Notes under the pieces: generated by a model | Database searches by the model: none | Seen by the model: the letters and a program-made list of their open reading frames with translations, nothing else | Told to the model about the DNA's origin: nothing | Program-made: the position numbers and the translations under genes | DNA from: an uncultured Candidatus Saccharibacteria bacterium | GTDB lineage: Bacteria; Patescibacteriota; Doudnabacteria; UBA920; 2-01-FULL-46-14 | DNA: 64,000 nucleotides | Reading direction: 5' to 3' | NCBI GenBank assembly: GCA_964396685.1 | Contig: CAYNFS010000003.1 | Coordinates: forward strand, 110-64,109 | Part shown: in pieces, positions 1 to 64,000 of the stretch | Numbering within the stretch: position 1 is the stretch's first letter | Layout of the letters: each line of letters opens with the position of its first letter

Positions 1-1138
1 AAGCCGTTGTCTGCTCTGGTGATGTTTCTTTTGTTTCAGGTTTATTCAACCCCTTAAGCGACAAACCCAGCCGATGCTCCTGCGGCTCAATGGAAATAAT
101 CTTAAACTGATACTCTTCGCCCTCTTTCAAGACCTCCCCTGGTTCTTTGATTTTTTCTTCGGATAGTTCTCCCACATGAGCCAGTCCGTGAATATTGGGA
201 TCAAGCTCGACGAATGCGCCAAAAGGCGCAAGCTTTACAACTTTACCCCTCACGATTTGGCCAATGCTGTACTGTTTCACGGCATCTTCCCAAGGATCCT
301 TTTGCAAACGCTTGAATGAAAGGCTGATGCGGTCATTGTCAATGGAGATGATTTGCGCTTTGACCCGATCACCGACTTTGACGATATCTTTTGGATCCTC
401 AATTCTCTGCCAAGCAAGTTCGCTGATATGAACCAGGCCTTCCAGCTCCTCGCCAAATTTGACAAACGCTCCAAAATCAACCACCCCGGTCACAACACCT
501 TCTACAACGTCGCCGATCGCGAGCTTGCCGATCTTCTGCATAAGCTCGCCCTCAATCACGGCCCGTTCGGAGATAATCAACTTCTCGCCCTCCGGTTCGG
601 CGGTAATAATCCTCACGTCAAAATCCTGCCCCACATAGCCTTTGAGCACTGCCAAAATCCTGTTTTTGTCTCCGTCCTCAACTCTGGGATAATGTGAGGG
701 GGCAAGCTGGGAAACAGGCAAAAATCCCAAAACATTATTAATTTTGACCATCAACCCTCCTTTGTTGGCTTCCAGAATTTTGGCGTGGATCACCTCGCGG
801 CTTTCCAGCTTCTCTTTGAGCGCTTGCCAAACCCGCTCCTGTCCCGCTTTGCGAAAAGAAAGTTCGATGTTCCCGTCTTTGTTTTCAATCTCAATTACCG
901 AAGCATAAACCATATCGCCGACTTTCAAGGATGACAAAATCGTCTCGTCGTCATAAAGCTCGCGACCCCGCACCACGCCAAGGCCCACTCCCGCCACATC
1001 TACGTACACCTCGTTTTTACCCACGCTCAAAATCCGGCCCTGGATCACCTCTCCTTCTTTGAGGATGTGAAGCCGGACCTGCTTGCCAGATACCAGATCG
1101 TTCATAGATTGGATTTGATTCTCGCTTGTATTGGCCAT
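1..1138 (-). CDS. rpsA: 30S ribosomal protein S1 (C-terminus runs off the window start)
   Basis: Minus-strand translation starts MANTSENQIQSMNDLVSGKQVRLHILKEGEV and shows tandem S1 domains (GQIVRGKVVKLAPFGAFVEL, GLAHVGELSEEKIKEPGEVLKEGEEYQFKII). No stop codon before position 1. Absent from the ORF track because it is open at the window edge. Confidence 0.85.
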   Translation of the reverse strand, partial: MANTSENQIQSMNDLVSGKQVRLHILKEGEVIQGRILSVGKNEVYVDVAGVGLGVVRGRELYDDETILSSLKVGDMVYASVIEIENKDGNIELSFRKAGQERVWQALKEKLESREVIHAKILEANKGGLMVKINNVLGFLPVSQLAPSHYPRVEDGDKNRILAVLKGYVGQDFDVRIITAEPEGEKLIISERAVIEGELMQKIGKLAIGDVVEGVVTGVVDFGAFVKFGEELEGLVHISELAWQRIEDPKDIVKVGDRVKAQIISIDNDRISLSFKRLQKDPWEDAVKQYSIGQIVRGKVVKLAPFGAFVELDPNIHGLAHVGELSEEKIKEPGEVLKEGEEYQFKIISIEPQEHRLGLSLKGLNKPETKETSPEQTTA

Positions 1139-1579
1139 ATAAAAACAAAAACGGGCAACCCCGTACTCTCTGAAAATGATGCAAGAGGTTAAGGGTTAAA
1201 AACAACGAGGTTTAATAGTAAGGAAAATCTTGCCTTAAAATTATTCGGTTTTTTAAGCTTTTTAAGCTTAGCAAATCCAAAAAAATAAATCAAGCCAGCT
1301 AGGTTTTCGAAAAACCTGGCTGGCTCTGTCGGCTATCGCATGACAACGAACTGCGGCGCGGGAGATAAAATAGAATATCCTGCAACTTCCAAATATCTCT
1401 CAAACTGACTCTGGGCAATAACAACTGTGCGCCGATTGCTCCCGCTGAAATTTTGGTGATAAAACTCAACGTAAAGCCTGTCCCCGACTGCGATCGGGGA
1501 GCGAGAATCTGCATCAAATTCAAATCACGGACCCTGCGGTACTCGCAAAATCCACCACCAAGACTGATTTGTGCTCTTG

Positions 1580-1870
1580 CTACTTAATGCCATAAAATTT
1601 TCGTAAAACCTGATTAAATCCGCCGTTTTTATCCGCAAGCTCCCTGGCTCCTCTTGTCACTGTGGCCACGCCTACATGCAGATTTCTGGCCACCCGCCGC
1701 TGGGGAATTCTCTGGTAAAGCTGTTTAACAATCTGCCAGCGGACAGCCACATCCATAAACTCATAGGGGGAGAGGAGGTCTTGGAGAAACTCATAAAGAA
1801 GCTTTCGGTCCTTTGCGACTTCATGCACTACACCGGTCAATTCCCATTCATATTCCTTATTCGCCCGCAT
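1580..1870 (-). CDS. TrpR-like DNA-binding protein (YerC/YecD family)
   Basis: 96 aa. LLSPYEFMDVAVRWQIVKQL...RNLHVGVATVTRGAREL resembles the Trp-repressor fold HTH. Confidence 0.5.
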   Translation of the reverse strand: MRANKEYEWELTGVVHEVAKDRKLLYEFLQDLLSPYEFMDVAVRWQIVKQLYQRIPQRRVARNLHVGVATVTRGARELADKNGGFNQVLRKFYGIK

Positions 1871-1953
1871 AATAAGTGTACTAGTACACTAACACCATGC
1901 GAAAAACTTGTCAAGCGCTGGAAACTTTAGACCTTTCCTGCTATAATACCTTT

Positions 1954-2613
1954 ATGGTTATCACCTGGTACGGGCTTTCTTGTTTCAAAATTTCATCCGG
2001 CTCTTTGACTTTGATCACAGACCCTTTTTTGAAAAGTGTCGGCCTCACCCCGCCCAGAATGGCCGCGGACCTTGCCATCGTTTCCAACATCAAAAGCGAA
2101 GCTTCCAACAATGTTTCCTCGCTGGGAGATAAAAGACTTTTTGTCATTGACGGCCCGGGCGAATTTGACGTCAAAGAGCTTTTTGTGCACGGGGTGGCCG
2201 CTCAAGGAGAAGGCAAAAACAAAAATAACGGCTTTGACTATACGACGATTTATGCGATACGGATGGAAGACATCAACTTAGGTTTTTTAGGAAGCCTCAA
2301 ACAAAGAGAACTTTCTGATATACAACTTGAAGCTTTGGAAAATATAGATATCCTTTTCGTTCCCGTTGGGGGCAACACCGTCTGTGATGCGGAAGAGGCC
2401 ATCACAATTGTCAACCAAATAGAACCGCGCATTGTCATCCCCATGCATTTTGCCCAGAAGGGACTCAAGTTGTCTTTGGACAAGCTGGAACCCTTCCTCA
2501 AAGAAATCGGCTCCACGAAAACGGCGTCTCAGGAAAAACTGACCATAAAGAAGTCTAATCTTGCGGATATAGCTGCCGCCACCCAGGTCGTGGTGTTAAA
2601 GGAGGCCGGCTGA
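1954..2613 (+). CDS. MBL-fold metallo-hydrolase (UPF0173-like)
   Basis: MVITWYGLSCFKISSG...DPF, a typical MBL N-terminus. The start was moved to the internal Met. TATAAT at 1939-1944 lies just upstream, suggesting a short leader. Confidence 0.6.
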   Translation: MVITWYGLSCFKISSGSLTLITDPFLKSVGLTPPRMAADLAIVSNIKSEASNNVSSLGDKRLFVIDGPGEFDVKELFVHGVAAQGEGKNKNNGFDYTTIYAIRMEDINLGFLGSLKQRELSDIQLEALENIDILFVPVGGNTVCDAEEAITIVNQIEPRIVIPMHFAQKGLKLSLDKLEPFLKEIGSTKTASQEKLTIKKSNLADIAAATQVVVLKEAG

Positions 2614-2622
2614 AATTTAAAC

Positions 2623-2838
2623 ATGCAATGGTTCAAACAAAAAATCTCCGACCTTCAGCAAAAACCCTATTCCTCTAAAGTCAAAATCCTGTGGGGAACG
2701 GTCGCGGCAATTGCGATCATTCTGCTTGTCATCTGGTTTATTACCTTGCGTTATCGCAATCTGGAAGCCTCCAATGAGCTCTCCAAGTTTGCGCCAATTT
2801 TTGAGAATCTAAAAAAGCTCAAAAACAACAACCCCTAG
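2623..2838 (+). CDS. small membrane protein, hypothetical
   Basis: 71 aa with one hydrophobic helix ([16 protein letters not shown]), sitting in the gap before gyrA. Confidence 0.3.
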
Positions 2839-2839
2839 T

Positions 2840-5314
2840 ATGGCCAAGCCTCTCAAACCGCTAAAAAACGAGTCTGGAATCGGCTATGTCAAGCCTCGCG
2901 TGCTCGAGGAAGAAATGCAGGAATCTTATCTTGATTACGCGATGAGCGTAATTGTCTCGCGCGCCCTGCCAGACGTGCGCGACGGACTTAAACCCGTGCA
3001 CCGCCGGATTCTTTACGCCATGAATGAACTGGGACTTAACCCCCAAGCGCGCTACCGCAAATCCGCAACGGTAGTGGGCGAAGTCTTAGGCAAATACCAT
3101 CCCCACGGGGATGTGGCCGTATACGATTCGCTGGTGAGACTAGCTCAAAATTTTGCCATGCGCTATCCCTTAGTGGACGGCCAGGGGAACTTTGGCTCTC
3201 TTGACGGGGATGCGCCGGCCGCCATGCGCTACTCGGAGTGCCGGCTGGCCCCTTTGTCTTTGGAATTGCTCTCGGAGCTTGATAGAGAGACGGTTGACTG
3301 GATGGATAACTACGATGCCACCAAAAAGGAACCCAAAGTCTTGCCGGCCAAGCTTCCAAACCTGCTCTTAAACGGCACTTTGGGCATTGCTGTCGGAATG
3401 GCTACCGACATTCCTCCGCATAACTTAGGAGAAATTGCGGCGGCGACCAGCGCTTTGATTGACAATCCCAAGCTTACCAGTGAAGATCTCATGGATTTTG
3501 TTTTGGGTCCTGATTTCCCAACCGGCGGAATCATCTACGACTGGAGCGCCATAAAAGCGGCCTACGCCACCGGCAAGGGCAGTGTTACTGTCCGGGCGAA
3601 AACCGAAATTGTTGAAGGAAAAGATGGAAATTTCCAGATCCTCATCACGGAAATCCCTTATCGCGTCAACAAAGCGACGCTTTTGGAAAAATTTGCCGAA
3701 CTGGTGCGCGACAAAAAGTTAGAAGGAATCAAAAATTTGCGGGACGAATCTGATAAAGACGGAGTAAGAATCGTAGTGGAGCTGAAAAAAGACGCCCTAC
3801 CCAACAAAATCCTCAACCAGCTTTTTAAATATTCCCAGCTTCAGGATGCTTTCCACCTTAATATGCTGGCTCTAGTTGAAGGAATTGAGCCGCGGGTTCT
3901 AAATCTCAAAATGATTTTGGAGTATTATATCGCTCACCGCCGCGAGGTCGTGGCCAGACGCACGCGTTTTGACTTAGAAAAATCCAAGGAGAGAGCCCAT
4001 ATCCTGGAAGGATTAAAAAAAGCGCTTGACCACATCGACGCCATAATCAAGGCTATCAAACAATCTCAAACCAAAGAAGAGGCTCACGCCGAACTTCAGA
4101 AAAAATTCAAGCTTTCGGACAAACAGGCAACCGCGATTTTGGAGATGCGTCTGCAGGCTCTGGCTGGCTTGGAGCAACGCAAGATCGAAGAGGAGCTTAA
4201 AGAAAAAAGACAGCTGATCAAAGAGCTGGAAGAGCTTCTGAAATCCCCCAAAAAAATTGATTCAGTGGTCAAGAAGGAGCTTGCCGATTTGACAACCAAG
4301 TTTTCGGACCCGCGCCGGACTAAGCTTATCAAACAGCCCATTGGCGAATTCAAAGCCGAGGATCTGATAGCTAACGAAGACGCAATCATCGTTGTTACCA
4401 AATCCGGCTATGTAAAAAGGCTGCCGCCTGACACTTACCGCAAACAAGGCCGAGGCGGCAAAGGAGTAATCGGCATCACCACCAAAGAAGAAGATGTGGT
4501 GGAGAAACTGCTTGCCGCTAAGACCCACGATGACGTTATGTTTTTTACCAACAAAGGGCGAGTTTTCCAGACCAAAATCTACGAGCTTCCCGAGACCTCT
4601 CGTACGGCCAAAGGCCAAGCCCTGGTGAACTTTCTAGAGCTTGCACAAGGCGAATTTGCAACTGCCGTGCTCACCTTTGGCAAAGCCGAGCGGACCGCGT
4701 ACAAATACCTTTTTATGGGCACTAAATTCGGCACAGTCAAAAAAACCGCAATCTCGGAGTTTGAAAAGGTCAGGCACTCCGGACTTATCGCCGTTAAGCT
4801 TCAAAGGGATGACGAGCTTAGATGGGTCAATCTCTCTTCGGGCAATGATGACGTCATGATGACCACGGCTGGAGGGCAGGCGATCAGATTTAAAGAAACG
4901 GATGTGCGCCCCATGGGGCGGACGGCCGCGGGAGTGCGCGGAATCAGACTCAAAAAAGACGATCTCGTCATGAGTGTGGATGTTATTGAAAAAAGCCGCG
5001 ATCCCAAAAACCTCCAAGTGCTGGTGATTTCGGAGTTGGGGTTGGGCAAAAAAACCCCTCTTATGGAATATAAGGTTCAGCGCCGGGGCGGATCGGGAAT
5101 CAAAACCATGAACATCACCAAAAAAACCGGAAAAATCGTAATAATGCATACTGTCAACCGGGCGGAAGAAGCAGACCTTGTGGTTATTTCCAAAATGGGG
5201 CAGACTCTGCGCACGGCTTTGGGCCAGATCTCTACCCTGGGACGCGCTACACAGGGTGTGAGAATCTTGAAACTTGAATCAGGCGATCAGGTGGCTTCTG
5301 CCGCAATTGTCTAA
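2840..5314 (+). CDS. gyrA: DNA gyrase subunit A
   Basis: 824 aa. [32 protein letters not shown] and the C-terminal beta-pinwheel repeats are classic GyrA. Confidence 0.95.
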
Positions 5315-5334
5315 AAATTGTGGTAAAATAGAAC

Positions 5335-5409
5335 GGGCGCATAGCTCAGCGGCAGAGCATCCGTCTTATACACGGCAGGTCCTAGGTTCGAATCCTAGTG
5401 CGCCCACCA
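5335..5409 (+). tRNA. tRNA, anticodon loop CTTATAC giving anticodon UAU (putative tRNA-Ile reading AUA), with encoded CCA
   Basis: Cloverleaf folded by hand. Acceptor GGGCGCA/TGCGCCC, D-stem GCTC/GAGC, anticodon stem TCCGT/ACGGC with one 27-43 mismatch, T-stem CTAGG/CCTAG, T-loop TTCGAAT, discriminator A, 3' CCA. Confidence 0.75.
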
Positions 5410-5414
5410 AAGTC

Positions 5415-6386
5415 ATGACAGGGCAACAATCGCTAATTGACTACATCAAACAAAATCTCCGAAACGGTTTCCAGGAATCGGAAATCAGGCAGGCCTTGCA
5501 TCAAGCTGGCTGGGGCACTTTGGATATTGAGGATGGATTTCGGGAAGCCAAGGGTGCCAAAACCCTCGGAAAATTTATTGATACGCAAAAACTCCTGCCG
5601 CAACCTGCAAATCGTCAAAAAATCCTGACAATTTTAACCCTCGCGCTTACTCTGCCCGTAATCGGTTTGGGCAGTTTCTGGCTCTATCAAAAATATGCCT
5701 CCCCAGATATTCCAGAGCCCGAAGGGCAAGTGGAAGGGACTCAAAATGCAAACTTAACATCCGGCCTCCAAGAGGCCCAAGGCCGTGATGAGCAGCGTCT
5801 CAAAGATACAACCGGCCTGAAACAAGCTTTAGAATTATATTTTCAACAACATCAACAGTATCCCCCAAAAATCAGCGAGCTTGTAAGCCAAAAGCTAATT
5901 GCCGAAGTTCCGCGCGACCCAAAAAGCGACGAGCCGTATCTCTACCGGAGTTTGGGAGAACCGGCGCTGCATTACTTTTTGGCTTTTATACTGGAAACTA
6001 AAGCCCGAGGGCTCAAGCCTGGCCTGCAAGTCGTTTATTCGGAAGAGGAAATCTCGCCAGAACTTTTTCAGAGATATCAATCTTTGATCAGCGGCGCTGT
6101 TACTCCATTGGGCGCGGAGGGACTTAAGATCACTAAGCTTGATGAAAAGCCGTTTCTCCCCCAAGAACCTGTGACTTTGGAAGTATATGGACAAAAAACC
6201 GCCGAACTTCTAAGCGCCAATATGATTATCCCCGGCTACTTAGAACAAGTAGACCAAAGCAGACCCTTGGTTTTCAAATTTTTGGCTCCTAAAAATCCTG
6301 GCCAATACCCGGTATACGTTTTTGGTTTTGATGGATCCGGCCAGGGCTACTTCCAAAAAACTTTGCTTGTCGTGGAAAATCCTTAA
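5415..6386 (+). CDS. membrane protein with cytoplasmic N-domain, one TM helix and a pseudopilin (GspG-like) domain
   Basis: Start moved downstream of the tRNA (MTGQQSLIDY). TM helix ILTILTLALTLPVIGLGSFWLY. RDEQRLKDTTGLKQALELYFQQHQQYPPKISEL...PRDPKSDEPYLY resembles the T2SS/T4P pseudopilin signature. Confidence 0.4.
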   Translation: MTGQQSLIDYIKQNLRNGFQESEIRQALHQAGWGTLDIEDGFREAKGAKTLGKFIDTQKLLPQPANRQKILTILTLALTLPVIGLGSFWLYQKYASPDIPEPEGQVEGTQNANLTSGLQEAQGRDEQRLKDTTGLKQALELYFQQHQQYPPKISELVSQKLIAEVPRDPKSDEPYLYRSLGEPALHYFLAFILETKARGLKPGLQVVYSEEEISPELFQRYQSLISGAVTPLGAEGLKITKLDEKPFLPQEPVTLEVYGQKTAELLSANMIIPGYLEQVDQSRPLVFKFLAPKNPGQYPVYVFGFDGSGQGYFQKTLLVVENP

Positions 6387-6411
6387 TTTTCGGAAAGGGG
6401 GTGGCAAAATA

Positions 6412-6540
6412 ATGACGACTTGCCCGATGTGCAATGCTGACGAAGTCAGCGATGACCCCGCTGATATGACGGGACACGATATGTCCAAGCATCCTGAAGC
6501 TGGCTCCGGTGATTCCGAAGAGGGAGCGGTTTCCGAATAA
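6412..6540 (+). CDS. small acidic hypothetical protein (CPMC motif)
   Basis: 43-aa internal-Met ORF, MTTCPMCNADEVSDDPADMTGHDMSKHPEAGSGDSEEGAVSE. Weak call. Confidence 0.2.
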   Translation: MTTCPMCNADEVSDDPADMTGHDMSKHPEAGSGDSEEGAVSE

Positions 6541-6625
6541 CATTCTCAATTTCTCAAACAACCAAAGCCCCTGGCTCCAACATACTCTGATACTCTGGGG
6601 GTTTTGTTTTTGGTATAATGCACAC

Positions 6626-7036
6626 ATGGAAACTCTTACGGTCCAAACCAAAAAGAAATACGAGCTCGTGGATCTTACGGAGCAGCTTGCCGCGCTGGTT
6701 GAAAAAACCCTGAACAAATCGGGAATAGTTTTGGTTTTTGTTCCACACACCACCGCGACACTCATCTGCAACGAAGCCGAAGCTAACCTCAAAAGCGATA
6801 TCCTCAAACTCGCCAAGGCCTTGGAGGAAAATGCAGAATTCTTTGGCGGCTTCGCCCATGATTACCAAGAAGGTAACGCGCACGCCCATTTGGTTTCGGC
6901 GTTTGCCGGCAACTCCCGCACCCTCATTATCGAAGATGGACAACTCAAACTCGGCGCGTGGCAATCAATCATGCTTTTGGAAATGGATGGACCGAGAGAA
7001 AGACAAGTTTGGATAAAAATAATTTCCTCTTCTTAA
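6626..7036 (+). CDS. YjbQ/UPF0047 family protein (secondary thiamine-phosphate synthase-like)
   Basis: METLTVQTKKKYELVDLTEQL...VFVPHTTATLICNEAEANL...HLVSAFAGNSRTLIIEDGQLKLGAWQSIMLLEMDGPRER matches the YjbQ fold signature. Confidence 0.7.
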   Translation: METLTVQTKKKYELVDLTEQLAALVEKTLNKSGIVLVFVPHTTATLICNEAEANLKSDILKLAKALEENAEFFGGFAHDYQEGNAHAHLVSAFAGNSRTLIIEDGQLKLGAWQSIMLLEMDGPRERQVWIKIISSS

Positions 7037-7066
7037 TTCTACCTTCTAAATTCTAGGTTCTACTCT

Positions 7067-7792
7067 ATGTCCGGACATAGCAAATGGGCGCAAATCAAAA
7101 GGCAAAAGGCCGTCGCTGACAAGAAAAAAGGACAAATTTTTTCCAAATTGATTAGAGAGATAACAATCACGGCCAAACAGGGAGGAGACGACCCAGTCAG
7201 CAATTTCCGCCTGCGCATTGCCATAGAAAAAGCTCGGAGCGCCGGCATGCCCAGCGACAATATCGAGCGCGCGATCAAACGCGCCACAGGCCTTGAAGCA
7301 GACACTCAAGCGCTTGAAGAAGCAATCTACGAAGGGTATGGCCCCTTTGGCACGGCGTTTTTGATTGAAGCCGCCACTGACAACAAAAACCGGACCGTCA
7401 ATGAAATCAAACATGTCTTTGCTAAACACGGAGGCACTCTGGGAAGTTCGGGCAGTGTCATCTGGCAGTTTGTCACCCGCGGACAGATTTTGGTGGAACG
7501 GGAACCAGATAAAGATCTTTCGGAGCTTGAACTGAAAGCCATTGACGCCGGGGCGGAAGACGTCCGGGAATCACCCGATGGGTTGGAAGTTTATACCCTG
7601 CCTTTGGATCTGGAAAAAATTAGAGAAGCTTTGCTACAAAATGGCGCCCGAATCGCTCAAGCGCACGTGATAAAAGAAAGTACCCGGGGAATTGATTTGA
7701 CTCCCGAACAAAAACCGAAAGTTGAAGAACTTTTTGCCGAGCTTGAGGAGCACGAGGACGTGATCGCGGTGCACACGAACGCAAACCTCTAA
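7067..7792 (+). CDS. YebC/PmpR family DNA-binding transcriptional regulator
   Basis: [43 protein letters not shown] is the conserved YebC N-terminus. Confidence 0.9.
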   Translation: [241 protein letters not shown]

Positions 7793-7819
7793 TTGATAAT
7801 CAATTATCGATAATCGATT

Positions 7820-8302
7820 ATGATTATTTTAGGCATTGACCCCGGCACAGCAACAACCGGCTATGGAATTATCCAAATAAAAAAGGGTGCGTCACCCCGC
7901 CTTATTGAATATGGCTGTATCACCACCCCTAAAAGAAACAGACCGGAGAAGCGCCTTACCGAAATTTATAAGGATCTCAAAAAACTTATCAAAAAACACA
8001 AACCCGGTCTTCTGGCTGTTGAATCTTTATTTTTTTTCAAGAATCTGAAAACCGCGATTTCTGTGGCGCAAGCAAGAGGAGTGGTGCTTCTTTGCGCTTC
8101 TGAATCAAAAATTAAAATTGCAGAATTTGCTCCGCTTGAGGTCAAAATGTCGCTCACAAGCTACGGCCGAGCCGACAAGAAACAAGTGCAATATATGGTG
8201 AAAAAGCTTTTAGGGCTTAAAAACGCGCCCAAGCCCGACGACGCCGCCGACGCTTTGGCAGTGGCAATCTGCGCTTCCTCCCGCCTGTCATTCCAGGCTT
8301 GA
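7820..8302 (+). CDS. ruvC: Holliday junction resolvase RuvC
   Basis: MIILGIDPGTATTGYGII, with a C-terminal KPDDAADALAVAICA. Confidence 0.9.
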   Translation: MIILGIDPGTATTGYGIIQIKKGASPRLIEYGCITTPKRNRPEKRLTEIYKDLKKLIKKHKPGLLAVESLFFFKNLKTAISVAQARGVVLLCASESKIKIAEFAPLEVKMSLTSYGRADKKQVQYMVKKLLGLKNAPKPDDAADALAVAICASSRLSFQA

Positions 8303-8348
8303 TTCGTCTTACAAGTCTAGACCAGGAATCCAATTCTTAAAGAAAAGA

Positions 8349-8380
8349 CCGGAACGAGTCCTAAATGCTCCGGCTTTTTG
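8349..8380 (+). terminator. putative rho-independent terminator after ruvC
   Basis: CCGGA...TCCGG stem followed by CTTTTTGG. Confidence 0.4.
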
Positions 8381-8386
8381 GATACC

Positions 8387-9508
8387 TTACCACGGCAGAT
8401 GTATCTGCGGATTGAATCCGAGATTCCGCAACCACTCCACACCTTCAGAGAAGGAACGCGAGTACACTGGAAATTGCGCGAATCCGCCTTGTTTTGTGTA
8501 GCCACCAACTTCCGTGGAGCAGTCGAGCGTGAACATACAACCTCCGCCTTTTGCACAACGCGCGCTTAAATCAAAATGTTCGCGGGTGGAGAACCACGGC
8601 AGAGCTTCTGGAATCGCGAGCGAATACAACGCGCCCACGAACTCGTACTCTTTGTCGCCGTAGAATGCTGGAGCAGTATGCATTGGAGTACCAGCACCGT
8701 ATTTCCAACGCGGCATACCGAAGATGATGTTTGCTCCATACTCCTTACGAAGATATAGCGCATGGTCAAGCGTGACCAGCGCATCAAAGCGCCAATCAGC
8801 CAATCCGCCGAGAAACGCAACGCCAGCAGTTTTGATGCCGCCTTGTAACGCATGATCGTGCGCGTCAAGGCGATACTGCATATTGGCTTTCGGGCCATGC
8901 GAATGTATTTCCTTGTACGATTCGGCAGCATAGGTTTCCTGCCAGACAATCGTGAAGGTACATCCAGCGTCCGCAAGCAAACGGTAGTCGTCAACTTGCT
9001 TGAGCGGAAAAAAGTTAATTCCCACATTCCGCGCGGCCGCCTTTCTTGTTGCGATAACCATCCGAGCGGCTTTTTGACCGTTCAGTAACTCCGGGTCTGT
9101 TGCCGCAACAAGCTCAATGTCGCCGTATCCAAGCTGAAGCAAGTGAATCGCTTCTTTGCGAACTTCTTCAGGATTCATGCGTATGAGTTTATCGTAGGGC
9201 ACGTTGCCGTGCCGCCATGGGCAATACACGCAGTAGTCGAGACAGCCGCCTATGCTTGGGTCGCCGTCAGATATGTACAGCGGCGGCATAAGAAACAACC
9301 GCTTCTGCCAAACCTCATCACGCCGACGAATTGCTTCCGCTATAACTTCCAGACGAAATGGTTCGTGGTCAGAAGCCAAGATCAGCTGTGCCAGATTTGG
9401 TAAATCAAACGATTCCCTCCGTAAGAGGTCGCCGACCTTATCCGCTGATCGTGTCTCCCAAATCAACAACTGTGCCAGTTTTTCTGGCTCAAAATACTCG
9501 CTAAACAT
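8387..9508 (-). CDS. radical SAM enzyme (CX3CX2C; BioB/ThiH/HydE-like), specific function unknown
   Basis: 373 aa. CLDYCVYCPW radical-SAM cluster motif at about residue 100, with a second Cys cluster CAKGGGCMFTLDC near the C-terminus. GC content is visibly higher than in the neighbouring genes. Confidence 0.6.
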   Translation of the reverse strand: MFSEYFEPEKLAQLLIWETRSADKVGDLLRRESFDLPNLAQLILASDHEPFRLEVIAEAIRRRDEVWQKRLFLMPPLYISDGDPSIGGCLDYCVYCPWRHGNVPYDKLIRMNPEEVRKEAIHLLQLGYGDIELVAATDPELLNGQKAARMVIATRKAAARNVGINFFPLKQVDDYRLLADAGCTFTIVWQETYAAESYKEIHSHGPKANMQYRLDAHDHALQGGIKTAGVAFLGGLADWRFDALVTLDHALYLRKEYGANIIFGMPRWKYGAGTPMHTAPAFYGDKEYEFVGALYSLAIPEALPWFSTREHFDLSARCAKGGGCMFTLDCSTEVGGYTKQGGFAQFPVYSRSFSEGVEWLRNLGFNPQIHLPW

Positions 9509-9584
9509 GGTGTCCCCCTTTCACAAGTTAAGGGACAAATATATCATATTCGCGAGTTCTTTTTTGACAATTTCCCCAAGCCAT

Positions 9585-9613
9585 TGACCTTTCTTCATAT
9601 TTTGGCTAGAATA
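9585..9613 (+). promoter_or_regulatory. sigma70-like promoter for the TrmB-family gene
   Basis: TTGACC, 17-nt spacer, TAGAAT, about 36 nt upstream of the ATG at 9650. Confidence 0.4.
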
Positions 9614-9649
9614 TAACAAATAACTGTCGTAATATTCTGACGATTATAT

Positions 9650-10447
9650 ATGAAAATTGACCAAATCACATCTGTTTTTACCAAATTGGGTCTGTCCAGC
9701 TTGGAAATAGACTGTTTTGTAGAATTGCTTAAAAAAAGCCCTCAAAAGGCTTCTGAACTCGCTAAAAAGTTTGCTCTGCCGAAAGCCACAGTACTTTCGG
9801 CTCTCTATCACCTGTCAGACGAGAAAGGATTAATTAAAAGAACTAAAATCAAGAACTCCTTTCATTTCCTTGTAGAAGATGCTGCAAGTGTTATAAATTT
9901 CATTACTCGAAAAGAGGAAATTCTGCTCGAAAACAAAAGAAATTTAGAACAACTCTTACCCGAACTTCGAGCCATGCAAAATCTGGATGCAATCAAGCCT
10001 AAAATTTTCTATTACGAGGGCAGGGGAGGACTAAAACAAGCCTTTGAACAAGTTTTGGAAGAAGCAGATGAAATAATTGGATATGGAAGTAATGAAGATG
10101 ATGTGAAATATTTGCCAGACTTATATCCGAGTTATTATGAAAGACGCGTCAAGAAAAAAATCCCAGTTAAAGCCATTATTCCCGGCACGGCATTTAATCT
10201 TCAAGAAACTTTAAAAAATGAAATTAAACACCTACGCGCAACTCATCTTATTCCAAAAGAATTTAACTATCCCATTCAAATAAATATCTATCGGCACACG
10301 GCCATTTTTTATTCCTTTGAGGAAAGTTTTGGGCTCGTAATAAAAAGCCGACCCATTGCCGACTGTTTGAAAAAAATCTTTGAATTGGCTTTTGAGAAAG
10401 CTGACGATACGGACAGAGAGATAAGAAAACTAATGAAACATGGATAA
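9650..10447 (+). CDS. TrmB-family transcriptional regulator
   Basis: N-terminal wHTH (LSSLEIDCFVELLKKSPQKASELAKKFALPKATVLSALYHLSDEKGLI) plus a C-terminal TrmB-type domain. AT-rich gene. Confidence 0.6.
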   Translation: MKIDQITSVFTKLGLSSLEIDCFVELLKKSPQKASELAKKFALPKATVLSALYHLSDEKGLIKRTKIKNSFHFLVEDAASVINFITRKEEILLENKRNLEQLLPELRAMQNLDAIKPKIFYYEGRGGLKQAFEQVLEEADEIIGYGSNEDDVKYLPDLYPSYYERRVKKKIPVKAIIPGTAFNLQETLKNEIKHLRATHLIPKEFNYPIQINIYRHTAIFYSFEESFGLVIKSRPIADCLKKIFELAFEKADDTDREIRKLMKHG

Positions 10448-10457
10448 TTTAAACACA

Positions 10458-10477
10458 CACATCACGATCGTGATGTG
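10458..10477. repeat. 20-bp perfect palindrome CACATCACGATCGTGATGTG between two convergent genes
   Basis: Self-complementary. Shares the core CACGATCGTG with the palindromes at 19034-19063 and 43797-43810. Confidence 0.7.
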
Positions 10478-10505
10478 GTTCTTCAGGTTTGACTTATACA
10501 AAAAC

Positions 10506-11711
10506 TTATTTGATCCTCAAAAATCTCTTGCCCAAACGAATCAAACTACCTTTCGTAATTTTCACCACCTTTTTTTCGTCTGATACTTGAGCCCCATCTA
10601 TTTCCACAGCGCCTTCCTTGATCTTGCGTCTGGCTTCGGTTTTGGAGGAGGCCAATTTGCCCTCAACCAACAAGTCAACGATTGCGTATTTGCCAGGTTT
10701 TTTTTGTATTTCAAAATCCGCTTGGATATCTTTTAGAGATTTACCCTTTCCGAACTTCTTGTCAAAAGCGGCTTTGGCCAACGCGGCTTTTTTCCTGTCA
10801 TGATACATGTCGGTAATTTCCAGTCCCAATCTTTCTTTCCAGGCTTTGAAATCAAAATTGATATTCTCAAACCGCCTTTCCGGTTTCAGCAGTTCCAGCT
10901 CTTTTTCTGGGACATCCGTCAGAAGCAAAAAGTATTTGCGTACCAAATCATCCGGGATGGACATGATTTTGCTGTACATTTCGAGCGGCTTCTCCGACAA
11001 GCCGATAGAATTGCCAAAAGATTTGCTCATCTTCCTTACGCCGTCCAGGCCCTCGATTAAGGGAACTGTGATTATGTCTTGTTTTGGCAGACCGTAGCGG
11101 CGCTGCACTTTTCTGCCGGTTAGCAGATTGAATTTCTGATCCGTCCCGCCCAATTCCACATCCGCCTTAACCTCGACCGAATCATACCCCTGCAAAATTG
11201 GGTAAAGCACCTCCAGCATGCTTACGTCTCGCCCTTCTTTGATTCGTTTTTGAAAATCATCCCGTTCCAATGACCGGGCCACGGTAAACTTGCTGGTTAT
11301 TTCAATCAAAAACTTGAGCCCTTTCTTTTTGTACCATTCAGAATTGTATCGAACTTCAGCCTTGCCGACGTCTACAGCCTTGCCCATTTCTTTCAGATAA
11401 CCCCTCATATTGGTCTTGGCTTCGCGTTCAGTTAAAACCGGCCGCAGTTCACTCCTGCCCGATGGGTCGCCTATGGTGGCGGTAAAATCTCCGATAATCA
11501 AAACTGCTTTGTGGCCCAGCTCTTGAAACTGCCGCAATTTTCTCAAAACCACGGTGTGGCCCAAATGCAAATCTTTGGCCGTCGGATCAATACCAAGCTT
11601 AACGCGCAGTTTTTTGCCTGATTTCAAAGCACCCTCTAGATGTTTCTTGTCTATGATTTCTTCTACGCCTCGCGTCAAAAGCCGATCAACACTGCTTGAA
11701 TCCATTTTCAT
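10506..11711 (-). CDS. tyrS: tyrosyl-tRNA synthetase
   Basis: HIGH-type motif HLGH, KMSKS motif KMSKSFGN, a TyrS-like LRQFQELGHKAVLIIGDFTATIGDPSG, and a C-terminal S4 domain. Confidence 0.9.
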   Translation of the reverse strand: MKMDSSSVDRLLTRGVEEIIDKKHLEGALKSGKKLRVKLGIDPTAKDLHLGHTVVLRKLRQFQELGHKAVLIIGDFTATIGDPSGRSELRPVLTEREAKTNMRGYLKEMGKAVDVGKAEVRYNSEWYKKKGLKFLIEITSKFTVARSLERDDFQKRIKEGRDVSMLEVLYPILQGYDSVEVKADVELGGTDQKFNLLTGRKVQRRYGLPKQDIITVPLIEGLDGVRKMSKSFGNSIGLSEKPLEMYSKIMSIPDDLVRKYFLLLTDVPEKELELLKPERRFENINFDFKAWKERLGLEITDMYHDRKKAALAKAAFDKKFGKGKSLKDIQADFEIQKKPGKYAIVDLLVEGKLASSKTEARRKIKEGAVEIDGAQVSDEKKVVKITKGSLIRLGKRFLRIK

Positions 11712-11723
11712 AAAGGCTCAAAC

Positions 11724-12947
11724 TCAATTTATTAAGGCATCATACCAATTATAATTATAAACCCCTTTCACAAGAAAATCGCTTTTCGCCTGGGAAATTA
11801 TGCCCATTCTTCCACTGATTGACTCAAAGCTTTTTTGGACCTTCAACAGAGACGCGGCATGGTGCGGGGTAATCGTGGCGCTACTCTTTATTTCCAAAAG
11901 ATGAAGCCTGCCCCCCAATTCTATAACCAAATCAATTTCCAGGCCATCGCGGGTTCGAAAATAATAAAGCGAAGGCTGTTGGCCGTGGTGCATAAATCGC
12001 TTCCAAAAATCCGTAACCACTAGCGTTTCAAATAAAGCCGGAAAAGCTAAACCGCCCAAAAGCACCTCTTCGTTCTGCAGCCGCAGTAAATAAGCGGCCA
12101 AGCCGGTATCAGTAAAATAGAGCTTCGGGCTTTTGATTAATCGCTTTCCCAAATTTCGGTAATACGGAGGAATTAATAAAACTTGATAGCTGGCGATCAA
12201 AACCGACAGCCACCTTTTTGCTGTGGCGACCGAAATCCCGGTATCTCTGGCCAATTCAGAAAGGTTCAAGATTTGGCCGGTCCGAATGGCGCACAGGCGG
12301 AGGAAGGTCTCAAACAAGAACAAATCTCCAACCTGCTCAATGCTCCTTACGTCCCTTTCCAAATAGGTGTTAATATACGAACTGCACCAAATTTCCGGCT
12401 CTAATTTGCGGCTCAAGGCAAGCTCTGGATAACTGCCGCGGATGAGCACTTTAGCCAGAGAAGTCAACGGTTTTTTCACTGGCAAGCGATCAGGGCTTAA
12501 TTTCAACCAATTCTCGACACTGGCGCTTTTTTCGCCAAGCCCCAGCCTCTCCGCCAAGGAAAAAGGCAACAGATGCAAAACCGCTACTCTTCCGGCCAAA
12601 GATTCGCTCAAATTTTTCATTAAAACAAAGTTTTGCGAGCCGGTTAAAAGCCACTGTCCCGGCTTTCTGCGAAGATCGATTTGTTCTTTCACATAAATCA
12701 GCAGCTCCGGCACATATTGGATTTCATCCAAGATCAAGGGGGGGTGATTGTGGGCCAAAAATTGGCGAGGATCAGCTTTGATTTTGGCCCTCACTTCCGG
12801 ATCCTCGAGATTGATATATTTTGCCCTATTCAGAAAAAGCGCTTTCAAAAGAGTGGTTTTCCCCGATTGTCTGGGGCCGGTAACCACTATCGCCGGGAAG
12901 GTTCGGGCCGCCTTTTTTATAATCTGGCTTAAAGTCCGAGCTTTCAT
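11724..12947 (-). CDS. AAA+ ATPase with DUF4143 (COG1373-type)
   Basis: Walker A VVTGPRQSGKTTLLKAL followed by the architecture typical of the ubiquitous AAA_14/DUF4143 proteins. Confidence 0.75.
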   Translation of the reverse strand: MKARTLSQIIKKAARTFPAIVVTGPRQSGKTTLLKALFLNRAKYINLEDPEVRAKIKADPRQFLAHNHPPLILDEIQYVPELLIYVKEQIDLRRKPGQWLLTGSQNFVLMKNLSESLAGRVAVLHLLPFSLAERLGLGEKSASVENWLKLSPDRLPVKKPLTSLAKVLIRGSYPELALSRKLEPEIWCSSYINTYLERDVRSIEQVGDLFLFETFLRLCAIRTGQILNLSELARDTGISVATAKRWLSVLIASYQVLLIPPYYRNLGKRLIKSPKLYFTDTGLAAYLLRLQNEEVLLGGLAFPALFETLVVTDFWKRFMHHGQQPSLYYFRTRDGLEIDLVIELGGRLHLLEIKSSATITPHHAASLLKVQKSFESISGRMGIISQAKSDFLVKGVYNYNWYDALIN

Positions 12948-13011
12948 ACCTATATTTTAACCCTGCTAATTTATTTTGTCAAGTTAAATCGGCAGGGTAG
13001 TCTCATCAGCA

Positions 13012-13046
13012 TTGCAGGAAAAAATCAGGCGGGCGCTGCCATCAGC
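13012..13046 (-). terminator. rho-independent terminator for the minus-strand gene 13066-14031
   Basis: On the minus strand, GGCGGGTGCTG...CAGCGCCCGCC hairpin followed by TGATTTTTTCC. A 13-bp perfect hairpin GAACGGCTCAACC-GC-GGTTGAGCCGTTC overlaps the stop codon at 13052-13079. Confidence 0.5.
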
Positions 13047-13065
13047 ACCCGCCCCAAGGAACGGC

Positions 13066-14031
13066 TCAACCGCGGTTGAGCCGTTCTTCTAGCTCCTCCA
13101 GTTTAGCCATGAGCTTCTGGCGCATTCCCGCCGCGAACGGGTTGCCGTTCTCGATAGTCTCAAAGAGCTCCCAGGAATCGCTGCCCAAAAGTCTGGTAGC
13201 CTCCATCAGGTGTTCGTATGCCTTGGTAGCTAGCTCCGAATCACCGACCCCAAGCTCTGACATGGCGCGGGCGATGAAATGCGTTAATCCCTGCACCCTA
13301 GCCATCTCGCGGTCGTGCTCCGCTGGCTCCTTGACGATGGGATGCAAACGAAAACCACGTCGTAGCAGATTGTGGACTATGTTCACTCGCTTTTCGCTTA
13401 TGCGGACTGGACACAGCACAATCTTATGCCCATTCAGGCCGTCTTTGGCGCTTTGCGGTCCAAACAGAGGATGAGTCGCAAGAATCTCCACTCCAGACGG
13501 CAAGTATTGGAGCATGAGATTAACCGGCTCCTGCTTGACCGAACAGACATCAACAATCAAAGCTCCAGGCCGAAGAGCGGAGGAGATCTGTTTCAGCAGC
13601 TCTTCCAGATTTTGGAAAGGGACTGCCAAAACGATAATCTCCCTGTCTACTGCCTCTGCAAGAGAGCCCCAGCAAAATCCTGTCTGCGGGCTTTCGGGCT
13701 GCTTTATGTCCGTAACCATAACATCACAGAAGGCGCGAGCGAGGTGTGCGGCGGCAAACCTGCCAAAGTTTCCGAAACCAATGATGCCGAGAGGCCGATT
13801 GCACTTGCGGTCCTTTTCCCAGTCGGAAACCACTTGGCTACATTTCGTGCAGTGAATGTCGCTTCCGCATAGCTGGAAGCAACCAATTTGGGTCCAATTT
13901 TCTGGCTGGCATTTTTCCCGGTGCGACTCCAGAATGAACAGTAGCCATGGGTAATCGTGCTGAAGCCGCTGCCAAGTTGATCCGCCACCTCCGCTACAAT
14001 CACCCGCATCGTATCTGTTACCTTTCGTCAT
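13066..14031 (-). CDS. prephenate/arogenate dehydrogenase-like NAD(P) oxidoreductase with a Cys-rich N-terminal extension
   Basis: Rossmann motif IIGFGNFGRFAA and a TyrA-like HPLFGP motif. The N-terminal 80 aa carry 7 Cys (CFQLCGSDIHCTKC). The gene is GC-rich relative to its flanks. Confidence 0.5.
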   Translation of the reverse strand: MTKGNRYDAGDCSGGGGSTWQRLQHDYPWLLFILESHREKCQPENWTQIGCFQLCGSDIHCTKCSQVVSDWEKDRKCNRPLGIIGFGNFGRFAAAHLARAFCDVMVTDIKQPESPQTGFCWGSLAEAVDREIIVLAVPFQNLEELLKQISSALRPGALIVDVCSVKQEPVNLMLQYLPSGVEILATHPLFGPQSAKDGLNGHKIVLCPVRISEKRVNIVHNLLRRGFRLHPIVKEPAEHDREMARVQGLTHFIARAMSELGVGDSELATKAYEHLMEATRLLGSDSWELFETIENGNPFAAGMRQKLMAKLEELEERLNRG

Positions 14032-14212
14032 ACTTCCTCCTCTCCACCAACCTTTTCGTCAACCAGAACAAACAGAAGGTAATAGCCACGGTAACGATGA
14101 TAGACACAACCTTAGTGCCTACAGGCCACTGGTGCCTCATCATTGTTCCATCCAGCACATAGTTCACTAACACCCACTCACGCCAAACGCCATCACAAAG
14201 AGGGCAAGGCAT
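14018..14212 (-). CDS. small membrane protein with an N-terminal CPLC motif, translationally coupled to the downstream dehydrogenase
   Basis: 64 aa, MPCPLCDGVW..., TM helix VVSIIVTVAITFCLFWL. Overlaps the next gene's start by 14 nt. Confidence 0.3.
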   Translation of the reverse strand: MPCPLCDGVWREWVLVNYVLDGTMMRHQWPVGTKVVSIIVTVAITFCLFWLTKRLVERRKYDER

Positions 14213-14518
14213 TGGTTCGCATAAACCAAACTGTCTATTCGCTTTCCCATTTTTTCTTCCTCCATTCCGCCGGGAAGCGATTGCCTCCGGGCTTCAATCT
14301 ACCTACGCACCAAAGGATGGTGCCTCCGTTTCACGGAATTGTGAAAGAACAAAAAACTGACCTTTCAAGAGGCCAGGTGGAGAAGCTTGAGTGGGGAAAC
14401 TAATGACTAATAATCGACAACTGATAACCAAACTTAAGCGCCTGGAAACTGGCCTCTTGGGAGAAGCCGTAGTAATAGGCGCGGACTAGTTGAAATGTTT
14501 TGATTATCATACTTTTCT

Positions 14519-14544
14519 GGATTCCCGCCTTCGCGGGAATGACA
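14519..14544. repeat. hairpin repeat GGATTCCCGCCTTCGCGGGAATGACA (GGAATGAC palindromic repeat family)
   Basis: Inverted repeat TCATTCCCGCG/CGCGGGAATGA. Related copies at 17808, 19081, 31442, 48199 and 52579. A second hairpin CCGCCCCT...AGGGGCGG follows at 14561-14582. Confidence 0.7.
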
Positions 14545-14735
14545 TAAGAGAAACAAAAAACCGCCCCTTTCTGCAGGGGCGGCTTCAAGAGAATGAAAAA
14601 TCCAAATTACCGCAACATCTGCAGAAAGCAGTTTGCAGCGTAATAAATGCCTGAATTTAGAGTCAAATTTATCATAACTAGAGCCAGTTTACCCCAACTA
14701 GAGGATTTTGTCAATACTTTGTATAATTACATCTA

Positions 14736-17581
14736 TGGGCAATTACTTTCGTGGCTGGAAAAGCACAAACCGGGGCAACACATATTTTCAAAGGCTCTCG
14801 AGACAGTCTTTTGATTCGGGCCGGCGCGACGGTTTTTTCAAAAAGTTCGCATTCCGGCTTTGGCATCTTTTCAGGCAATTTTTGCGCTGGCTGTTTTTGA
14901 CCAAAGGCATCTGGACAAAACTGGCTGTTTTGGCGGTGGCCGGCGGCCTGATACTTTTCATTTTTTTGGGTTTGCTGTTTGCCTATTACTCTTTTAACCT
15001 CCCCGACCCAAACAAACTCGCGGAGCGGGTCATCCCGGAATCAACGAAAATTTTTGACCGCAACGGCAAACTTCTTTATGAAATTCACGGCGAAGCCAGG
15101 CGCACCCTCGTCACTTTGGACCAAATCCCCACACACACCAAAGAGGCAACGTTGGCAATTGAGGATAAAAATTTCTACAAACACGGGGGCGTCAGTCTCA
15201 CTGGCATTGCCCGCGCCACACTGGTCAATCTCCTCAAAGGCGGCAAGGTCCAGGGGGGCTCGACCATCACCCAGCAGTTTGTGCGGACCGCGGTGCTGAC
15301 CCGGGAAAAAACCTTTGCGCGCAAGTTCAAAGAAATTGCCCTCTCGCTTCAGCTTGAGCGCCGCTACAGCAAAGACGAAATCCTCCAGCTTTATTTCAAC
15401 GAAATTCCTTTCGGCTCGACAATCTACGGAATTGAGGCGGCAAGCCAAGCTTTTTTTGACAAACCAGCCAAAGACTTGGATCTTGCCGAATCAGCTTACC
15501 TGGCGGCTATCCCCAAGGCCCCAACTTACTATTCGCCTTTTGGACCCAATCGGGAAGAACTTGACGCCCGCGCCGACACGGTGCTGCAGCTCATGTATGA
15601 GCAGGGCTATATTACCAAAGAGCAGAGAAATCTGGCACAAAACGAAAAAATCGAATTTCGCAACATCGGCCGCGGTATTCTGGCCCCCCACTTTGTCCTC
15701 TATGTCCAAGACTTGCTTGCCCAAAAATACGGAGAAATTAGCCTGCAGGAAGGAGGACTCAAGGTTACGACCACGTTGGATTTGGAGCTTCAGAAAGTTG
15801 CGGAAGAAGCAGTCGCCAAGCAAGGCGCGATCAACGAAGAAAAATACAAAGCGAAAAATGCCGCACTCGTCAGCGTTGACCCAAAGACCGGGCAAATTTT
15901 AGCCATGGTTGGCTCCCGCGATTACTTCAATGACGCTATCGACGGCCAGGTAAACGTCGCCATACGCCCGCGCCAACCCGGCTCTTCCTTTAAGCCCTAT
16001 GTTTATGCCACAGCCTTCAAAAAAGGCATGAGTCCCGCAACCATGCTTCTGGATGTAACCACCAATTTTGGCGAATTCGGCGGCAAAGAATATATACCCC
16101 AAGACTATGACGGCAAAAACCGAGGCCCTGTTTCAATTCGTTCCGCTCTGCAAGGCTCGCTTAACATCCCGGCGGTCAAAACCTTGCTTCTTACGGGAAT
16201 TGAAGACTCGATCCAGACCGCTGAAAATTTAGGGATTACCACGCTTAAAGACCGCTCCCGCTTTGGCCCCTCAATTGTGCTGGGCGGAGCAGACGTCAAA
16301 CTGCTGGAGCACGCGGCGGCCTTTGGAGCTTTTGCAACCGGCGGTATTCGGCATGAGACTACAGCAATTCTTAAGGTGGAGGACCGGCAGGGTAAAATTT
16401 TGGAAGAATTTAAGGCCGGGGCGGGAAAAGAAGTGTTGAATCCGCAAATTGCATACCAGATAAACCACGTGCTTTCGGACAATGAATCCCGAATATTTAT
16501 CTTTGGCCGCAATAACAGACTTACTTTGCCGGGAAGGCCAGCAGCTGCCAAAACCGGAACGACCCAGGAAAACCGGGACAATTGGGTAATTGGTTACACG
16601 CCCTCTCTCGTAACCGGCGTCTGGGTCGGCAACAATGACAACTCGCAAATGGCCGAACGGGCGTTCGGCTCCTCGACAACCGCCCCGATCTGGCAGGAAT
16701 TTATGACCCGCGCCCTTGCCGGCAAACCGGCGGAAGAATTTGTCCGGCCGGAAGGGATCACGGAAGTTGCCGTTGACGTCCTTTCCGGCAAACTCCCCAC
16801 CCAATTTACGCCCTCCACAAAAACGGAGATTTTCTCGACGTTTAACCTGCCGACCGAATATGATGACGTCCATATTCCGGTCACAATTGACGGACAAAGT
16901 GTCGTCCAAACCGCGCTGCATGCCGAAAAACCTCAAGATCCCGCCTGGGAAGAACCGGTGAAAGCCTGGGCGCTGTCCAATGGTTACAGTTATCTTCCGT
17001 CCTCCCAAAACAACTATGGCAAAATTGACACCTCTCTCAATCTAGACATTATGGTGCCCGACAAGGTTGCCTCTCTTCCTTGGAAAGTGAAAACCACGAC
17101 GACCGGAAACGATATTGCCGAACTGCAGCTCTTTTTGGATAATGATTTTCTCACCAGTGCTCTTGGTAAGACGCTTGAATACGAATCATCTCTGGCCCGG
17201 GTGGACGGCCGCCACCAGCTCATGGTTCAAGTCAAAACCACTGATGGCCGCACCAACCGCAAGATTCTTAACCTGGAATTTGCCTTGGGCACAAAACTTT
17301 TACTGCTTTACCCCGCTGACAATCAAGAACTCCAACTGCCGGCCAACTTGGTTTTGGAATCAAGCATAGATGTCGCCCCCGAAAATGTGAAATTTGTCAG
17401 GCGCTCGGCTCCCGGCCAAGAAAATCAAGTCTTGGGGCTTGTTACCAAACAACAAATTGGTCAAATCTACCGCTACACACTAAACTGGGCCGAGGACGCC
17501 GCGCCCGCAGCGGGAAGCTACTCGCTTTATGCCCAAATTGGAGCTGATAAAAGCAACTTCGTCACCGTAAAAATTCCCTAA
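14736..17581 (+). CDS. class A penicillin-binding protein (PBP1A; transglycosylase + transpeptidase) with a long C-terminal extension
   Basis: GT51 motif LAIEDKNFYKHGGVS and transpeptidase SxxK motif GSSFKPYVYATAF. Start chosen at the ATG after the TGTATAAT -10-like element; the track ORF begins at 14708. Confidence 0.85.
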
Positions 17582-17601
17582 AAGCTTTACGAAATACGAA
17601 T

Positions 17602-18969
17602 TTGTACGAATATACGAATATTTTAATTCTCTTGGGGCTTGGTTTTTTTGCACTGACCGCAATCTTTCGTCGTGAGCGGGCTTTGTACCTGATCATCCTC
17701 CTGCTGCCAACTTATCAAATCCGCTTCAAAGTTGCGGGCATCCCAATGACTTTTCTGGAAGGGATGATTTTGATTCTCGCCATTGTGGAATTTAGCTCGC
17801 GGGTCTTGTCATTCCCGCGAAGGCGGGAATCTAGCGAGTGGATTCCCCGATCAAGTCGGGGAATGACATTGTTTTTTATTTTTCTTTTCCTACTTGCGGC
17901 ACTAATTTCTGTTTCTACCGGCCCCAATCTCGCAAAGGCGGCCGGCATTTTCAAAGCCTATTTTTTTGAGGCTGTCCTGTTCTGCTTTCTGGTCTTGCTA
18001 ATTATTGACACTCAAAAAAAGTTACGGCTCCTTTTCAAAGCCTTGACAATACTCGCGCTTTATCTCTCGATCTTTGGCATCTACCAGTTTATTACCCTTC
18101 ACGGCCTCCCTTACAACTGGTGGGCGGTGGATGTTGAAAGCAGGCGAATTGTTTCGGTTCTAAACCACCCAAACGCTTTGGCTTTACTTTTAGGGCCTCT
18201 TCTGGCTATGTTAATCTTTCTGCCGTATAAGAAAAAACTTGAATGGCTCACCATAACCCTAGCCGTTGTCACCCTCTACCTCTCTTTCTCCCGCGCCTCT
18301 TGGCTGGCATTAATAACTACCATTATCGTATTTACCCTTGTCTCCTGGCTCCGACGTTACGTCGCGAGCTGGCGAGGAGAGAGACTGAAAGAGAGGTCAA
18401 GGCTTGGCTTAAAACTTACCGCTGTGACATTGGGGATAATTTTTATTATCATCATTATTCCATTTTCCAGAACCAAAATTTTAGACCTCGCGCGCGGCCA
18501 GGATCCCTCACAGCAAAACCGGTACGTGCTATGGTCTGCGGCGGCCGATATGCTAAAAAAAAACCCTTTTTTGGGGGTGGGGCTGATGGGCTTTCACGAA
18601 GCCTACAAAAATTACCCCCTTGGCCCTGATCAGGTCGTGCAAAACTACCCACATAATTTCTTTTTGAATTTCTGGGTAGAGACTGGTTTGCTAGGACTGA
18701 TTTCAATAATCGGGCTTTTGATATTATTCTTCAAAAAAGTAACAAAACTCCTCTCCACAGCCACCTCTGGATTTTCTCCCCCTGCCCGAGGGGGAGACGA
18801 AGAGGGGGTGGGAGAGAGGTCACAAATGGCTCCTTTCGCTCTCGCTGCAGCCGCCGGCATGAGCATGATCATTCTTCACGGCCTTGTTGACGTCTCCTAT
18901 TTCAAAAACGATCTGTCGGTTTTGTTTTGGCTAATTTATTCACTTCCTTTCCTGTCATTGCGAGCGTAA
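17602..18969 (+). CDS. O-antigen ligase/polymerase-like polytopic membrane protein carrying in-frame repeat insertions
   Basis: At least 10 hydrophobic helices and a Wzy_C-like loop region. The translation contains SFPRRRESSEWIPRSSRGMT (from the hairpin repeat) and FSPPARGGDEEGVGERS (from the CTCCCCC...GGGGGAG palindrome). Confidence 0.5.
   Translation: MYEYTNILILLGLGFFALTAIFRRERALYLIILLLPTYQIRFKVAGIPMTFLEGMILILAIVEFSSRVLSFPRRRESSEWIPRSSRGMTLFFIFLFLLAALISVSTGPNLAKAAGIFKAYFFEAVLFCFLVLLIIDTQKKLRLLFKALTILALYLSIFGIYQFITLHGLPYNWWAVDVESRRIVSVLNHPNALALLLGPLLAMLIFLPYKKKLEWLTITLAVVTLYLSFSRASWLALITTIIVFTLVSWLRRYVASWRGERLKERSRLGLKLTAVTLGIIFIIIIIPFSRTKILDLARGQDPSQQNRYVLWSAAADMLKKNPFLGVGLMGFHEAYKNYPLGPDQVVQNYPHNFFLNFWVETGLLGLISIIGLLILFFKKVTKLLSTATSGFSPPARGGDEEGVGERSQMAPFALAAAAGMSMIILHGLVDVSYFKNDLSVLFWLIYSLPFLSLRA
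17808..17868. repeat. two tandem hairpin repeats (GTCATTCCCGCGAAGGCGGGAATC + GGATTCCCCGATCAAGTCGGGGAATGACA) inside a CDS, frame preserved
   Basis: Same family as 14519-14544. Translated as SFPRRRES...IPRSSRGMT within the ORF 17602-18969. Confidence 0.7.
18774..18798. repeat. palindromic element TCTCCCCCTGCCCGAGGGGGAGA inside a CDS
   Basis: CTCCCCC/GGGGGAG inverted repeat, in frame. A sister element sits in tal at 49150-49172. Confidence 0.6.
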
Positions 18970-18975
18970 ACGAAG
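18953..18975. repeat. TGTCATTGCGAGCG repeat at the gene end (a second copy at 30006-30037)
   Basis: The same GTCATTGCGAG...CGAAGCAATC-type motif occurs upstream of hisG at 30006-30037. Confidence 0.5.
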
Positions 18976-19033
18976 TAATTTATTTCGGGAGTCCCAAGCA
19001 TTTTTATTGCTTCGGGGGTACTAACCGAACTAG

Positions 19034-19063
19034 ACAACTACCACACGATCGTGTGGTAGTTGT
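19034..19063. repeat. 30-bp perfect palindrome ACAACTACCACACGATCGTGTGGTAGTTGT between convergent genes
   Basis: Fully self-complementary, core CACGATCGTG. Followed at 19081-19110 by the hairpin repeat GATTCCGTATCAGGTAAGTACGGAATGACA. Confidence 0.7.
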
Positions 19064-19120
19064 TCAAAAATTATTAACTAGATTCCGTATCAGGTAAGTA
19101 CGGAATGACAACAATGATAA

Positions 19121-19579
19121 TCAAATTTTGGCCCTAATCACTACTCTTCTCTCCGGTTCTTCGCCCTCACTGGTTGTTTCAATATCAGAATACTTCGAAA
19201 TTTCCGCATGCACAACTCTACGCTCGTAAGAAGACATTGGTTTTAGGTACAAAATTTCTTTAGTTTCTCGCACTCGCTCGGCCGCTTGCCTTGCCAGCTC
19301 TTGCAAATACTCCACTCGGCTTTTTTTGTAGCCTTCTACATCGACAACAAAGGGCACGGTTTCCGGCAACTGCTTGTGCACCAAAACCCTTGCCAGATAT
19401 TGCAGGGCGGCGAGGTTGTTCCCGTGGTTGCCGATCAATATTCCTGAATCTGAAGTCTTGATATTAAAAAACAAGGTTTCTTCGGAAACCCCTGTCTCTA
19501 TCTCCGCACTCACACCCATGTTCTCTAGAAGTTCGCGCAAGACTTTTTTGATAAGCTCCTGCTGTTCCTCGCTCATGTT
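19121..19579 (-). CDS. Jag/KhpB-type RNA-binding protein (KH + R3H)
   Basis: MSEEQQELIKKVLRELLENMGVSAEIE... and a C-terminal R3H-like MSSYERRVVHAEISKYSDIETTSEGEEPERRVVI. Its position next to yidC is conserved. Confidence 0.8.
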   Translation of the reverse strand, partial: NMSEEQQELIKKVLRELLENMGVSAEIETGVSEETLFFNIKTSDSGILIGNHGNNLAALQYLARVLVHKQLPETVPFVVDVEGYKKSRVEYLQELARQAAERVRETKEILYLKPMSSYERRVVHAEISKYSDIETTSEGEEPERRVVIRAKI

Positions 19580-20262
19580 TTCTTCATTATATAGTACTGC
19601 TGGCCAATGGCAAAGAGGGTGGTTACGACCCAATAAAGCGAAAGGCCGGCCGGCAACTGCCAGGCGATAAATACCGTGATGATCGGCATAAGATAAGTCA
19701 TCTGTGCCGACATCATGGCCGAGGTTTTGTCAGAAGTTTTTGGTCTTGCGGGAGCCATCATTTTGGACTGAATAAACTGGAAGCCGCCGGCGAGAATTGC
19801 CAACACATAACTTGGTGTGCTCAATTCCAGAACTCCTAAAAAGTTCGTATTGATTGCCCCCGGGTTTGCCACAAAAGGATAAAGCTCGGCGGCTACATCT
19901 CCGTTAAGCCCTGTCAAAAAAACGCGGTAAAGCGCGATCAAAATGGGCAATTGCACCAGAAGCGGAAGACAGGAAGAAAACGGGTTTACTTTCTTTTGCT
20001 GGTAAAACTCCATAATTGCCTTGGTCTGCGCTTCTTTGTTATCCTTGTGTTTTTCTCTAATTTCATCCAGATGCGGCTGCAGCTGTTGCAGCTCTTTCTG
20101 GGAGCGAAGAGACTTCTGGAAAGAAGGAACCAACATTATTCTAACCAGCAATGTCAACGCAACAATCGCCAGCCCCATATCATGCCAGGGGATTACATTG
20201 TAAAACCAAATGAGGACATTAAGCAGGGGTTTAGTGAGGATGAGATGAAAAAAATCGCCCAT
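19573..20262 (-). CDS. yidC: membrane protein insertase YidC (short form)
   Basis: PLLNVLIWFYN...GLAIVALTLLVRIMLVPSFQKSLRSQKELQQLQP...NPFSSCLPLLVQLPILIALYRVF. Confidence 0.9.
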   Translation of the reverse strand: MGDFFHLILTKPLLNVLIWFYNVIPWHDMGLAIVALTLLVRIMLVPSFQKSLRSQKELQQLQPHLDEIREKHKDNKEAQTKAIMEFYQQKKVNPFSSCLPLLVQLPILIALYRVFLTGLNGDVAAELYPFVANPGAINTNFLGVLELSTPSYVLAILAGGFQFIQSKMMAPARPKTSDKTSAMMSAQMTYLMPIITVFIAWQLPAGLSLYWVVTTLFAIGQQYYIMKKT

Positions 20263-20273
20263 GGTTTAGTTCG

Positions 20274-20510
20274 TTAGTTGACTGGGTCGTACTTCGGGGC
20301 GGCAAAGGGATTGCATCGTAAAATTCTCGCAAACCCTCTGGCCATGCCGCGAAAAAAGCCGTGTTTTTTCATGGCTTCCTTTACAAACTCGGAACAGGTC
20401 GGCGAATATCTGCAATATCCGTAAGGAAACCGCACTTTTCCCCAAAAACTGTGGTCCGGCGAGAGGATGGCTTGATAAATTTCAATAAGTTTAACTAAAA
20501 CGCTTGTCAT
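20274..20510 (-). CDS. yidD: membrane protein insertion efficiency factor YidD
   Basis: 78 aa, CRYSPTCSEFVKEAMKKHGFFRG... is the YidD/haemolytic-domain signature. Confidence 0.8.
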   Translation of the reverse strand: MTSVLVKLIEIYQAILSPDHSFWGKVRFPYGYCRYSPTCSEFVKEAMKKHGFFRGMARGFARILRCNPFAAPKYDPVN

Positions 20511-20854
20511 ATTTTTATAATTCTCCCCCTTTTTAGCAAATTTTCTAGTTCTTTCCGAATTTCCCCCCCCTCCAGACGCAAAATTCCGGGGCGCCCATGA
20601 AAAACAACTTCAAATCCCGGCTGAATTTCAGATTTAAGCTTCGCGATGTGGGCTCTTAAAATCCGCTTAATTCGATTACGGGCGGCAATTTTCCTTGCCT
20701 GCTTCTTGGAGATAACAAAACCAAAGCGCGAAGCGTTTTGGTTTTTCTTGCTGGCATAAAAAATCCGCAGGTTGGGTGAAGAAAGTCTTTCCCCATTTTT
20801 GTAAATTTGCGCAAATTCCCGCGACTTGACTAAACGCAAAACTTTTGGCAACAT
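20507..20854 (-). CDS. rnpA: ribonuclease P protein component
   Basis: MLPKVLRLVKSREFAQIYKNGERLSSPNLRIFY...RNRIKRILRA. Typical RnpA, positioned between rpmH and yidD. Confidence 0.85.
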   Translation of the reverse strand: MLPKVLRLVKSREFAQIYKNGERLSSPNLRIFYASKKNQNASRFGFVISKKQARKIAARNRIKRILRAHIAKLKSEIQPGFEVVFHGRPGILRLEGGEIRKELENLLKRGRIIKI

Positions 20855-20860
20855 GCAAAA

Positions 20861-20995
20861 TCAAACACTTAGCCGTCTGCGGCCTTTCTGCCTTCTTCGG
20901 GAAAGAACTCGCGCTCCCGTCCGGGTTTTCATGCGCGCCCGAAACCCATGCCTTCTTTTGCGGTGTTTTCTTTTGGGCTGGTAAGTTCGCTTCAT
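20861..20995 (-). CDS. rpmH: 50S ribosomal protein L34
   Basis: The minus-strand translation [44 protein letters not shown] is an almost invariant L34. Not in the ORF track because of its small size; located by hand. Confidence 0.85.
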
Positions 20996-21181
20996 TCCAA
21001 ATTGCTATTATAACCCCTAAACAGTTTAATTTACTTGCTAATTATATCTTCGCCGTAATCGAAAGTCAATCTTTCCTAAATTGTTAAGAGCTTTTACACA
21101 AGTTATCTACAGAACATTGATTTTTTTGCTTAACATTGGGAAAAATCCTCAATTTTACATGTTGATAACCCTTCTGTTAAA
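20996..21181. promoter_or_regulatory. candidate oriC / dnaA promoter region
   Basis: rpmH-dnaA intergenic region with the strand switch of flanking genes. DnaA-box-like TTATCTACA (21103-21111) and TGTTGATAA (21160-21168, reverse TTATCAACA), plus an AT-rich stretch at 21110-21150. Confidence 0.4.
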
Positions 21182-22564
21182 ATGCAACCTATGAGTAGTC
21201 TCAAACAAATCTGGCAAGCGGTCTTGGGAAATTTAGAACTTTCGTTATCCAAGGCCAATTTTACTACTTGGTTTAAAAATACCTCTGTTCTTGAGCATGG
21301 GATAGATAAAATTGTAATTGGCGTCCCCAATACTTTCACCAAAGAGTGGCTGATGAACAAATACCATCAGGAAATTCTCAAAGCCGTCCGGGCAATAAAT
21401 CCCGAAATCAAGCAGGTTGAGTATCAAATTATTAACCGGTTCGTCCCGCAAGCCGAAGCTTCAGGGCATGCCGTCACCGCGGCTTTCCGCGTCCAGCCCT
21501 CTTCGGCCAGCCCCCAGCCGAAAAATAGCCTCGCTTTAAATGGGGGGCTTAACCCCAAATATACCTTCCAAAACTTCATTATTGGCAGCAACAACGAGTT
21601 GGCCGCGGCCGCCGCCCAAGCCGTAGCCAAAAATCCGGGCAAATCTTACAACCCCTTATTTATCTATGGGGGAGTTGGTTTGGGAAAAACTCACCTGATG
21701 CAGGCGATTGGGAATGAATTTCTCAAAAACAGGGAGAAAACAAAAATTCTTTATGCCGCTACCGAAAAATTTACCAATGAATTTATCCAAGCCGTGCGGG
21801 ACAATAAGGCAGAATCTTTTAAAAACCTTTACCGCAATGTAGATGTTCTGCTTATCGACGATATTCAGTTCTTGGCGGGAAAGGAACAAACCCAAGAAGA
21901 ATTTTTCCACACCTTCAATACTCTACACCAGACAAACAAGCAAATTGTTCTTTCCTCCGACCGCCTGCCTAAGGACATCCCCGCCATTGAAGAGCGCCTA
22001 GTGTCCCGCTTTGAGTGGGGGATGATTGCCGACGTCCAGCCCCCCGATTTTGAAACCCGGCTCGCTATTTTGCGTTCCAAAGCAAGGGAGCGTGGCTATG
22101 ATGTTGACCCCGCCGTTTTGGAGTATATTGCTCAAACTGTTGAAAACAACATCCGCGAACTAGAAGGCTCCCTTAATAGACTGATGGTTTATTGCCAATT
22201 AAACAATTCTCAACCTTCTTTGGAGAAAGTCAAAGACGCTCTGTCTAGCATTATTTTCTCTCCCAAGCGGCGCGGTGTTTCTGCCAAGAAAGTCATGGAG
22301 ATTGTTTCGGATTTCTACAATGTCTCTTTGGATGATCTAACCCGCCAGTCACGCAAAAAAGAGTATGTTGGTCCAAGACAGATGGCAATGTATATAATTA
22401 GGAAAGAGCTCCAAACAAGCCTGCCAATGATTGGAGAAATTTTTGGGGGCCGTGACCACACAACTGTAATTCATGCTATTGATAAAATTCAATCCCTGAT
22501 AAAAAATAAAGAAGTTGTCAAACAGGAAGTAAGCCTTCTTGTCAACCGTATTTATGCGGATTAG
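21182..22564 (+). CDS. dnaA: chromosomal replication initiator DnaA
   Basis: AAA+ Walker A GGVGLGKTHLMQAIGNE, sensor motifs and the C-terminal DnaA-box-binding domain (MAMYIIRKELQTSLPMIGEIFGGRDHTTVIHAIDKI). Confidence 0.95.
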   Translation: MQPMSSLKQIWQAVLGNLELSLSKANFTTWFKNTSVLEHGIDKIVIGVPNTFTKEWLMNKYHQEILKAVRAINPEIKQVEYQIINRFVPQAEASGHAVTAAFRVQPSSASPQPKNSLALNGGLNPKYTFQNFIIGSNNELAAAAAQAVAKNPGKSYNPLFIYGGVGLGKTHLMQAIGNEFLKNREKTKILYAATEKFTNEFIQAVRDNKAESFKNLYRNVDVLLIDDIQFLAGKEQTQEEFFHTFNTLHQTNKQIVLSSDRLPKDIPAIEERLVSRFEWGMIADVQPPDFETRLAILRSKARERGYDVDPAVLEYIAQTVENNIRELEGSLNRLMVYCQLNNSQPSLEKVKDALSSIIFSPKRRGVSAKKVMEIVSDFYNVSLDDLTRQSRKKEYVGPRQMAMYIIRKELQTSLPMIGEIFGGRDHTTVIHAIDKIQSLIKNKEVVKQEVSLLVNRIYAD

Positions 22565-22765
22565 TTTATGATATACTGGGGACTACCCCTGGACAACTCC
22601 TTCTTTTTTTCCAATTCAAACCCGTCCTCCACTAATCTTCAACAAACCATCAACACAAAATCTTATTTCCTTTTTTAGAATTCCCCCAATCCCAAGGAGA
22701 ATTTCTCGTTTACAACATTTCCCCACCCTCTACTGTTATTATTAATTTTATTTTTAGAAATAATT

Positions 22766-23860
22766 ATGAAAATAATATGCACCCAAAAAAATTTACACCA
22801 AGGGTTGACCTACACAACAAGAATAATAAATAGCGGGGCGGCCCTGCCTGTTCTAAACAACATTTTGTTTAAAACAGACCAAGGAAGACTGAAAATTTCA
22901 GCAACAAACCTGGAAATTGCCGTAAACACTTGGGTGGGGGGAAAAATTGAAGAAGAGGGCGAGCTAACCATCCCAGCAAAACCTATAAATGAGTACATTG
23001 CAAGCCTTCCAGCAGAAAGAATTGTCATTTCTGCCCAGAACGAAACAATGAAGTTGGCGGGAGAGAATACAGAAACACACATCAAAGGCCTTCCAGCAGA
23101 AGAATTTCCCCTCATTCCCAGAGTGGAGGGAGAAGTATACGGAAAGGTGAATGGAAAAGATTTAAAGTTGGCGATTTCAGAAGTAGCTTACGCCACAGCA
23201 TTCTCAGAGACCCAGCCAGAAATTTCGGGAGTTTTGTTTAGATTTGAAGAGAAGACTTTAACCCTTGCCGCCACCGACCGGTACCGGCTTGCGGAAAAGA
23301 AACTTCCCCTTTCAGGTGAGGGGGTTTCTGCAAGGCAAATAATTATTCCTGCGAGAGCGGTTGGTGAAATTGGAAGAATCATGGGAGAAGGAGAAGTAGA
23401 AATTTTTCTGACAGAAAGTCAGGCGTGTTTTAGAGCCGATGCTATTGAACTTATCACCAGGCTTATCGACGGCCAATACCCAGATTATAAACAGATAGTC
23501 CCCAAAAGTTTCACAACCGAAGTTAAAATAAACCGCCCCAAGTTTGTGCAGTCTCTAAAAGCAACAAGCGTTTTTGCCTCCGACACCAACAACGTGGAGT
23601 TTTTTGTGAACCCGGCAAGCAAGGAGCTCGTCATTAAGTCCCAGTCAAGCCAAATCGGGGATAGCGAAATTCATTTGGGGGTTGAGGGTGAAGGGGAAAA
23701 AAATTCAATCATTTTCAATTATCGCTATCTCCTCGAGTGTTTGAATAATTTGACAGATGAGGAAGTTAATCTTCGTCTCATTTCGCCTTCTTCGCCGGCA
23801 GAAATCATTCCGGCGGGGCGGGAAGATTATCTCTATCTTGTTATGCCGATAAAAATTTAA
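22766..23860 (+). CDS. dnaN: DNA polymerase III beta sliding clamp
   Basis: 364 aa with three-domain clamp architecture, immediately after dnaA. Ends ...DYLYLVMPIKI. Confidence 0.9.
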   Translation: MKIICTQKNLHQGLTYTTRIINSGAALPVLNNILFKTDQGRLKISATNLEIAVNTWVGGKIEEEGELTIPAKPINEYIASLPAERIVISAQNETMKLAGENTETHIKGLPAEEFPLIPRVEGEVYGKVNGKDLKLAISEVAYATAFSETQPEISGVLFRFEEKTLTLAATDRYRLAEKKLPLSGEGVSARQIIIPARAVGEIGRIMGEGEVEIFLTESQACFRADAIELITRLIDGQYPDYKQIVPKSFTTEVKINRPKFVQSLKATSVFASDTNNVEFFVNPASKELVIKSQSSQIGDSEIHLGVEGEGEKNSIIFNYRYLLECLNNLTDEEVNLRLISPSSPAEIIPAGREDYLYLVMPIKI

Positions 23861-24960
23861 TGTTTGTCTCACGGGTTTCTTATGAAAACTTCCGGAATTT
23901 CCCAAGCCTTGATTTGACCCTTGATCAAGGCTTTGTAATTTTGACTGGTGAAAATGGGGCGGGGAAAACTAACTTTTTGGAAGGAATTTATTTTGGAGCA
24001 GGACTGCGACGCTTTCCCGAGAGCAAACTCCCACAACTTGTGAGAGAAGGGGAGGTTTTTAGCAAAATCAAAATTTCTTCCAGGAACAAGGAAGAGCAAA
24101 ATCAGGAATTGGTGGTGGAGAGAAAGGCTCAAGAAGAGGGGGGAATTTTAAAATTAAAAATCAACAGCCAACCAGCGCTCCGGATAAGTTATACGGCTAT
24201 TTTGCCGGTGATAAGCTTCCTCCCTCAAGATTTAAGTCTTCTTACCAGGTCGCCTGGCGGAAGGCGGCGCTTTTTAAATGAAACCTTATCCTCAAGCTTT
24301 CCCGAATATCGCCTAGCCCAAACCCATTACCAGAAAGCGCTTAAACAACGAAACGAGCTTCTTGCGAAAATTCGCAACGGCGATGCCTTGAGAGAAGAGC
24401 TTGAGATTTGGGATGAAAAACTTGCAGAGACAGGCAGCACAATCACCAAATTTCGAGAAGAGTTTTTTAGCTATTGCAACCAACACCTCGCGGAGATAAT
24501 GGAAGAGGTTTCTGCCGATCTTTTGTCAAGCAAGCTTGGTTTTTCCCCTGGCGGGAATTCGGACAGGAACGAGTTTTTGAAGCTGCTTCGAAGCTCCCAG
24601 GTCCAGGATTTGCGTCTGGCAAACACCATGGTCGGGCCGCATCGAGATGATTTTTCGGTTTTTTTGGGGCGCAAAGAAGCGGTCGGATATCTTTCCCGAG
24701 GCCAGATGCGGAGCTTAACTTTGGCCTTGAAAATCTTAGAAAGGAATTATTTTGAAAAACACCGGAAAACAATTCCCATTATGCTTTTCGATGACGTTTT
24801 TTCGGAATTTGACAGTCACCATCAGCGGCGGCTGGCAAGCTTTTTAGCAAACTTTAAGCAGCCATTTTTGACAACAACACACCCCGAAGAGATCAAAGCG
24901 TTTCTGCCTGAAATTGCCCAGATTTTTAATGTTGACAAAGGAAAGGTTAGCAGTGTTTGA
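23860..24960 (+). CDS. recF: DNA replication and repair protein RecF
   Basis: Walker A ILTGENGAGKTNFLEGIYF and a C-terminal Walker B/signature region. dnaA-dnaN-recF synteny. Confidence 0.9.
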   Translation: MFVSRVSYENFRNFPSLDLTLDQGFVILTGENGAGKTNFLEGIYFGAGLRRFPESKLPQLVREGEVFSKIKISSRNKEEQNQELVVERKAQEEGGILKLKINSQPALRISYTAILPVISFLPQDLSLLTRSPGGRRRFLNETLSSSFPEYRLAQTHYQKALKQRNELLAKIRNGDALREELEIWDEKLAETGSTITKFREEFFSYCNQHLAEIMEEVSADLLSSKLGFSPGGNSDRNEFLKLLRSSQVQDLRLANTMVGPHRDDFSVFLGRKEAVGYLSRGQMRSLTLALKILERNYFEKHRKTIPIMLFDDVFSEFDSHHQRRLASFLANFKQPFLTTTHPEEIKAFLPEIAQIFNVDKGKVSSV

Positions 24961-25243
24961 CAAACTTTCCAACGCACTCAAGGCCAAGCTCGACCGCAAA
25001 GGCGAACTTTCGCGCCAGATCGCGATTATCAAGGTTTTCGATCTTTATAAAAAAGAGCTTGACAGAATTTTCCCTGATGGACACAAAACAACACCCGTGA
25101 GTTTGAAAAGCAAAATTCTAACAGTAAAGACAATGAGCGCGGTAATGGCCAACGAGTTAAGGTTTCGGGAGAAAGAGATTTTGGAGCAAATCAACTCTTC
25201 GTTTAAAAATGAAGCCGTAAAAAGAGTAGTTTATCAGTTCTGA
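24929..25243 (+). CDS. DUF721-type small protein downstream of recF
   Basis: About 105 aa, overlapping the recF 3' end. Position and size are typical of the DUF721/YaaA-like gene that follows recF. No strong motif was read. Confidence 0.4.
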   Translation: MLTKERLAVFDKLSNALKAKLDRKGELSRQIAIIKVFDLYKKELDRIFPDGHKTTPVSLKSKILTVKTMSAVMANELRFREKEILEQINSSFKNEAVKRVVYQF

Positions 25244-25247
25244 TTTC

Positions 25248-26345
25248 CTAAAATATCAAATTTTCAAAACCGGCGAGCATAGATTCTTCGGAAAACCTTT
25301 GGGCTTTCACGGAAGTTTTTTTTCTAAATTCCTCGTAAAAAAGAAGATCTCTCAATTGAATCAAAACAGCTGACCACATTGCCGGCTCATTCGGTTCTAT
25401 TAAGAAGCCGGATTTTTTGTCTTCAATCATTTCTGGCAGCGCCCCGATTTCCGAGCCAACCACAGGTACTCCCCTTGCCGCGGCTTCTAGCACAGCGACA
25501 CCGAACGCCTCCGGGACCTTGGTTGGGTAGACAAAGACCGAGATCTGCAAAAAAAATTCATCCAAATCATTCACAAACCCTAAGAGTTTAATCTGGTTTT
25601 CGAGATGATAATTACTGATTAGGAATTCTATTTTTTGCCTTTCTTCTCCTTCTCCCCCAATTATAATTTTCCAATCGGGGTGGTCTTTGAGAGTGGGCAG
25701 AATTGTTTGGAAAAAATCCAGCACTCCTTTTTCCGGGGCAAGGCGGGAGAGAAGGCCAATAGTAAAAAAGGTTTTAGGTAACAGCTTATGGCTTATCGCA
25801 TCGACGCCAGGATAAATTACTTTGATGGTTTTTTTGAGGATGCCGAGTTTTACAAACTCTTGCATGGCGAAGTTGGAGACGGTGACAAGCTCAATACGTC
25901 TGGCAAGTTTTAGGTAGTGCGATTTTAAGGGATTGAGTTTTAGCCAGCGGCCGGGAATTTTGTGTTCCAGCCAAACTATTTTAGATTTTTGATTTAAGAT
26001 TTCAGATTGAAGAATGAGCGGGGAGAGAATTAGTTTCTCGGTCAAACTTTGCATGAAGAATGTGGCACCAGGGGAAATTTGTTTTACGAGTTTGCGAAAT
26101 TTGTATCCGGCAATCAGGTAGGTAAGCGGCCATAAAAAAAGCGACAATTTGCTGGTTGGTTCCCAGCCAACAAAGAGACGCTGGCGCGGCAATCGGTGTT
26201 TTTCAAAAAGCCGAAAAAGTTTAGCATCCGAGGTTATAAGCTTGACAGCATGTCCCAAACTTTGGAAATGTTTGGCGAGCTTTAATGTGTGAAACTCTGC
26301 TCCGCCCAAAGAATCTTGGAGCGGAAACTTGAAGAAAAAAATCAT
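25248..26345 (-). CDS. glycosyltransferase family 4 (GT-B fold)
   Basis: N-terminal GGAEFHTLKLAKHFQSLGH and the C-terminal EX7E-type region EAFGVAVLEAAARGVPVVGSEIGALPEMI. Confidence 0.8.
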   Translation of the reverse strand: MIFFFKFPLQDSLGGAEFHTLKLAKHFQSLGHAVKLITSDAKLFRLFEKHRLPRQRLFVGWEPTSKLSLFLWPLTYLIAGYKFRKLVKQISPGATFFMQSLTEKLILSPLILQSEILNQKSKIVWLEHKIPGRWLKLNPLKSHYLKLARRIELVTVSNFAMQEFVKLGILKKTIKVIYPGVDAISHKLLPKTFFTIGLLSRLAPEKGVLDFFQTILPTLKDHPDWKIIIGGEGEERQKIEFLISNYHLENQIKLLGFVNDLDEFFLQISVFVYPTKVPEAFGVAVLEAAARGVPVVGSEIGALPEMIEDKKSGFLIEPNEPAMWSAVLIQLRDLLFYEEFRKKTSVKAQRFSEESMLAGFENLIF

Positions 26346-27757
26346 TGCAGAAAAAGCAACTCCTTAACAATTTTTATTGGAATAGCCTTGAAGGCCGCAA
26401 GGATTAAGAGATAGACGATCCCGCCCAAAAGCAATTCCCAAATCCAGAAAAACTTAGCAAGAGCAAAAAATATGACAAGCCCCGCCGCCGCCGGCAAGGC
26501 CAGAGGCAAGAGCCGAAAGGAAACATGGGAGCCGCTGGCTTTTCTTACCAAAAAATATGCGAAAAGAGTAACCACAATTTCGCTTGCCACCGTACCCCAG
26601 GCCGCTCCCCAGTAGCTAAACTTCGGGATTAAGGCAAAATAGAGAACAAGACCGGTGGCAGCGCCCAGAAGATAGCCTTTGATCATGGTTTTTTGTTTAT
26701 TAACCGCCACCACGGCATAGCCAAACAGGGTGCCAAAAAATATCGTAACCGCGGCCAGAACCAGGATCTTAAGAACCACAGAAGAATCTAAATATTGCCT
26801 TTCTCCTTTTAGCAAGTTAATGATATCTTGGGCGAAGAACTGAATAGAAATCAAAACCGGTATAGCCATTAAAAGCAGAGAGTCAAAAGCTTGCTGCAGA
26901 ATTTGCTTAAATTTTTCCCAGGAGACAAAAGCGCTTTGCGACAAAAGCGGCATAATGAGCCCCACGAACATGGCCGGGAAAGCCAGAAATCCTTCAAGCA
27001 ATTTGTATGGCAGGGAATAAATCCCGACTGCCTCCTCCGAATGAAACACGGAGAGGATAACCGTATCGGTTTTGAAATAAAGCAGATTCAAAAGTACGGC
27101 AAAGGTAAGCGGCCAGCTTGCCAGAAGGATCTGTTTCCAAACCATGAAATCAAAAGCGATTCCAAACCGTTCGTAGCGTTTGGCCCAAAAGAAAGTAAGG
27201 GAAAAATTTATCGCATTTCCCAAAAGCAACGCCAAAATAAAAAAAGGCAAGGGTAATAAAGTTTGAATAAAAAGATAAACCAAAAGAAGGTTGATTGCCC
27301 GGCCCGCGGTTTCAGAGAGGACGACGAGATACTGGACTAAATGTTTCTGAAAAACTCCGATCAAAACCTGATTTAATGAAACAAACAAAAAAGCCCCAAT
27401 CCCCAAGAACATGGTTTTTTTGACAACCGGATCATAAGGGAAGGCAAGGGCCAAAACAGCGCCAAAAAAAAGCATCGCCAGTGCTGTCGCAAAGCGCAGG
27501 CCTAAAGCATTGCTTAAAATTTTGGTTTTGTCAGTCCCGTCTTTCGAAATTTCCCGCAGAACAATGAGATAAAGCCCAAGGTCTGCCAAAGTAACAAACA
27601 CCCCCATAAACGCGATCACAGTGGAGTATTGGCCAAAGCCGGCCTCTGCCAGATAGCGGGAGAGCAGACTGATGGTAATAAGTCCTAAAACAGCGGCGCC
27701 GATTTTGCCCGCGGATTGGGCTATAGTATTGTAGAAAATTCTGCGCTCAAGAGACAT
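26342..27757 (-). CDS. polysaccharide/oligosaccharide flippase (Wzx-like, MOP superfamily)
   Basis: 471 aa with about 14 TM helices. The N-terminus MSLERRIFYNTIAQSAGKIGAAVLGLITISLLSRYL is typical of Wzx. Confidence 0.8.
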   Translation of the reverse strand: MSLERRIFYNTIAQSAGKIGAAVLGLITISLLSRYLAEAGFGQYSTVIAFMGVFVTLADLGLYLIVLREISKDGTDKTKILSNALGLRFATALAMLFFGAVLALAFPYDPVVKKTMFLGIGAFLFVSLNQVLIGVFQKHLVQYLVVLSETAGRAINLLLVYLFIQTLLPLPFFILALLLGNAINFSLTFFWAKRYERFGIAFDFMVWKQILLASWPLTFAVLLNLLYFKTDTVILSVFHSEEAVGIYSLPYKLLEGFLAFPAMFVGLIMPLLSQSAFVSWEKFKQILQQAFDSLLLMAIPVLISIQFFAQDIINLLKGERQYLDSSVVLKILVLAAVTIFFGTLFGYAVVAVNKQKTMIKGYLLGAATGLVLYFALIPKFSYWGAAWGTVASEIVVTLFAYFLVRKASGSHVSFRLLPLALPAAAGLVIFFALAKFFWIWELLLGGIVYLLILAAFKAIPIKIVKELLFLQ

Positions 27758-28208
27758 CTCTGATTTTCTTTACGAGTTCGCTTGAGCTTTGGGCTTTTTT
27801 GCCGCCAACATTGAAGACCATCTTGATTCCAAGCTCCCTGCAGGTGCCGATATCTTTGTAAAGCGAGGATTTAGGGTTGGCCGCGTCCATTTCGTTTCTG
27901 TCGCCGCCATTGGCGAAAATTTCCGGCCTGATTTTTTCAAGTTCGGCGCACACTGACATGTCGTCGGGGTTTTCCGGGTGCGATGTCAGAATCACTTCAT
28001 CAACATGGCGGATTGCCTCAAGCACGGCCTTGCGCTGCAGTTCGGGCATAAAAACATACCCCTTTTTCTTCTTGAGCCAGTGGTCGTTATTTAAAATCAC
28101 GACAAGGCGGTCGCCAAGTTTTTTGGCTTCTCTAAAAAGCTCAATATGGCCGACGTGCACGGGATCAAATCCTCCGGAAACCGCGACAACGAGGGGTTTT
28201 CTGCTCAT
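27747..28208 (-). CDS. cytidylyl/adenylyltransferase-like nucleotidyltransferase (HxGH)
   Basis: VAVSGGFDPVHVGHIELFREAKKLGD is a (T/H)xGH nucleotidyltransferase motif. Sits in a sugar-modification context. Confidence 0.7.
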   Translation of the reverse strand: MSRKPLVVAVSGGFDPVHVGHIELFREAKKLGDRLVVILNNDHWLKKKKGYVFMPELQRKAVLEAIRHVDEVILTSHPENPDDMSVCAELEKIRPEIFANGGDRNEMDAANPKSSLYKDIGTCRELGIKMVFNVGGKKAQSSSELVKKIRDVS

Positions 28209-28750
28209 TCCTGCACCACCTTCTTTTCAGCAGGAAGTTTTTCATAAAGATCCAAAATCAGCTTTTCTACGGCGTGAGGGTTTGGCACTTGGTCAAATTC
28301 AAAACGAGCGGTCTCTCCGGCAGTCTGGACATAGACATTGCCATAATCAAAGAGGTTGCCGAAAATTCCTTTGACCTCTGCGGTTACGTCTTGGATCCGC
28401 CCCAGATGCAACTCGGAAGTCGTATGGTGGAGCAAGTTTCTTTGTGTCACGTCCACAATGCGCTCGTTCGTGACAATCTGGTAATTGAGATAATAAAGGA
28501 TCCAGATAGTGAAAAGCCCCGCTAGCAGAAACATGAGGTAAACAGTTTTGACAAAATCGGCAATTTGCAGATACGGCTGCTGGTTTAATACCGGATAACG
28601 GGGGACGACATATCCGTCGTAGGCCAAAAGTAGGACCACAAAAATTAACCAAATCAAGATTTCTCGGGCCAGCACCGCCCAATGCCGGCGGGTGACTAGA
28701 TAAATTTTTTCATCGGCCTGCTGGCCTGGAAAAAAGGCCTTGATACTCAT
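28205..28750 (-). CDS. membrane protein with a bacterial PH (bPH_2/YdbS-like) domain
   Basis: Two N-terminal TM helices followed by a soluble domain; architecture resembles YdbS/YdbT. Confidence 0.45.
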   Translation of the reverse strand: MSIKAFFPGQQADEKIYLVTRRHWAVLAREILIWLIFVVLLLAYDGYVVPRYPVLNQQPYLQIADFVKTVYLMFLLAGLFTIWILYYLNYQIVTNERIVDVTQRNLLHHTTSELHLGRIQDVTAEVKGIFGNLFDYGNVYVQTAGETARFEFDQVPNPHAVEKLILDLYEKLPAEKKVVQE

Positions 28751-28956
28751 ATTTTGGGAAAGGAGATCTGGTTAAAGTTAGCAATGGCTGCCGCATAGAG
28801 GCTCGTTATCAAAATCAAATAAAAAGCCGATAACACCAGTCCCAAAACCTTGGATTTGCCGAAGCGTAAAAGCACGTAAACCATGAGCAGGCTGTAAAAT
28901 GCCAAGATCATCATCAGCCCGTAAAACAAGATTTGGACCAAAAGCTTAATAATCAT
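28747..28956 (-). CDS. small two-helix membrane protein, hypothetical
   Basis: 69 aa, highly hydrophobic, overlapping both neighbouring genes (a translationally coupled operon). Confidence 0.3.
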
Positions 28957-29999
28957 AAAAGTTTGTTTAGATTTTGTGTTGACGCTTTTATTTTTAAATG
29001 CTCGTAAGCTTGCGGCGTCGCGACGCGCCCTTTGGGCGTGCGGGAAAGCAATCCCAAGCGCATCAGATACGGCTCATAGATATCCTCAATCGTGTCCTCT
29101 TCTTCGCTGGTGGCCGCGGCCAAAGAGTTGACACCCACTGGGCCGCCGCGGAATTTTTCTATAAGAGTTAGCAAAAATTGCCGGTCATTTCGGTCCAGGC
29201 CCAACTCATCCACTTCCAGCATGTGAAGCGCGGCTTGGGCCAGTTCAAAAGTAATCTTGCCGTCGGCTTTCACTTCGGCAAAGTCACGAACTCTTCTTAG
29301 CAGTCTGTTGGCGACTCTCGGGGTGCGGCGGGCGCGTTTGCCAATCTCTTGGGCGGCTTGAGGATCAATGCCAATTGCCAAAATTTGAGCCGAACGGCGG
29401 ACAATTTGTTCAATCTCCAAGGGTTCATAGTAGTCAAGCCGCAAGGTCACGCCAAAACGGTCGCGCAGGGGAGCGGAAATGAGGCCGATTCTTGTGGTGG
29501 CGCCGATTAGCGTGAAGCGGGGGAGATCAAGTCTTACGGAACGCGCGCCCGGCCCCTTTCCCAAAATAATGTCAAAGCGAAAGTCTTCCATGGCCGGATA
29601 CAAAACTTCTTCCACGATCTTGGGTAGCCTGTGGACCTCGTCAATGAACAAAATGTCATTGTCTTGCAGATTGGTAAGCAGACTTGCCAAATCGCCGGCT
29701 CGTTCTATGGCAGGGCCGGACGTAACTTTGATTGTAACACCAAGCTCGTTTGCCAAAACGTGTGCCAGCGTGGTTTTGCCCAAGCCGGGTGGGCCGTAGA
29801 CCAAAAGATGTTCTATCGGCTCTTCGCGTTTCTTGGCCGCTTCCAGAAAAATTTTGAGGTGCTCTTTATTTTTTTCCTGCCCCACGAATTCCTTGAGATT
29901 TTTAGGCCGCAATGTCAAATCAAGCTCCCGGTCATCCGGGGACTCTTTAGCAGTCACCACACCTTGTTTTTCTTTGGAGGGTTTCGAAATCATAAACAA
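28953..29999 (-). CDS. ruvB: Holliday junction branch migration helicase RuvB
   Basis: Walker [25 protein letters not shown], sensor and arginine-finger regions. Confidence 0.95.
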
Positions 30000-30073
30000 A
30001 TATTATGTCATTGCGAGGAGTCCGCGACGAAGCAATCTCATCACCCCCTCATTTTATCACCGATTTTAAGCAT

Positions 30074-30103
30074 TGACAAAGCGCTTCTGTCTAAGCTATA
30101 TTT
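30074..30103 (+). promoter_or_regulatory. sigma70-like promoter for hisG
   Basis: TTGACA, 18-nt spacer, TATATT. RBS GGAGGG at 30121-30126 before the ATG at 30132. Confidence 0.4.
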
Positions 30104-30131
30104 GAATGTCAATAAAGATTGGAGGGACTTC

Positions 30132-30788
30132 ATGCTTAATCTGGCTTTGCCTGACGGCAATCTCGAGAGGAATACTTTGCGGCTTTTGGAGGCCGCGGGT
30201 TTTAGGGTGGAGTTTATGGGGCGAAAATACACGGGCCGGATTCAAGATCCCTGCTTTGCCCACGTGGCGCTGATGCGGCCGCAGATTATGCCGGGACTCA
30301 TAGGAGGAGGAAACTATGATATTGGGATCTGCGGTTCGGACTGGGTTGAAGAAAGCATTACAAAGGCGCGGGTGATTGCGCGGTTCAACTATAATAGCAG
30401 GCAGTTCGGGAACGGGTGGCGGATAGTTTTAGTGGCTGGCGGAACTGATGTGGTCTCGAAGGGTGGGGAAATACCCGACGAGGCTGAGATTTTGAGCGAA
30501 TATCGGTGGATAACCGAGGATTACTTCAACAAAATCCACAAATTCGTGGATGTTAAAGAATCTTTGGGTAAAACCGAAGCGCACATTCCGCATGATTTCC
30601 GGTTTGGAGTCTGTGTTTCTGTAACTGGCGAGACACTCCGGGCCAATAATCTCAAGATCGTGGAAGTTTTGCGAAATGCCAACCCCTTATTGATTGCCTC
30701 GCCTCAAGCGATGCAAGACAAAAAGAAGAACGCCATGCTTGAAAGCGTCGCCGTGGCTCTCACTGAAGCACTCGCTTCTTTGCGCTGA
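30132..30788 (+). CDS. hisG: ATP phosphoribosyltransferase, short form
   Basis: MLNLALPDGNLERNTLRLLEAAGF and YDIGICGSDWVEE match the HisG N-terminal and substrate-binding motifs. 218 aa, which fits the short form. The track ORF at 29631 extends spuriously into ruvB. Confidence 0.7.
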   Translation: MLNLALPDGNLERNTLRLLEAAGFRVEFMGRKYTGRIQDPCFAHVALMRPQIMPGLIGGGNYDIGICGSDWVEESITKARVIARFNYNSRQFGNGWRIVLVAGGTDVVSKGGEIPDEAEILSEYRWITEDYFNKIHKFVDVKESLGKTEAHIPHDFRFGVCVSVTGETLRANNLKIVEVLRNANPLLIASPQAMQDKKKNAMLESVAVALTEALASLR

Positions 30789-30806
30789 CAGACCGCAAAT
30801 AGTCTG
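30781..30806. repeat. 26-nt hairpin motif GCGCTGACAGACCGCAAATAGTCTGT, copy 1, overlapping the hisG stop
   Basis: ACAGAC/GTCTGT inverted repeat. Identical or near-identical copies at 31274-31298 and 33027-33052, and a degenerate copy at 33487-33507. Confidence 0.75.
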
Positions 30807-30813
30807 TTTGTTT

Positions 30814-31002
30814 TTATTTCGGTTCTTCAATGCCCAAATCCCGACAAATTTTTCTGGCAAGAAAATCATTAATTTCTTTGTGCCGGGGGACCGTCGAAGT
30901 GCGTTTTAGTACGGGATTGAAAAAGACAGAATGCCTTGCGCCCTCTCTAATAAAAACACACCCTCTTTTCCGAAGGTGGCGGATTAGGCCGCTGTGTTTC
31001 AT
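30814..31002 (-). CDS. hicA: HicA-family toxin (YcfA-like mRNA interferase)
   Basis: 62 aa, MKHSGLIRHLRKRGCVFIREGARHSVFFNP...VPRHKEI fits the HicA fold pattern (KxxEliklL...G...GSH). Confidence 0.7.
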   Translation of the reverse strand: MKHSGLIRHLRKRGCVFIREGARHSVFFNPVLKRTSTVPRHKEINDFLARKICRDLGIEEPK

Positions 31003-31232
31003 TAAAGAGACACTGTTAGGGCCTTACGTTTTACTTTTCTGCCGTTAGTTTCGATTCTTCCAAGAAGTTTATTTGTTTCAAGTATAAGACGCAGGGCGTC
31101 TTGAAGATTCTCTTTGGTTTCAATCAGCGTTTTGCCTTGAGTATTAACGCCCGGAATTTCTTCGATCCACCCAAGATACCAACGGCCATGTTTTTGATAG
31201 ACTGCCGTGAACTGTCTTTTATTCTTTGCCAT
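31002..31232 (-). CDS. hicB: HicB-family antitoxin
   Basis: 76 aa. YLGWIEEIPGVNTQGKTLIETKENLQDALRLILE matches the HicB/UPF0150 N-domain pattern. Start and stop overlap with hicA. Confidence 0.65.
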   Translation of the reverse strand: MAKNKRQFTAVYQKHGRWYLGWIEEIPGVNTQGKTLIETKENLQDALRLILETNKLLGRIETNGRKVKRKALTVSL

Positions 31233-31273
31233 AACCTAAGTTTATTTAAAAAAGCTGTAAAAGTCAAGAATTA

Positions 31274-31345
31274 GCGCTGACAGGCCGCAGATAGTCTGCC
31301 CACCCGCCAGGATTCTTCCCAGATTCCGGCGGGCTTTTTTTATTT
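31274..31345. repeat. 26-nt motif copy 2 plus downstream terminator-like module CCCGCC...TTCCGGCGGGCTTTTTTTA
   Basis: GCGCTGACAGGCCGCAGATAGTCTG, then a CCCGCC/GGCGGG stem and a T7 run. The same TTCCGGCGGGCTTTTTTTA module follows the degenerate copy at 33531-33550. Confidence 0.65.
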
Positions 31346-31374
31346 CTCGATGTGTAAATATCCAGCGGCCGCTG
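31341..31374. repeat. 34-bp perfect palindrome GTGTAAATATCCAGCGGC|CGCTGGATATTTACAC
   Basis: Fully self-complementary 17+17 bp. Lies about 110 bp upstream of the hicB start codon and just after the cassette terminator. Confidence 0.8.
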
Positions 31375-31441
31375 GATATTTACACAATCAAATTAGATTC
31401 TTTCGCAAATTAATATGAGCCTATCTCAAAATTAGTTTTCT

Positions 31442-31511
31442 GTCATTCCGGGCTTGATCCGGAATCCAGATTTTGGCTTATTTACTGGATTCCCGCTTTC
31501 GCGGGAATGAC
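31442..31511. repeat. two hairpin repeats (GTCATTCCGGGCTTGATCCGGAATC ... CTGGATTCCCGCTTTCGCGGGAATGAC)
   Basis: Same GGAATGAC palindromic family as 14519 and 17808. Confidence 0.7.
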
Positions 31512-31581
31512 GGAAAGCGGGGAAAAATCAATTTTGAGATGAGTTCATATTGCTGTGGCATCTGGCAAAATCTGTCAGTGA

Positions 31582-32334
31582 TTATTTCACCGCAGATTGT
31601 TTCCACATAACCCAAAACCACTTCCGGTAACTCTCCGCCAAGTTCTTGCTATGGAGCACAAAAAAGACGATATTTTCATGAATTTTGAACAGCTCTAATC
31701 CCGTATAGGTCACAACATAATCTCCGAAAACGTGGATGATTGAGTTTGTGGAATATTCTTTTGGCAGGAAGCGATATTTCAGATTTCCCGGCCAGGTTTT
31801 TGCAAAGTCCGGGGCTTGAACTGCAATTTCATGATCAAATAGCTGGTGGAATTTTATTTTTTTACGGTTAGCGTCCTTAAAGAACGCTTCCCTGCTTGTT
31901 GCGAGTTTAGGTTCAAACCAACCGCCTTTGGCACCCACAATGTAATTCTCTTGGCCGACCCGTAAGACATCCCGCCAAATATTTTTTTGACCTTCATGGC
32001 CGCGATAGATGTAGGCTTCTTCCGGAGCAATCCGCTGGACGAATTTTTTCTTGAGTTCCGGCAACACTTTTTGCAGTTGTTGTTCTTTTTCGGCGTACAA
32101 TTCCAGAAGTTTGTCAGGGTCCGCGGCGTTATACCGATTTTCCTTGCTAGAAAAAATTTCAAAGACAAGCCCTTTGTCAATGAGCCGATGAATGGCATCA
32201 TAAGCGTTGCGTCTGTGAATTTTTGCCGCAATCGCAATGTCGCTTATGGAGGATTCCCCTTTTCCCACGAGCGACTCGTAGATCTTGGCTTCGTTGGGAC
32301 TCAAGCCCAGACTTTCAAAAATTTCTTGGTACAT
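31582..32334 (-). CDS. TrmB-family transcriptional regulator (second paralogue in the window)
   Basis: N-terminal wHTH MYQEIFESLGLSPNEAKIYESLVGKGESSISDIAIAAKIHRRNAYDAIHRLIDKGLV plus a C-terminal TrmB domain. Confidence 0.6.
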   Translation of the reverse strand: MYQEIFESLGLSPNEAKIYESLVGKGESSISDIAIAAKIHRRNAYDAIHRLIDKGLVFEIFSSKENRYNAADPDKLLELYAEKEQQLQKVLPELKKKFVQRIAPEEAYIYRGHEGQKNIWRDVLRVGQENYIVGAKGGWFEPKLATSREAFFKDANRKKIKFHQLFDHEIAVQAPDFAKTWPGNLKYRFLPKEYSTNSIIHVFGDYVVTYTGLELFKIHENIVFFVLHSKNLAESYRKWFWVMWKQSAVK

Positions 32335-32350
32335 TTCTACTAAATTATGT

Positions 32351-32368
32351 GGTGATAATTACCACCAA
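32351..32368. promoter_or_regulatory. 18-bp near-perfect palindrome TGGTGATAATTACCACCA, candidate operator
   Basis: One mismatch from perfect dyad symmetry. Lies 17 bp upstream of the TrmB start (minus strand), in the region divergent from the 32454 gene. Confidence 0.35.
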
Positions 32369-32453
32369 ATGGTGCTATTGGCCACTCTTAATACATAATA
32401 TATGCTATCGCTTCAACAGTCAAGCACTGTTGTAAAAGGAGGAATCATTGAGT

Positions 32454-33047
32454 ATGCCTGGATTCATAGTAAAGGCGATTATTTTGCTGGCACTGCCTTA
32501 TCTATTGGACGCCCAAGACCTGCAGAACCGCTCGACTCTGCATTTAATAGCGGACATTACCGACCGGTGGTACGTGGCCCTCTGGCCGATTGCCAACATT
32601 AGAGCGCAGTCACCCAGCAACTTCAACATTTTTGCTGGCGCAGGACGCCGCGGTAAGAATTGGTATCTGGAAGCCATGGCCCAGAAGCAGTGGAACGGCA
32701 AAGGCGGGTTGTGGACGCTAGACTTCCGCTATCGCAGGCAAGTTACCGGTCGCCTTTCGGTTTATGCCGAACCAGACGTTTTCCTTAGCCGGCGCGCGTT
32801 TTACGAGTTTATAATAGTGGAGTATCGCTCATGGCGGAAATTTAACTTGGGCGGTGAAACTGAAAACGTTCACCAGCTCGGTAAAGACGTTCTGGCGGCA
32901 GGGCCGCGGATCAGCCGCCCGCTTGGCAGGCTCTGGGGAACCGACTTTGCGCTCGGATTGGCCTATAGGACAGCTTCACCGGGGCACAATGAAATCAGGA
33001 TTTACCTGAACGCCACCAAGCGTTTTGCGCTGACAGACCGCAAATAG
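32454..33047 (+). CDS. secreted hypothetical protein (signal peptide)
   Basis: MPGFIVKAIILLALPYLLDAQDL signal-peptide-like N-terminus, Trp/Arg-rich, GC-rich. Start set at the ATG after RBS AAAGGAGG (the track used TTG at 32448). Ends inside copy 3 of the 26-nt motif. Confidence 0.4.
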   Translation: MPGFIVKAIILLALPYLLDAQDLQNRSTLHLIADITDRWYVALWPIANIRAQSPSNFNIFAGAGRRGKNWYLEAMAQKQWNGKGGLWTLDFRYRRQVTGRLSVYAEPDVFLSRRAFYEFIIVEYRSWRKFNLGGETENVHQLGKDVLAAGPRISRPLGRLWGTDFALGLAYRTASPGHNEIRIYLNATKRFALTDRK

Positions 33048-33052
33048 TCTGT
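33027..33052. repeat. 26-nt hairpin motif copy 3 (GCGCTGACAGACCGCAAATAGTCTGT)
   Basis: Identical to copy 1. The stop codon of the 32454-33047 gene lies inside it, in a different frame from the hisG case. Confidence 0.75.
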
Positions 33053-33079
33053 CTATTCTGTTTTCGACTGGAGGAAGAA

Positions 33080-33484
33080 ATGAGTAAGGCAGAAATTATC
33101 GCAAAAGCCCTGAAGAAGAATGGGGTGCTTGCGGATTTCGATCCGGAGAATAGGGACGATATGCTTGGTTATTTCCTGGTCATTCGTCAGCCCGGCAAAC
33201 CAGTCTTTCTGGTGGTTGATGAGTCTGGATTACAAAGCCATGCTTCAGTGGTCGCGGCTCTTCGTCGACTGGAAGTTTTACCTCACATGCCCGGGCAAAG
33301 TTTGCCCGAGTCAATAATCCGGTGTATTCGTGGAGGCACATACTCTTATAACTGGATTAAGACATGGCCCATGGAGGGGAATTGGACCATCGGGATGTCT
33401 AGCGGCGACTATGGGGTGGTTTGGGAAGACCTCCGGGCTCGGATAATCGACATTGTGAGCGGTGGGAAGCAGTGGCAGAAATGA
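33080..33484 (+). CDS. hypothetical protein
   Basis: 134 aa with RBS GGAGGAAGAAATG and no recognisable motif. Followed by the degenerate 26-nt motif and the terminator module at 33487-33550. Confidence 0.35.
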   Translation: MSKAEIIAKALKKNGVLADFDPENRDDMLGYFLVIRQPGKPVFLVVDESGLQSHASVVAALRRLEVLPHMPGQSLPESIIRCIRGGTYSYNWIKTWPMEGNWTIGMSSGDYGVVWEDLRARIIDIVSGGKQWQK

Positions 33485-33548
33485 ATCGCTAACAGACCAC
33501 AGAAAGCTTACTCGCCTGAATTCTTTGAAGGGTTCCGGCGGGCTTTTT

Positions 33549-33683
33549 TTATCCGCCTCCGCTCCTGCGACCACGGGCTTGATCGGTGGATGAAGGGCGG
33601 TACGGATAAAGCACGTGAGGGCAAAACATCGTCTGGCTTCGGCGGATGCAGCAGCGAGATTCTAGGCGGATAAATAAGGGCGG
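33549..33683 (+). repeat. conserved structured element of about 135 nt, copy A (TTATCCGCCTCC ... GGCGGATAAA)
   Basis: About 75% identical to 51935-52066. The 5' TTATCCGCC can pair with the 3' GGCGGATAA. Shared internal blocks GTGGATGAAGG, TAAAGCACGT and GCTTCGGCGGATG(C/T)AGCA, with compensatory changes in the hairpin regions. Confidence 0.6.
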
Positions 33684-33728
33684 TTTTCCATGGGATTTAA
33701 GCCGAGTTGGGATTGCTCGCAATGACAG

Positions 33729-35246
33729 CTAGCGGCGATGTTTGAAGTTTTTCAAAAATTCAAGCGCCAAGCGTACGCCGACACCGGTTGCACCTTTCGG
33801 CCGATAAGGTTTTTCGCGCGTGGTCCAGGCGACCCCGGCGATGTCGAGATGAATCCAGGGATAGCTTACAAAGTTTTGCAGGAAAAGCGCGGCGTTAACG
33901 GCGTCTCCCTGCCGAGGAACTGCGCCGACATTTCTTAAATCCGCAAAATCGCTTTTGATAAATTGTTCGTATTCTTTGTAAAGCGGCATTAGCCAGATTT
34001 GCTCGCCGGTTATTTGTGCGGCATTTTTTAATTGCGGCACCAACCTTTCTTGATTGGTAAATGCGCCGATTAGATCGTCTCCCAGTGCTACCACGATTGC
34101 CCCGGTGAGTGTGGCAAAATCAATAACGAGGACGGGCTTGTATTTTTTGGCGTAATCTAAAGCATCGGCCAAAACCATTCTTCCTTCGGCATCAGTATTT
34201 ACGACTTCAATGGTTAGACCTGCACGGGAACGGACGATATCTCCCGGTTTGATCGCTTTGCCCGAGGGAAGATTTTCTGTGGCAGGGATAAGCCCCACCA
34301 AGTTTATGGGGAGTCGCAGCTCGCAGGCGGCTTTGATTGTGGCAAGGACTGTGGCTCCTCCCGCCATGTCATATTTCATTTCCTCCATTTTCTCCGAAGG
34401 CTTGATAGAAATGCCGCCGCTGTCAAAAGTGATTCCTTTGCCCGCCAGGACAACTGTCGGGGCTTTTTTCTCCGCGTGATATTCCAAAACAATAAATTTT
34501 GGCTCCTCATCCGAGCCTTGAGCTACAGCCAGCACGGCGCCCATGCTTTCTTTTTGTAAATCCCCCTTCCCCAAAACTTTGGCTTTGAGAATTTTCGAGT
34601 GCTGTTTGGCCAGATCTAAAGCGTGTTTGGCTAAGTGCTGTGGTGTTGCAACATTTCCCGGGTGGTTTCCTAAATCCCTGGCGTAGTTTGCGGCTTGAGA
34701 CAAAGTATGCGCGACGGTTGCCGCTTTGAGGACCTTGGTTTTGTCGCGGGAGTTGCTTAAAACAAACTGAATTTGTGTTAAGGCCGCGGGTTTTTCTTCT
34801 TCGCCCCGCTTCTTATATTCTGTAAATTTGTAATTCGCGAGCAGTATTCCTTCTGTGAGAGCTTGAGTGGCTGATTCGACCGAGACTTTGCTGGGCAAGG
34901 TTTTTATCAAGGCGATCGCAATATCATTGACTTTGAACTTTTGAGCAACCGGAGCCGCAGCGCTCATGGCCGTTCTTGCTTTCTCCAAGTTATATTCGGA
35001 TTGTTTGCCCAGCCCCAAAAGCAAAACGCGCTTAGCCGCAGTCCTTTTGCCGGTAAACATCGCTTGGGTTTCCGCGAGCTTGGGCTTGAAGTCACCGCGG
35101 CTGATTAAATCGGAAATTTCTTCTCCCAGGGCACGGTTGAGTTCTTTGGCTTTTGGCTCAAGTTCCTTGGCATCTTCAAAAAGAGGGACGATTAGAAGAT
35201 CGGTTTGGATTTGTGATAAAGGCCTGGTGGTGGTTTGAAAATTCAT
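33729..35246 (-). CDS. pepA: leucyl aminopeptidase (M17 family)
   Basis: NTDAEGRMVLADAL and VVNTDAEGR-type M17 active-site motifs. Confidence 0.9.
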   Translation of the reverse strand: MNFQTTTRPLSQIQTDLLIVPLFEDAKELEPKAKELNRALGEEISDLISRGDFKPKLAETQAMFTGKRTAAKRVLLLGLGKQSEYNLEKARTAMSAAAPVAQKFKVNDIAIALIKTLPSKVSVESATQALTEGILLANYKFTEYKKRGEEEKPAALTQIQFVLSNSRDKTKVLKAATVAHTLSQAANYARDLGNHPGNVATPQHLAKHALDLAKQHSKILKAKVLGKGDLQKESMGAVLAVAQGSDEEPKFIVLEYHAEKKAPTVVLAGKGITFDSGGISIKPSEKMEEMKYDMAGGATVLATIKAACELRLPINLVGLIPATENLPSGKAIKPGDIVRSRAGLTIEVVNTDAEGRMVLADALDYAKKYKPVLVIDFATLTGAIVVALGDDLIGAFTNQERLVPQLKNAAQITGEQIWLMPLYKEYEQFIKSDFADLRNVGAVPRQGDAVNAALFLQNFVSYPWIHLDIAGVAWTTREKPYRPKGATGVGVRLALEFLKNFKHRR

Positions 35247-35257
35247 AAATTTACGAA

Positions 35258-36523
35258 TTAATTGTTAAGAGACGAAGTTGAGGTTGGAGTTTGGGGATAC
35301 TCGTAGATTTTGGGGAATAAATTGGGAGAGACATAGCGGGAATTAAAAGTCACTTCCAGGTTTTGGCCGCTAGGCATAATGACTTTGCGCGCGACTTTGG
35401 ATTTGACCGCTCCGTCTGGTGTGCGGTCATAAGGATGAGGGCCGTCTACTATAATCTCTCGCCCGTCGGCCGTTCCGTAAAAATCAAAATAAAGTTTTGT
35501 GCCTGCAATTTCGGTCCAGACGAGAATTGCGCCAGGCGTGTCGTTGATAAACTTCATGTCCTGGGCTCCCGGGTAAATTGTCGCATCAAGCCCCGGTGAT
35601 CTGGGCAGATCATCGCTTATCCAGTCGTAATATCTCACGGCATAAGAGTGATTGCGGCGCTGGGTTATAGGAAGCCCGGAAAAAAATGCGGCTCTAAATG
35701 CAGTCGAAGAGACTTGGCAAAGTCCTCCGCCAAATTCCGGTACCGTACCTTCGGGCTTGATAACCAGCTCTGGTTTATAGCCATGAGCCGCGTCAATGAG
35801 ACCTAAGTAAGAGTTAAAAGAAAATTCTTCATCCGGCTTGATTATCACTCCGCGATATTGGGATGAGCCGACTTTGATATTTTGGATTCTTGAGGCAGAT
35901 GACCCCGAAAAATCCGACTGACCCCTGGCCAGCAATGTTTTTACCCCCAAATTGTTAAGATGCGAAAGTCTGACTTTTGGGGCGCGGGAGTGAATTGGCA
36001 GCTCTGAAGTTTTTTTAGCGGTCGTAAGGGCGAGTAGCAGTGATTCTCGCGCGGCCGCCAAATCCAAAGCTAAACCGTCCCGGTCAGGAACAAACTCGAC
36101 GGCGCGGTCGTTTTCAATTTTAAGCAAAGCATCTTGGGGCAGACGATTAATTTCTGCTGCGACCCCGATCAGATATTCGCCCAAATCCTTCTCGTCCACG
36201 AGAAGACCTTTTATTGTAGTAGAGTTTCGCAAACTTGACAAGAAGTGCCCGGACAAGGTATCAGGACTTTTTGGAAGGATTGCTGGATTGTCACTTGCCC
36301 AGGAAGCCAGGATTTTTTCGTCAATGACCCAAAACTTGTTTTCCCGGCCAAGAAGTTGTAGTTCCTTGTCCTCCCGGGATAAATTCATTTTAACAAGCTC
36401 CGCGTTTTTATCTGATTTGGCCTCGGCGTCAGGCCTCCAAACTGAAAAAGCCGAGACAATTATGAAGCCCGCAGTGAATTCCGCAAGCAGCAATACAATT
36501 AAGATTAGAGCGAGCCGTTTCAT
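35258..36523 (-). CDS. VanW-family protein
   Basis: Signal/TM N-terminus plus EFGGGLCQVSSTAFRAAFFSGL, a VanW hallmark. Confidence 0.75.
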   Translation of the reverse strand: MKRLALILIVLLLAEFTAGFIIVSAFSVWRPDAEAKSDKNAELVKMNLSREDKELQLLGRENKFWVIDEKILASWASDNPAILPKSPDTLSGHFLSSLRNSTTIKGLLVDEKDLGEYLIGVAAEINRLPQDALLKIENDRAVEFVPDRDGLALDLAAARESLLLALTTAKKTSELPIHSRAPKVRLSHLNNLGVKTLLARGQSDFSGSSASRIQNIKVGSSQYRGVIIKPDEEFSFNSYLGLIDAAHGYKPELVIKPEGTVPEFGGGLCQVSSTAFRAAFFSGLPITQRRNHSYAVRYYDWISDDLPRSPGLDATIYPGAQDMKFINDTPGAILVWTEIAGTKLYFDFYGTADGREIIVDGPHPYDRTPDGAVKSKVARKVIMPSGQNLEVTFNSRYVSPNLFPKIYEYPQTPTSTSSLNN

Positions 36524-36530
36524 TTATAGA

Positions 36531-36959
36531 TTAGAGATTATTGATTGTGATGATTCTTTCCTTCGGGTTTCTGCCGTGGGCAAACTGCAGTCTTATAGTT
36601 TTTTTGGGCAGAAGTTTTTTGACTTTTCCCGGCCACTCGATTGCCACAACGGCTTTTTTGCCGCTTATAATTTCGGAAAATCCAAGCTCCTCGAGCTCTT
36701 TTGTGTTTTTAAGCCTGTATAAATCAAAGTGGTAAAAAGTGTGAGCCTGCGCCAAAGGATACTTTCCGATAATGACAAATGTTGGGCTTATGATGCGCGA
36801 TTTTATGCCCAGCGCACGGGTCAAGCCTTTGACAAATGTTGTTTTGCCACTTCCTAAGGGGCCGTAAAGAGCCAAAATTCCCCCTCCCTTTAATTTTTTT
36901 GCCAAACTTGCGGCGAGTTTGCGAGTTTGGGCTTGAGAGGCAGTGTGAAACATCGGCAT
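36531..36959 (-). CDS. tsaE: tRNA threonylcarbamoyladenosine biosynthesis protein TsaE
   Basis: P-loop LALYGPLGSGKTTFVKGL, 142 aa, the YjeE pattern. Confidence 0.8.
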   Translation of the reverse strand: MPMFHTASQAQTRKLAASLAKKLKGGGILALYGPLGSGKTTFVKGLTRALGIKSRIISPTFVIIGKYPLAQAHTFYHFDLYRLKNTKELEELGFSEIISGKKAVVAIEWPGKVKKLLPKKTIRLQFAHGRNPKERIITINNL

Positions 36960-36981
36960 TACCTCATTTTACCACAAAAGC

Positions 36982-37010
36982 TTGACGCTTGTAAGAAGGT
37001 TTAGTATAGT
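36982..37010 (+). promoter_or_regulatory. sigma70-like promoter for the DHH phosphoesterase gene
   Basis: TTGACG, 17-nt spacer, TATAGT, 19 nt before the ATG. Confidence 0.45.
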
Positions 37011-37028
37011 AATCCGATAATCATTTTT

Positions 37029-38174
37029 ATGATTAATGGAATAGAAAAGCAAATTTTTGAAGCGGTTAATAAAGCCAACCGAGTGCTGGTGGTTTTGCCT
37101 GCTAATCCGAATGGAGATGCTTTGGGCTCGGGCTTGGCTTTTTTTGATTTTTTAAGAAAACTCGACAAACAGCCGGAGATCATCTGTGCGGCCGCCGATC
37201 TTGCGGCTTTTAATTTTTTGCCGAAACTCAAGGAAATAAAGAGAGAATTGGAGGTTTCACAAAGTTTCGTGATTTCCTTACAGACGGAAAATGCAAAGCT
37301 TGACGAGCTGTCTTACGAAGTCAAGCCCGACCGGGTGGATATTTTTGTCAAACCCAAAAGCGGCAAATTTACTACTCAAGACGTCTCTTTCAAGAGTGCC
37401 AAATTTCCCTATGACCTGATCGTAACTTTGGACTGCCCGAGCCTAGAGCATTTGGGGGAGATTTACGAAAAAAACACTGACCTGTTTTTTGAGACGGCAG
37501 TGATTAATATCGACCACCATCCTTCAAATGAACATTACGGGGAGATAAACCACGTTGATTTGGCGGCCACCTCCACGGCTGAAATTTTAACGATCTTGAT
37601 CCAAGACTATGAGGCTTCTTTGATTGATGAAAATATTGCCACTAATTTGCTAACCGGTATTATTGTCGAGACGAATAGTTTCCAGCATATCAAGACCACG
37701 CCTCAAGCGTTTCTTATGGCCTCTAATCTGATAGCCCAAGGCGGCAAACATCAGGAAATCATCCGGCAGATTTACAAAACCAAGCACATCCCTCTTTTGA
37801 AGTTATGGGGAAGGGCCTTGGCCAGGCTTAAAGAAATCCCGGATCTTAAGCTTGCTTATTCTTTGGTAAACTTCACAGACCTGGAGAAGTCAGGAAGCAC
37901 CACCCCGGACGTTTTAGGTGTCATGAGAGAGCTTGTAGCAAACCTGGTCGGACACAAAATTATTTTGCTTTTGGCCGAAGTCTCCCCCCAAAAGGTTGTC
38001 GGCTATTTGCATTTTCATCCCAGCGTCAAATCCCAAGTTGTAATTTCTGCGCTTTCTGGCCAAATGCTAAACGGTTCTTTAGGAACCTTCCACGTAGCAG
38101 GACGAGGGGTTTTGGAGATTGAGAAAGATGTGTTGGAACAACTTGCCAAAATCAAAGAACAAATTATTGTTTAA
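37029..38174 (+). CDS. DHH-DHHA1 phosphoesterase (NrnA-like oligoribonuclease / pAp phosphatase)
   Basis: DHH motif region VVLPANPNGDALGSGLAF and INIDHHPSNE, with a C-terminal DHHA1. Confidence 0.8.
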   Translation: MINGIEKQIFEAVNKANRVLVVLPANPNGDALGSGLAFFDFLRKLDKQPEIICAAADLAAFNFLPKLKEIKRELEVSQSFVISLQTENAKLDELSYEVKPDRVDIFVKPKSGKFTTQDVSFKSAKFPYDLIVTLDCPSLEHLGEIYEKNTDLFFETAVINIDHHPSNEHYGEINHVDLAATSTAEILTILIQDYEASLIDENIATNLLTGIIVETNSFQHIKTTPQAFLMASNLIAQGGKHQEIIRQIYKTKHIPLLKLWGRALARLKEIPDLKLAYSLVNFTDLEKSGSTTPDVLGVMRELVANLVGHKIILLLAEVSPQKVVGYLHFHPSVKSQVVISALSGQMLNGSLGTFHVAGRGVLEIEKDVLEQLAKIKEQIIV

Positions 38175-38224
38175 GAGCCAAGTTTGTTATAATACAGGAA
38201 GTTGCTTAATCACGAAGAAACAAA

Positions 38225-39892
38225 ATGGCACAGCCAACCTTGGGGGGAGACGAACTTGGCAAGGGCGCTAAGATTCGGCAGGTCTTCGCCTCCTTGAATC
38301 GCAAGTTTGAGGAACAGGAAACGCAGCGTCGGGCGGCAAAATTAAGCATGCCTTATTTTTCGCTGACCGGTTTTCCAATTGATGAACAAACTTTGAGTAT
38401 TGTTCCTAAAGAGCAGGCAGAGACTGCCCTCACTATTCCTTTTTATAAAGAAGGGCCGCTGGTTAGGTTGGGGGTTGTTGATGCCAAAAACTTGGAGCTC
38501 AAAAAAATTTTGGAAGAAATGACTCATCAGAAGTATCAAATCGAATTATACCTTGTCTCCGAGACAAGCTTCGACAGCGCTCTGCAGCAGTACAAAAAGG
38601 TTGTCCATGCCACACCCCGGCGCAGTTATGAGGTGCCAATAGCGGCGGGGCCTGAAGTTTTGGAACAATTTAGAGGGCTGTCAAGTCTGGGCGAAGAACT
38701 TTTGGAGATGCCCGCAACCCGCCTTTTGAATTTAATCCTCGGAGCGGCTGTGGCCATGAGCTCCTCGGATGTTCATATTGAGCCGGAGAAAAGCGACATC
38801 AAAATCCGATTCCGCGTCGACGGCGTCTTGCAAAACATGTCCAGTTTGCCTCTGAAACTTCAACATGTTTTGCTTTCTCGCATCAAGCTTCTTTCCGGCA
38901 TGAAGTTAAACGTGACGACCATTGCACAGGATGGGAGATTCTCGGTGAAGCTTGCAGACCGAACCTTGGATTTAAGGGTTTCCGCACTTCCCTCTGCGCA
39001 CGGCGAGACTATCGTCATGAGACTTTTGGGTTTGCAGGAAGTAGGGCTGAATTTAACAAATCTGGGATTGCGGGGTTTGGCGCTTACGGTGATTGAGCGG
39101 GAACTCAAAAAACCCAACGGTATGACCTTGACCACCGGTCCGACCGGTTCCGGGAAAACCACTACCTTGTACGCTTTTTTAAACCTTCTGAATAAACCGG
39201 GGGTTAAGATAATTACGTTGGAGGATCCGGTCGAGTATCAGCTTGCGGGCGTCATCCAAACTCCCATTGACCGTTCCGCAGGCATGGATTTTGCCAAAGG
39301 CTTGCGTTCGATCCTGCGCCAAGATCCGGATATTATTATGGTGGGAGAGATACGCGATTATGAGACTGCGGAAACCGCGGCGCAAGCAGCGCTTACCGGA
39401 CATGTCGTGCTTTCCACCATGCACACCAATGATGCGGCGGGTGCTATTCCGCGGTTGCTGGATCTGGGAGTAAAACCGGTCACTTTAGCCCCGGCGCTCA
39501 CCGCTTTGATCGCCCAGCGGCTTTTGCGCAAAATCTGCACAGATTGCAAAAAGCCCTATCGCCCGACCGAGCCGGAGCTTAAAAGAGTCAAGCAGATTTT
39601 AGGAAGAATGCCCAGCTCCTCGGGTTTGAAAATTCCCGAACATTTAACATTCTGGCGAAGCTTAGGCTGTGAGAAATGCCATCATTTGGGATATCGCGGC
39701 CGCATTGGCGTATTCGAGGCATTCGCCGTGGATGATCCGATAGAACGTCTGATTTTTAACCAAGCTTCAACCAATGACATCAAAAAAGCAGCACAAGCTT
39801 CCGGCATGGTTACCATGCAACAAGACGGAATTTTTAAGGCCCTGGAAGGGATTACTGATCTTTCTGAAGTGTGGCGCGTAACAGAGGAGTAA
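38225..39892 (+). CDS. type II secretion / type IV pilus assembly ATPase (GspE/PilB family)
   Basis: Walker A TGPTGSGKTTTLYA, Asp box, His box and a CxxC tetracysteine (CTDCKK...CEKCHH). Confidence 0.85.
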   Translation: MAQPTLGGDELGKGAKIRQVFASLNRKFEEQETQRRAAKLSMPYFSLTGFPIDEQTLSIVPKEQAETALTIPFYKEGPLVRLGVVDAKNLELKKILEEMTHQKYQIELYLVSETSFDSALQQYKKVVHATPRRSYEVPIAAGPEVLEQFRGLSSLGEELLEMPATRLLNLILGAAVAMSSSDVHIEPEKSDIKIRFRVDGVLQNMSSLPLKLQHVLLSRIKLLSGMKLNVTTIAQDGRFSVKLADRTLDLRVSALPSAHGETIVMRLLGLQEVGLNLTNLGLRGLALTVIERELKKPNGMTLTTGPTGSGKTTTLYAFLNLLNKPGVKIITLEDPVEYQLAGVIQTPIDRSAGMDFAKGLRSILRQDPDIIMVGEIRDYETAETAAQAALTGHVVLSTMHTNDAAGAIPRLLDLGVKPVTLAPALTALIAQRLLRKICTDCKKPYRPTEPELKRVKQILGRMPSSSGLKIPEHLTFWRSLGCEKCHHLGYRGRIGVFEAFAVDDPIERLIFNQASTNDIKKAAQASGMVTMQQDGIFKALEGITDLSEVWRVTEE

Positions 39893-39900
39893 GAAAGGGT

Positions 39901-40746
39901 ATGAAGAGTTTTTTTGGGATTATATTTCTGGTCTTGGTCCTAGCCGGAATTTTTGTTTATGCCGAGAAGATCAACCATCTGGTTTTTAAGCTTCCGGAAC
40001 TTCAAGACCAGCTTCAAGATGTCTCAAAACCCGAGGTTATCAGCCCTCCGCCGCTCAGATCTTTTAAAAGCGAACCCGCGGCAAATCTGATCGGAAGCGG
40101 CATTGTCTTTTGGACGAATCAATATCGGACGGAAAACGGGCTTCCGGAGCTTAATGAAAATGTTGAGCTTAATGCCGCGGCCTTAACTAAAGCTAAAGAC
40201 ATGTTGAACCGGCAATATTTTGCGCATGTCTCCCCGACTGGAGAGGACGCCTCGGATTTGTCCAAGGCCCAAGGTTACGAATTTGTTTTGATTGGGGAAA
40301 ATCTGGCCAGCGGCAATTTTGCCGGAGACGCAGACTTGGTTCAAGCCTGGATGGAAAGCCCCGGCCACAGGGAAAATATTTTGAATACCCGCTATCAGGA
40401 TATTGGGGCGGGGGTTGTGAGAGGGCAATTTGAGGGACAAACCGCTTGGCTGGCCGTACAGATTTTCGGCCTGCCTTTGTCTGCCTGCCCCCAACCGAAT
40501 CAAGCCCTTAAGGTCCAGATTGAGGCAAACGAAGAAACCTTGGATCAACTGCAAGCAACCCTGGATCTTATTCGTCAAGAAATTGAGAACACAAGCCCCA
40601 AACGCGGCCCGGCATATAATCAAAAAGTTGAGGAATACAACGTTTTAGCCAAGGAGTATAATGATTTAATTCGGCAAACCCAGGCCTTGATAAACCAGTA
40701 TAACGGACAGGTTAGTGCCTTCAATCAATGTGTTGTGGTAAAATAA
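39901..40746 (+). CDS. CAP (SCP/PR-1-like) domain secreted protein with a C-terminal coiled coil
   Basis: HVSPTGEDASDL...GENLASGNF...AWMESPGHRENIL CAP motifs. N-terminal signal/TM. Start set at the ATG after an RBS; the track ORF begins at 39871. Confidence 0.7.
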   Translation: MKSFFGIIFLVLVLAGIFVYAEKINHLVFKLPELQDQLQDVSKPEVISPPPLRSFKSEPAANLIGSGIVFWTNQYRTENGLPELNENVELNAAALTKAKDMLNRQYFAHVSPTGEDASDLSKAQGYEFVLIGENLASGNFAGDADLVQAWMESPGHRENILNTRYQDIGAGVVRGQFEGQTAWLAVQIFGLPLSACPQPNQALKVQIEANEETLDQLQATLDLIRQEIENTSPKRGPAYNQKVEEYNVLAKEYNDLIRQTQALINQYNGQVSAFNQCVVVK

Positions 40747-40812
40747 ACAAGAGGACTTGGTCGAGCCTCTGTGGCGATATAATAATTAAGGAACCAAAAT
40801 TGAACAATTCAA

Positions 40813-41108
40813 TGAAGTTTGATTTTCAAACATGGCTGGTGATTGGTTTAGCCGTTGCTCTAATTGGAATTTTTGCGGCTGATCAGTTTGGGGGCGCCCC
40901 CTCAACCTCAATGTCTCCCGGTAAAATTACCCAAACTAAAATGCCTGAACCAACTGGCCGCGTTTCGGACACAGCCTCCGCTTTACTTAAGGCTTCGGCT
41001 GATGAACAAACCGAATTTTCTGAAGCGCAGACCGAGCTTGAACTTTTGAGCGCTGACAGTCAAGCGATTGACGATTTTGGCCAAGTAGTAAGAGATGATG
41101 AATTCTAG
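40813..41108 (+). CDS. small membrane-anchored hypothetical protein
   Basis: MKFDFQTWLVIGLAVALIGIFAADQF TM helix followed by an acidic tail. Confidence 0.35.
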
Positions 41109-41850
41109 AATTGTGTCAAAAAAACCAATTTGTTTGGTTTTGCTTGTCGGCTTACTGGCACCACTCCTCGCTGTTGCCCAAAGGGACACTTCAAGAATCA
41201 CGAGAGTTAATACTTGCGCCAGAGTTACAGAAGTTTTCGCGAAACTTGATCAGCGATTTAGCGAAAGACAAGCAAGACTTGAGGAAAGGCGAGCCGAGCG
41301 GCAAACTGAACTTGAAGAACGCAGAACCTTAAGGCTTGAAAGAAGGCAGGAGCGCCGGACGCGCTGGGACGAAAATCGCGACGAGCATTTTCAAAAGCTG
41401 GAAGAGCGGGCCGAAACTGACGCGCAAAAGCAAGCGGTTTTGGATTTTGAAACGGCCCTCAATGACGCAATTGCCGCAAGGCGCGTTTCTATGGCAAATG
41501 CTATTGAGACTTTCAGGCAAGACGTGCAAAATGCGATAGCCGCCAGGAAAGCGGCGACAGACGCCGCAGTCAAAACTTTCCGCGCAGCGGTTAAGACCGC
41601 GCTTGAACGGGCCAAAGCTGACTGTGCCGCAGGCGTTAATGCCGAGACGGTGAGAGCCAATCTCAAAGCGGATTTACAGGCCGCTAGGCAGAAATTTGAG
41701 CAGGATCGGCAGACGATTGAAAAATTGCGCGATGCGCTAAAGCCGGTAATTGAGACCAGAAAAGCGGCGATTGAGCAGGCTCACCAGGATTTCAAAGGGG
41801 CAATAGAAGCGGCGCGGGCGGCGCTGGAAGCAGTACTTGGCAGCAGCTAA
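41095..41850 (+). CDS. secreted Arg/Glu-rich coiled-coil hypothetical protein
   Basis: Signal peptide followed by ERRAERQTELEERRTLRLERRQERRTRW repeats and a long Ala-rich helical segment. Confidence 0.4.
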   Translation: MMNSRIVSKKPICLVLLVGLLAPLLAVAQRDTSRITRVNTCARVTEVFAKLDQRFSERQARLEERRAERQTELEERRTLRLERRQERRTRWDENRDEHFQKLEERAETDAQKQAVLDFETALNDAIAARRVSMANAIETFRQDVQNAIAARKAATDAAVKTFRAAVKTALERAKADCAAGVNAETVRANLKADLQAARQKFEQDRQTIEKLRDALKPVIETRKAAIEQAHQDFKGAIEAARAALEAVLGSS

Positions 41851-41868
41851 GGCTGGTTTTGCAAAATT

Positions 41869-42189
41869 ATGATTAGCTTTGAAGAATTTCAAAGACTTGA
41901 TTTGCGCGTCGGCAAAATCATAGAGGCTTCCAGAATTGAAGGTTCGGAGAAACTCGTCAAACTTGAGGTTGATTTGGGGCAGGAGCAGCGCCAGCTTGTA
42001 GCCGGTATTGGGCAAGATTACGCGCCAGAAGAATTGATAGGCCGGGTCATTGTTGTAGTGGCTAATCTCGAATCCAGAAATCTTATGGGAATTGAATCCC
42101 AAGGTATGCTTTTGGCCGTGGATTCGGAATCAGGGCCGGTGCTTTTGATGCCGGACAAACCCGTGCCGGCGGGAAGCAAAATTCGGTAA
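41869..42189 (+). CDS. tRNA-binding domain protein (CsaA/Trbp111/EMAP-like OB fold)
   Basis: FQRLDLRVGKIIEASRIEGSEKLVKLEVDLG...GMLLAV, the classic Myf/tRNA-binding domain. Confidence 0.75.
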   Translation: MISFEEFQRLDLRVGKIIEASRIEGSEKLVKLEVDLGQEQRQLVAGIGQDYAPEELIGRVIVVVANLESRNLMGIESQGMLLAVDSESGPVLLMPDKPVPAGSKIR

Positions 42190-42197
42190 TCAACAAT

Positions 42198-44156
42198 ATG
42201 ATTGGGACAGAAAAGCTGCAAAAGTTAGCAAAGCTTATCCGCTATTTTATTTTAACTTCAACCACTGAAGCAGGTTCGGGGCACCCGACTTCGTCGCTGT
42301 CTGCGGTTGAATTGATGGCGGCCCTGCTTTTTGGCGGGTTTTTTCGTTTTGATTTGGACAATCCAGCGCACCCAAACAATGATCGGTTGATTTTCAGCAA
42401 AGGCCACGCTTCGCCGCTTTTTTATTCTTTATGGGCCGCTGCCGGCAGGGTTTCCGAGCAAGAGCTTTTGACCTTTCGGAAATTTGGGAGCCCTTTGGAA
42501 GGGCATCCCACGCCAGCTTTTGTATACACAGAGGCCGCCACTGGCTCACTTGGCCAAGGCTTATCAATTGGCGCAGGAATGGCGCTCAACGCCAAGCTTG
42601 ATAATTTGGCTTATAGAACTTTTGTATTGTTAGGAGATAGTGAAATGGCCGAGGGTTCTGTGTGGGAGGCCGTGCAAATCGCGGCGCATTATAAACTTAA
42701 TAATTTAATCGGGATTTTGGATGTGAATCGTTTGGGGCAAAGGGGCGAGACTATGTATGGACACGACATAAAGGCCTATGAGAAAAGGATTAAGTCTTTC
42801 GGATGGGAGACGATCGTAATAGAGGACGGGCATAATTTTCGCCAAATTTTAGAGGCCTTTCAATTTCTAATTTCTAATGACGAATTTTTAAACAAATCCC
42901 AAGTCCCAAATTCCAAACCAGTTATGGTTATAGCGAAAACAATCAAGGGCAAGGGCGTATCGTTTCTTGAGAATAAAGACGGGTGGCATGGGAAAGCGTT
43001 GCCCGCCGAAGATCTACCAAAGGCGTTAGCAGAGCTGGGAGAGATTGATAAAGGCACTCGCGGGGAAGTGGGCAAACCTGAATCGGCGGGAATTTCTAAA
43101 TCCAAATTTCTAATTTCTAAACAAGCACCAAAATACCAAATACCAAATACTAAATACGATCCCGGTAAACCCGTGGCGACGAGGAGGGCTTATGGGAATG
43201 CATTGGTCAATATCGCCGAGGTTTTCCCAAATCTTGTGGTGCTGGACGGCGAGGTTTCCAATTCGACCTATGCCGAGATTTTCAAAAAAGCTTATCCCGA
43301 GCGGTTTTTTGAGATGTTTATCGCCGAGCAGAATATGGTCGGCGTGGCGCTTGGGCTTTCGCGCCGTGGGAAAATTCCTTTTGTTTCAAGCTTCGCCGCG
43401 TTTCTCACGCGGGCTTTTGATCAAATTAGGATGTCGCAATATAGTGAGGCCAACCTCCACCCTGTTAAATCCGCCGAAGGCGGGGCTGCTTTGCAGCCAT
43501 TTAACGGGGTAAAGTTCTGCGGATCTCATGCTGGCGTTTCAATCGGCGAGGACGGGGCAAGCCAAATGGGGCTTGAGGATATTGCGATGTTTCGGACTAT
43601 ATTAAGCAGTATTATTTTGTATCCTTCGGACGCTGTTTCTTGCGAGAGACTGGTGGAGGAGGCGGCAAAACACAAAGGAATGGTTTATATTAGAACAACG
43701 CGCAAAGACACCTCGATTATTTACGAACCCAGTGAAGAATTTAAGATCGGCGGCTCAAAAATACTTAGACAATCAACCCACGATCGTGGGACAGTTGTCG
43801 CGGCGGGAATTACTTTGCATGAGGCACTCGCGGCGTACGAAGAACTTAAAAAAGAAGGAATCAATATCCGGGTGGTTGATTTATATAGTGTGAAGCCCTT
43901 GGATGTTGAAACGTTGCGGAAAGCGGCGGAAGAGACAAAGGCAATTATCACCGTTGAGGATCATTATTCAGAGGGTGGCATTGGCGAGGCAGTGGATACC
44001 GTTTTGGCACAAATACTAAATACTAAATACAAAATACTAAACTTGGCTGTTCGCAAAATGCCACGCTCCGGAAAGCCCGAGGAACTTTTGAGATATGAGG
44101 AAATAGACAGAAGTGCTATTATTAAGGCAGTAAAAGATTTAATCAGTAATAAGTGA
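42198..44156 (+). CDS. tkt: transketolase carrying in-frame low-complexity insertions
   Basis: TPP-binding GSLGQGLSIGAGMALNAKL and LLGDSEMAEGSVWEA. Insertions at FQFLISNDEFLNKSQVPNSKP, GISKSKFLISKQAPKYQIPNTKY and ILNTKYKILN are encoded by tandem DNA repeats. Confidence 0.9.
   Translation: MIGTEKLQKLAKLIRYFILTSTTEAGSGHPTSSLSAVELMAALLFGGFFRFDLDNPAHPNNDRLIFSKGHASPLFYSLWAAAGRVSEQELLTFRKFGSPLEGHPTPAFVYTEAATGSLGQGLSIGAGMALNAKLDNLAYRTFVLLGDSEMAEGSVWEAVQIAAHYKLNNLIGILDVNRLGQRGETMYGHDIKAYEKRIKSFGWETIVIEDGHNFRQILEAFQFLISNDEFLNKSQVPNSKPVMVIAKTIKGKGVSFLENKDGWHGKALPAEDLPKALAELGEIDKGTRGEVGKPESAGISKSKFLISKQAPKYQIPNTKYDPGKPVATRRAYGNALVNIAEVFPNLVVLDGEVSNSTYAEIFKKAYPERFFEMFIAEQNMVGVALGLSRRGKIPFVSSFAAFLTRAFDQIRMSQYSEANLHPVKSAEGGAALQPFNGVKFCGSHAGVSIGEDGASQMGLEDIAMFRTILSSIILYPSDAVSCERLVEEAAKHKGMVYIRTTRKDTSIIYEPSEEFKIGGSKILRQSTHDRGTVVAAGITLHEALAAYEELKKEGINIRVVDLYSVKPLDVETLRKAAEETKAIITVEDHYSEGGIGEAVDTVLAQILNTKYKILNLAVRKMPRSGKPEELLRYEEIDRSAIIKAVKDLISNK
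42861..42925. repeat. tandem AATTTCT and CAAATCCCAA-type repeats inside tkt
   Basis: TTTCAATTTCTAATTTCTAATGACGAATTTTTAAACAAATCCCAAGTCCCAAATTCCAAACC. Confidence 0.6.
43091..43157. repeat. tandem repeats (AATTTCTA x3, then CAAATAC/TAAATAC heptamer x4) inside tkt, frame preserved
   Basis: AATTTCTAAATCCAAATTTCTAATTTCTAAACAAGCACCAAAATACCAAATACCAAATACTAAATACGAT. Confidence 0.7.
44011..44045. repeat. heptamer tandem repeat (C/T)AAATAC x5 inside tkt
   Basis: CAAATACTAAATACTAAATACAAAATACTAAAC. The same unit occurs at 43125-43151. Confidence 0.7.
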
Positions 44157-44590
44157 AAAAAATTTCTGAAATAAAAGTTAGTTTCAAGACGTTGCTGTTT
44201 TGGGCATTTTTGATAATCGTATCATTCCTATTATGGTTATATGTGTTAGAGCCGACTTCAATTAATATTACTATCCATGAATATAAATTTCAGGTTGCTG
44301 AAGGGGTTTATGAAGAGGATATAGCAAAATCCCTTGCGGAAGAAGTGTCAAAAATCGTAGGTAAACCCGTGATATTCCAGACGGCTGTATATGTCCCCGA
44401 GATGGTACCGCCGGATCCGGCACGGGCCATTGCTTCTTTTACCGTTTCGAATTACCCCACTGCGTTAAGGTATAAGAAGGCCATCCTATCTTCGCAAGAG
44501 ATTGACCGCCAAGCCCGAATAAAAGTCTCGATAAAGTCTCCTATTATGCATTGGTTAAGTAGAGCAAAATATTGGTTTAAGTATGGTTAA
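44153..44590 (+). CDS. membrane-anchored hypothetical protein
   Basis: 145 aa with a TM helix LLFWAFLIIVSFLLWLYVL. Start codon overlaps the tkt stop. Confidence 0.35.
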   Translation: MKKISEIKVSFKTLLFWAFLIIVSFLLWLYVLEPTSINITIHEYKFQVAEGVYEEDIAKSLAEEVSKIVGKPVIFQTAVYVPEMVPPDPARAIASFTVSNYPTALRYKKAILSSQEIDRQARIKVSIKSPIMHWLSRAKYWFKYG

Positions 44591-44601
44591 CGGCAATTGA
44601 A

Positions 44602-45555
44602 ATGGACCGAAATTTAGCTCTCGAATTTGTCCGGGTTACAGAAGCGGCCGCGATTGCGGCCGCTAAATGGGTTGGCCGGGGGGACAAGCACGCGGCCGAC
44701 CAAGCGGCGGTGGATGAGATGCGCGCGCGGTTTAACCAAATTGATTTTGCGGGAACGGTTGTGATAGGCGAGGGCAAGAAAGACGAAGCGCCTGAACTTT
44801 ATACGGGTGAAAAAGTCGGTGCGGGCAAAGCCCCGGAAATGGATTTGGCTGTGGATCCGCTGGAAGCAACAGATAGCGTAGCGCACGGCCGTCCCAATGC
44901 CATCTCGGTCATTGCGGCAGGCGCCAAGGGAAGCTTGCTTTCCGCCCCCGATACCTATATGGATAAGCTTGCAGTGGGCCCGAAGGCGAGAAATGCAATT
45001 GATTTAGATGCGCCAGTAGCAGACAATATCCAGAAGACGGCAGAGGCTCTAGGCAAAGAGGTTTCCGAGATTACAGTCATGGTTTTGGACCGGGAGAGGC
45101 ACCAGAAACTTATGAAAGAAATAAGGGCAGTAGGTGCCCGGGTTCGCACAATTACTGATGGCGACGTGGCAGGGGCGATTGCTCCCTCGTTTCCTGATTC
45201 GGGAATCGACATGCTGATGGGTATTGGCGCTTCCACCGAGGGAGTTTTGGCGGCGGTTGCTGTCAAAATTTTGGGCGGGGAACTGTTTTGTCGGTTCAAA
45301 CCAAAAAAACCGGAAGACGAAGAAGCGATTAAGGCAAGCGGAATCAAAGACATCAATCAAATTTTGTCAGCCGAGGACTTAGCCCATGGCAAAACTTTGA
45401 CCTTCACCGCCACCGGAGTAATTGACGGCCCGCTTTTGGAGGGAGTTAGATTTACCAACCGTCACATCATCACTCATTCGGTTGTTATGCGGGCTTTATC
45501 TGGTACAATTAGATACATTACTACGCATCATCATCAGACAAGTAGCAAGTTGTAA
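44602..45555 (+). CDS. glpX: fructose-1,6-bisphosphatase class II (GlpX)
   Basis: LALEFVRVTEAAAIAAAKWVGRGDKHAADQAAVDEMR and downstream metal-binding regions are characteristic of GlpX. Confidence 0.85.
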   Translation: MDRNLALEFVRVTEAAAIAAAKWVGRGDKHAADQAAVDEMRARFNQIDFAGTVVIGEGKKDEAPELYTGEKVGAGKAPEMDLAVDPLEATDSVAHGRPNAISVIAAGAKGSLLSAPDTYMDKLAVGPKARNAIDLDAPVADNIQKTAEALGKEVSEITVMVLDRERHQKLMKEIRAVGARVRTITDGDVAGAIAPSFPDSGIDMLMGIGASTEGVLAAVAVKILGGELFCRFKPKKPEDEEAIKASGIKDINQILSAEDLAHGKTLTFTATGVIDGPLLEGVRFTNRHIITHSVVMRALSGTIRYITTHHHQTSSKL

Positions 45556-45588
45556 GTAGTAAGCAATAAGTTAGGTGGGGAGAAAGTT

Positions 45589-46512
45589 ATGATTCTAAAA
45601 GAGTTAGGCTACAATAAACCGGTTTTCATTCTCGCGTTTGACCATCGCTCATCTTTCTATAAGATGTTTGGCTACAAAGAGCCTCTGACGCCAGAACAGG
45701 CGAAAGAAATCGCGGATGCCAAGTGGCTTGTGTATGAAGGATTCAAAAAAGCGGTTTCGCAAGGGGAGCCGTCAAAAGAGTTTGCCGGAGTTCTGGTGGA
45801 TGAGCAGTTCGGTGACAGGATTCACAGGGACGCGGGCCCCGCGGGTTTTATTCACCTTCTGACCACGGAAAAAAGCGGTCAGGACGAGTTTGATTTTGAG
45901 CATGGGGAGCAATTTGGCGAGCACATAGAGAAGTACAAACCCAATTTCGCCAAAGTTTTGATTCGCTATAATCCAGAAGGAGACAAAGAGCTGAACGCTC
46001 GGCAAAGAGAAAGGCTTCGGATTTTGGGCGACTGGTGTCATGAACAAGGATATAAATTTTTGATCGAACCCCTGATTCCAGCGACTCCCCGGCAGCTGGA
46101 AAGCGTTGGCGGTGACGAAAAGCGTTACGATACAGAACTTCGTTACAAACTGATGGCCCAAATGATCAAAGAGCTGCAAGAGGGCGGCGTTGAGCCGGAC
46201 GTCTGGAAGATCGAAGGGCTGGAAGACGCTAAGCAGTATGAAGCGGTTATAGCGCAAGCTCAATCAGGCGGCAGAGAAAATGTCAAAGCCGTGGTACTAG
46301 GCCGAGGGGCTGACCCGGGACAGGTTGAGCGTTGGCTTCAGGCTGGGGCAAAAGTTTCCGGGATTATCGGCTTTGCCATCGGCCGAACGATTTTCCGCGA
46401 TGCCTTGGAAGGTTTGAAGGGGGGCAAGCTTACGCGCGAGCAGGCTTCTGCCGAGATTGCCCAAAAATACCAGCATTTCTATAAAGTATTTGTGAACGCT
46501 CAAAATTCTTAA
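45589..46512 (+). CDS. putative class I aldolase-like TIM-barrel protein (DUF2090-like)
   Basis: 307 aa. A conserved-looking Lys region (VWKIEGL) and its position within the PPP/gluconeogenesis gene set. Family assignment from memory only. Confidence 0.4.
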   Translation: MILKELGYNKPVFILAFDHRSSFYKMFGYKEPLTPEQAKEIADAKWLVYEGFKKAVSQGEPSKEFAGVLVDEQFGDRIHRDAGPAGFIHLLTTEKSGQDEFDFEHGEQFGEHIEKYKPNFAKVLIRYNPEGDKELNARQRERLRILGDWCHEQGYKFLIEPLIPATPRQLESVGGDEKRYDTELRYKLMAQMIKELQEGGVEPDVWKIEGLEDAKQYEAVIAQAQSGGRENVKAVVLGRGADPGQVERWLQAGAKVSGIIGFAIGRTIFRDALEGLKGGKLTREQASAEIAQKYQHFYKVFVNAQNS

Positions 46513-46524
46513 ATTTTCAAGTAT

Positions 46525-47223
46525 ATGAGCAGAGAATCAGGAGGGGGGACGGCCGCGACACTAGCAAAGGAAGTTTCTCCCGAGCGGCTGGATCAAAAAA
46601 TTTGGGAGCAAAATCTGGAGGAGGCCTTGGCAAACGCTTCCCAGGATTTAAAAGTAGTTAAAAGGAGCGATGCAGAGGGGGCAGTTTATTTTTTGGAAAA
46701 AGCTGGGAAAGCAATAGGCAGATTGCGGCTCTCACCGTTAAAAGGCGGTTTGCTGTGGCAAGGGAAAGAGACTTATGGCGTCGTATTTGAGGTTCCTGGC
46801 AAAGAGGGATCAATGCTGCCGACTTTGAAAGAAGAAAAGCTTGAGAACCTGTCGCAATTTGTAGGAGATTGTCTGGCATTTTTAAAAGGAGTTGGAGATG
46901 AGCCAAAATTAGAAGCCAGGGAAGACAAGCATGAAGTAGCGAATTCGTACAATGATTTGTATCGTTCTTTGGATTATGATCAACAGGCGAGATTGGCAAT
47001 TATTTGGGAGGGGTTGACTGGCGAGAAAAGGAGACGGTCAGCGCATCGCAGGTCAAGGGAACGTTTAGGTGTTCAGGAAGAGCGCTATGTCGATACTGAA
47101 AAGCTTATGGCAGAATTTCGGGAAAAGCTTGGACCGGAGAATAGTAAAAGATTTGATTTATTGCTTGAGCTTTTGGAGAAAAAGAAATCTAGAGACGGCG
47201 AAGCAAAAAGAGCCGCAGCATAA
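46525..47223 (+). CDS. hypothetical protein
   Basis: 232 aa with no recognisable motif; charged C-terminus. First gene of a tight three-gene operon. Confidence 0.35.
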   Translation: MSRESGGGTAATLAKEVSPERLDQKIWEQNLEEALANASQDLKVVKRSDAEGAVYFLEKAGKAIGRLRLSPLKGGLLWQGKETYGVVFEVPGKEGSMLPTLKEEKLENLSQFVGDCLAFLKGVGDEPKLEAREDKHEVANSYNDLYRSLDYDQQARLAIIWEGLTGEKRRRSAHRRSRERLGVQEERYVDTEKLMAEFREKLGPENSKRFDLLLELLEKKKSRDGEAKRAAA

Positions 47224-47234
47224 AATATAAAATA

Positions 47235-47525
47235 ATGGAAAGGTTTTTTAGTGAAAGCCATTTCGGAGAAAGTGGTGATCCAGGAGAAGGCGAATATGCA
47301 CTAAGGAAGGAGCGGGAGTCTTTTGAGCTTCTTGCCAGAGTCAAATCAGATCTGGACACTACCCGTTTCACTTTAGAGGATATTCACGAAGTTGTTAGTA
47401 GGCGGTATTCACAGAGGCATCTTGAGACTTTGGCGAGTTTGGGGTTTATTGAATTCAATTCAGAAAATAGCGCTTTCGAGCTTACTCCCAAGGGATATGA
47501 TTGGGAATTAGCAGATGAGCAATGA
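47235..47525 (+). CDS. hypothetical small protein (possible winged-helix)
   Basis: 96 aa, TLEDIHEVVSRRYSQRHLETLASLGFIEF is wHTH-like. Its stop overlaps the methyltransferase start (ATGA). Confidence 0.3.
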   Translation: MERFFSESHFGESGDPGEGEYALRKERESFELLARVKSDLDTTRFTLEDIHEVVSRRYSQRHLETLASLGFIEFNSENSAFELTPKGYDWELADEQ

Positions 47526-48151
47526 ATCATAGCTCCGTCTATCAATATGTGCCCGTTGCTAATCATCCGTTTCTTACCAGATGGTACGATTTTGGCTGTT
47601 GGATTTTAGGTTTAGGCCCGAAGTTTAAAAAACAGGTTCTTGACGCCGTCGAAATTTGGGATGGAGCCACGATCTTGGACGTAGGATGCGGAACGGGAGT
47701 GCTTTTGGAATTAGCCAAGCGCAAGTTTCCGAACTCAAGAGTTATCGGGATTGATCCGGATAAGCCTGCTTTGGCTCTGGCGCGTTCCAGGACATCGCGG
47801 GCGGGGTTGGACGTAGAATTGCACGAAGCTTTTGCCGAATCTTTGCCTTTGGCTGATGAGGAGTCAGACTTTTGTTTCACAAGCTTGGCTTTGCATCATA
47901 TTCCTGGTAATTTGAAAAAGCAGGCGATTCAGGAAATGTACCGGGTTTTGAAAAAAGGCGGATGGGTAGTTGTCGCTGACCTTGGCCAAACTGACAGTCG
48001 GCTGATGAGATTTATTTTGAGTTTTGAACCCTATGCGCAAGGGAATCTTGCCGGACTGATTGAGAAGTATTTGCCGGAAGCCGGTTTTAAGAATTTAAAG
48101 CTTGTAGGACGTAAGTATCCCGGTATCAAGATTTTGGTTGGAGAAAAGTAA
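47522..48151 (+). CDS. class I SAM-dependent methyltransferase
   Basis: Motif I ILDVGCGTGVLLELA, post-I VIGIDPD, motif II/III region. Confidence 0.7.
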   Translation: MNHSSVYQYVPVANHPFLTRWYDFGCWILGLGPKFKKQVLDAVEIWDGATILDVGCGTGVLLELAKRKFPNSRVIGIDPDKPALALARSRTSRAGLDVELHEAFAESLPLADEESDFCFTSLALHHIPGNLKKQAIQEMYRVLKKGGWVVVADLGQTDSRLMRFILSFEPYAQGNLAGLIEKYLPEAGFKNLKLVGRKYPGIKILVGEK

Positions 48152-48198
48152 TTAAGGATTGTTATTCTTTTTAGGCGCCAGCCAATATTAACTAGTTT

Positions 48199-48244
48199 CT
48201 GGATTCCGTATCCCTCCCAAGGCGGGCAGGCAAGTACGGAATGA
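48199..48244. repeat. hairpin repeat CTGGATTCCGTA...TACGGAATGA
   Basis: GGAATGAC palindromic family; directly abuts the tal 5' duplicate. Confidence 0.6.
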
Positions 48245-48257
48245 TAGACTATCTGAT

Positions 48258-48362
48258 GAGGCCGACAAACTTGAAAACCAGAATTTTTTTGGATTCCGGC
48301 GATCCTGACGAGACCCGGGAGGCTTTGGGCTTGCTTGGATTTCTTGACGGGCAGACGACCAA
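48258..48362 (+). pseudogene. duplicated 5' fragment of the transaldolase gene (about 85% identical to 48870-48975)
   Basis: ATGAGGCCGACAAACTTGAAAACCAGAATTTTTTTGGATTCCGGCGATCCTGACGAGACCCGGGAGGCTTTGGGCTTGCTTGGATTTCTTGACGGGCAGACGACCAATC aligns with the genuine tal start. The reading frame hits a stop shortly after the duplicated part. Confidence 0.6.
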
Positions 48363-48417
48363 TCTTCTATTTTCGTTATGCTTTGCTTCAAATCTAAAAT
48401 TTTGCTAACATGTAAAT

Positions 48418-48663
48418 ATGCTAACTGAATTTGTTATTAAAAAATTAAAAATCGCCAAGTACAAGCTTCTTAAGGACAAAACTTATTTTGGTGAAATTCC
48501 TGGTCTACAAGGAGTGTGGGCAAACGCACGAAATTTGGAAGACTGCAGAAAACAGCTCCGGGAAGTGCTGGAGGAGTGGGTACTGCTTCGGATTCGGGAT
48601 CGTCAAAGCGTGCCCGGATTGTATATTCATGCCAATCGCCGCCAAATAGTGAAGCATGCCTAA
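48418..48663 (+). CDS. hicB: HicB-like antitoxin
   Basis: 81 aa, TYFGEIPGLQGVWANARNLEDCRKQLREVLEEWV fits the HicB N-domain. Overlaps hicA by 8 nt. Confidence 0.55.
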   Translation: MLTEFVIKKLKIAKYKLLKDKTYFGEIPGLQGVWANARNLEDCRKQLREVLEEWVLLRIRDRQSVPGLYIHANRRQIVKHA

Positions 48664-48868
48664 AAGTATTTCTTGGAGAAAGTTAGTGCAAAAGTTTAGG
48701 CGTTTGGGTTTTGACGGACCGTATTCTGGCGGCCGTCATTTGTTTATGATTAAGGGAACCTTAAAGCTTCACATCCCGAATCCGCATCGCGGCAATATTT
48801 CTAAACACCTCCTTGCAGAGATTTTGAGACAAGCCGGTATTCCTTCTGCGGACTGGGAACAAGCGTAA
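48656..48868 (+). CDS. hicA: HicA-family toxin
   Basis: 70 aa, WRKLVQKFRRLGFDGPYSGGRHLFMIKG...IPNPHRGNISKHLLAEILRQAGI is the HicA/YcfA pattern. Confidence 0.7.
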   Translation: MPKSISWRKLVQKFRRLGFDGPYSGGRHLFMIKGTLKLHIPNPHRGNISKHLLAEILRQAGIPSADWEQA

Positions 48869-48869
48869 T

Positions 48870-49799
48870 ATGAGACCAGCAAATCTCAAAACCAGAATTT
48901 TTCTTGATTCAGGCGATCCTGACGAGACCCGGGAGGCTTTGGGCTTGCTTGGATTTTTTGACGGGCAGACGACCAATCCGAGCTTGATTGCCAAAAATCC
49001 GGAAACGGCCGGGAAGAAATTTACTCGCGAGGAGATTTTGGATTTTTACAAAAAAGTCGTGCAAGAGATTTCGGGTTTGATTCCCGAAGGCTCGGTTTCG
49101 ATAGAGGTTTATGCGGATTTCTCGACACCCGGCCTTCCTACCCCCTCTTCATCTCCCCCATCGCATGGGGGAGAAAAAAGATTGTCCATGCTCGAACAGG
49201 CGAGGGGGATGTTTCATTGGATTCCGAATGGTCATATCAAATTTCCAACCACGACAGAAGGGCTTAAGGCGGCAGAGCAAGCGGTCAAGGAAGGCATGGG
49301 AGTCAACATGACTCTGTGTTTTTCGCAGGAACAGGCGGCCGCGGTTTATGCTGCAACCAGAGGGGCCCAGAGAGGGCAAGTTTTTGTCTCGCCATTTGTG
49401 GGGAGGCTGGATGACCGAGGCGAGCGGGGGATGGATTTGATCGCGAATATTATTAAGATGTATAAACAGGGAGACGGACATGTGGAGGTGCTCACGGCGA
49501 GTGTGAGGAACATTGAGCATGTTTTGGAAGCGCTGCGATTAGGGTCGGATATTATTACGATGCCATTGGGGGTGCTCGAAAACTCCAAATCACAAATAAC
49601 AAATCCCAAACAAATCCCAAATTTTCCGCCCAAGGCGGATCCACCCCTGGCGGACAAATTCCAAATTCAAAACTTGAAGCCAATAGATTATAAAGAGCTT
49701 GATTTAGATAAATCCTGGCAGGAGTATGATATCGGGCATGAGCTGACGGACATCGGAATGGAGAAGTTTTCCGAGGATTGGAACCGATTAATAAAGTGA
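48870..49799 (+). CDS. tal: transaldolase / fructose-6-phosphate aldolase family, with in-frame insertions
   Basis: IFLDSGDPDETREALGLLGFFDGQTTNPSLIAKN and FVSPFVGRLDD (Schiff-base Lys region). At 309 aa it is about 90 aa longer than typical short-form Tal/FSA. Insert sequences PTPSSSPPSHGGEKRLS and SKSQITNPKQIPNFPPKADPP. Confidence 0.85.
   Translation: MRPANLKTRIFLDSGDPDETREALGLLGFFDGQTTNPSLIAKNPETAGKKFTREEILDFYKKVVQEISGLIPEGSVSIEVYADFSTPGLPTPSSSPPSHGGEKRLSMLEQARGMFHWIPNGHIKFPTTTEGLKAAEQAVKEGMGVNMTLCFSQEQAAAVYAATRGAQRGQVFVSPFVGRLDDRGERGMDLIANIIKMYKQGDGHVEVLTASVRNIEHVLEALRLGSDIITMPLGVLENSKSQITNPKQIPNFPPKADPPLADKFQIQNLKPIDYKELDLDKSWQEYDIGHELTDIGMEKFSEDWNRLIK
49150..49172. repeat. palindromic element TCTCCCCCATCGCATGGGGGAGA inside tal
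   Basis: CTCCCCC/GGGGGAG inverted repeat, in frame. Sister of 18774-18798. Confidence 0.6.
49581..49668. repeat. CAAAT-rich tandem repeats and a CCGCC...GGCGG hairpin inside tal
   Basis: CACAAATAACAAATCCCAAACAAATCCCAAATTTTCCGCCCAAGGCGGATCC...CCAAATTCCAAATTCAAAAC. Same CAAATCCCAA unit as in tkt at 42892. Confidence 0.6.
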
Positions 49800-49831
49800 G
49801 TAAGCAAGTAGGTGTGTAAGTTGTAAGAAAA

Positions 49832-50188
49832 ATGCTAATAAAAACGTTTCGTGATTTGATTGCCTGGCAGAAAGCTCATAATCTTACTCTAGGAGTCTAT
49901 AAAATAACTGATAAATTTCCCAAAACCGAGACATTTGGTTTAACTAGTCAGATGCGTCGTTGCGCTGTTTCTGTGCCTTCTAATATCGCAGAGGGGTTTA
50001 AGCGAAGAACAAAAAATGATTCGGTTCATTTCTACAACATTGCCGAGGGAGCATTAGAAGAATTAAAGTATCAATTGCTGCTTGCGAGAGACCTAGGCTA
50101 TATTTCAGATAAAGAATATCGCTCGTTGAATGATTTAGCCGATGAAGTAGGCAAACTCACCAACGGTTGGAAGCGGGTACAAAAATAA
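49832..50188 (+). CDS. avd: four-helix-bundle protein of the 23S-rRNA-intervening-sequence / Avd family (DGR accessory variability determinant-like)
   Basis: 118 aa, WQKAHNLTLGVYKITDKFPKTETFGLTSQMRRCAVSVPSNIAEGFKRRT...FYNIAEGALEEL, the TIGR02436/PF05635 pattern to which DGR Avd proteins belong. Confidence 0.7.
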   Translation: MLIKTFRDLIAWQKAHNLTLGVYKITDKFPKTETFGLTSQMRRCAVSVPSNIAEGFKRRTKNDSVHFYNIAEGALEELKYQLLLARDLGYISDKEYRSLNDLADEVGKLTNGWKRVQK

Positions 50189-50357
50189 CTTATCAACTTA
50201 TACGCTTTACACGCTTACGAACTTACTCATTGGGCCCAACTGGCTCTTGATTTTTTTATGCGCTTCTGTTAGATTAAGCTATCTTTGCTGAAGTTTCTGG
50301 CAGAGAACCCGGCCACGGGCAGTGGCGATTCCATGTGGCGATTAGCCACAAAAAGGA

Positions 50358-51388
50358 GGAACACCGTGAGACACGGAAACGTTAAGATCATGCAGGTACA
50401 CGCCGTTCTGGACAGACTGAACGGCGAAACGGGAGTTGAAGCCATTCTGGCAGGCTCGGAAATTGAGCCGGTGAAGTATGGCGACGGTACGCTCGGGCAG
50501 TATGAGGAATTCCGCAACAAACTGCCTGAAGGGGTCTGGGAAGGCGTTCTGGCTGATCAGTTGGAGTTGGTTATGGAGGGGCCAACCAAAGTCGTTGTTC
50601 GCACAAAAGAACAACTCCTGGTGGACACCGACGGCCGGTTCGTTTTCCGAAACATCAGGCAGGTTGGCCAGCCGAACTGGGCCTATGGTTTTGGGCGGGC
50701 CATTCACCCAAGCTATACCGAAGCGTTGGAGCGCTTGGAGCACGCATTCCAGCGCAGAATTGGTGTCTCGGCCGCGGACTTTGAGAGACGCGCCGAGAGC
50801 AAGAAAGCGGAGATAGTCAACAACCCGCTTTTCGTCAACCTCTTCCTAGGCCAGCACGCCAGGCCCTTTGCCATCGCTCTGCCACAGATGACTGTTCCCG
50901 AAAAGGGAGGGCTTGGCGAGCTGCTGGCGCGCACCATCATCCGGGCTGCGAAGCTGGGCTATGTCCGGCAGTATCCCGAGCGGCAGTTTAAAGACCATAG
51001 CGATACGTTGATCGGGGAAGTCGAAAGCTTCCCTGGCAGTCGGCAGGAGCGATTCATCGAGGCGCTTCGGCAGGGGCCAGTCGTGGCTTGGATCTTCATG
51101 AACTGCCTGCAGGGAGGGTCGATCAACGCGGCCAGAGAGCTCATCAAGACTCTCCCCGAGGAGTATATGCTCGGCGGTACTTTGGTCAATGCCCCAGTGG
51201 TCGCCGCTTATCCAGAGATCGCGGCCGCGAGCGTGAGGAATCCGCTGTATTTCTGCGCGGCTGATGTTTTCCGGCGCGGCTTTTCGCTCTACCTCCTTCC
51301 GCACGGCGGCAGCGTCGGCTTCGATGGCTGGGCCGTCCTTGGCGACTGCGACGGCCATTGCTCTGCCTCCGTCGCCGTGCTCGCGTAG
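50358..51388 (+). CDS. GC-rich hypothetical protein (likely foreign), between avd and the RT relic
   Basis: About 62% GC against roughly 45-50% in the flanks. The start is ambiguous: GTG at 50358 after RBS AAGGAGG, whereas the track ORF begins at 50285. No motif recognised and no DGR variable-region signature at its C-terminus. Confidence 0.4.
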
Positions 51389-51870
51389 GCCTTTGATCCC
51401 TTGGGAAGTTGGTTCTTTTGGATCCTTTGTTTTTTGGGATTCTTTAAGACCAATTCCCCCGGGGTTATTTTTTATGATATAATTTTGGGCAGAGAGTAGG
51501 TTAAAGCGGATTGGTTCAAGGATCAATCCCGCCGAAATCGGTGTGAGTTTGATTTACCAGAATTTTTGTGATCACGGTTACAAAAAGCGCGTAAAAAACT
51601 TAAAGGCACTACTTGTCTGTTTCTAATGCCTGACTAAATTGGGGCAGGGAGCGGTATCAGCCGCCGAGCTGTTGGCCGATTTCCTGAAGGTGCGTTTGGA
51701 GAAGAAGATATTTTTTGTTATCCAGACACCTCAAATCTCTGGCAATTCTAACGAATATTTTCTGAGCGTCCAGTTTTATACTTGCTCGTTTGAAAACAAA
51801 ATCAAAAATAGCCGGTTTTTATGGCTGATTGAAGAAATTATTGAAAATTTTTCTGTGGATAAAATCGGAC

Positions 51871-51880
51871 AGCGGGGGGG
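51871..51880. repeat. G10 homopolymer at the frame switch inside the RT
   Basis: CAGCGGGGGGGGGGCTTT. The RT reading frame shifts exactly here. Confidence 0.8.
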
Positions 51881-51939
51881 GGGCTTTATATGGATTGCCA
51901 ATCGGCAATTTAACCTCGCAAATATTCGCAAACATTTAT

Positions 51940-52160
51940 CCGCCTCCGCCGAATACCACGGGGTTACCCGTGGATGAAGGCGGAAGGCGTAAAGCACGTA
52001 AGCTAAAGCATAAGTCAAGCTTCGGCGGATGTAGCAACGACAGCCCAGGCGGATAAACCCGCCTTAGCTTTAGGGAAGGCGGGTATGGAGGGTACCACGG
52101 CTTCCCGGCCGTCGTAGCCATAGGCCACTATGGCGGAGTCGGCTAGCCGTGGGGCTCCAT
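51940..52160 (+). mobile_element. 221-nt insertion splitting RT motif 4 from motif 5. Contains copy B of the conserved structured element (core 51935-52066)
   Basis: Removing 51940-52160 joins ...SQIFANIY to LNELDQFV..., the contiguous DGR-RT consensus. The insertion starts TTATCCGCCTCC and contains GGCGGATAAA, like copy A at 33549-33683. Confidence 0.6.
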
Positions 52161-52578
52161 TTGAATGAATTAGACCAGTTTGTAAAACACCAGCTTCGAG
52201 TAAAATATTACTTTCGCCATGCTGATGATTTTGTTATAGTTCATAGTGACGACACTCATTTGCAGGGCCCAACCTGCTCAATTCAGAGGTTTTTGAAAGA
52301 CGATCTTGATCTGGGGCTGCATCCTAAAAAAATCGTCATCAGAAGACTCCACCAAGGCATAGATTTTTTGGGTTATGTTATTTTACCTCATCATATCGTA
52401 TTGAGGACGAAAACCAAAAGAAGAACATTTAGAAAACTTTTTGAAAAAAGAGGAATGCTCGAAAGGGATAAGATAAGTTTTGAGAGTTATAATCAATCAA
52501 TACAGTCTTATTTGGGCATGTTGGAGCATTCAAATGGATATAATTTGAGTAATATAATTCAGAATAATTTTTCAGGAG

Positions 52579-52606
52579 CTGGATTCCCGCTTCCACGGGA
52601 ATGACA
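52579..52606. repeat. hairpin repeat CTGGATTCCCGCTTCCACGGGAATGACA at the RT 3' end
   Basis: GGAATGAC palindromic family. Supplies the terminal codons (GFPLPRE) and the stop of the RT ORF. Confidence 0.6.
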
Positions 52607-52618
52607 GGATTAATTATT

Positions 52619-53575
52619 ATGATGCGCGATGCGATTCTGAATTTTCCAAAACAATTTAAATACCGGCCCAAGATCGAGAATGGGCCGGTGAAGAAGTATA
52701 AGCGCTATGTAGTGGCTGGCATGGGCGGCTCGCATCTGGCGGCGGATATTTTGAAAAGTCTTAAGCCGGATTTGGATCTGACAGTGCATATGGACTACGG
52801 ATTGCCGGAAAAAGATTTGCAAAAAACCCTTGTAATCGCGAGTTCCTATTCGGGCAATACCGAAGAAACGATTGACGCTTTTGAGCAGGCAAGAAACAAG
52901 GGCTCGGCGTTGGCGGCGGTTGCTTCCGGAGGGAAGCTCATTGAGTTAGCCGTTCAGCACAAGGTGCCCTATATCCTGTTGCCGCAGGCAGTAAGCGAGC
53001 CGCGCATGGCTTTGGGTTTGAGCCTTAGAGCTCTTCTTAAACTTACCAAGCAGAACGAGTTTTTGAAGGAGTCGGCTCTGCTTATCAAAATTTTAAAGCC
53101 GCAAGAACTTGAGCTTCAAGGCCGGGCGCTGGCGGAAAAGATAAAAGGCAAGGTGCCGGTTATTTATGCTTCCGCGCGCAACGAGGCCGTTGCTTACAAT
53201 TGGAAAATCAAATTCAACGAGACCGGGAAAATTCCAGCTTTCTGCAACGTCCTGCCCGAGCTCAATCACAATGAAATAAATGGATTCGATATTAAGGAGG
53301 CGACTAAATCTTTGGGCACTTGGGCCCACTTTATTTTCCTCAAAGATTCTGAAGATCACCCCAGAAACCAGAAGCGAATGGAGATTACCGCCAAACTTTA
53401 TCAGGAGCGCGGGCTGCCGGTAGAAGTTATCGAGCTTTCCGGAGACTCAAGACTTGAACAAATTTTCAAATCCCTCCTGCTAGCGGACTGGACAGCCATA
53501 TATACAGCACAAAATTACGGGCTCAAACCCGAAGGCCAGCCCATGGTGGATGAGTTTAAGAAGCTAATTATCTAG
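52619..53575 (+). CDS. bifunctional phosphoglucose/phosphomannose isomerase (SIS-domain PGI/PMI family)
   Basis: YVVAGMGGSHLAADIL, LVIASSYSGNTEET and a C-terminal region typical of archaeal-type PGI/PMI. Confidence 0.75.
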   Translation: MMRDAILNFPKQFKYRPKIENGPVKKYKRYVVAGMGGSHLAADILKSLKPDLDLTVHMDYGLPEKDLQKTLVIASSYSGNTEETIDAFEQARNKGSALAAVASGGKLIELAVQHKVPYILLPQAVSEPRMALGLSLRALLKLTKQNEFLKESALLIKILKPQELELQGRALAEKIKGKVPVIYASARNEAVAYNWKIKFNETGKIPAFCNVLPELNHNEINGFDIKEATKSLGTWAHFIFLKDSEDHPRNQKRMEITAKLYQERGLPVEVIELSGDSRLEQIFKSLLLADWTAIYTAQNYGLKPEGQPMVDEFKKLII

Positions 53576-53608
53576 GAGTAAGCTGTAAGTATTAAGCAAT
53601 AAGTTTAG

Positions 53609-55144
53609 ATGAGGAAATTCTTTACAGTCTTTTTGGGATTGCCGCTCGTGATCGTCGCGATTGTTTTGACCGTGGTTTTTCTTCCCAGACTGGCGGGGCT
53701 GATGCGCGGGGTCCGGCCCGCCATAACTCCGCCGCCGCAGGATATCACGAGCCCTTCTTTCAATACCACGGGCCTGCCTTTGAGTTTGCCGCCGGGTTTC
53801 TCCATTGAAATTTTTGCGAAAGATTTGCCGGGGGCTAGGGTAATGCTGCAAGTTGGACGTGAGATGTATGTAAGTCAAACGAGCGAAGGAAAAATTACTC
53901 TTTTAACTTTGAAGGACGGCGAGGTGGCAGATGGTGAAGTTTGGTTAAAGAATTTGAATAAACCACACGGATTGGCTATCAGCGGTGATGATTTGTATTA
54001 CGCTGAAGAAGATAAAATTACTAGAGTCAGATTGTATACTTCACAGCAGCCGATTAAAATTGCCGATCTGCCTTCAGGCGGCGGACATTTCACGAGAACA
54101 ATTGTTTTTGGCTCGGATGAGAGGCTTTATGTCTCCATCGGCTCTTCGTGCAATATTTGCATTGAAAAGGACGCCAGAAGGGCGGCAATTTATTCGATGA
54201 ATAAAGACGGCTCGGATTTCAGGTCTTATGCAACAGGTCTTCGCAACGCCGTATTTTTTACATGGAGCTACATTGACGGCAGGATGTGGGCTACGGAGAT
54301 GGGCCGCGACTGGCTTGGCGATGATCTGCCGCCGGATGAGATTAATGTAATTGAGGAAGGTAAAGATTATGGTTGGCCGTATTGTTATACGAGGAATATT
54401 GCTGATCCCACTTTTGCAAAAAGTTTTGATGATTGTAGCGGCAAAGAAGGGAATATCATTGATATACCGGCGCATTCGGCGCCGTTGGGGCTGGCCTTTA
54501 TCCCCGAGGAAGCCCCGCACCAATCCTCGCCCGGCTCGGATGGTGCGGGGTATAGCTGGCCTGACGGTTATCAGCACGACCTACTCGTAGCATTCCATGG
54601 CTCTTGGAATCGAAGCGAGCCAACGGGTTATAAAGTTGTGAGAATCAAGCTCGATAATGAGGGCAATTATCAAGGCACGGAAGATTTTATCACCGGCTGG
54701 CTCACCCCGGAAGGCGCTTTGGGCAGGCCAGTTGACCTGTTGATTCAGCCCGGAGGAGTCATGTATATCTCGGATGATAAAGCGGGGGTGATTTACAAAG
54801 TTACGTATCAAGGGAAAGAAAGCGAAGATCTGGTTCACGTTGATGTGCCGGTCCCCAACAGCATTGTTCAGAGCCCGTTAGTCGTTCGCGGAGAAGCCAG
54901 AGGCAACTGGTATTTTGAAGCCAGCTTTCCCCTCAAACTTTCGGACGCCAATGGCAATAAAATCGCGGAGGGCTTTGCCCAAGCGCAAGGCGAATGGATG
55001 ACCGAGGACTTTGTGCCATTTGAGGGCAAATTGGAATTCGCCCCGCCGATAACAGACACCGGCTTTTTGATTTTGGAAAAAGATAATCCATCCGGCTTGC
55101 CGGAGCACGCGGCTGAGATTCGCGTTCCAGTAAAATTTTACTAA
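53609..55144 (+). CDS. PQQ-dependent sugar (glucose/sorbosone) dehydrogenase-like beta-propeller protein with a C-terminal Ig-like domain
   Basis: N-terminal TM, KPHGLAI, GSSCNICIE, GWPYCY...HSAPLGLAF and WNRSEPTGYKVVRI..PGGVMYISDD resemble soluble aldose dehydrogenase (Asd/YliI). Extra C-terminal domain of about 120 aa. Confidence 0.65.
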   Translation: MRKFFTVFLGLPLVIVAIVLTVVFLPRLAGLMRGVRPAITPPPQDITSPSFNTTGLPLSLPPGFSIEIFAKDLPGARVMLQVGREMYVSQTSEGKITLLTLKDGEVADGEVWLKNLNKPHGLAISGDDLYYAEEDKITRVRLYTSQQPIKIADLPSGGGHFTRTIVFGSDERLYVSIGSSCNICIEKDARRAAIYSMNKDGSDFRSYATGLRNAVFFTWSYIDGRMWATEMGRDWLGDDLPPDEINVIEEGKDYGWPYCYTRNIADPTFAKSFDDCSGKEGNIIDIPAHSAPLGLAFIPEEAPHQSSPGSDGAGYSWPDGYQHDLLVAFHGSWNRSEPTGYKVVRIKLDNEGNYQGTEDFITGWLTPEGALGRPVDLLIQPGGVMYISDDKAGVIYKVTYQGKESEDLVHVDVPVPNSIVQSPLVVRGEARGNWYFEASFPLKLSDANGNKIAEGFAQAQGEWMTEDFVPFEGKLEFAPPITDTGFLILEKDNPSGLPEHAAEIRVPVKFY

Positions 55145-55157
55145 AACGAGAAAAAAT

Positions 55158-55823
55158 ATGATCCCATCTCTCAAAGATCTTATGACCAAAGAAGTAGTGG
55201 CAGTGACTCCCGAAACGCCGCTCATTAAGGCGGTAGATCTTCTTTTGAAAGGAGATTTTTCCGGCCTTCCCGTGATAGATGAAGACAAAACTTTGGTCGG
55301 GATTGTCACCGATTACGATTTGGTGCTGAGAGGCTCTACAATTCACCTCCCGACTTTTTTGAAGCTTTTGAAAGAATTTCAGGTGTACAAAAAAGATCAA
55401 GGGTTAATCAAGGGCGAAATCAAAAAGATTTTGACCATGACCGTTGCGGACGTGATGAATGCTGAACCGTTAACTTTGTCAGTTGACGCTTCAATTAACG
55501 AAGCGATTGAGGCTTTTAGCCAACACCATCGGGTTAACCCCATCATTATAGTTGATAAAAATCACAAGCTTTGCGGGGTGATCAGTCGGTTTGATATGCT
55601 AAAACTTTACGGCTCGCCGTCGGTCGTTCGAAATTTAAAACGCCAGACTGACCGCGAGCTAGACCAAGATATTAATCGATTTCTTTTGGACTTTGAAAAA
55701 CAGTTTATTTTGGTAAGCAAAACTCGGACCCATTACTGGCTCCTGTTCAGCCTGCTTTTCGCAGTTATCGGCTTTCTGATAGCTTTTGCCATCATTATCC
55801 GCATTACTTTTAAAGGGCCTTGA
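55158..55823 (+). CDS. CBS-pair domain protein with a C-terminal TM helix
   Basis: Two CBS motifs (LMTKEVVAVTPETPL...GLPVIDEDKTLVGIVTDYDL; VMNAEPLTLSVDAS...VNPIIIVDKNHKLCGVISRFDM) and a terminal helix. Confidence 0.75.
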   Translation: MIPSLKDLMTKEVVAVTPETPLIKAVDLLLKGDFSGLPVIDEDKTLVGIVTDYDLVLRGSTIHLPTFLKLLKEFQVYKKDQGLIKGEIKKILTMTVADVMNAEPLTLSVDASINEAIEAFSQHHRVNPIIIVDKNHKLCGVISRFDMLKLYGSPSVVRNLKRQTDRELDQDINRFLLDFEKQFILVSKTRTHYWLLFSLLFAVIGFLIAFAIIIRITFKGP

Positions 55824-56034
55824 CAGATTTCTTGGCTTGAGTACTATTAAGGTATGCAAAATTTGATAACCTGGTAAAGCCATTAAGTTGGCCCTTTTTG
55901 TATTTCGCATTAAGGGAGATTTTTCGCGTCCATATGATCATCAAAACACACGAACTGCTCAAGATTCCTTCCAGCAAAAGCGCTTCTTTGAGGCGGAAAC
56001 GTTTTGGCGGAATCGAAGATATAATGGAGCTCCC

Positions 56035-59000
56035 GAATCTCATAGAGATTCAGACCCAGTCCTACCGCTGGTTTTTCGAAAAGGGACTTAAAGAACTTTT
56101 TGGAGAAATTAATCCGATCAGGGATTTTACGGGGAAAAACCTGGAGCTTAATTTTGGACAGTACTTTTTGGATAAGCCAAAGTTCAGCGAGCTTACCGCA
56201 AAGGAGCGGAATACAACTTATGAGGCTCCCTTGTATGTGCAGGTCAAGCTTGTAAATAAAGCTAAAAACAAGACTAAGACGCAAGACGTCTATCTAGGCG
56301 ATTTTCCGTTAATGACTAACCGGGGGACTTTTGTGATAAATGGCGTAGAGAGAGTCGTGGTATCGCAGCTTATCAAATCGCCTGGAGTATTTTTCAGCGC
56401 CGTTTATGCGCGGGGTCGGAATTGGTACGGAGCCAAAATTATCCCCAATCGCGGCGCTTGGCTTGAATTCGACACCGATCTGAATGGCGTGATTGGAGTA
56501 AAGATTGACCGCAAGCGGCGCATTCCTGTGACTGCTCTCCTGCGGGTGTTTGGACTGGCTTCTGATGAAGAGATTCTGGCGACTTTCGCCGACATTGATA
56601 CCAACCCAGACCTCAAATATATACAAAATACCCTGGAGAAAGATTCTGCAAAGAATGCGGACGAAGGGTTCAAAGAGGTTTACAAACGTATCCGGCCGGG
56701 AGATTTGGCCACAGTCGACAATGCCCGTTCTTTGATTGAAGCAATGTTTTTCAACTTTGACCGGTACGATTTATCGCCAGTAGGTCGCTATAAGTTTAAT
56801 CAACGGCTTAACATTCCCGCCGAGCGCGGTGAGCAGCGAATTCTCACGAAAGATGATTTGATAAAAGCTGTTAGGGAAATTGTGAGACTTAACAGTACAC
56901 AGGAGCCGTCGGATGACATCGATCACCTTGCCAACCGTCGGGTTCGGGCCGTGGGAGAGCTTATTCAGGCCAAGTTCCGCGTGGGGCTGGCGCGGATGAG
57001 CCGAATTGCCAAGGATCGCATGAGCTTGGCAGACTTGGAAACAGTCAGCCCGGCCCAGCTCATTCACGTGCGGCCGATCGTGGCTGTTCTTCAGGAATTT
57101 TTCTCATCTTCGCAACTTTCCCAATTCATGGACCAGACCAACCCTTTGGCAGAGCTTGAGCATAAGAGGCGGCTTTCGGCCATGGGACCGGGAGGACTCT
57201 CCCGTGAGCGCGCCGGATTTGAGGTCAGAGATGTGCACCGCTCGCACTACGGCAGGCTTTGTCCGATTACCACACCGGAAGGTCCAAACATCGGCTTGGT
57301 AGCGCACCTGGCAACCTATGCGAGACTTAACGAGTTTGGATTCATAGAGACGCCGTACCGCAAAGTGGTCAAAGAAACAGATGACCGCCGGCGCGCAACA
57401 GACGAGATTGTCTACCTTGATGCGTTTGAGGAAAGCCAGTACGTTATTGCTCAGGCCAATACTCGGATTGATAAAGATGGTTATTTTTCAGAGGAACGAG
57501 TGCCGGTGCGAGTGCACGGCGAACCTTCTATCGCCTCAACGTCCAAGATAGACTTTATGGATGTTTCTCCGAAGCAAATCGTATCAGTGACAACTTCCCT
57601 TATTCCTTTCCTGGAGCATGATGACGCCAACCGCGCCCTTATGGGTTCCAACATGCAGCGGCAAGCAGTACCTTGCATTCGCCCCCAGGCTCCCATTGTG
57701 GGGACCGGCGTCGAAGAGCGGACTGCTTTTGATTCCGGGCAAATCGTGATTTGCGAAGGATCAGGAACTGTACATTCCGTCGGCGGAGAAAAAATTGTGA
57801 TTTTGGAAGATGAAGGAACAAAGCGGGAGTATATGCTGAAAAAGTTTTTGCGCTCCAACACCTCAACCAGCATAAACCAGAAACCGATTGTCAGAAAAGG
57901 CGACAGGGTTTTGCGCGGGCAGGCTTTGGCCGACGGGCCTGCCACCGAGTTCGGAGAATTGGCGCTTGGGCAAAATGTTTTGGTCGCCTTTATCTCCTGG
58001 AGCGGATACAATTATGAGGACGCTGTCATCATATCTTCCAGGCTTTTGCAGGATGACCGTTACAGCTCAATCCACATCGAGGATTTTAAAGTAGATGTGA
58101 GGGACACCAAGTTGGGCCCCGAGATTGTGACCCGCGATATCCCCAATGTTGGTGAGGAAAAACTTAAAGATTTGGACGAGTCTGGCGTTGTCCGGATTGG
58201 CGCGCAGGTCAAGGCCGGCGATATTCTCGTGGGCAAAATTACCCCAAAAGGAGAGACCGATCTTACAGCGGAGGAAAAACTTTTGCGGGTGATTTTTGGA
58301 GAGAAAGCGCGCGATGTCAAAGATACTTCTTTGACCCTTCCTCATGGAGAGTACGGCAAAGTGGTAAATATCAGGGAATTTTCCCGCGAAAAAGGCGATA
58401 AGCTGCCTTCCGGAGTCATTCGGTCCATACAAGTTTCGGTTGCGGTAGTCAGGAAAATTTCCATGGGCGACAAAATGGCTGGCCGGCACGGGAATAAGGG
58501 AGTAATTTCCAAGATCGTCCCGGTTGAGGATATGCCGTTTATGGCTGACGGGACGCCGGTGGACATTATCTTGAATCCCTTGGGAGTTGCTTCCCGCATG
58601 AATTTGGGACAAATTCTGGAAACCCACTTGGGATTGGCCGCTCATAAATCGGGTTACAAAGCCGCAAGTCCTGTACTAGACGGAGTGCGAGAAAACCTTA
58701 TCAGGCAGGAACTTAAGCAGGCTGGGTATCCGGAAGACGGAAAGGTGGCGCTGTACGACGGTCGCAACGGCGCTCCCTTTGAGTCCAAAGTGACCGTGGG
58801 ATATATCTATATGATGAAGCTTCATCACTTAGTGGATGACAAGATGCACGCCCGCTCCACCGGGCCTTACTCTTTAATCACGCAGCAGCCTTTGGGTGGC
58901 AAGGCGCAGTTCGGCGGGCAACGTTTCGGCGAAATGGAAGTCTGGGCCTTGGAAGGCTATGGCGCGGCTCATACCTTGCAAGAGATGCTGACCATCAAAT

Positions 59001-59254
59001 CCGACGATGTCGTAGGCAGAAGCAAAACTTACGAATCTATTGTGAAGGGCGAGCCTATTAAAACGCCCAATGTGCCGGAATCCTTCCGGGTCTTAGTCAA
59101 AGAGCTTGAGTCTTTGTGCTTGGACGTATCTCTGGTTGGCGAAGAAGAAAAAGAACGAGATCAAGAAGGCGAAATCGGCGAGTTAACCACTCCCGAGCAG
59201 GAGGCACCAAAACAATATCCAGAAGAAAAAGCTAAAGAAAAAGCCCGAGCTTAA
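56035..59254 (+). CDS. rpoB: DNA-directed RNA polymerase subunit beta
   Basis: [19 protein letters not shown]..., [36 protein letters not shown]. Start moved to the internal Met; the track ORF begins at 55898. Confidence 0.95.
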
Positions 59255-59273
59255 TTACTAACTTTGCTTTTCA

Positions 59274-62200
59274 ATGTTTCAGAAGACTTCTGAATTTAAG
59301 GCTGTACAATTAAAGCTTGCTTCCGCCGAGCAGGTTTTAGAGTGGTCTTATGGAGAGGTAACCAAACCGGAGACTATTAATTACCGAACGCAGCGCCCCG
59401 AAAAAGACGGGTTATTTGACGAAAAGATTTTTGGGCCCGTCAAAGACTGGGAGTGCTACTGCGGCAAGTACAAACGGATTCGTTACAAAGGGATAATTTG
59501 CGACAAGTGCGGAGTCGAGGTAACACGCGCCCAAGTGCGGCGCGAGCGGATGGGGCATATCAAACTTGCAGTGCCCGTTGCTCATATCTGGTTTTTGCGG
59601 GGAGTGCCTTCCCGTTTGGGGTTAATTTTGAATTTATCAGTCCAAGAGCTGGAAAAAGTGGTCTATTTTGCCGCCTACATCATTACCCAAGTCAAAGAAG
59701 ATTTGGTAGCTGAAACCTTGGCCCAGATTGAAAAGGAATACAAGATCAAACATCGAGAGATTGAAACCCGCCATGAGAAATTGCGCGCCAAAGCCAAAGA
59801 GGATGCCGCCAGACTCGCGGAAAATATGCAGCACGAGCTTGCGGGCCTAGACAAGATTCGCGAGCTTGCGCGCACAGAGCTTCGCTCACTCAAGAAAATG
59901 CAGGTGATTTCAGAGCTCGAATACCGCGATTTGTCTCTTAAATATGGCCCCGTATTCAAAGCGGGCATTGGCGCCGAAGCCGTTTATCAGCTGGTTAAAG
60001 AAATTGATCTGGAAAAATTAATCGTTGAGCTCGAACAGGAGCTCAAAACCGCCGAAGGAGCAGTAAGGCGCAAACTCATCAAACGGTTAAAGCTTGCCAA
60101 GTCTCTCCTCAAAGGGGGGATGCGGCCGGAATGGATGCTGATTTTTGCACTGCCGGTCATCCCGCCGGACTTGCGCCCGATGGTGCAATTGGATGGGGGA
60201 CGGTTTGCCGCCTCCGACCTTAATGATTTATACCGGCGGGTGATTAATCGCAATAACCGTCTCAAGAGGCTTCTGGAGATCAACGCTCCAGAAGTTATCA
60301 CCCGAAACGAGAAGCGCATGTTGCAGGAAGCGGTTGATGCCTTGATTGACAATTCCATTCGGCACGGCAAAGAAGTAACGGCTTCCACCGGCCAGCGCCG
60401 GAAGCTCCGTTCGCTTGCCGACATGCTTAAAGGCAAACAGGGGAGGTTTCGGCAGAATTTGCTCGGCAAACGGGTTGACTACTCCGGCCGGTCGGTAATC
60501 GTGGTCGGTCCGGAACTTAAACTTCACCAGTGCGGTTTGCCAAAGCGCATGGCCTTGGAGCTTTTTAAGCCATTTGTGATTTCGAAATTAATTTCCCGCG
60601 AGTTTGCGCACAATGTGCGTTCGGCAAACAGACTCATTGAACAGGAGCGCGCTGAGGTTTATGACATTTTGGAAGAGGTTACCCGCGACCACTTTGTGCT
60701 TTTGAACAGAGCGCCGACGTTGCACCGCCTAGGCTTTCAGGCTTTTCAACCCGTACTCATTGAGGGCAAAGCGATTCAGATTCATCCCATGGTTTGCCAG
60801 GCCTTTAATGCGGATTTCGACGGAGATCAGATGGCGGTACACGTGCCGCTCACCTCGCAAGCCCAATATGAAGCCAAAGAGATGATGGTATCTTCGCACA
60901 ATCTTTTGAAGCCCGCTTCTGGAGAGCCGATCATGACCCCGGACAAAGACGTCGTGCTCGGCTGCTACTACATTACCCAAATGCAGGATGGACAAAAGGG
61001 CGAAGGCAAGATATTCAGCAGTTTCAGGGAAGCAATTTTGGCCTATCAGTCAGAACATTTATCGGTAAGGGCAAAAATTAAAGTCCGAGATGACGGGGAG
61101 AAGAAACTTATTGAGACCTGCGTGGGGCGGATTTTATTTAACGAGCTCCTGCCGGAGGATCTGCGATTTATCAACGAAGTGATGGAAAAGAAGCGCTTGC
61201 GGCAGGTTTTGCGGGCCTGCTATCGGCAGTATGGCAACGAACGCACCGCGCTTCTCATTGACGATATAAAAAATATCGGATTTGGGCATCTGACGAGCTC
61301 GGGATTATCATGGGGGATGGATGACCTGCGCGTTCCCGAAATCAAGCTCAAACTTTTGCAGGAAGCCGACTTGGAAGTCCAAAAAACTTATGAACAATAT
61401 CAAGAGGGACTTTTGACCGAGTCAGAGCGATACAACCGGGTGGTGGAAATTTGGGCGGAAGTAAGAGACAAGGTCACTGACGCGGTAACCAAATCTCTGG
61501 ATCCCCACGGGCCTGTCTATTCCATGGTGATTTCAGGTGCCCGCGGCTCGCTCTCTCAAGTGTCCCAGATGACCGGGATGAAAGGCTTGGTTGTGAATCC
61601 GGCAGGCGATGTTATTGAGCTGCCGGTGCGGGACAGTTTCAAAGAAGGATTGAGCATTTTGGAATATTTTATTTCCACTCACGGCTCGCGCAAAGGGATG
61701 AGCGACACGGCGTTGCGCACCGCTGACGCGGGATATTTGACGCGACGGCTGGTGGATGTGGCGCAGGACGTGGTGATCAATGCCGAGGATTGCGGAACCA
61801 AGGATGGAATTGTGATCGCGAGACGGTACAGCGAGGAAATGAACAAATCTTTGGGCGAGCGTTTATTCGGGCGAGTGCCCGCCCAAGATGTGCTCGATCC
61901 CAAAACCAGAAAGGTTTTGGTAAGGCGCGGGCAAGTTGTGGATGACGGCCTGGCCGAGGTTTTAGAAAAAAGCGGGGTGGGAGAAGTGGCGGTTCGTTCC
62001 GTATTGCATTGCAAACTTAAGCGCGGCATCTGTGCTGCTTGTTACGGGTTTGATTTGGGGTATAACGAAATGGTGAAATTGGGTGCGGCTGTGGGGATCG
62101 TTGCGGCTCAAGCCATCGGCGAACCGGGAACGCAGCTTACCATGCGCACTTTTCACACGGGGGGCGTAGCCGGCTTGGACATCACTCAAGGGTTGCCCCG

Positions 62201-63125
62201 CGTTGAGGAGCTGTTCGAAGCCCGGGATCCAAAGGGGCAGGCAGTACTTGCGGAAATCGACGGCATAGTCTATATTTCGCGGCCTTCTTCAAAGGAGACG
62301 GTCTTGCGTATTGAGACACAGGATATTCAAAAAGACGAATATCTGCTTCCGGCTGGCCGGCCTGCCACCATCACCGATGGCGAGAAGGTCAAAAAGGGAG
62401 ACCCGATTTTGATTGATGAGAGAGGCCAGAGCGTCAAAGCGAAGAATTCGGGAATTGTAAAGCTTGAAGCGATGTCAGATGGCCAAAAAAAGGTCGTGGT
62501 GATAAGGGAGGCGGAAAATTTTAGAGAATACACGGTGCCGGCAGGCATACGCGTGGTAGTCAAAGATGGTGATTTGGTGACAAAAGGCCAGCAACTGACT
62601 GAAGGCAACTTTAATCTTCATCAGCTTATGGCGCTTAAGTCTGTGGAAGAATGCCAAAATTACATTATTAAAGAAGTGCAGGCCATTTATTCCTCGCAAG
62701 GGCAGAATATCTCGGACAAGCATATCGAAATTATCGTCCGCCAGATGTTTGGCAAATTGCGCGTTGTTGATCCGGGCGATTCTGAATTTTTGGTCGGCGA
62801 CGTGGCGGACCGACTCCGATTAGACGAAGTCAACAAAAAGCTGGGTAAAAAAGGGGAAAGGAAAGTTCAGGCCGAACAGTTGCTTTTGGGGATTACAAAA
62901 GCCGCGCTTAATACCGAATCATTTCTGGCGGCGGCTTCTTTTCAGGAGACGACAAGGGTGCTGATTGAGGCTGCGGTGACCGCAAAGAGCGATTATTTGC
63001 GCGGACTTAAGGAAAACGTGATTATCGGCAAACTCATTCCCGCCGGCACCGGTTTTAGCAAAGAGCGATTGCTTCAAAGCGAAGGTGAAATCGCCGCGAG
63101 CGAGCTTGTGACCGGCGAAGAATAA
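59274..63125 (+). CDS. rpoC: DNA-directed RNA polymerase subunit beta'
   Basis: Zn-binding CYCGKYKRIRYKGIICDKCGVEV, NADFDGDQMAVHVPL catalytic motif, trigger loop and G-loop regions. Confidence 0.95.
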   Translation: MFQKTSEFKAVQLKLASAEQVLEWSYGEVTKPETINYRTQRPEKDGLFDEKIFGPVKDWECYCGKYKRIRYKGIICDKCGVEVTRAQVRRERMGHIKLAVPVAHIWFLRGVPSRLGLILNLSVQELEKVVYFAAYIITQVKEDLVAETLAQIEKEYKIKHREIETRHEKLRAKAKEDAARLAENMQHELAGLDKIRELARTELRSLKKMQVISELEYRDLSLKYGPVFKAGIGAEAVYQLVKEIDLEKLIVELEQELKTAEGAVRRKLIKRLKLAKSLLKGGMRPEWMLIFALPVIPPDLRPMVQLDGGRFAASDLNDLYRRVINRNNRLKRLLEINAPEVITRNEKRMLQEAVDALIDNSIRHGKEVTASTGQRRKLRSLADMLKGKQGRFRQNLLGKRVDYSGRSVIVVGPELKLHQCGLPKRMALELFKPFVISKLISREFAHNVRSANRLIEQERAEVYDILEEVTRDHFVLLNRAPTLHRLGFQAFQPVLIEGKAIQIHPMVCQAFNADFDGDQMAVHVPLTSQAQYEAKEMMVSSHNLLKPASGEPIMTPDKDVVLGCYYITQMQDGQKGEGKIFSSFREAILAYQSEHLSVRAKIKVRDDGEKKLIETCVGRILFNELLPEDLRFINEVMEKKRLRQVLRACYRQYGNERTALLIDDIKNIGFGHLTSSGLSWGMDDLRVPEIKLKLLQEADLEVQKTYEQYQEGLLTESERYNRVVEIWAEVRDKVTDAVTKSLDPHGPVYSMVISGARGSLSQVSQMTGMKGLVVNPAGDVIELPVRDSFKEGLSILEYFISTHGSRKGMSDTALRTADAGYLTRRLVDVAQDVVINAEDCGTKDGIVIARRYSEEMNKSLGERLFGRVPAQDVLDPKTRKVLVRRGQVVDDGLAEVLEKSGVGEVAVRSVLHCKLKRGICAACYGFDLGYNEMVKLGAAVGIVAAQAIGEPGTQLTMRTFHTGGVAGLDITQGLPRVEELFEARDPKGQAVLAEIDGIVYISRPSSKETVLRIETQDIQKDEYLLPAGRPATITDGEKVKKGDPILIDERGQSVKAKNSGIVKLEAMSDGQKKVVVIREAENFREYTVPAGIRVVVKDGDLVTKGQQLTEGNFNLHQLMALKSVEECQNYIIKEVQAIYSSQGQNISDKHIEIIVRQMFGKLRVVDPGDSEFLVGDVADRLRLDEVNKKLGKKGERKVQAEQLLLGITKAALNTESFLAAASFQETTRVLIEAAVTAKSDYLRGLKENVIIGKLIPAGTGFSKERLLQSEGEIAASELVTGEE

Positions 63126-63134
63126 AAAGGGTGT

Positions 63135-64000
63135 TTATTTTAACGATCTGATTTTGCCTGCAAGCTTTTCAGCGCGCAGTTTGGTTGTTTGGTAATCAGT
63201 TTTTAGTTTTTCCACGACCTCGGCAGGCGCTTTTTTGAGAAAATCTTTTTTTTCAAGCTGGGCAGAGAGTCGTTCAATTAGCCCGCTTGTTTCCTTGAGC
63301 TCTTTTTCGGTAAGAGCTTTTTCTTTCTTGGGATCAAAATCGGGAATGACGAGATAAACTTTTGTATCTTGCCAAATGAAATAGGGCATTTTCTTGTCTG
63401 ACGGCATGGAAGCAAAATTGATTTTCACGCGGGCAAGTTTTTCGATAACGGCTGCTTGGTCTTGAATCCAGGAGAGATTTTTGGAAAGTTCCAGATAGCA
63501 GGCGTAAATTTGGGCCGGATCCTGGCGGTATTCCGAGCGCAGGTTGCGCAAGCCCGTGATCAGGGATTGGAGTTTGGGAAAGCCAGCTTGTAGTTTGTAG
63601 TTTGCAGTTTGCAGTTTTGGGGGAAGGGGATATTCCTGAATCATTAAAAAGTCATCTGAAATTTGCAACCAGATATGCTCTGTCACAAACGGGATAAAAG
63701 GGTGCCAGAGTTTAAGCAATGTTTGCAAGATGTGTTGAAGGATTGCCCGAGTGGCGGTTGGGTCCCCGCCTCCGCGGGGATGCCGATTAAGCGCCATTTT
63801 TGATATTTCCAGATACCAGTCTGCGAGTTCGTGCCAGGTGAATTCGTAGAGGTTCTCCACGCTTTGCGAAAATTCGTATTTTTCCATGTTAACGTTGTTT
63901 TGTTTTATGAGTTCGGCAAGTCTTGAAAGGATCCATTCATCAGCCACGGTTTTGGATTTCAGGTCCTTAATCTGCGATCTCGAATCTTTAATCTGTTCTA
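63135..64000 (-). CDS. valS: valyl-tRNA synthetase, C-terminal part (anticodon-binding + coiled coil); the N-terminus lies beyond the window end
   Basis: ...LLKLWHPFIPFVTEHIWLQI... and the terminal coiled coil KLKTDYQTTKLRAEKLAGKIRSLK. The ORF stays open to position 64000. Contains an in-frame heptamer repeat at 63585-63630. Confidence 0.75.
   Translation of the reverse strand, partial: EQIKDSRSQIKDLKSKTVADEWILSRLAELIKQNNVNMEKYEFSQSVENLYEFTWHELADWYLEISKMALNRHPRGGGDPTATRAILQHILQTLLKLWHPFIPFVTEHIWLQISDDFLMIQEYPLPPKLQTANYKLQAGFPKLQSLITGLRNLRSEYRQDPAQIYACYLELSKNLSWIQDQAAVIEKLARVKINFASMPSDKKMPYFIWQDTKVYLVIPDFDPKKEKALTEKELKETSGLIERLSAQLEKKDFLKKAPAEVVEKLKTDYQTTKLRAEKLAGKIRSLK
63585..63630. repeat. 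heptamer tandem repeat (TGTAGTT/TGCAGTT x4) inside valS
   Basis: CTTGTAGTTTGTAGTTTGCAGTTTGCAGTTTTGG, translated on the minus strand as KLQTANYKLQAG. Confidence 0.65.

Follow-up and report, generated by a model that had tools for sequence, protein, structure and literature searches.

The window (the whole stretch of DNA that was analysed, 64,000 nucleotides) contains a locus of a tiny-genome member of the Patescibacteria in which two genes diverge from a control region of 141 bp (9509–9649) with back-to-back promoter-like sites. The gene on the minus strand (8387–9508) encodes a radical SAM (rSAM) enzyme of 373 amino acids, and the gene on the plus strand (trmB, 9650–10447) encodes a TrmB-family winged-helix regulator of 265 amino acids and TrmBL2-like length. 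By Pfam scan of the window, ruvC (7820–8302, plus strand) lies on one side and tyrS (10506–11711, minus strand) on the other. A preliminary description of the sequence had located the genes, the cysteine motifs, the divergent spacer and a 20-bp palindrome correctly and had named both flanking genes correctly. The rSAM gene is intact: the open reading frame is full length, its start codon follows a GGGGGA ribosome-binding site and begins an N-terminus, MFS, that is conserved, and all clade-invariant residues are preserved.

The rSAM gene had also been described as GC-shifted and as part of an island, which did not hold; among the 44 genes of the window its GC content of 0.517 was no outlier (z = +1.06; GC3, z = +0.42) and the outlying gene was trmB (0.362, z = −2.77). 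The order rSAM > locus mean > TrmB was seen in most related loci with both genes, irrespective of overall GC, and the contrast is therefore read as a trait of protein composition and not as evidence for an island. The palindrome that had been taken to close the island (CACATCACGATCGTGATGTG, 10458–10477) is present, perfect and 20 bp long, lies between the convergent stops of trmB (10447) and tyrS (10506) and occurs once in the window, where shuffled sequences gave an expectation of 0 matches. Its RNA folds with −13.2 kcal/mol on one strand (z = −2.6) and −12.9 kcal/mol on the other (z = −2.3), and the T-runs are weak; it is probably a hairpin acting as a bidirectional terminator common to trmB and tyrS, and not a boundary. 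A tyrA-like gene (13066–14031) lies within 5.7 kb together with tyrS and rSAM; this apparent tyrosine theme was treated as coincidence or synteny, because the tyrA-like gene was found in no related locus and adjacency to tyrS was shared only with one (L004).

The TrmB regulator and the divergent control region

The trmB product matched the Pfam TrmB helix-turn-helix model (PF01978) with 37 bits (cut-off 25.6), as expected from the preliminary assignment, and a profile of 13 orthologues matched Pyrococcus furiosus TrmB (3QPH, residues 5–158) and TrmBL2 (5BPD, residues 4–203). Orthologues formed a tight group of about 56 clusters with 53–71% identity, all from Patescibacteria where named. The Pfam scan gave no model match of the regulator to the C-terminal sugar-binding domain of TrmB, and a single-sequence AF2 model (pLDDT 46) was too poor for a fold test of the effector domain. 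When neighbourhoods were compared, the divergent pairing described for the window was kept in relatives: TrmB was the divergent neighbour of rSAM in 14 of 25 dereplicated lineages; within the subclade of the window (A), this applied to 12 of the 13 lineages with enough upstream DNA. Two TrmB subtypes with a mutual identity of only about 25% occupy the identical position beside rSAM. This conservation indicates that the pairing is probably functional. On three of four additional contigs with TrmB orthologues no rSAM gene was nearby, so the regulator may have a broader role and not be strictly dedicated to the enzyme.

Each gene is preceded by a sigma70-like site with 10 of 12 matching positions, namely TTGTCA-16-TATGAT for rSAM (−35 at 9565–9570, −10 at 9543–9548, minus strand) and TTGACC-17-TAGAAT for trmB (−35 at 9584–9589, −10 at 9607–9612, plus strand). 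The spacer with two promoter-like sites of suitable orientation was as previously reported (140 bp in that account). The 2.4-kb region contained four such sites, no more than expected from shuffled sequences (2.8 ± 1.4), so that position and orientation alone speak for these two. Between the −10 box and the start codon of trmB, a repeat search revealed an imperfect palindrome (ATAACTGTCGTAATATTCTGACGATTAT, 9620–9647, 76% complementary), and a similar box, ATCGTCAG-N7-9-YGAYRR, was present in the same place in three related loci (L004, L005 and L012). As judged from the sequence, this element is a candidate TrmB operator that may serve autoregulation. The 5′ leader of rSAM comprises only about 30 nt. 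No TPP riboswitch or other cis-acting RNA was found in the window at the Rfam gathering threshold; relaxed settings gave a chance-level match to His_leader (E = 0.29).

Fold, family and active site of the radical SAM enzyme

The protein passed the Pfam Radical_SAM cut-off (PF04055; 30.6 vs 29.5 bits). Its best NCBIfam match was ThiH (TIGR02351), at 159 bits far under the equivalog cut-off of 380, and HydG (TIGR03955) scored 124 bits against a cut-off of 312; a match to the NosL model (TIGR04158) was not found in the NCBIfam search. Among the subfamilies that had been suggested as candidates, the profile searches thus placed the enzyme in the neighbourhood of ThiH and HydG and not with BioB, for which NCBIfam and Pfam returned neither TIGR00433 nor PF06968 (BATS). 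A profile search against the PDB ranked HydG first (215 bits), followed by ThiH (172 bits) and NosL (61 bits). An AF2 model (pLDDT 92.7) was compared with known structures by Foldseek; ThiH (7PD1/7PD2) was the best match (TM 0.86–0.89, rmsd 2.4 Å, 24% sequence identity), HydG reached TM 0.79–0.82, NosL 0.79–0.81 and BioB structures only about 0.66–0.69. The match spanned the full length, including the N-terminal helical domain and the full TIM barrel, which assigns the protein to the ThiH/HydG/NosL aromatic-amino-acid-lyase fold. ThiH and HydG align to it from about residue 6–20 onwards with their CX3CX2C motif at the same position, and the N-terminal extension of roughly 95 residues noted earlier is accordingly the normal N-terminal domain of these enzymes.

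A protein identical to the window rSAM (100%) is annotated in a Candidatus Doudnabacteria MAG (HY396_01815). Related sequences formed a clade of about 74 clusters above 217 bits, mostly from Patescibacteria, after which scores dropped to HydG and ThiH at 82–119 bits and 27–31% identity; the nearest relative found (L037) is 92% identical across the C-terminal 125 residues. A full-text literature search yielded nothing on the clade and no biochemistry for any member, and only the ThiH structure paper (PMC9046217) was useful. That the enzyme is a HydG-type maturase supplying a metal cofactor with CO and cyanide ligands is hardly credible; HydG is the top PDB profile match and an asparagine, N165, occupies the ThiH E158 position as it does in HydG, but the protein ends at residue 373 without the roughly 90-residue C-terminal domain of HydG and its auxiliary-cluster cysteines, the HydG equivalog cut-off is missed, and hydE, hydF and hydA were absent from every rSAM neighbourhood examined.

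The predicted [4Fe-4S]/SAM cluster motif, C89-x3-C93-x2-C96 within CLDYCVYC (codons at 9221–9244, minus strand), was present as described and was invariant among all 35 members of the clade that were compared as well as in the outgroups ThiH and HydG, as were QETY190–193, H202, K207, R213, H249, R267 and S307-T308-R309. The second cysteine-containing stretch, CAKGGGCMFTLDC (residues 318–330), was likewise found, but its reading as an extra Fe-S site was abandoned. Conservation speaks against an auxiliary cluster, since C330 is the only invariant cysteine of the three: C318 is replaced by A, S or V in many homologues, and C324 is A or M in the more distant half of the clade.

For analysis of the substrate pocket, the window protein was mapped onto TcThiH (7PD1) by HMMER sequence alignment, and residue roles (T299, R300, R306, S318, S321 and E158) were taken from the ThiH structure (PMC9046217). 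In that work the tyrosine phenolate of ThiH is clamped by T299, S318 and S321 together with the basic R306, an arginine faces the substrate alpha-amino group in both ThiH (R300) and NosL (R323), and ThiH E158 and HydG E133 are carboxylate-pairing glutamates proposed to direct C-alpha/C-beta cleavage, whereas NosL has no tyrosine-specific arginine, no strand-8 bulge and no direct carboxylate-pairing glutamate (PMC9046217). The threonine and arginine are retained as T308 and R309, invariant in clade and outgroups. The strand-8 region that lines the ThiH pocket (residues 307–337, STRE ... GGGCMFTLDCSTEVGGY; codons at 8498–8590, minus strand) is otherwise remodelled, with R306→S315, S318→T327, G320→D329 and S321→C330, so that T308 is the only one of the four clamp residues kept. 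By alignment, the part of the pocket where ThiH and HydG clamp the tyrosine phenolate is rebuilt with Ser315, Cys330 and Asp329, which implies a substrate that either is not tyrosine or is tyrosine held as the neutral phenol. ThiH E158 corresponds to N165, invariant in the clade, HydG E133 to V134, and the ThiH channel residues Y76 and Y181 to M74 and W189. The end of strand 8 aligned with ThiH without a gap, which by sequence alone indicates that the length given by the one-residue beta-bulge of ThiH is kept.

Partner genes in related loci

The earlier statement that the enzyme has no partner genes applies to the window and is untrue for the family. A methyltransferase gene adjoins rSAM in 14 of the 25 lineages, 11 of these being PF10017 (EgtD-like) and three class I, one as a fusion with rSAM; L037 keeps its methyltransferase directly downstream. 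Replacement by a non-homologous methyltransferase and the fusion suggest that the two proteins form a functional couple. The PF10017 partners scored 28–50 bits (cut-off 23) with EgtD as best PDB and NCBIfam match, and their subfamily, with 46 clusters, is small like the rSAM clade and of roughly similar extent; many of the matches listed for the two proteins lay on contigs of coinciding size. Matches of the partner to TAL effectors in a single-sequence PDB search were spurious sums over repeats and were discarded; a profile search then gave EgtD weakly. Genes of the egtB, egtC or eanB type were not seen near the partner methyltransferases in related loci. In sister rSAM families, rSAM and methyltransferase occur in or beside operons for LivJ/H/M/G/F-type ABC importers, a setting that points to an amino-acid substrate.

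The window contained no PF10017 partner by tblastn, a search of 5.8 billion proteins returned no HY396-tagged PF10017 protein (the MAG may be incomplete), and the rSAM–TrmB pair occurs without a methyltransferase in four other lineages; the methyltransferase therefore cannot be essential in cis. Its absence here, while the closest relative L037 has one, would fit a decaying remnant left after methyltransferase loss, which is nevertheless very improbable given the full-length reading frame with every clade-invariant residue, the promoter-like sites and ribosome-binding site, and the retention of the same reduced pair in those four lineages.

A divergent but genuine ThiH, delivering dehydroglycine to ThiG for the thiamine thiazole, would be in keeping with ThiH as best NCBIfam and best structural match and with two neighbourhoods. 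One clade member, which comes from a marine archaeal MAG and has 38% identity to the enzyme of the window, is encoded in a thiS-thiG-thiE-rSAM operon, and in L034 a ThiF-family gene directly follows rSAM. The thi-linked loci, however, belong to a single species (97–99% identical), are nested and not basal in an NJ tree and differ at E132Q, E310A and S315N, and the L034 match is far below every equivalog cut-off. No thi genes were found in the 64-kb window by tblastn, nor thiS, thiG or thiE in the flanks of the other lineages, so that the thi association concerns one lineage of 25. The shortfall against the ThiH cut-off, the replacement of the tyrosine-phenolate markers R306 and S321, the short leader without a TPP riboswitch and the usual partner, a methyltransferase, also count against this explanation, which is unlikely. 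A methyltransferase is not known to have a role in thiazole synthesis.

A NosL-like enzyme, cleaving between C-alpha and carboxyl and rearranging an aromatic amino acid to a small acid that is tailored by the methyltransferase in secondary metabolism, has only slightly better prospects and is still improbable. Both carboxylate-pairing glutamates tied to C-alpha/C-beta selectivity are absent, the tyrosine-specific arginine is missing as in NosL, the NosL fold is matched at the TM scores given above, and the family is rare, patchy and accompanied by a methyltransferase. Similarity to NosL, though, amounts to 61 bits vs 172–215 for ThiH and HydG, with no match to TIGR04158, and the gap-free alignment with ThiH at strand 8 disagrees with the missing bulge of NosL. 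Moreover, a thiazole operon needs dehydroglycine, and the nested member in such an operon suggests that the clade can probably make it; no other conserved biosynthetic genes were found near rSAM across related loci.

Proposed reaction and comparison with known systems

The reading preferred here, to which a probability of roughly 0.55 is assigned, is that the enzyme is functional and represents a hitherto unnamed subfamily among the ThiH/HydG/NosL radical SAM amino-acid lyases, controlled by TrmB and distinct from canonical ThiH; this covers mechanism, partner and control, and in this best explanation it is not a thiamine ThiH in the source organism. By homology, the CX3CX2C [4Fe-4S] cluster would cleave SAM to the 5′-deoxyadenosyl radical, which, given the retained T308–R309, would take a hydrogen atom from the alpha-amino group of the amino acid bound in the pocket. 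The aminyl radical would then break next to C-alpha, most likely between C-alpha and C-beta to give 2-iminoacetate (dehydroglycine) and a side-chain fragment; as neither carboxylate-pairing glutamate is retained (E158→N165, E133→V134), cleavage between C-alpha and carboxyl as in NosL would also be conceivable. An N-methylated amino acid, or another aromatic or basic one, is a plausible substrate. In most relatives its partner would be a SAM-dependent methyltransferase, either EgtD-like (amino-acid alpha-N-methyltransferase) or a class I substitute; the source genome would have lost the copy next to rSAM recently. The adjacent regulator would control expression from the 141-bp divergent region, probably by binding the palindrome overlapping its own promoter.

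A wider proposal is more tentative, at slightly less than even odds: rSAM and methyltransferase may form an undescribed ancient module of two enzymes, encoded within Liv-type amino-acid ABC importer operons in free-living bacteria and reduced in Patescibacteria to rSAM, with or without the methyltransferase, under TrmB. Such a module would import-couple N-methylation and radical fragmentation of an amino acid other than tyrosine-phenolate, and its product would have nothing to do with thiamine or with hydrogenase maturation; the window would carry a minimal, methyltransferase-free copy. One radical SAM scaffold serves ThiH, HydG, NosL and CofH, which fragment aromatic amino acids with very different outcomes. 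A clade in which the machinery for amino-group abstraction is kept, the ring-tip pocket is rebuilt and a methyltransferase acts as dedicated partner would add a new substrate or regiochemistry to this series. The frequent methyltransferase pairing hints at an undescribed amino-acid-processing pathway. Patescibacteria genomes encode very little metabolism and few regulators, and a regulated radical enzyme there probably meets a real need or acts against or with hosts; the importer-linked operons of other bacteria identify organisms in which its function may be easier to test.

ThiH is 2-iminoacetate synthase, which forms dehydroglycine and p-cresol from tyrosine. It (TcThiH 7PD1/7PD2, TIGR02351) is similar in its full-length fold, length of about 370 amino acids, N-terminal helical domain, position of CX3CX2C, T-R pair directed at the amino group of the substrate, QETY/H/K/R core and gap-free strand 8, and differs in sequence (24% identity, 159 vs 380 bits), in the altered phenolate clamp with E158→N and Y76/Y181→M74/W189, and in genomic setting, where the clade mostly has a methyltransferase and a TrmB regulator in place of thi genes. 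HydG, the [FeFe]-hydrogenase maturase (4WCX, 4RTB; TIGR03955), which like ThiH cleaves tyrosine, has a homologous barrel (215 bits, TM 0.79–0.82) and an asparagine at the ThiH E158 position, whereas the rSAM enzyme lacks the C-terminal auxiliary-cluster domain, a counterpart of E133, R306 and any hyd context. With NosL (tryptophan lyase/3-methyl-2-indolic acid synthase, 4R33) it shares the fold and the lack of both a tyrosine-specific arginine and a direct carboxylate-pairing glutamate, but the score is only 61 bits, the strand-8 length is ThiH-like and rSAM loci have no thiopeptide context. The partner proteins of relatives, whose gene is not in the window, pass the PF10017 cut-off with EgtD as best match, yet are about 250 amino acids long (EgtD about 320), align only over their N-terminal 110–170 residues and reach 30 vs 291 bits. 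Archaeal-type TrmB differs from the window regulator, which is bacterial (Patescibacteria), has no match to the sugar-binding domain and lies beside rSAM and not beside sugar transporter genes; the two have in common the N-terminal TrmB winged helix (3QPH, 5BPD), about 200 residues aligned to TrmBL2 and a TrmBL2-like length.

Locus layout and base composition

The gene for the 373-aa radical SAM protein (rSAM; 8387-9508, − strand; just above the Pfam Radical_SAM cut-off; cluster motif C89-x3-C93-x2-C96) and the divergent 265-aa TrmB-family gene (9650-10447, +; above the TrmB HTH cut-off) were recovered as the two ORFs of the preliminary description, separated by a 141-bp spacer and flanked by ruvC (7820-8302, +) and tyrS (10506-11711, −). 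The two promoters reported for the spacer were found as back-to-back sigma70-like sites, each matching 10/12 and each facing its own gene, although the number of such sites across the 2.4-kb region (4) did not exceed that in shuffles (2.8 ± 1.4). The 20-bp perfect palindrome reported at 10458-10477 was confirmed and is unique within the window. It sits between two convergent stop codons, folds as RNA on both strands with an energy near −13 kcal/mol (z about −2.4) and was scored terminator-like for tyrS; the ordinary explanation is a hairpin terminator common to both convergent genes.

The 44 window genes encoding 150 aa or more had a mean GC of 0.474 (s.d. 0.040). The GC shift previously ascribed to rSAM did not hold (GC 0.517, z = +1.06; GC3 z = +0.42), and the TrmB gene had the lowest GC of the 44 (0.362, z = −2.77). 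The order rSAM > locus mean > TrmB was seen again in most related loci with both genes, in loci of 32% as of 51% GC; the contrast therefore follows the composition of the two proteins, and a GC island was rejected on the basis of this order and the per-gene z-scores. Within the window, the true GC outlier was a 367-aa ORF at 50285-51388 (+; GC 0.59, z = +2.9; GC3 0.71), for which a Pfam search gave no match.

Several further features were recorded in the window. A replication-origin neighbourhood is present (gyrA, yidC, dnaA, dnaN, recF; 2840-5314 and 19573-24960), and the cumulative GC-skew minimum lies near 20-22 kb, about 11 kb from the rSAM/TrmB locus. An AAA_14 + DUF4143 ATPase gene (11724-12947, −), absent from related loci, lies between tyrS and a tyrA-like, prephenate-dehydrogenase-like gene (13066-14031, −; PDH_N 68 bits, under every NCBIfam equivalog cut-off), whose product has an N-terminal Cys-rich stretch of about 75 aa and which was found in none of the related loci; with tyrS and the ThiH-like rSAM, it makes three tyrosine-related genes within 5.7 kb. 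A tRNA-Ile whose anticodon is TAT (UAU), which is seldom used to read AUA codons, is located at 5335-5409 (+) and is overlapped by the ORF at 5274-6386, so the true start of that gene must be further downstream.

Family assignment and active site of the radical SAM protein

The best NCBIfam matches of rSAM were ThiH (159 bits, cut-off 380) and HydG (124 bits, cut-off 312); the radical-SAM subfamily search proposed in the preliminary description gave no match to BioB and marginal matches to PylB and HydE. A 35-homologue profile was compared with solved structures and matched HydG 4WCX (215 bits), ThiH 7PD1 (172 bits) and NosL (61 bits). The AlphaFold model built on the same alignment was confident (pLDDT 92.7, pTM 0.92) and resembled ThiH most closely (TM 0.86-0.89, rmsd 2.4-3.0 Å), followed by HydG (TM 0.79-0.82) and NosL (0.79-0.81), then HydE, BioB, PylB and MqnE. 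A hypothetical protein from a Candidatus Doudnabacteria MAG (locus-tag prefix HY396) matches rSAM at 100% identity, and rSAM belongs to a clade of about 74 clusters (90% identity) that are 37-82% identical to it, those with names being nearly all Patescibacteria. Below this clade the scores dropped sharply to HydG and ThiH (27-31% identity), which, together with the structural matches, indicates a small, distinct clade of the ThiH/HydG/NosL fold. Graded sister families (220-300 bits) ranked between the clade and canonical ThiH/HydG in an all-against-library HMM search; a motif like GGG-x-(L/I)F-x-x-x-C-x-T-x-PGGY was common to the sister-family members sampled and read.

ThiH and HydG align to rSAM from about residue 6-20, with the cluster motif in the same column, and the supposed N-terminal extension is, on this alignment, the family's N-terminal helical domain. 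Subclade A, the branch with the window protein, carries a 7-residue insertion, GDPSIGG, directly before the first cluster cysteine (residues 82-88, about 9245-9265, −), which is missing in subclade B, ThiH and HydG. Conservation did not support the proposed extra C-terminal Cys cluster: C330 alone of its three cysteines is invariant, many homologues having A, S or V in place of C318 and the distant half of the clade A or M in place of C324.

Active-site residues were mapped by HMMER alignment to 7PD1 (chain index = paper numbering plus 10), with roles taken from the tyrosine-bound ThiH structure (PMC9046217). T299 and R300, which point towards the amino group of the substrate, the site of H abstraction by the 5'-dA radical, are retained as T308 and R309. 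R306, the phenolate-stabilising Arg and tyrosine-lyase marker, is replaced by S315 (the clade has S or N here); the phenolate clamp residues S318 and S321 (the bulge Ser) by T327 and C330; the adjacent pocket position G320 by D329; and the channel residues Y76 and Y181 by M74 and W189 (PMC9046217). E158, which pairs with the substrate carboxylate in ThiH, and E133, its substitute in HydG (PMC9046217), correspond to N165 and V134; an invariant E132 stands two residues ahead of V134. All mapped states are invariant or almost so throughout the clade. At the sequence level, the radical-starting part of the pocket appears conserved, and the part recognizing the ring tip and carboxylate rebuilt.

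Gene neighbourhoods and proposed regulation in related loci

Forty loci from genome and metagenome scans (designated L004, L011 and so on) were analysed by ORF clustering and dereplicated to 25 lineages. A methyltransferase adjoins rSAM in 14 of these; it is a PF10017 (EgtD-like) protein of roughly 250-300 aa in 11 and an unrelated class I enzyme in 3 (overlapping upstream in L020, overlapping downstream in L038, fused to rSAM in a 613-aa protein in L010/L035). This non-homologous replacement, together with the fusion, is good evidence that rSAM and the methyltransferase are functionally coupled. With 46 clusters, the subfamily of PF10017 partners matches the rSAM clade in its small size, and many of its contigs agree in size with those listed for rSAM matches; the HY396 tag was on none of its proteins. 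The partner gene was looked for in the window and not found, and is also missing in L004, L007, L021/22 and L023. In L037, the nearest relative identified (92% identity over the final 125 residues), a PF10017 gene is present directly downstream of rSAM, so the loss in the window lineage looks recent.

A B12-binding radical SAM protein (L019 941-2392) and a ThiF/MoeB-family E1-like protein (L034 1000-1941) were also seen directly downstream of clade members. A CofE-like (PF01996) gene recurs near the rSAM/TrmB system, two genes upstream of rSAM in L008 (2233-2988) and, with a Vut_1 transporter gene, adjoining a truncated TrmB orthologue in L053/L054 (L053 5704-7070); identity between the two CofE-like proteins is 30%.

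Sister families of ThiH-like rSAM occur in or beside LivJ/H/M/G/F-type ABC amino-acid importer operons (L047 3838-11516; L041 3509-8979; L044 627-3529; L045 854-3623) and keep a methyltransferase. In L047 a LivJ-like binding protein and a 680-aa protein with a PF10017 (EgtD-like) domain are followed by rSAM, two permeases and two ATPases. L041, L044 and L045/46 resemble it, L041 and L044 also having class I methyltransferase genes; a class I methyltransferase overlaps the rSAM start in L043 and is divergent in L042. The importer-linked arrangement has the look of an undescribed import-and-process operon. These contexts make the rSAM-methyltransferase couple older than the Patescibacteria clade and tie it to amino-acid uptake.

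A thiS-thiG-thiE-rSAM operon on an archaeal contig, which also carries ribosomal protein L10e, SHMT, FolD, PurN, PurH and CysS, contains one clade member whose identity to the window protein is 38%. The operon genes of L011, L030 and L031 are 97-99% identical and were counted as a single observation; L039 has the same downstream genes. A neighbour-joining tree placed this branch within the methyltransferase-linked members and not at the base; it shares the rebuilt pocket with the differences E132Q, E310A and S315N. These findings suggest that dehydroglycine can be supplied by the clade's chemistry and that the thiamine role was acquired secondarily.

A divergent upstream TrmB-family gene was present in 14/25 lineages, and in 12 of the 13 lineages of the window's subclade with enough upstream DNA. 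Two subtypes with a mutual identity of only about 25% occupy this position. The window orthologues form a tight group (about 56 clusters, 53-71% identity, then a drop to 30%) and are better conserved than rSAM (L029 versus window: regulator 61%, rSAM 43%). The TrmB profile aligns to P. furiosus TrmB, and to TrmBL2 over about 200 residues; a Pfam scan of the window protein gave no match to the TrmB sugar-binding domain. Between the trmB −10 box and start codon there is an imperfect palindrome (9620-9647); L004, L005 and L012 have similar boxes in the corresponding position, and the second subtype has its own inverted repeats there. This candidate operator would fit TrmB autoregulation together with control of rSAM from its divergent promoter. 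The regulator also occurs away from rSAM: of four further orthologue contigs, three carry no rSAM nearby, and one (L051, Falkowbacteria) shows the canonical methyltransferase-rSAM/TrmB layout. In L049 (Kerfeldbacteria, 5001-6843) the orthologue (55% identical) adjoins a second TrmB paralogue, with no rSAM within 5 kb.

Predicted reaction and comparison with ThiH and HydG

The locus encodes an intact ThiH-like rSAM, a predicted amino-acid lyase of an uncharacterised clade, under putative TrmB control. The reaction would begin with SAM cleavage and removal of H from an alpha-amino group, steps well supported by homology; fragmentation of an amino acid might follow, the cleavage site and substrate being uncertain. 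The publications searched contained nothing on the clade. Uncharacterised rSAM subfamilies are common; this one draws interest for its clear, testable pocket change, conserved methyltransferase partner and unusual host group. Compared with ThiH, rSAM falls below the curated cut-off and lacks the tyrosine clamp, E158 and the thi context; compared with HydG, it lacks the C-terminal domain and the hyd context. As these tested defining features of the two enzymes are absent, rSAM should be filed as neither ThiH nor HydG.

Follow-up and report, generated by a model that had tools for sequence, protein, structure and literature searches.

The window analysed here is a stretch of 64,000 nucleotides (64 kb) from a metagenome-assembled genome of the Patescibacteria, and the repeat copies inside its genes are known from the DNA sequence. 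It contains a 455-aa open reading frame (ORF) of the O-antigen-ligase family (Pfam PF04932 Wzy_C, E 3e-25), in which palindromic repeats are found in frame (Table 1). The repeat features that an earlier note on this DNA had listed for the ligase gene, for a reverse transcriptase (RT) ORF and for the transaldolase gene (tal) are all present in the sequence. Two hairpins do occur in the ligase gene, but they are not tandem, as had been described, since they are inverted relative to each other and form a doublet. The gene ends inside a repeat, with TGTCATTGCGAGCGTAA at 18953-18969 encoding LSLRA and the stop codon; the hairpin family of the doublet also closes the RT ORF, where the unit holds the ATG of the next ORF as well; and a sister CTCCCCC/GGGGGAG palindrome lies in tal, with its core at 49153-49173.

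Table 1. Repeat units and host genes in the 64-kb window (positions count from the first letter of the window).
Feature	Position	Strand	Remarks
Long-loop CC-type unit, overlapping the last 5 codons and stop of ruvC	8286..8332	+	RuvC end differs in L083
Solo CC-type SRM unit, intergenic	14517..14544	-	SRM match; 96% complementary to 17807-17834
Wzy_C ligase gene, repeat host, intact	17602..18969	+	PF04932; 540 homologues; conserved residues kept full-length
CC-type SRM/NTS unit, left half of doublet, ligase loop 1	17807..17834	+	SRM match; perfect 8-bp stem
CC-type SRM unit, right half of doublet, inverted	17838..17868	-	Minus-strand SRM match; 9-bp stem
Loop encoding ASWRGERLKERSRLGL, decayed G-rich repeat?	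18364..18411	+	Assorted repeat-like peptides or nothing in orthologues
G-rich palindrome element, CTCCCCC-N7-GGGGGAG plus GAAGAGGGGGT tail, in-frame ligase loop	18772..18825	+	
Decayed GC-type unit, C-terminal end of ligase (LSLRA and stop codon)	18953..18985	+	
Solo CC-type unit, intergenic, downstream of ligase	19082..19110	-	
GC-type unit TGTCATTGCGAGGAG...GAAGCAATC, solo and intergenic, upstream of the real start of hisG	30006..30040	+	No stable hairpin alone
Intergenic CC-type doublet, right unit an exact NTS	31441..31512	.	Fold z -5.25
Remnant of GC-type unit, GGGATTGCTCGCAATGACAG, intergenic	33705..33728	-	
Third kind of element, composite palindrome of 54 nt, in frame within the transketolase gene (tkt), HPVKSAEGGAALQPFNGV	43458..43511	+	
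G-rich element, clean 48-nt (16-codon) in-frame insertion in tal	49128..49175	-	
Solo CC-type unit, GFPLPRE-stop of RT-fragment ORF	52579..52606	-	

In the ligase doublet, the left unit reads TGTCATTCCCGCGAAGGCGGGAATCTAG and the right unit GTGGATTCCCCGATCAAGTCGGGGAATGACA, and together they are translated as SFPRRRESSEWIPRSSRGMT. No part of the doublet is degraded, both stems being perfect and the flanks kept, and it folds as DNA at -18.5 kcal/mol (z -4.4). Further downstream, CTCCCCCTGCCCGAGGGGGAG (18776-18796) lies within the ligase peptide FSPPARGGDEEGVGERS. GAGAGGTCA is found both in the loop at 18364-18411 and in the tail of the 18772-18825 element, and the loop is probably, with low certainty, a decayed G-rich repeat. 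The ligase inserts sit in hydrophilic loops between hydrophobic segments, with five of the six unit frames open, and about 80 invariant residues of the ligase are kept on both sides of every insert. The lengths of the inserts in genes are multiples of three, and VLSFPRRRESSEWIPR is an example of a peptide spanning an insert junction.

The doublet belongs to a group of hairpins with a common layout, i.e., GTC, a palindrome ATTCC...GGAAT and C, found either solo or in inverted pairs (doublets) with a short spacer. All eight of these CC-type units read GTC-ATTCC..GGAAT-C, with DNA fold z scores from -3.8 to -5.3, and the head (T/C)GTCATT is common to every unit of either type. The Neisseria Transformation Sequence / Ssn-related motif (NTS/SRM), a hairpin cut by GIY-YIG single-strand nucleases, has been published with the consensus CGTCATTCCCGCGMAVGCGGGAATCYRG and a degenerate SRM pattern; the GTC on the 5' side and the C on the 3' side of its palindrome are the positions critical for cutting and binding, and the family takes in the Neisseria dRS3 repeat, ATTCCC-N8-GGGAAT (PMC11893778). 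The SRM pattern was matched four times in the window, against 0.16 expected from Markov shuffles, and GTCATTCC occurred nine times in the 64 kb, against 2.0 expected, a count reached in 0 of 100 shuffles. One unit (31485-31512, minus strand) fits the NTS consensus exactly, while the left ligase unit and the intergenic unit at 14517-14544 differ from it at base 1 only. Besides its complementarity to the latter (Table 1), the left ligase unit is 93% complementary to 31485-31511, within a doublet that is itself nested in a larger palindrome (31412-31551) with 28-nt arms. Based on their sequences, we assign the GTCATT hairpins to the NTS/SRM repeat family. The expectation of a family analogous to the Rickettsia palindromic elements (RPEs) was borne out as to palindromes inside genes, but the GTCATT hairpins are not a new kind of repeat.

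Within the window 12 GTCATT units were counted, mostly intergenic or at the 3' ends of genes, and the gene-internal copies of the GTCATT and G-rich families are limited to the ligase doublet and the two G-rich palindromes. Among 82 Patescibacteria ligase loci, the GTCATT hairpins are lineage-specific and not general. The TGTCATTGCGAG repeat has the same GTC-ATT…AAT-C frame as the CC type, and it reads GTC-ATTGC..GCAAT-C (GTCATTGCGAGG...GAAGCAATC); we class it as a sister subfamily, the GC type. Its units fail the published SRM pattern, having a G where a Y is required, and they fold as doublets only, a lone unit giving no stable hairpin. The unit at the C-terminal end of the ligase is of this type, and homologous copies in the syntenic loci L083 and L002 are further decayed; from these sequences we judge it to be an old and decaying copy.

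The CTCCCCC…GGGGGAG palindrome is a separate family, unrelated to the GTCATT hairpins. It occurs twice in the window, against 0.02 expected, and the copies in ligase and tal, which are in opposite orientations, are 81% complementary over 42 nt (18772-18813); the tal element has a fold z score of -3.3. The palindrome is also present in several Patescibacteria contigs, in which no partner gene for the family was found. The peptide encoded by the tal element, PGLPTPSSSPPSHGGE, corresponds to a 16-aa gap in all of 23 orthologues, and solved transaldolases are likewise without it. The tkt element is present as a single copy in the window, folds as DNA at -20.6 kcal/mol (z -6.1) and aligns to an 18-aa gap in human transketolase (6rjb). 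Searches for other kinds of element gave little: the one Rfam match of the window at the gathering score was a tRNA, low-threshold scanning of two regions (33400-33800 and 51400-52700) returned nothing meaningful, and a reading of the 130-nt repeat (33548-33675 and 51936-52058) as a DGR template/variable pair was not supported, its differences not being confined to adenines.

Comparison of the ligase with 37 orthologues identified the three insert sites as hypervariable loops, where a native loop is found in some proteins and unrelated peptides derived from repeats in others. Most orthologues are without the G-rich element at 18772-18825, and P0003 has the same element in another loop. Units were detected in the ligase orthologues of L011 and L020 also, and in the same ligase loop in independent assemblies from different samples. 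Elsewhere in the Patescibacteria they lie within genes for a glycosyltransferase and two aminoacyl-tRNA synthetases (L205 and L207). In neither the ligase nor the tal orthologues were the peptides conserved where the palindrome is missing, and the insert peptides of both proteins are, as judged from the alignments, lineage-specific. As the peptides are absent or variable in orthologues, and the same units occur between genes and in other genes, these results indicate repeat copies tolerated in frame, which agrees with the RPE-like behaviour proposed in the earlier note. By inspection, no direct repeat indicating a target-site duplication was seen at the tal insertion or at the ligase doublet, whose ends can be placed only to within a few bases.

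In L205 (with a protein to which NCBI gives the name Candidatus Uhrbacteria) and in L207 (from the Patescibacteria assembly GCA_004321885.1), an ssn-like gene is bracketed by inverted GC-type units of about 45 nt, with gene-less doublets alongside. The bracketed gene is about 290 nt long and encodes a single-domain GIY-YIG nuclease; an ssn-like gene of L207 lies at 10001-10309. Of the loci holding the hairpin, 7 of 120 from metagenomes and 5 of 120 from the viral collection have ssn-like genes beside or between units, and the GIY-YIG domain was present in all ssn-like proteins tested. A second GIY-YIG type in Patescibacteria ligase loci (L020, L038, L049) was discarded as evidence, having no flanking GTCATT units. 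In the 64-kb window itself no ssn-like gene was found, either by a GIY-YIG pattern search or by tblastn with five GIY-YIG queries. The doublets look like gene-less miniature derivatives of the ssn cassette. The units described here share with the published NTS/SRM and SsnA system (Nat Commun 2025, PMC11893778) their sequence, the hairpin core with GTC on the 5' and C on the 3' side, their multicopy occurrence and, in other Patescibacteria and metagenome contigs, the ssn-like genes bracketed by inverted units. They differ in the host phylum, the Patescibacteria (candidate phyla radiation) being absent from that study, in the in-frame gene copies, which are likewise absent from it, in the GC-type subfamily that falls outside the SRM pattern and folds only as a doublet, and in a window without ssn.

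The Ssn enzymes of Neisseria and Wolbachia bind to the hairpin when the DNA is single-stranded and nick it just 5' of the palindrome, and a resemblance to an insertion sequence has been pointed out (PMC11893778). The units may be mobilised by Ssn. We consider it probable that the repeats studied here are SRM-family copies that spread via hairpin nicking or recombination and are tolerated in frame within genes. Nicking or recombination at the hairpin would spread units around the genome, and a copy landing in a gene would survive if its length keeps the frame, if it brings no stop in frame and if the site is tolerant, i.e., a hydrophilic loop or the extreme C-terminus. The surviving copy would then be translated as a loop and decay by mutation. 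In the ligase, all of loop 1 is now encoded by the doublet, a later loop holds a palindrome of the second, G-rich family, and an old GC-type unit gives the C-terminus and the stop codon; the G-rich family has also put 16 codons into transaldolase. The way in which copies insert, and the translation and neutrality of those in genes, we infer.

Loop 1 of the ligase holds either a native loop of 10-23 aa or an SRM doublet, according to branch, and in several branches the doublet replaces the native loop and is not added to it, which simple insertion does not predict. This replacement between highly conserved flanking segments could instead reflect allele exchange, in which one or a few old insertions were spread among related lineages by homologous recombination via the conserved flanking helices, or in which the repeats served as recombination sites. 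Such exchange is compatible with the SRM identity and disputes only why loop 1 is so often occupied; we regard it as possible, although rather unlikely. Doublet-bearing and native-loop alleles do alternate between sister taxa, but the distance tree behind this alternation is crude. The Neisseria dRS3/NTS repeats have been linked to recombination and transformation (PMC11893778). On the other hand, loop 1 is occupied by two different subfamilies among the orthologues and has at least three left boundaries: that of the window lies one codon before that of P0003, P0002 and P0013, and about seven residues of the upstream helix are missing in P0019, P0020, P0008 and P0024. An end-to-end swap of the relatives' GC doublet for the CC doublet of the window was considered and rejected, as the element of the window begins a codon before theirs and two fewer residues follow it. 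The idea that uninserted loops are decayed elements was likewise dropped, since their conserved basic pattern is common down to the deepest branches.

Besides tolerance of SRM copies, selection might keep the hairpins in genes, either as an Ssn-cut mark on incoming single-stranded DNA or as a structure, in RNA or DNA, with an effect on expression. The intact state of the ligase doublet would fit this, as would the clustering of Neisseria NTS near surface-structure genes and the lower transformation of the DNA that they flank (PMC11893778), the ligase being a cell-envelope gene whose orthologues are repeatedly occupied. We nevertheless find selection improbable: the C-terminal unit of the ligase is decaying, sister taxa do well without the doublet, and copies are found in tal, tkt and aminoacyl-tRNA synthetase genes as well. 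The apparent rate of occupation of the ligase is also inflated, the loci having been picked around this gene.

REPs are by definition extragenic. With REP, BIME and REPIN elements the hairpins have in common that they are short and imperfect as palindromes, that they frequently form inverted pairs around a short spacer, and that one small enzyme gene is flanked by the repeats; the analogy has been drawn in the Ssn paper (PMC11893778). Movement by a RAYT (IS200/IS605-like Y1) transposase and not by Ssn is very improbable, however, given the fit to the NTS consensus and the head GTCATT in place of GTAG; the unit-flanked gene encodes a GIY-YIG protein and never an HUH Y1 transposase in every cassette seen, and none of the ORFs beside the window units has a transposase domain. 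The doublets also resemble bacterial MITEs (e.g., Correia, ERIC and Nezha) in looking like a miniature, without the gene, of a cassette bounded by terminal inverted repeats, and the GC-type units of L205 and L207, which both flank the ssn-like gene and form gene-less doublets, show the inverted repeats in common with the parent that are a MITE trait. Occasional in-frame fusions of MITEs with host ORFs are also known (PMC10969869). The units depart from typical MITEs in being much shorter, in the lack of a visible target-site duplication and in a parent cassette that encodes a nuclease and no recognised transposase. That the whole pattern arose from a mis-assembled metagenome bin, in which repeats can confuse assemblers, or from a pseudogene with a frame open by chance is hardly credible, in view of the same-loop units in independent assemblies, the invariant ligase residues around the inserts and the insert lengths.

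The closest behavioural parallel is given by the RPEs, which are palindromic repeats found both between genes and in frame in unrelated housekeeping genes, where they add an extra peptide in tolerant parts of the protein (PMC10969869). This trait, in-frame insertion without destruction of the gene, was seen here in ligase, tal and tkt, and in the glycosyltransferase and tRNA synthetases of L205 and L207. RPEs measure about 150 bp and fall into ten Rickettsia families with a conserved peptide each, and they are set apart by this description (PMC10969869) from the units studied here, which are 25-70 bp long, of other sequence and from another phylum; from size and host, membership in the RPE families is unlikely. 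Rickettsia is listed among the genomes with more than 300 SRMs (PMC11893778). A literature search on the repeat strings, the peptides and a link between RPEs and GIY-YIG proteins returned only the Ssn paper (PMC11893778). A bolder view is that in Patescibacteria new protein loops arise recurrently from Ssn-type cassettes and the G-rich family by cut-and-replace events, in which entire loops, surface or cytoplasmic, of enzymes of the envelope and of central metabolism are swapped at hairpin-defined boundaries, and that the RPEs belong to the same nuclease-linked system. We hold this to be speculative and unlikely, but, if true, it would provide a candidate enzyme for the unexplained mobility of RPEs.

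Overall, we conclude that these are SRM repeats behaving like the Rickettsia palindromic elements. The Ssn nucleases and their hairpin repeats were first described in 2025 (PMC11893778), and the present results place a consensus-identical NTS repeat in a groundwater bacterium of the candidate phyla radiation, together with a sister GC-type subfamily outside the published search pattern. For the annotation of metagenome-assembled genomes, such repeats yield many spurious "hypothetical proteins" and odd loops, recognisable by peptides such as SFPRRRES, VIPAKAGIQ, LRGNDK and SLRG...RNDK. Essential genes can harbour such repeats in frame, and the Ssn system is thereby linked to the old puzzle of the coding palindromes of Rickettsia.

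The gene in which the earlier note had placed palindromic elements encodes an intact O-antigen-ligase-family protein. Sequence inspection recovered all the features described there, i.e. the hairpins and the G-rich palindrome (CTCCCCC...GGGGGAG) in the ligase, the G-rich palindrome in the transaldolase gene tal, the LSLRA-stop repeat, and the hairpin closing the reverse-transcriptase ORF; the two ligase hairpins form an inverted pair, rather than being in tandem as proposed. The window has a G+C content of 47%, and protein comparison places its nearest relatives in Candidatus Doudnabacteria and other Patescibacteria.

Coordinates of repeat elements, host genes and neighbouring features in the window
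Feature	Position	Strand	Remarks
O-antigen-ligase-family protein	17602-18969	+	455 aa; Wzy_C match, E 3e-25
Inverted hairpin pair in ligase (CC-type doublet, short spacer)	17807-17868		translated SFPRRRESSEWIPRSSRGMT
Inverted CC-type doublet, short spacer	31441-31512		intergenic
Solo CC-type units	8286, 14517, 19082, 52579		
First-family hairpin ending reverse-transcriptase-fragment ORF	52579-52606		
Hairpin end GGAATGACA	52598-52606		TGA of this ORF and ATG of the next, phosphoglucose-isomerase-like ORF
GC-type copies	30006; 18953 (decayed); 33705 (remnant)		
Ligase 3'-end repeat TGTCATTGCGAGCGTAA	18953-18969		yields LSLRA-stop
Ligase G-rich palindrome CTCCCCC-N7-GGGGGAG	18776-18796		within FSPPARGGDEEGVGERS
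tal insert PGLPTPSSSPPSHGGE	49128-49175		48 nt
Transketolase (tkt) palindrome	43458-43511		54 nt
A-rich AAATACY-type segments in tkt and tal	42894, 43131, 44018, 49587		KYQIPNTKY-like peptides when translated
Larger palindrome enclosing the intergenic doublet	31412-31551		28-nt arms, 82% complementarity; composite ~140 nt
hicB/hicA toxin-antitoxin pair	48418-48868		within region 48241-48868
Direct repeat of tal pieces	48256-48364, 48870-48978		109 nt, 91% identity
hicA/hicB-like ORFs	30814-31002, 31002-31232	-	small, adjacent
Direct repeats TTTGCGCTGACAGACCGCAAATAGTCTG	30779-30806, 31271-31298, 33024-33051		28 nt
bAvd-like gene; two reverse-transcriptase ORFs	49832-50188; 51639-51977, 52149-52604		G10 run at 51874
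~130-nt repeat	33548-33675, 51936-52058		roughly 75-82% identity
tRNA-Ile, anticodon TAT	5335-5409		sole tRNA in window

The ligase hairpins belong to a set of GTCATT units with two subfamilies. CC-type units (n = 8 in the window) consist of (T/C)GTC, ATTCC, a loop of 4-24 nt, GGAAT and C, and GC-type units (GTC-ATTGC GAGGAG...GAA GCAAT-C) share this frame with a compensated stem. Strong folding was found for CC-type units and doublets, i.e. two inverted units (z -3.8 to -5.3), and none for a lone GC-type unit (z +0.5). With 9 copies of GTCATTCC in the window against 2.0 expected, and 93-96% complementarity between ligase and intergenic units, the repeat counts and complementarity of these palindromes are not due to chance. 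Selection evidently disfavours in-gene GTCATT copies, since ~92% of the window is coding, yet only the ligase doublet among the 12 units is gene-internal; three others overlap the last codons of ORFs, and the remainder are intergenic.

Literature searching with the dRS3 core brought up a 2025 paper on Ssn nucleases that defines the Neisseria Transformation Sequence (NTS, CGTCATTCCCGCGMAVGCGGGAATCYRG) and a degenerate Ssn-related motif (SRM) pattern (PMC11893778). Small GIY-YIG nucleases, whose genes these hairpin repeats typically flank, bind and nick the repeats in single-stranded DNA; the trinucleotide 5' of the palindrome controls cutting, and the C immediately 3' controls binding (PMC11893778). 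Positions 31485-31512(-) are an exact match to the NTS consensus, 17807-17834 and 14517-14544 each show one mismatch, at the first base, and the SRM pattern has 4 matches in the window versus 0.16 in shuffles. GC-type units, in contrast, fall outside the SRM pattern as published for Ssn systems, and the Ssn paper mentions neither Patescibacteria nor intragenic copies (PMC11893778).

The orthologue alignment that the earlier note had called for bears on whether the ligase peptides are insertions. Among 37 orthologues (55-69% identity), the three repeat sites, all hydrophilic and between hydrophobic segments, vary more than any other part of the protein, which otherwise is well conserved. Loop 1 is in many orthologues a native basic loop of ~10-23 aa, and reads SLRG...RNDK in P0002, 3, 4, 6, 8, 13, 15, 16, 19, 20 and 24; its coding sequence in loci L001, L002 and L003 is a GC-type doublet. 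In every case the element substitutes for the native loop and never adds to it. Doublet-bearing ligases are dispersed on the distance tree, each with a native-loop sister (P0005 vs P0006/13; P0011 vs P0003 and the window; P0014 vs P0015; P0017 vs P0020). The element boundaries vary among groups and the CC type occurs only in the window, which favours multiple events in a single permissive loop over one ancestral event. More distant orthologues also carry units, in loop 1 (L011) or a later loop (L020). The C-terminal GC unit is shared with the syntenic L083 and L002, where decay is more advanced, and thus is old and vertically inherited.

In-gene palindromes in this genome extend beyond the ligase repeats. 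The tal peptide is present in 0/23 orthologues and is also missing from solved transaldolases, and the perfect composite palindrome in tkt is in frame (fold z -6.1), with an 18-aa gap opposite it in human transketolase. Other Patescibacteria encode a glycosyltransferase with an internal solo GC unit (SMSLRGGVSPTKQSN), a tRNA synthetase with an internal CC unit (LSFPRLSTGESS), and a second tRNA synthetase whose C-terminus is formed by a GC unit (SVIASEAKQSQT-stop). In L083 (4864-5415), RuvC has a 25-aa G-rich insert (SPRRRKQRPLSPPLSSRRGGGRGRKGEGG) missing in the window RuvC. The G-rich palindrome (consensus CTCCCCC-N5-8-GGGGGAG-N3-RAGAGGGGGT; 2 window copies against 0.02 expected) is a family distinct from the GTCATT units, and all 6/6 of its reading frames are open. 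Six of the 13 distinct copies from the window and Patescibacteria loci are ORF-internal, three of them in ligase orthologues, where the loop in P0003 differs from the window's. Seven viral-collection contigs also contain it, and no recognisable nuclease or transposase gene adjoins any copy.

No GIY-YIG ORF was found within the window. Scanning public metagenome contigs for TGTCATTCCCGC-N4-GCGGGAATC gave at least 120 loci (those listed with 29-69% G+C), and 7 of the 120 listed include a single-domain GIY-YIG (ssn-like) gene no more than ~200 nt from a unit and usually enclosed between units. The NTS-like hairpin also occurs in >120 viral contigs (IMG/VR, L215-L334; G+C 32-71%), with an adjacent ssn-like gene in 5 of the 120 loci listed. 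All ssn-like proteins tested have the GIY-YIG domain. In metagenome locus L108 (38% G+C), 17 GC-type units surround the ssn-like gene, and a protein search with its nuclease retrieved proteins named by NCBI as Patescibacteria, Parcubacteria and Uhrbacteria. In the Patescibacteria contigs L205 and L207 (GCA_004321885.1), the gene lies between two inverted GC-type units of ~45 nt each; gene-less doublets of the same units adjoin it, and the doublets thus resemble miniature forms derived from an ssn cassette. A small patescibacterial GIY-YIG gene of another type, in L020 (16493-16800), has 15-nt inverted repeats (CACCCCGTTAGATAA / TTATCTAACGGGGTA) on its flanks and may represent another nuclease-repeat pair.

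Other features were also observed. The hicB/hicA pair has the full tal gene on one side and a truncated copy of its 5'-end on the other, and looks as if inserted with a long target duplication. Two further ORFs appear to resemble a hicA/hicB pair and are bracketed by direct repeats, a third copy of which lies 1.7 kb off. The bAvd-like gene and split reverse transcriptase look like a diversity-generating retroelement remnant; the C-terminal fragment shares 34% identity with the reverse transcriptase of L108, which is intact and adjoins a bAvd gene and the ssn-like gene. The ~130-nt repeat has ends able to pair (TTTATCCGCCT...AGGCGGATAAA), and one of its copies is located between the reverse-transcriptase fragments; an Rfam search gave no match for it, and its copy differences are not adenine-specific.

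The GTCATT units very probably do not belong to the REP/RAYT system: they have no GTAG head, and the enzyme genes that they flank in the cassettes observed are of the GIY-YIG type. Rickettsia palindromic elements (RPEs) are ~150 bp long and form ten families; for three of these, close to half of the elements are located in ORFs (PMC10969869). By that description, the window units are, in size, sequence and host, unlikely to be RPE family members; the in-gene palindromes nevertheless match RPEs in behaviour, as had been suggested. The best reading is that GTCATT units are SRM repeats dispersed by an Ssn-type cassette, with the mobilising step inferred; the Ssn paper goes no further than likening the repeat-gene-repeat layout to an insertion sequence (PMC11893778). 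Selection would retain in-gene copies only if in frame, stop-free and in tolerant loops, where they would be translated and then decay. The main value of these repeats is a link between coding palindromes and Ssn systems that can be put to the test.

Follow-up and report, generated by a model that had tools for sequence, protein, structure and literature searches.

A sequence-conserved gene-end hairpin as a candidate transcript-end element and module boundary in a CPR locus

Within a 64-kb stretch of CPR DNA (the window), one short locus raises a simple question: why does the same 26-nt motif sit at the ends of unrelated genes? The most likely answer is a terminator-type role at transcript ends that marks where small gene modules were added or swapped. 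The fuller reading, a portable terminator or attenuator hairpin that serves as a module boundary, is one we adopt tentatively, giving it slightly less than an even chance.

Three copies of the motif and one relic lie on the forward strand, all in direct orientation. Copies w1 (30782-30807) and w3 (33027-33052) match GCGCTGACAGACCGCAAATAGTCTGT exactly and score 47.1 and 52.6 bits with a covariance model. Copy w2 (31274-31299, GCGCTGACAGGCCGCAGATAGTCTGC) has three mismatches and scores 44.3 bits, and the relic w4 (33486-33511, TCGCTAACAGACCACAGAAAGCTTAC) matches at 17 of 26 positions and has lost the 3' half of the stem. The three near-identical copies and one degenerate copy of the original prediction are thus real, with w1 starting at 30782 rather than 30781 and w4 at 33486. 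Copies w1 and w3 are identical at 29/29 nt including a TTT flank and 88% identical over 43 nt, and 100 shuffles produced no chance copy of GCGCTGACAGACCGCAAATAGTCTGT. With filters off, the covariance model found only these three copies in the 64 kb, all within 2.3 kb, and the next best match scored 12 bits. Counting the relic, 3-4 copies occupy one 2.7-kb stretch, with no others in the window. Scans of reference genomes returned 0 and 2 matching genomes, the latter out of about 185,000 and with a single exact, pattern-matched copy each; a metagenome scan returned two relevant contigs. A check for a scattered REP-like repeat therefore came out against one, the motif being low-copy and bound to its locus. 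The dispersed repeat of the window is a different sequence (family D2), and another small element at the locus always lands after TTTAT.

The locus lies about 8 kb from dnaA/dnaN, and Pfam confirmed the earlier calls of its hisG, hicBA and TrmB genes. The hisG-like gene (30132..30788, + strand, 218 aa, Pfam HisG, E=1.7e-19) has its last two codons and its TGA stop inside w1, the stop (30786-30788) being positions 5-7 of the motif. It is followed by a reverse-oriented toxin-antitoxin pair, hicA (30814-31002, - strand, Pfam HicA_toxin) and hicB (31002-31232, - strand, Pfam UPF0150, HicB/UPF0150), and a promoter scan placed a promoter-like site (31267-31239) that abuts w2. A TrmB-family regulator (31582..32334, - strand, Pfam TrmB) is divergent from a gene for a 197-aa protein with a signal peptide (32454..33047, + strand). 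This protein is a predicted 12-strand, KdgM/NanC-like beta-barrel (structure pLDDT 85, fold search against PDB). Its last six residues, ALTDRK, are translated from w3, and its TAG stop (33045-33047) takes positions 19-21 of that copy, in a frame that differs from the hisG case. Both stop-codon overlaps, and their different frames, are as first described. The intergenic region between the TrmB and porin-like genes contains a separate conserved palindrome, GGTGGTCTTGGCCACTC, which bears no relation to the motif. Copy w3 is followed by TATTCTGTTTT and then by the ribosome-binding site and ATG of a 134-aa gene (33080..33484, + strand). Neither the 197-aa nor the 134-aa protein has a Pfam match, and structure prediction for the latter was uninformative.

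On the sense strand, the motif is the core of a hairpin with the consensus GCGCUGA-YAGRC / loop CGC-N4-6-A / GUCURUC. In w1 the hairpin GACAGAC-CGCAAATA-GTCTGTT spans 30787-30808, is followed by TGTTTTTATTT and folds at -9.3 kcal/mol. Folding and comparison of the copies give a stem of 7-8 bp without bulges and a loop of 8 or 9 nt, a weak and large-looped structure (-9 to -11.5 kcal/mol, z about -1 to -2.8). Stem changes among the copies compared are compensatory or G·U, with one additional A·C in w2. A C-G pair has become T-A in L003b and L028/30, an A-T pair has become G-C in L023b, and G·U pairs occur in w1, w2 (one), L003b and L021 (L numbers denote the other loci compared). Double changes occur at three stem pairs, and pairing in the real register reaches 83% versus 25-40% for slid controls.

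The sequence itself is also retained. Among orthologues of the clade, nucleotide identity is about 88% in the motif versus 0.5-0.65 along the porin-like gene, and the species compared have proteins that are about 45-50% identical. The stem sequence, the unpaired 7-nt 5' flank GCGCUGA and the three loop bases CGC are near-invariant. Judged from the sequences compared, this conservation is not a coding constraint, because in L016 the motif lies 11 nt past the stop codon, the porin-like family ends near ...TRRF so that ALTDRK is read-through into the motif, and the motif is more conserved than the gene. Exact retention, including the unpaired GCGCUGA and the loop CGC, implies a putative sequence-specific partner.

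The position of the hairpin relative to genes points to the transcript end. Of 19 independent copies, 13 contain the stop codon of a gene on the sense strand or follow it by at most 16 nt. All nine stand-alone CPR copies with an intact stem have at least six T within 10 nt 3' of the stem, and the remaining four CPR copies run directly into a second hairpin, term2. The features of an intrinsic terminator, a sense-strand stem-loop 3' of a gene and a U-tract, are present in w1, L003a, L003b, L005, L016 and L024, where the 10 nt that follow contain at least 6-9 T; four of these, L003a, L005, L016 and L024, have the canonical terminator form of an 8-bp stem before T6-7. A terminator pattern scan flags w1 and w3. 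In the distant orthologue L014 the hairpin has diverged to ACAGC-CTGCAAAGA-GCTGT and T7, and as this version lost one base pair on both sides, the comparison suggests that the ancestral role of the hairpin was that of an ordinary terminator.

Two copies of term2 lie in the window, both on the + strand. Terminator 2a (31303..31342) is the long hairpin CCCGCC-A-GGA-T-TCT/AGA-T-TCC-G-GGCGGG followed by T7. Terminator 2b (33512..33551) reads CTCGCC...GGCGGG followed by T7, with a 3' flank orthologous to the one beside the L004 terminator. The shared tail, already pointed out in the original prediction, is the exact sequence TTCCGGCGGGCTTTTTTTA at 31324-31342 and 33533-33551, for which 0.14 exact matches are expected by chance. 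Copy w2 is fused to terminator 2a, and the two fold together at -26 kcal/mol (z = -2.7). A motif copy precedes term2 in 4/4 term2 copies (pattern matches in the CPR loci searched).

Comparison with a sister genome, L004 (GCA_040960375.1), places the insertions. There the order is ruvB, TrmB, porin-like gene with motif and terminator, and pepA, and both hisG-hicAB and the 134-aa gene are absent. The cassette-like layout proposed earlier is borne out by this check between ruvB and pepA. The single island is not: two insertions (29985-31594 and 33052-33722) surround a conserved core of TrmB and porin-like gene (31595-33051) that is 82% identical to L004 at the nucleotide level (synteny BLAST). 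The TrmB gene of this core was found in L003, L004, L005, L016 and L017, and w3, with orthologous copies in L003, L004, L005, L013 and L016, is the hairpin native to the 3' end of the porin-like gene. The 134-aa gene lies exactly between motif and terminator, which are fused in L004, and the breakpoint of this comparison falls directly at the 3' foot of the stem. Its sole homologue (64%) opens a different TrmB operon, in L017, where it carries the same degenerate motif and term2; w4 is orthologous to the degenerate motif that follows 137/139-aa genes there. Copy w2 and its terminator match the motif and terminator of the L004 porin-like gene at 83% over 47 nt, and copies of the motif do not delimit the hisG-hicAB insertion as a whole. 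A different gene follows the motif in L013. In L015 other cargo lies between motif copies beside pepA, so that the cargo of this pepA-adjacent hot spot differs among three genomes (the window, L004 and L015). Four assemblies of the same population show no variants.

The clade in which the hairpin ends a TrmB-controlled porin-like gene is small and Doudnabacteria-like. The same hairpin also occurs in five families of uncultivated tailed-phage contigs, one copy per contig and mostly just 3' of genes. These contigs are apparently lytic. The 20 proteins checked, from the 5-15 kb fetched of each contig across the five families, include a Gp2.5-like SSB, exonucleases, Sak4, dUTPase, HNH, terminase and portal proteins. 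The phage contigs and the CPR loci have no genes in common. Neither the window nor five phage loci gave an Rfam 15 match at the motif.

We infer the following model. The motif would form the central part of a hairpin element of roughly 34 nt that is read on the sense strand and is the native 3' end of the TrmB-controlled porin-like gene in the small Doudnabacteria-like CPR clade. Its activity may be that of a weak intrinsic terminator or attenuator, and its stem may protect the 3' end. In one form it stands alone before a U-rich tract; in the other it opens a 3' UTR of two hairpins, in which term2 would be the strong terminator. Different transcription units are closed by the same short sequence, which for that reason would also behave as a module boundary. 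The 134-aa gene and hicAB may have been added between hairpin and term2, and the hairpin with its flank may have been copied onto the unrelated hisG. TrmB operons alike on their promoter side and on their hairpin/term2 side could then differ in whole sets of cargo, and the shuffling would be due to ordinary recombination, homologous or illegitimate, at the sequence they have in common rather than to a dedicated recombinase. This resembles the modular evolution of phages, where morons and 'linker' sequences at module boundaries are described: small terminator-bounded units stand between conserved neighbours, cargo is mosaic, and the same boundary sequence recurs across genomes including phages. 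Here, in contrast, the host is a CPR chromosome locus rather than a prophage, the boundary is one specific 34-nt hairpin, and recombination at it would be presumed. In common with intrinsic terminators and tandem-hairpin 3' UTRs, the motif folds on the sense strand at the stop codon or just after it, precedes either a U-rich tract or a strong second hairpin with U7, and keeps its stem through compensatory changes. Ordinary terminators, however, are neither sequence-conserved between species nor common to unrelated genes and phages, and here the stem is short and rich in A and T, the loop has 8-9 nt, and the stem sequence, the 7-nt flank and three loop bases are near-invariant.

That conservation is the main difficulty for a terminator, since a plain one needs no conserved stem, unpaired 5' flank GCGCUGA or loop CGC across diverged species and phages. 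The hairpin is also weak, the U-tract is missing in 5/6 phage copies (L021, L023a/b, L025, L028), and the CPR copies w2, L015a and L015b follow reverse-oriented genes, abutting the -35 box of their promoters. Moreover, inserts flanked by direct motif repeats, with a degenerate distal copy, form a pattern that att-type recombination also leaves. A dedicated att- or attC-like site (double-stranded or folded single-stranded DNA), at which a recombinase encoded elsewhere inserts and excises circular gene-plus-hairpin cassettes, would account for these repeats (w1...hicAB...w2, w3...134-aa...w4 and L015a...111-aa gene...L015b). It would also fit the 'empty' L004 site of one motif fused to term2 with its breakpoint at the stem foot, the integron-array-like inserts of about 460-620 nt with single ORFs and reverse-oriented toxin-antitoxin modules, a degenerate distal copy as at IMEX or att junctions, and one copy per phage as expected of attP. 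We nevertheless consider it unlikely. The original prediction saw no integrase or recombinase, and indeed the proteins annotated across the 64-kb window include no recombinase, of the tyrosine, serine or HUH type or otherwise, nor do the related loci L004, L005 and L017; there is no integrase among the 20 proteins from the fetched phage regions. The spacer is 8 or 9 nt, a variation that a core-type site would not tolerate; w4 pre-exists with the same gene family in L017 and is not a fresh junction; the motif does not bound the hisG-hicAB insertion; and the four assemblies hold no population variants. The strict sense orientation at stop codons points to a role at the RNA level, and with the T-tracts and terminators of the CPR copies it leaves the proposed conserved 3' recombination site unsupported. 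A broader version gains still less credence: a cassette-exchange system common to CPR bacteria and phages, integron-like but with a 26-nt site and no linked integrase, in which a trans-acting recombinase or HUH-type nuclease binds the GCGCTGA flank and stem as folded ssDNA or RNA and inserts or excises single-gene modules at gene ends. Integron cassettes, including CALIN arrays, share the gene-then-hairpin repeats, the ~0.5-kb single-ORF inserts, some promoterless, and reverse toxin-antitoxin inserts. As the original prediction held, however, this is no recognisable attC: it lacks the R''/R' boxes (RYYYAAC/GTTRRRY), bulges or extrahelical bases, and an IntI or other recombinase in the window or related loci, and it is a sequence-conserved 24-nt stem-loop (7-8-bp stem, 8-9-nt loop) versus the 55-140 nt of attC, which is conserved in structure only. 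Xer modules (pdif, IMEX) likewise combine an inverted repeat and central spacer with small modules including toxin-antitoxin pairs and one good and one degenerate site, but here the spacer varies in length, the sites are direct where Xer sites alternate, the locus is ~8 kb from dnaA and not at the terminus, and none of the known dif sites is similar. A phage attP/attB core was discarded for want of an integrase among the 20 proteins, and a solitary CRISPR repeat because genome, metagenome and viral scans gave a single match per locus and no spacer-length periodicity.

A sequence-specific protein-binding site, in mRNA or as a DNA operator that tunes neighbouring genes, with termination secondary and the cassette look incidental, would explain conservation of stem, 5' flank and loop CGC beyond structural need. 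The motif accompanies TrmB operons in seven loci, three copies precede the -35 box of divergent promoters by 5-15 nt, and several lie 25-90 nt upstream of the next start codon. Yet the TrmB-porin region has a palindrome of its own, the variable spacer and G·U-type asymmetries suit a hairpin better than a dimer operator, 8/19 copies have no gene start nearby, and with no gene common to phage contigs and CPR loci no common cognate protein is visible; this reading, too, is improbable. Very improbable is a REP/PATE-like substrate of an HUH transposase (IS200/IS605 or RAYT-type), mobilised as ssDNA by a 5' guide and hairpin. Its unpaired 5' flank and free-loop hairpin resemble REP (GTAG plus hairpin), the direct copies recall IS608 ends, and the locus has the TTTAT-targeting element. 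Against it, copy number is very low, the 'empty' L004 site keeps its hairpin, so that hairpins are not both element ends, no Y1 (RAYT) transposase is seen in the window or related loci, and the true dispersed repeat differs in sequence. REP/BIME elements share a short hairpin with a conserved 5' flank at gene 3' ends and a possible effect on mRNA ends, but they number tens to hundreds, dispersed and often in inverted pairs; three covariance-model matches in 64 kb and one exact copy per genome in two of about 185,000 led us to reject that class.

The proposed portable terminator or attenuator hairpin at a module boundary matters for CPR bacteria, whose genomes are tiny, with few recognised mobile-element systems, and whose gain and swapping of accessory genes are poorly understood. 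Here one short hairpin, conserved in sequence, marks the end of a family of regulator-linked operons. Their cargo is interchangeable and includes a porin-like barrel, toxin-antitoxin pairs, an orphan hisG and genes of no known function. Should the hairpin be only a terminator, it would still show cleanly how a terminator can act as a module boundary, and it might serve as a marker that connects phages with CPR hosts. Should a factor recognise it, the hairpin would represent a new class of cis-element, absent from Rfam.

The window carries a 26-nt gene-end motif that is present as an exact 26-mer at 30782-30807 (copy w1) and 33027-33052 (w3), with three mismatches at 31274-31299 (w2) and, under a looser pattern, as a degenerate relic at 33486-33511 (w4). 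None was expected in shuffled sequence. Copies w1 and w3 agree at all of 29 nt, a TTT flank included, and their identity across 43 nt is 88%. A 19-nt tail (TTCCGGCGGGCTTTTTTTA) is exact at both 31324 and 33533. Exact and looser pattern matching thus confirmed the repeated motif, its degenerate fourth copy and the common terminator tail of the original prediction. Two genes indeed stop within the motif in different frames, hisG (TGA, 30786-30788) and the gene for a 197-aa protein (TAG, 33045-33047). Pfam matches were obtained for HisG, HicA, HicB/UPF0150 and TrmB.

The motif folds as (U)GACAGAC - CGCAAAUA - GUCUGUC(A), with a stem of 7-8 bp, a loop of 8-9 nt and an unpaired, nearly invariant GCGC(U) flank on the 5' side. 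Type A copies (w1, w3) continue into a T-rich tract. Type B copies (w2 and relic w4) lead directly into term2, a long second terminator hairpin with a T7 run (31303-31342 and 33512-33551); the type B fold reaches -26 kcal/mol (z = -2.7). In the candidate-phyla (CPR) loci covered by a term2 pattern search, a motif copy stands ahead of four of four matching term2 copies.

A covariance model built from 15 motif copies and run on the 64 kb with filters off recovered only three copies (52.6, 47.1 and 44.3 bits), with the runner-up at 12 bits. Two scans of ~185,000 reference genomes matched 0 and 2 genomes, with one exact copy in each. On the evidence of the covariance model and these scans, a common REP-like element scattered irrespective of gene ends was rejected. 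A metagenome scan returned two relevant contigs and one chance match. The match in the eukaryote-like contig L001 (25.8 bits, no GC flank) was rejected as due to chance. The real dispersed hairpin family of the window (D2, CTGGATTCCCGCYTTCGCGGGAATGAC) differs in sequence from the motif and occupies five scattered sites on both strands (14513, 17807, 31481, 52575 and 63754). One copy of it lies within a MITE-like unit with a 28-nt inverted repeat (31412-31551), between term2 and TrmB. Rfam holds no family for the motif, a literature search for its sequence returned no papers and broader searches returned nothing relevant.

About eight relatives of the 197-aa protein were found, six by protein search and two read off motif-matched contigs (L003 and L016), and in most loci a TrmB regulator is divergent from the gene. 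The orthologues that share the hairpin (L003, L004, L005, L013 and L016; proteins 43-85% identical) keep it almost base for base, with a mean pairwise nucleotide identity of 0.88 for the motif versus 0.5-0.65 for the gene. Coding does not account for this conservation, because the L016 motif starts 11 nt past the stop codon, the ALTDRK tail is translated motif beyond a natural C-terminus near ...TRRF, and two distant orthologues end in other terminators. The terminator in L014 looks like a diverged version of the hairpin that has lost one base pair from both sides and runs into T7. Changes in the stem are either compensatory or of the G·U kind. They include C-G to T-A in the second L003 copy (L003b) and in phage L028/30, A-T to G-C in phage copy L023b, and G·U pairs in w1, w2, L003b and L021. 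Pairing collapses in slid-register controls.

The stop codon of the sense-strand gene lies between 16 nt upstream of the motif and its interior in 13 of 19 independent copies. Downstream of every intact-hairpin CPR copy comes a T-rich tract or term2, and L003a, L005 and L016 have classic terminator form. The genes ahead of three copies (w2, L015a and L015b) run in the opposite direction: hicAB, a PIN/antitoxin pair and a 111-aa gene. Each of these copies lies directly upstream of the -35 box of the reverse gene's promoter. A sigma-70 promoter within the motif was rejected, as only w3 gives a 9/12 match and the other copies have no consistent -10 box. A SECIS or read-through signal is incompatible with stops in differing frames and with motifs outside the ORF (L016, L003b and L024). 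Likeness to P22 boxB (GCGCUGACA) was dismissed, given how weak the alternative 3-bp stem would be.

Two viral scans placed the element in five distinct IMG/VR contig families (L021/27/29; L023, with two copies; L024; L025; L028/30), all with the GCGC flank and the same stem. A further 49 of 57 viral matches to a loosened pattern were discarded as GC-rich coding sequence whose stem halves are not complementary. The phage contigs encode terminase, portal, Gp2.5-like SSB, exonucleases, Sak4 and dUTPase; no integrase occurred among the 20 proteins checked. Four of six phage copies lie 10-16 nt past a stop codon. In L025 (2020-2130) and L028 (11610-11720), an intergenic element of three hairpins (z = -3.0 and -6.1) has the motif as its central hairpin, and its outer hairpins covary. 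A conserved 155-aa gene follows 88 nt downstream of the element, and the terminase/portal module is nearby. The motif is not part of a tRNA; in L021 it merely precedes tRNA-Met. No genes are common to the phage contigs and the CPR loci, and no motif match was found in cultured phages.

The sister genome L004 (GCA_040960375.1) is syntenic with the window from dnaN to pepA and has the order ruvB, TrmB, porin-like gene (the 197-aa orthologue) with motif and term2, DUF11 gene, pepA. BLAST correspondences cover ruvB (28901-29984), TrmB and the porin-like gene including the motif (31595-33051, 82% identity), and pepA (33723 onward). Since they leave out 29985-31594 (hisG, w1, hicAB, w2-term2, a palindrome and the MITE-like repeat) and 33052-33722 (a 134-aa gene, w4-term2 and a ~210-nt structured element), both blocks are specific to the window, which bears out the synteny break proposed between ruvB and pepA. 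A 34-nt hairpin-type mini-insert (GTCATTGCGAGGAGTCCGCGACGAAGCAATCTCA, 30009-30042) between the ruvB start and the hisG promoter is also absent from L004. Base composition gives no indication of foreign origin.

Motif and term2 are fused in L004; in the window, the 134-aa gene and relic w4 sit exactly between them. The predicted structure of the 134-aa protein has a pLDDT of 38, too low to be informative. Its sole homologue (L017) is the first gene of another TrmB operon, whose end carries the same degenerate motif and term2; therefore the relic travels with the 134-aa family and marks no fresh junction. Elsewhere, the motif of L013 precedes another gene, a small gene and a variant motif stand ahead of the porin-like gene in L003, and the cargo of L015, which also adjoins pepA, is different again and lies between one full motif and one half motif. 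Cargo thus varies among TrmB operons with a common promoter side and hairpin/term2 side, and we conclude that the locus is a hot spot.

The structured element occurs as copy A (33551-~33730), copy B (51939-52151), in L015 (5160-4985, minus strand) and in L004 (9755 onward). All copies start CCGCCTCCG immediately after TTTAT, for example on the term2 T-run. Copy B interrupts a reverse-transcriptase ORF with a weak RVT_1 match (51639-51977 and 52149-52604), the break falling precisely between FANIY and LNELDQF. The structured element resembles a small mobile or intron-like unit that inserts at the T-tracts of terminators; Rfam gave no match to it, and a search of viral contigs did not find it. 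A 109-nt direct repeat (91% identity, 48256-48364 and 48870-48978) is a duplicated transaldolase 5' end. A DGR target hairpin with a template-variable repeat pair was rejected, as the RT gene (51.6-52.6 kb) is disrupted and the repeat substitutions are not adenine-biased.

Just past w2-term2 lies a perfect palindrome, TGTGTAAATATCCAGCGGCCGCTGGATATTTACACA, centred on GCGGCCGC (31347-31387), and same-population short-read contigs break at it. This population is represented in the sequencing runs SRR12113383-85 and SRR12113430. A half copy adjoins the structured element in L015 (5173-5193), where another GCGGCCGC-centred palindrome follows the motif (~4045-4010, minus strand). In L017, a PIN/RHH toxin-antitoxin pair and the TrmB operon lie in a block bounded by two terminator modules (305-385 and 2930-2990) that share the tail GGGTCTTTTTTATTTCAA; the first letters of the motif, CTGACAGA, recur in the loop of the left module.

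Our tentative reading, which we hold to be plausible though short of probable, is that the element represents a new terminator-type hairpin at gene ends, low in copy number and conserved in sequence, that doubles as a module boundary. A hairpin acting at the transcript level is favored because of the strict sense orientation at gene ends with a U-tract or strong second terminator, because G·U-type changes and loops of 8 or 9 nt are tolerated, and because distant orthologues have a plain, seemingly ancestral terminator and the element also occurs in phages with no integrase among the nearby proteins checked. The hairpin may weakly terminate or attenuate transcription and form a stem at the 3' end, with term2 as a strong backup in type B. 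Genes added at this boundary would produce the cassette-like appearance, and ordinary recombination may have duplicated the boundary itself (w1 = w3), in the manner of phage morons. The constancy of stem, flank and loop start across species and phages, which a terminator role does not explain, points to a sequence-specific partner.

That exact constancy would also suit a dedicated recombination site or a protein-binding site. We consider the latter unlikely; a TrmB operator in particular is disfavored, as the promoter region has another conserved palindrome. A recombination site is similarly improbable: as originally noted, no integrase or recombinase was seen among the annotated proteins of the window, nor in the related loci examined, the spacer length varies, the relic is already present in L017, the hisG-hicAB insertion has no motif at its bounds, and four assemblies of the same population contain no structural variants. 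Anatomy excludes an integron attC, as anticipated. A dif/Xer site conflicts with the variable spacer, direct copies and location near oriC, and a solitary CRISPR repeat was discounted as no arrays were found. The proposed cassette-like island is therefore partly supported: cargo does vary at the motif/term2 boundary relative to L004, but the hisG-hicAB insertion is not motif-bounded and a recombination site is unsupported.

The 197-aa protein (32454-33047), originally described as a secreted hypothetical, is confidently predicted to form a 12-strand transmembrane beta-barrel (pLDDT 85). The best PDB matches of the model are the sugar porins KdgM and NanC (TM 0.54-0.64), and the gene is divergent from the TrmB 'sugar-specific' regulator. 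The intergenic region (window 32335-32450; L004 9015-9127; L005 6985-7048; L017 1857-2066) contains a conserved palindrome, ATGGTGGTCTTGGCCACTC, beside a -10-like box, TAATATAC, and a covarying hairpin directly upstream of the Shine-Dalgarno sequence. The palindrome is probably the TrmB operator. In viral contigs no relative of the porin-like protein was found, and TrmB gave one weak match of partial length (33% across 55 residues). A porin-like barrel would not be expected in a CPR bacterium presumed to lack an outer membrane.
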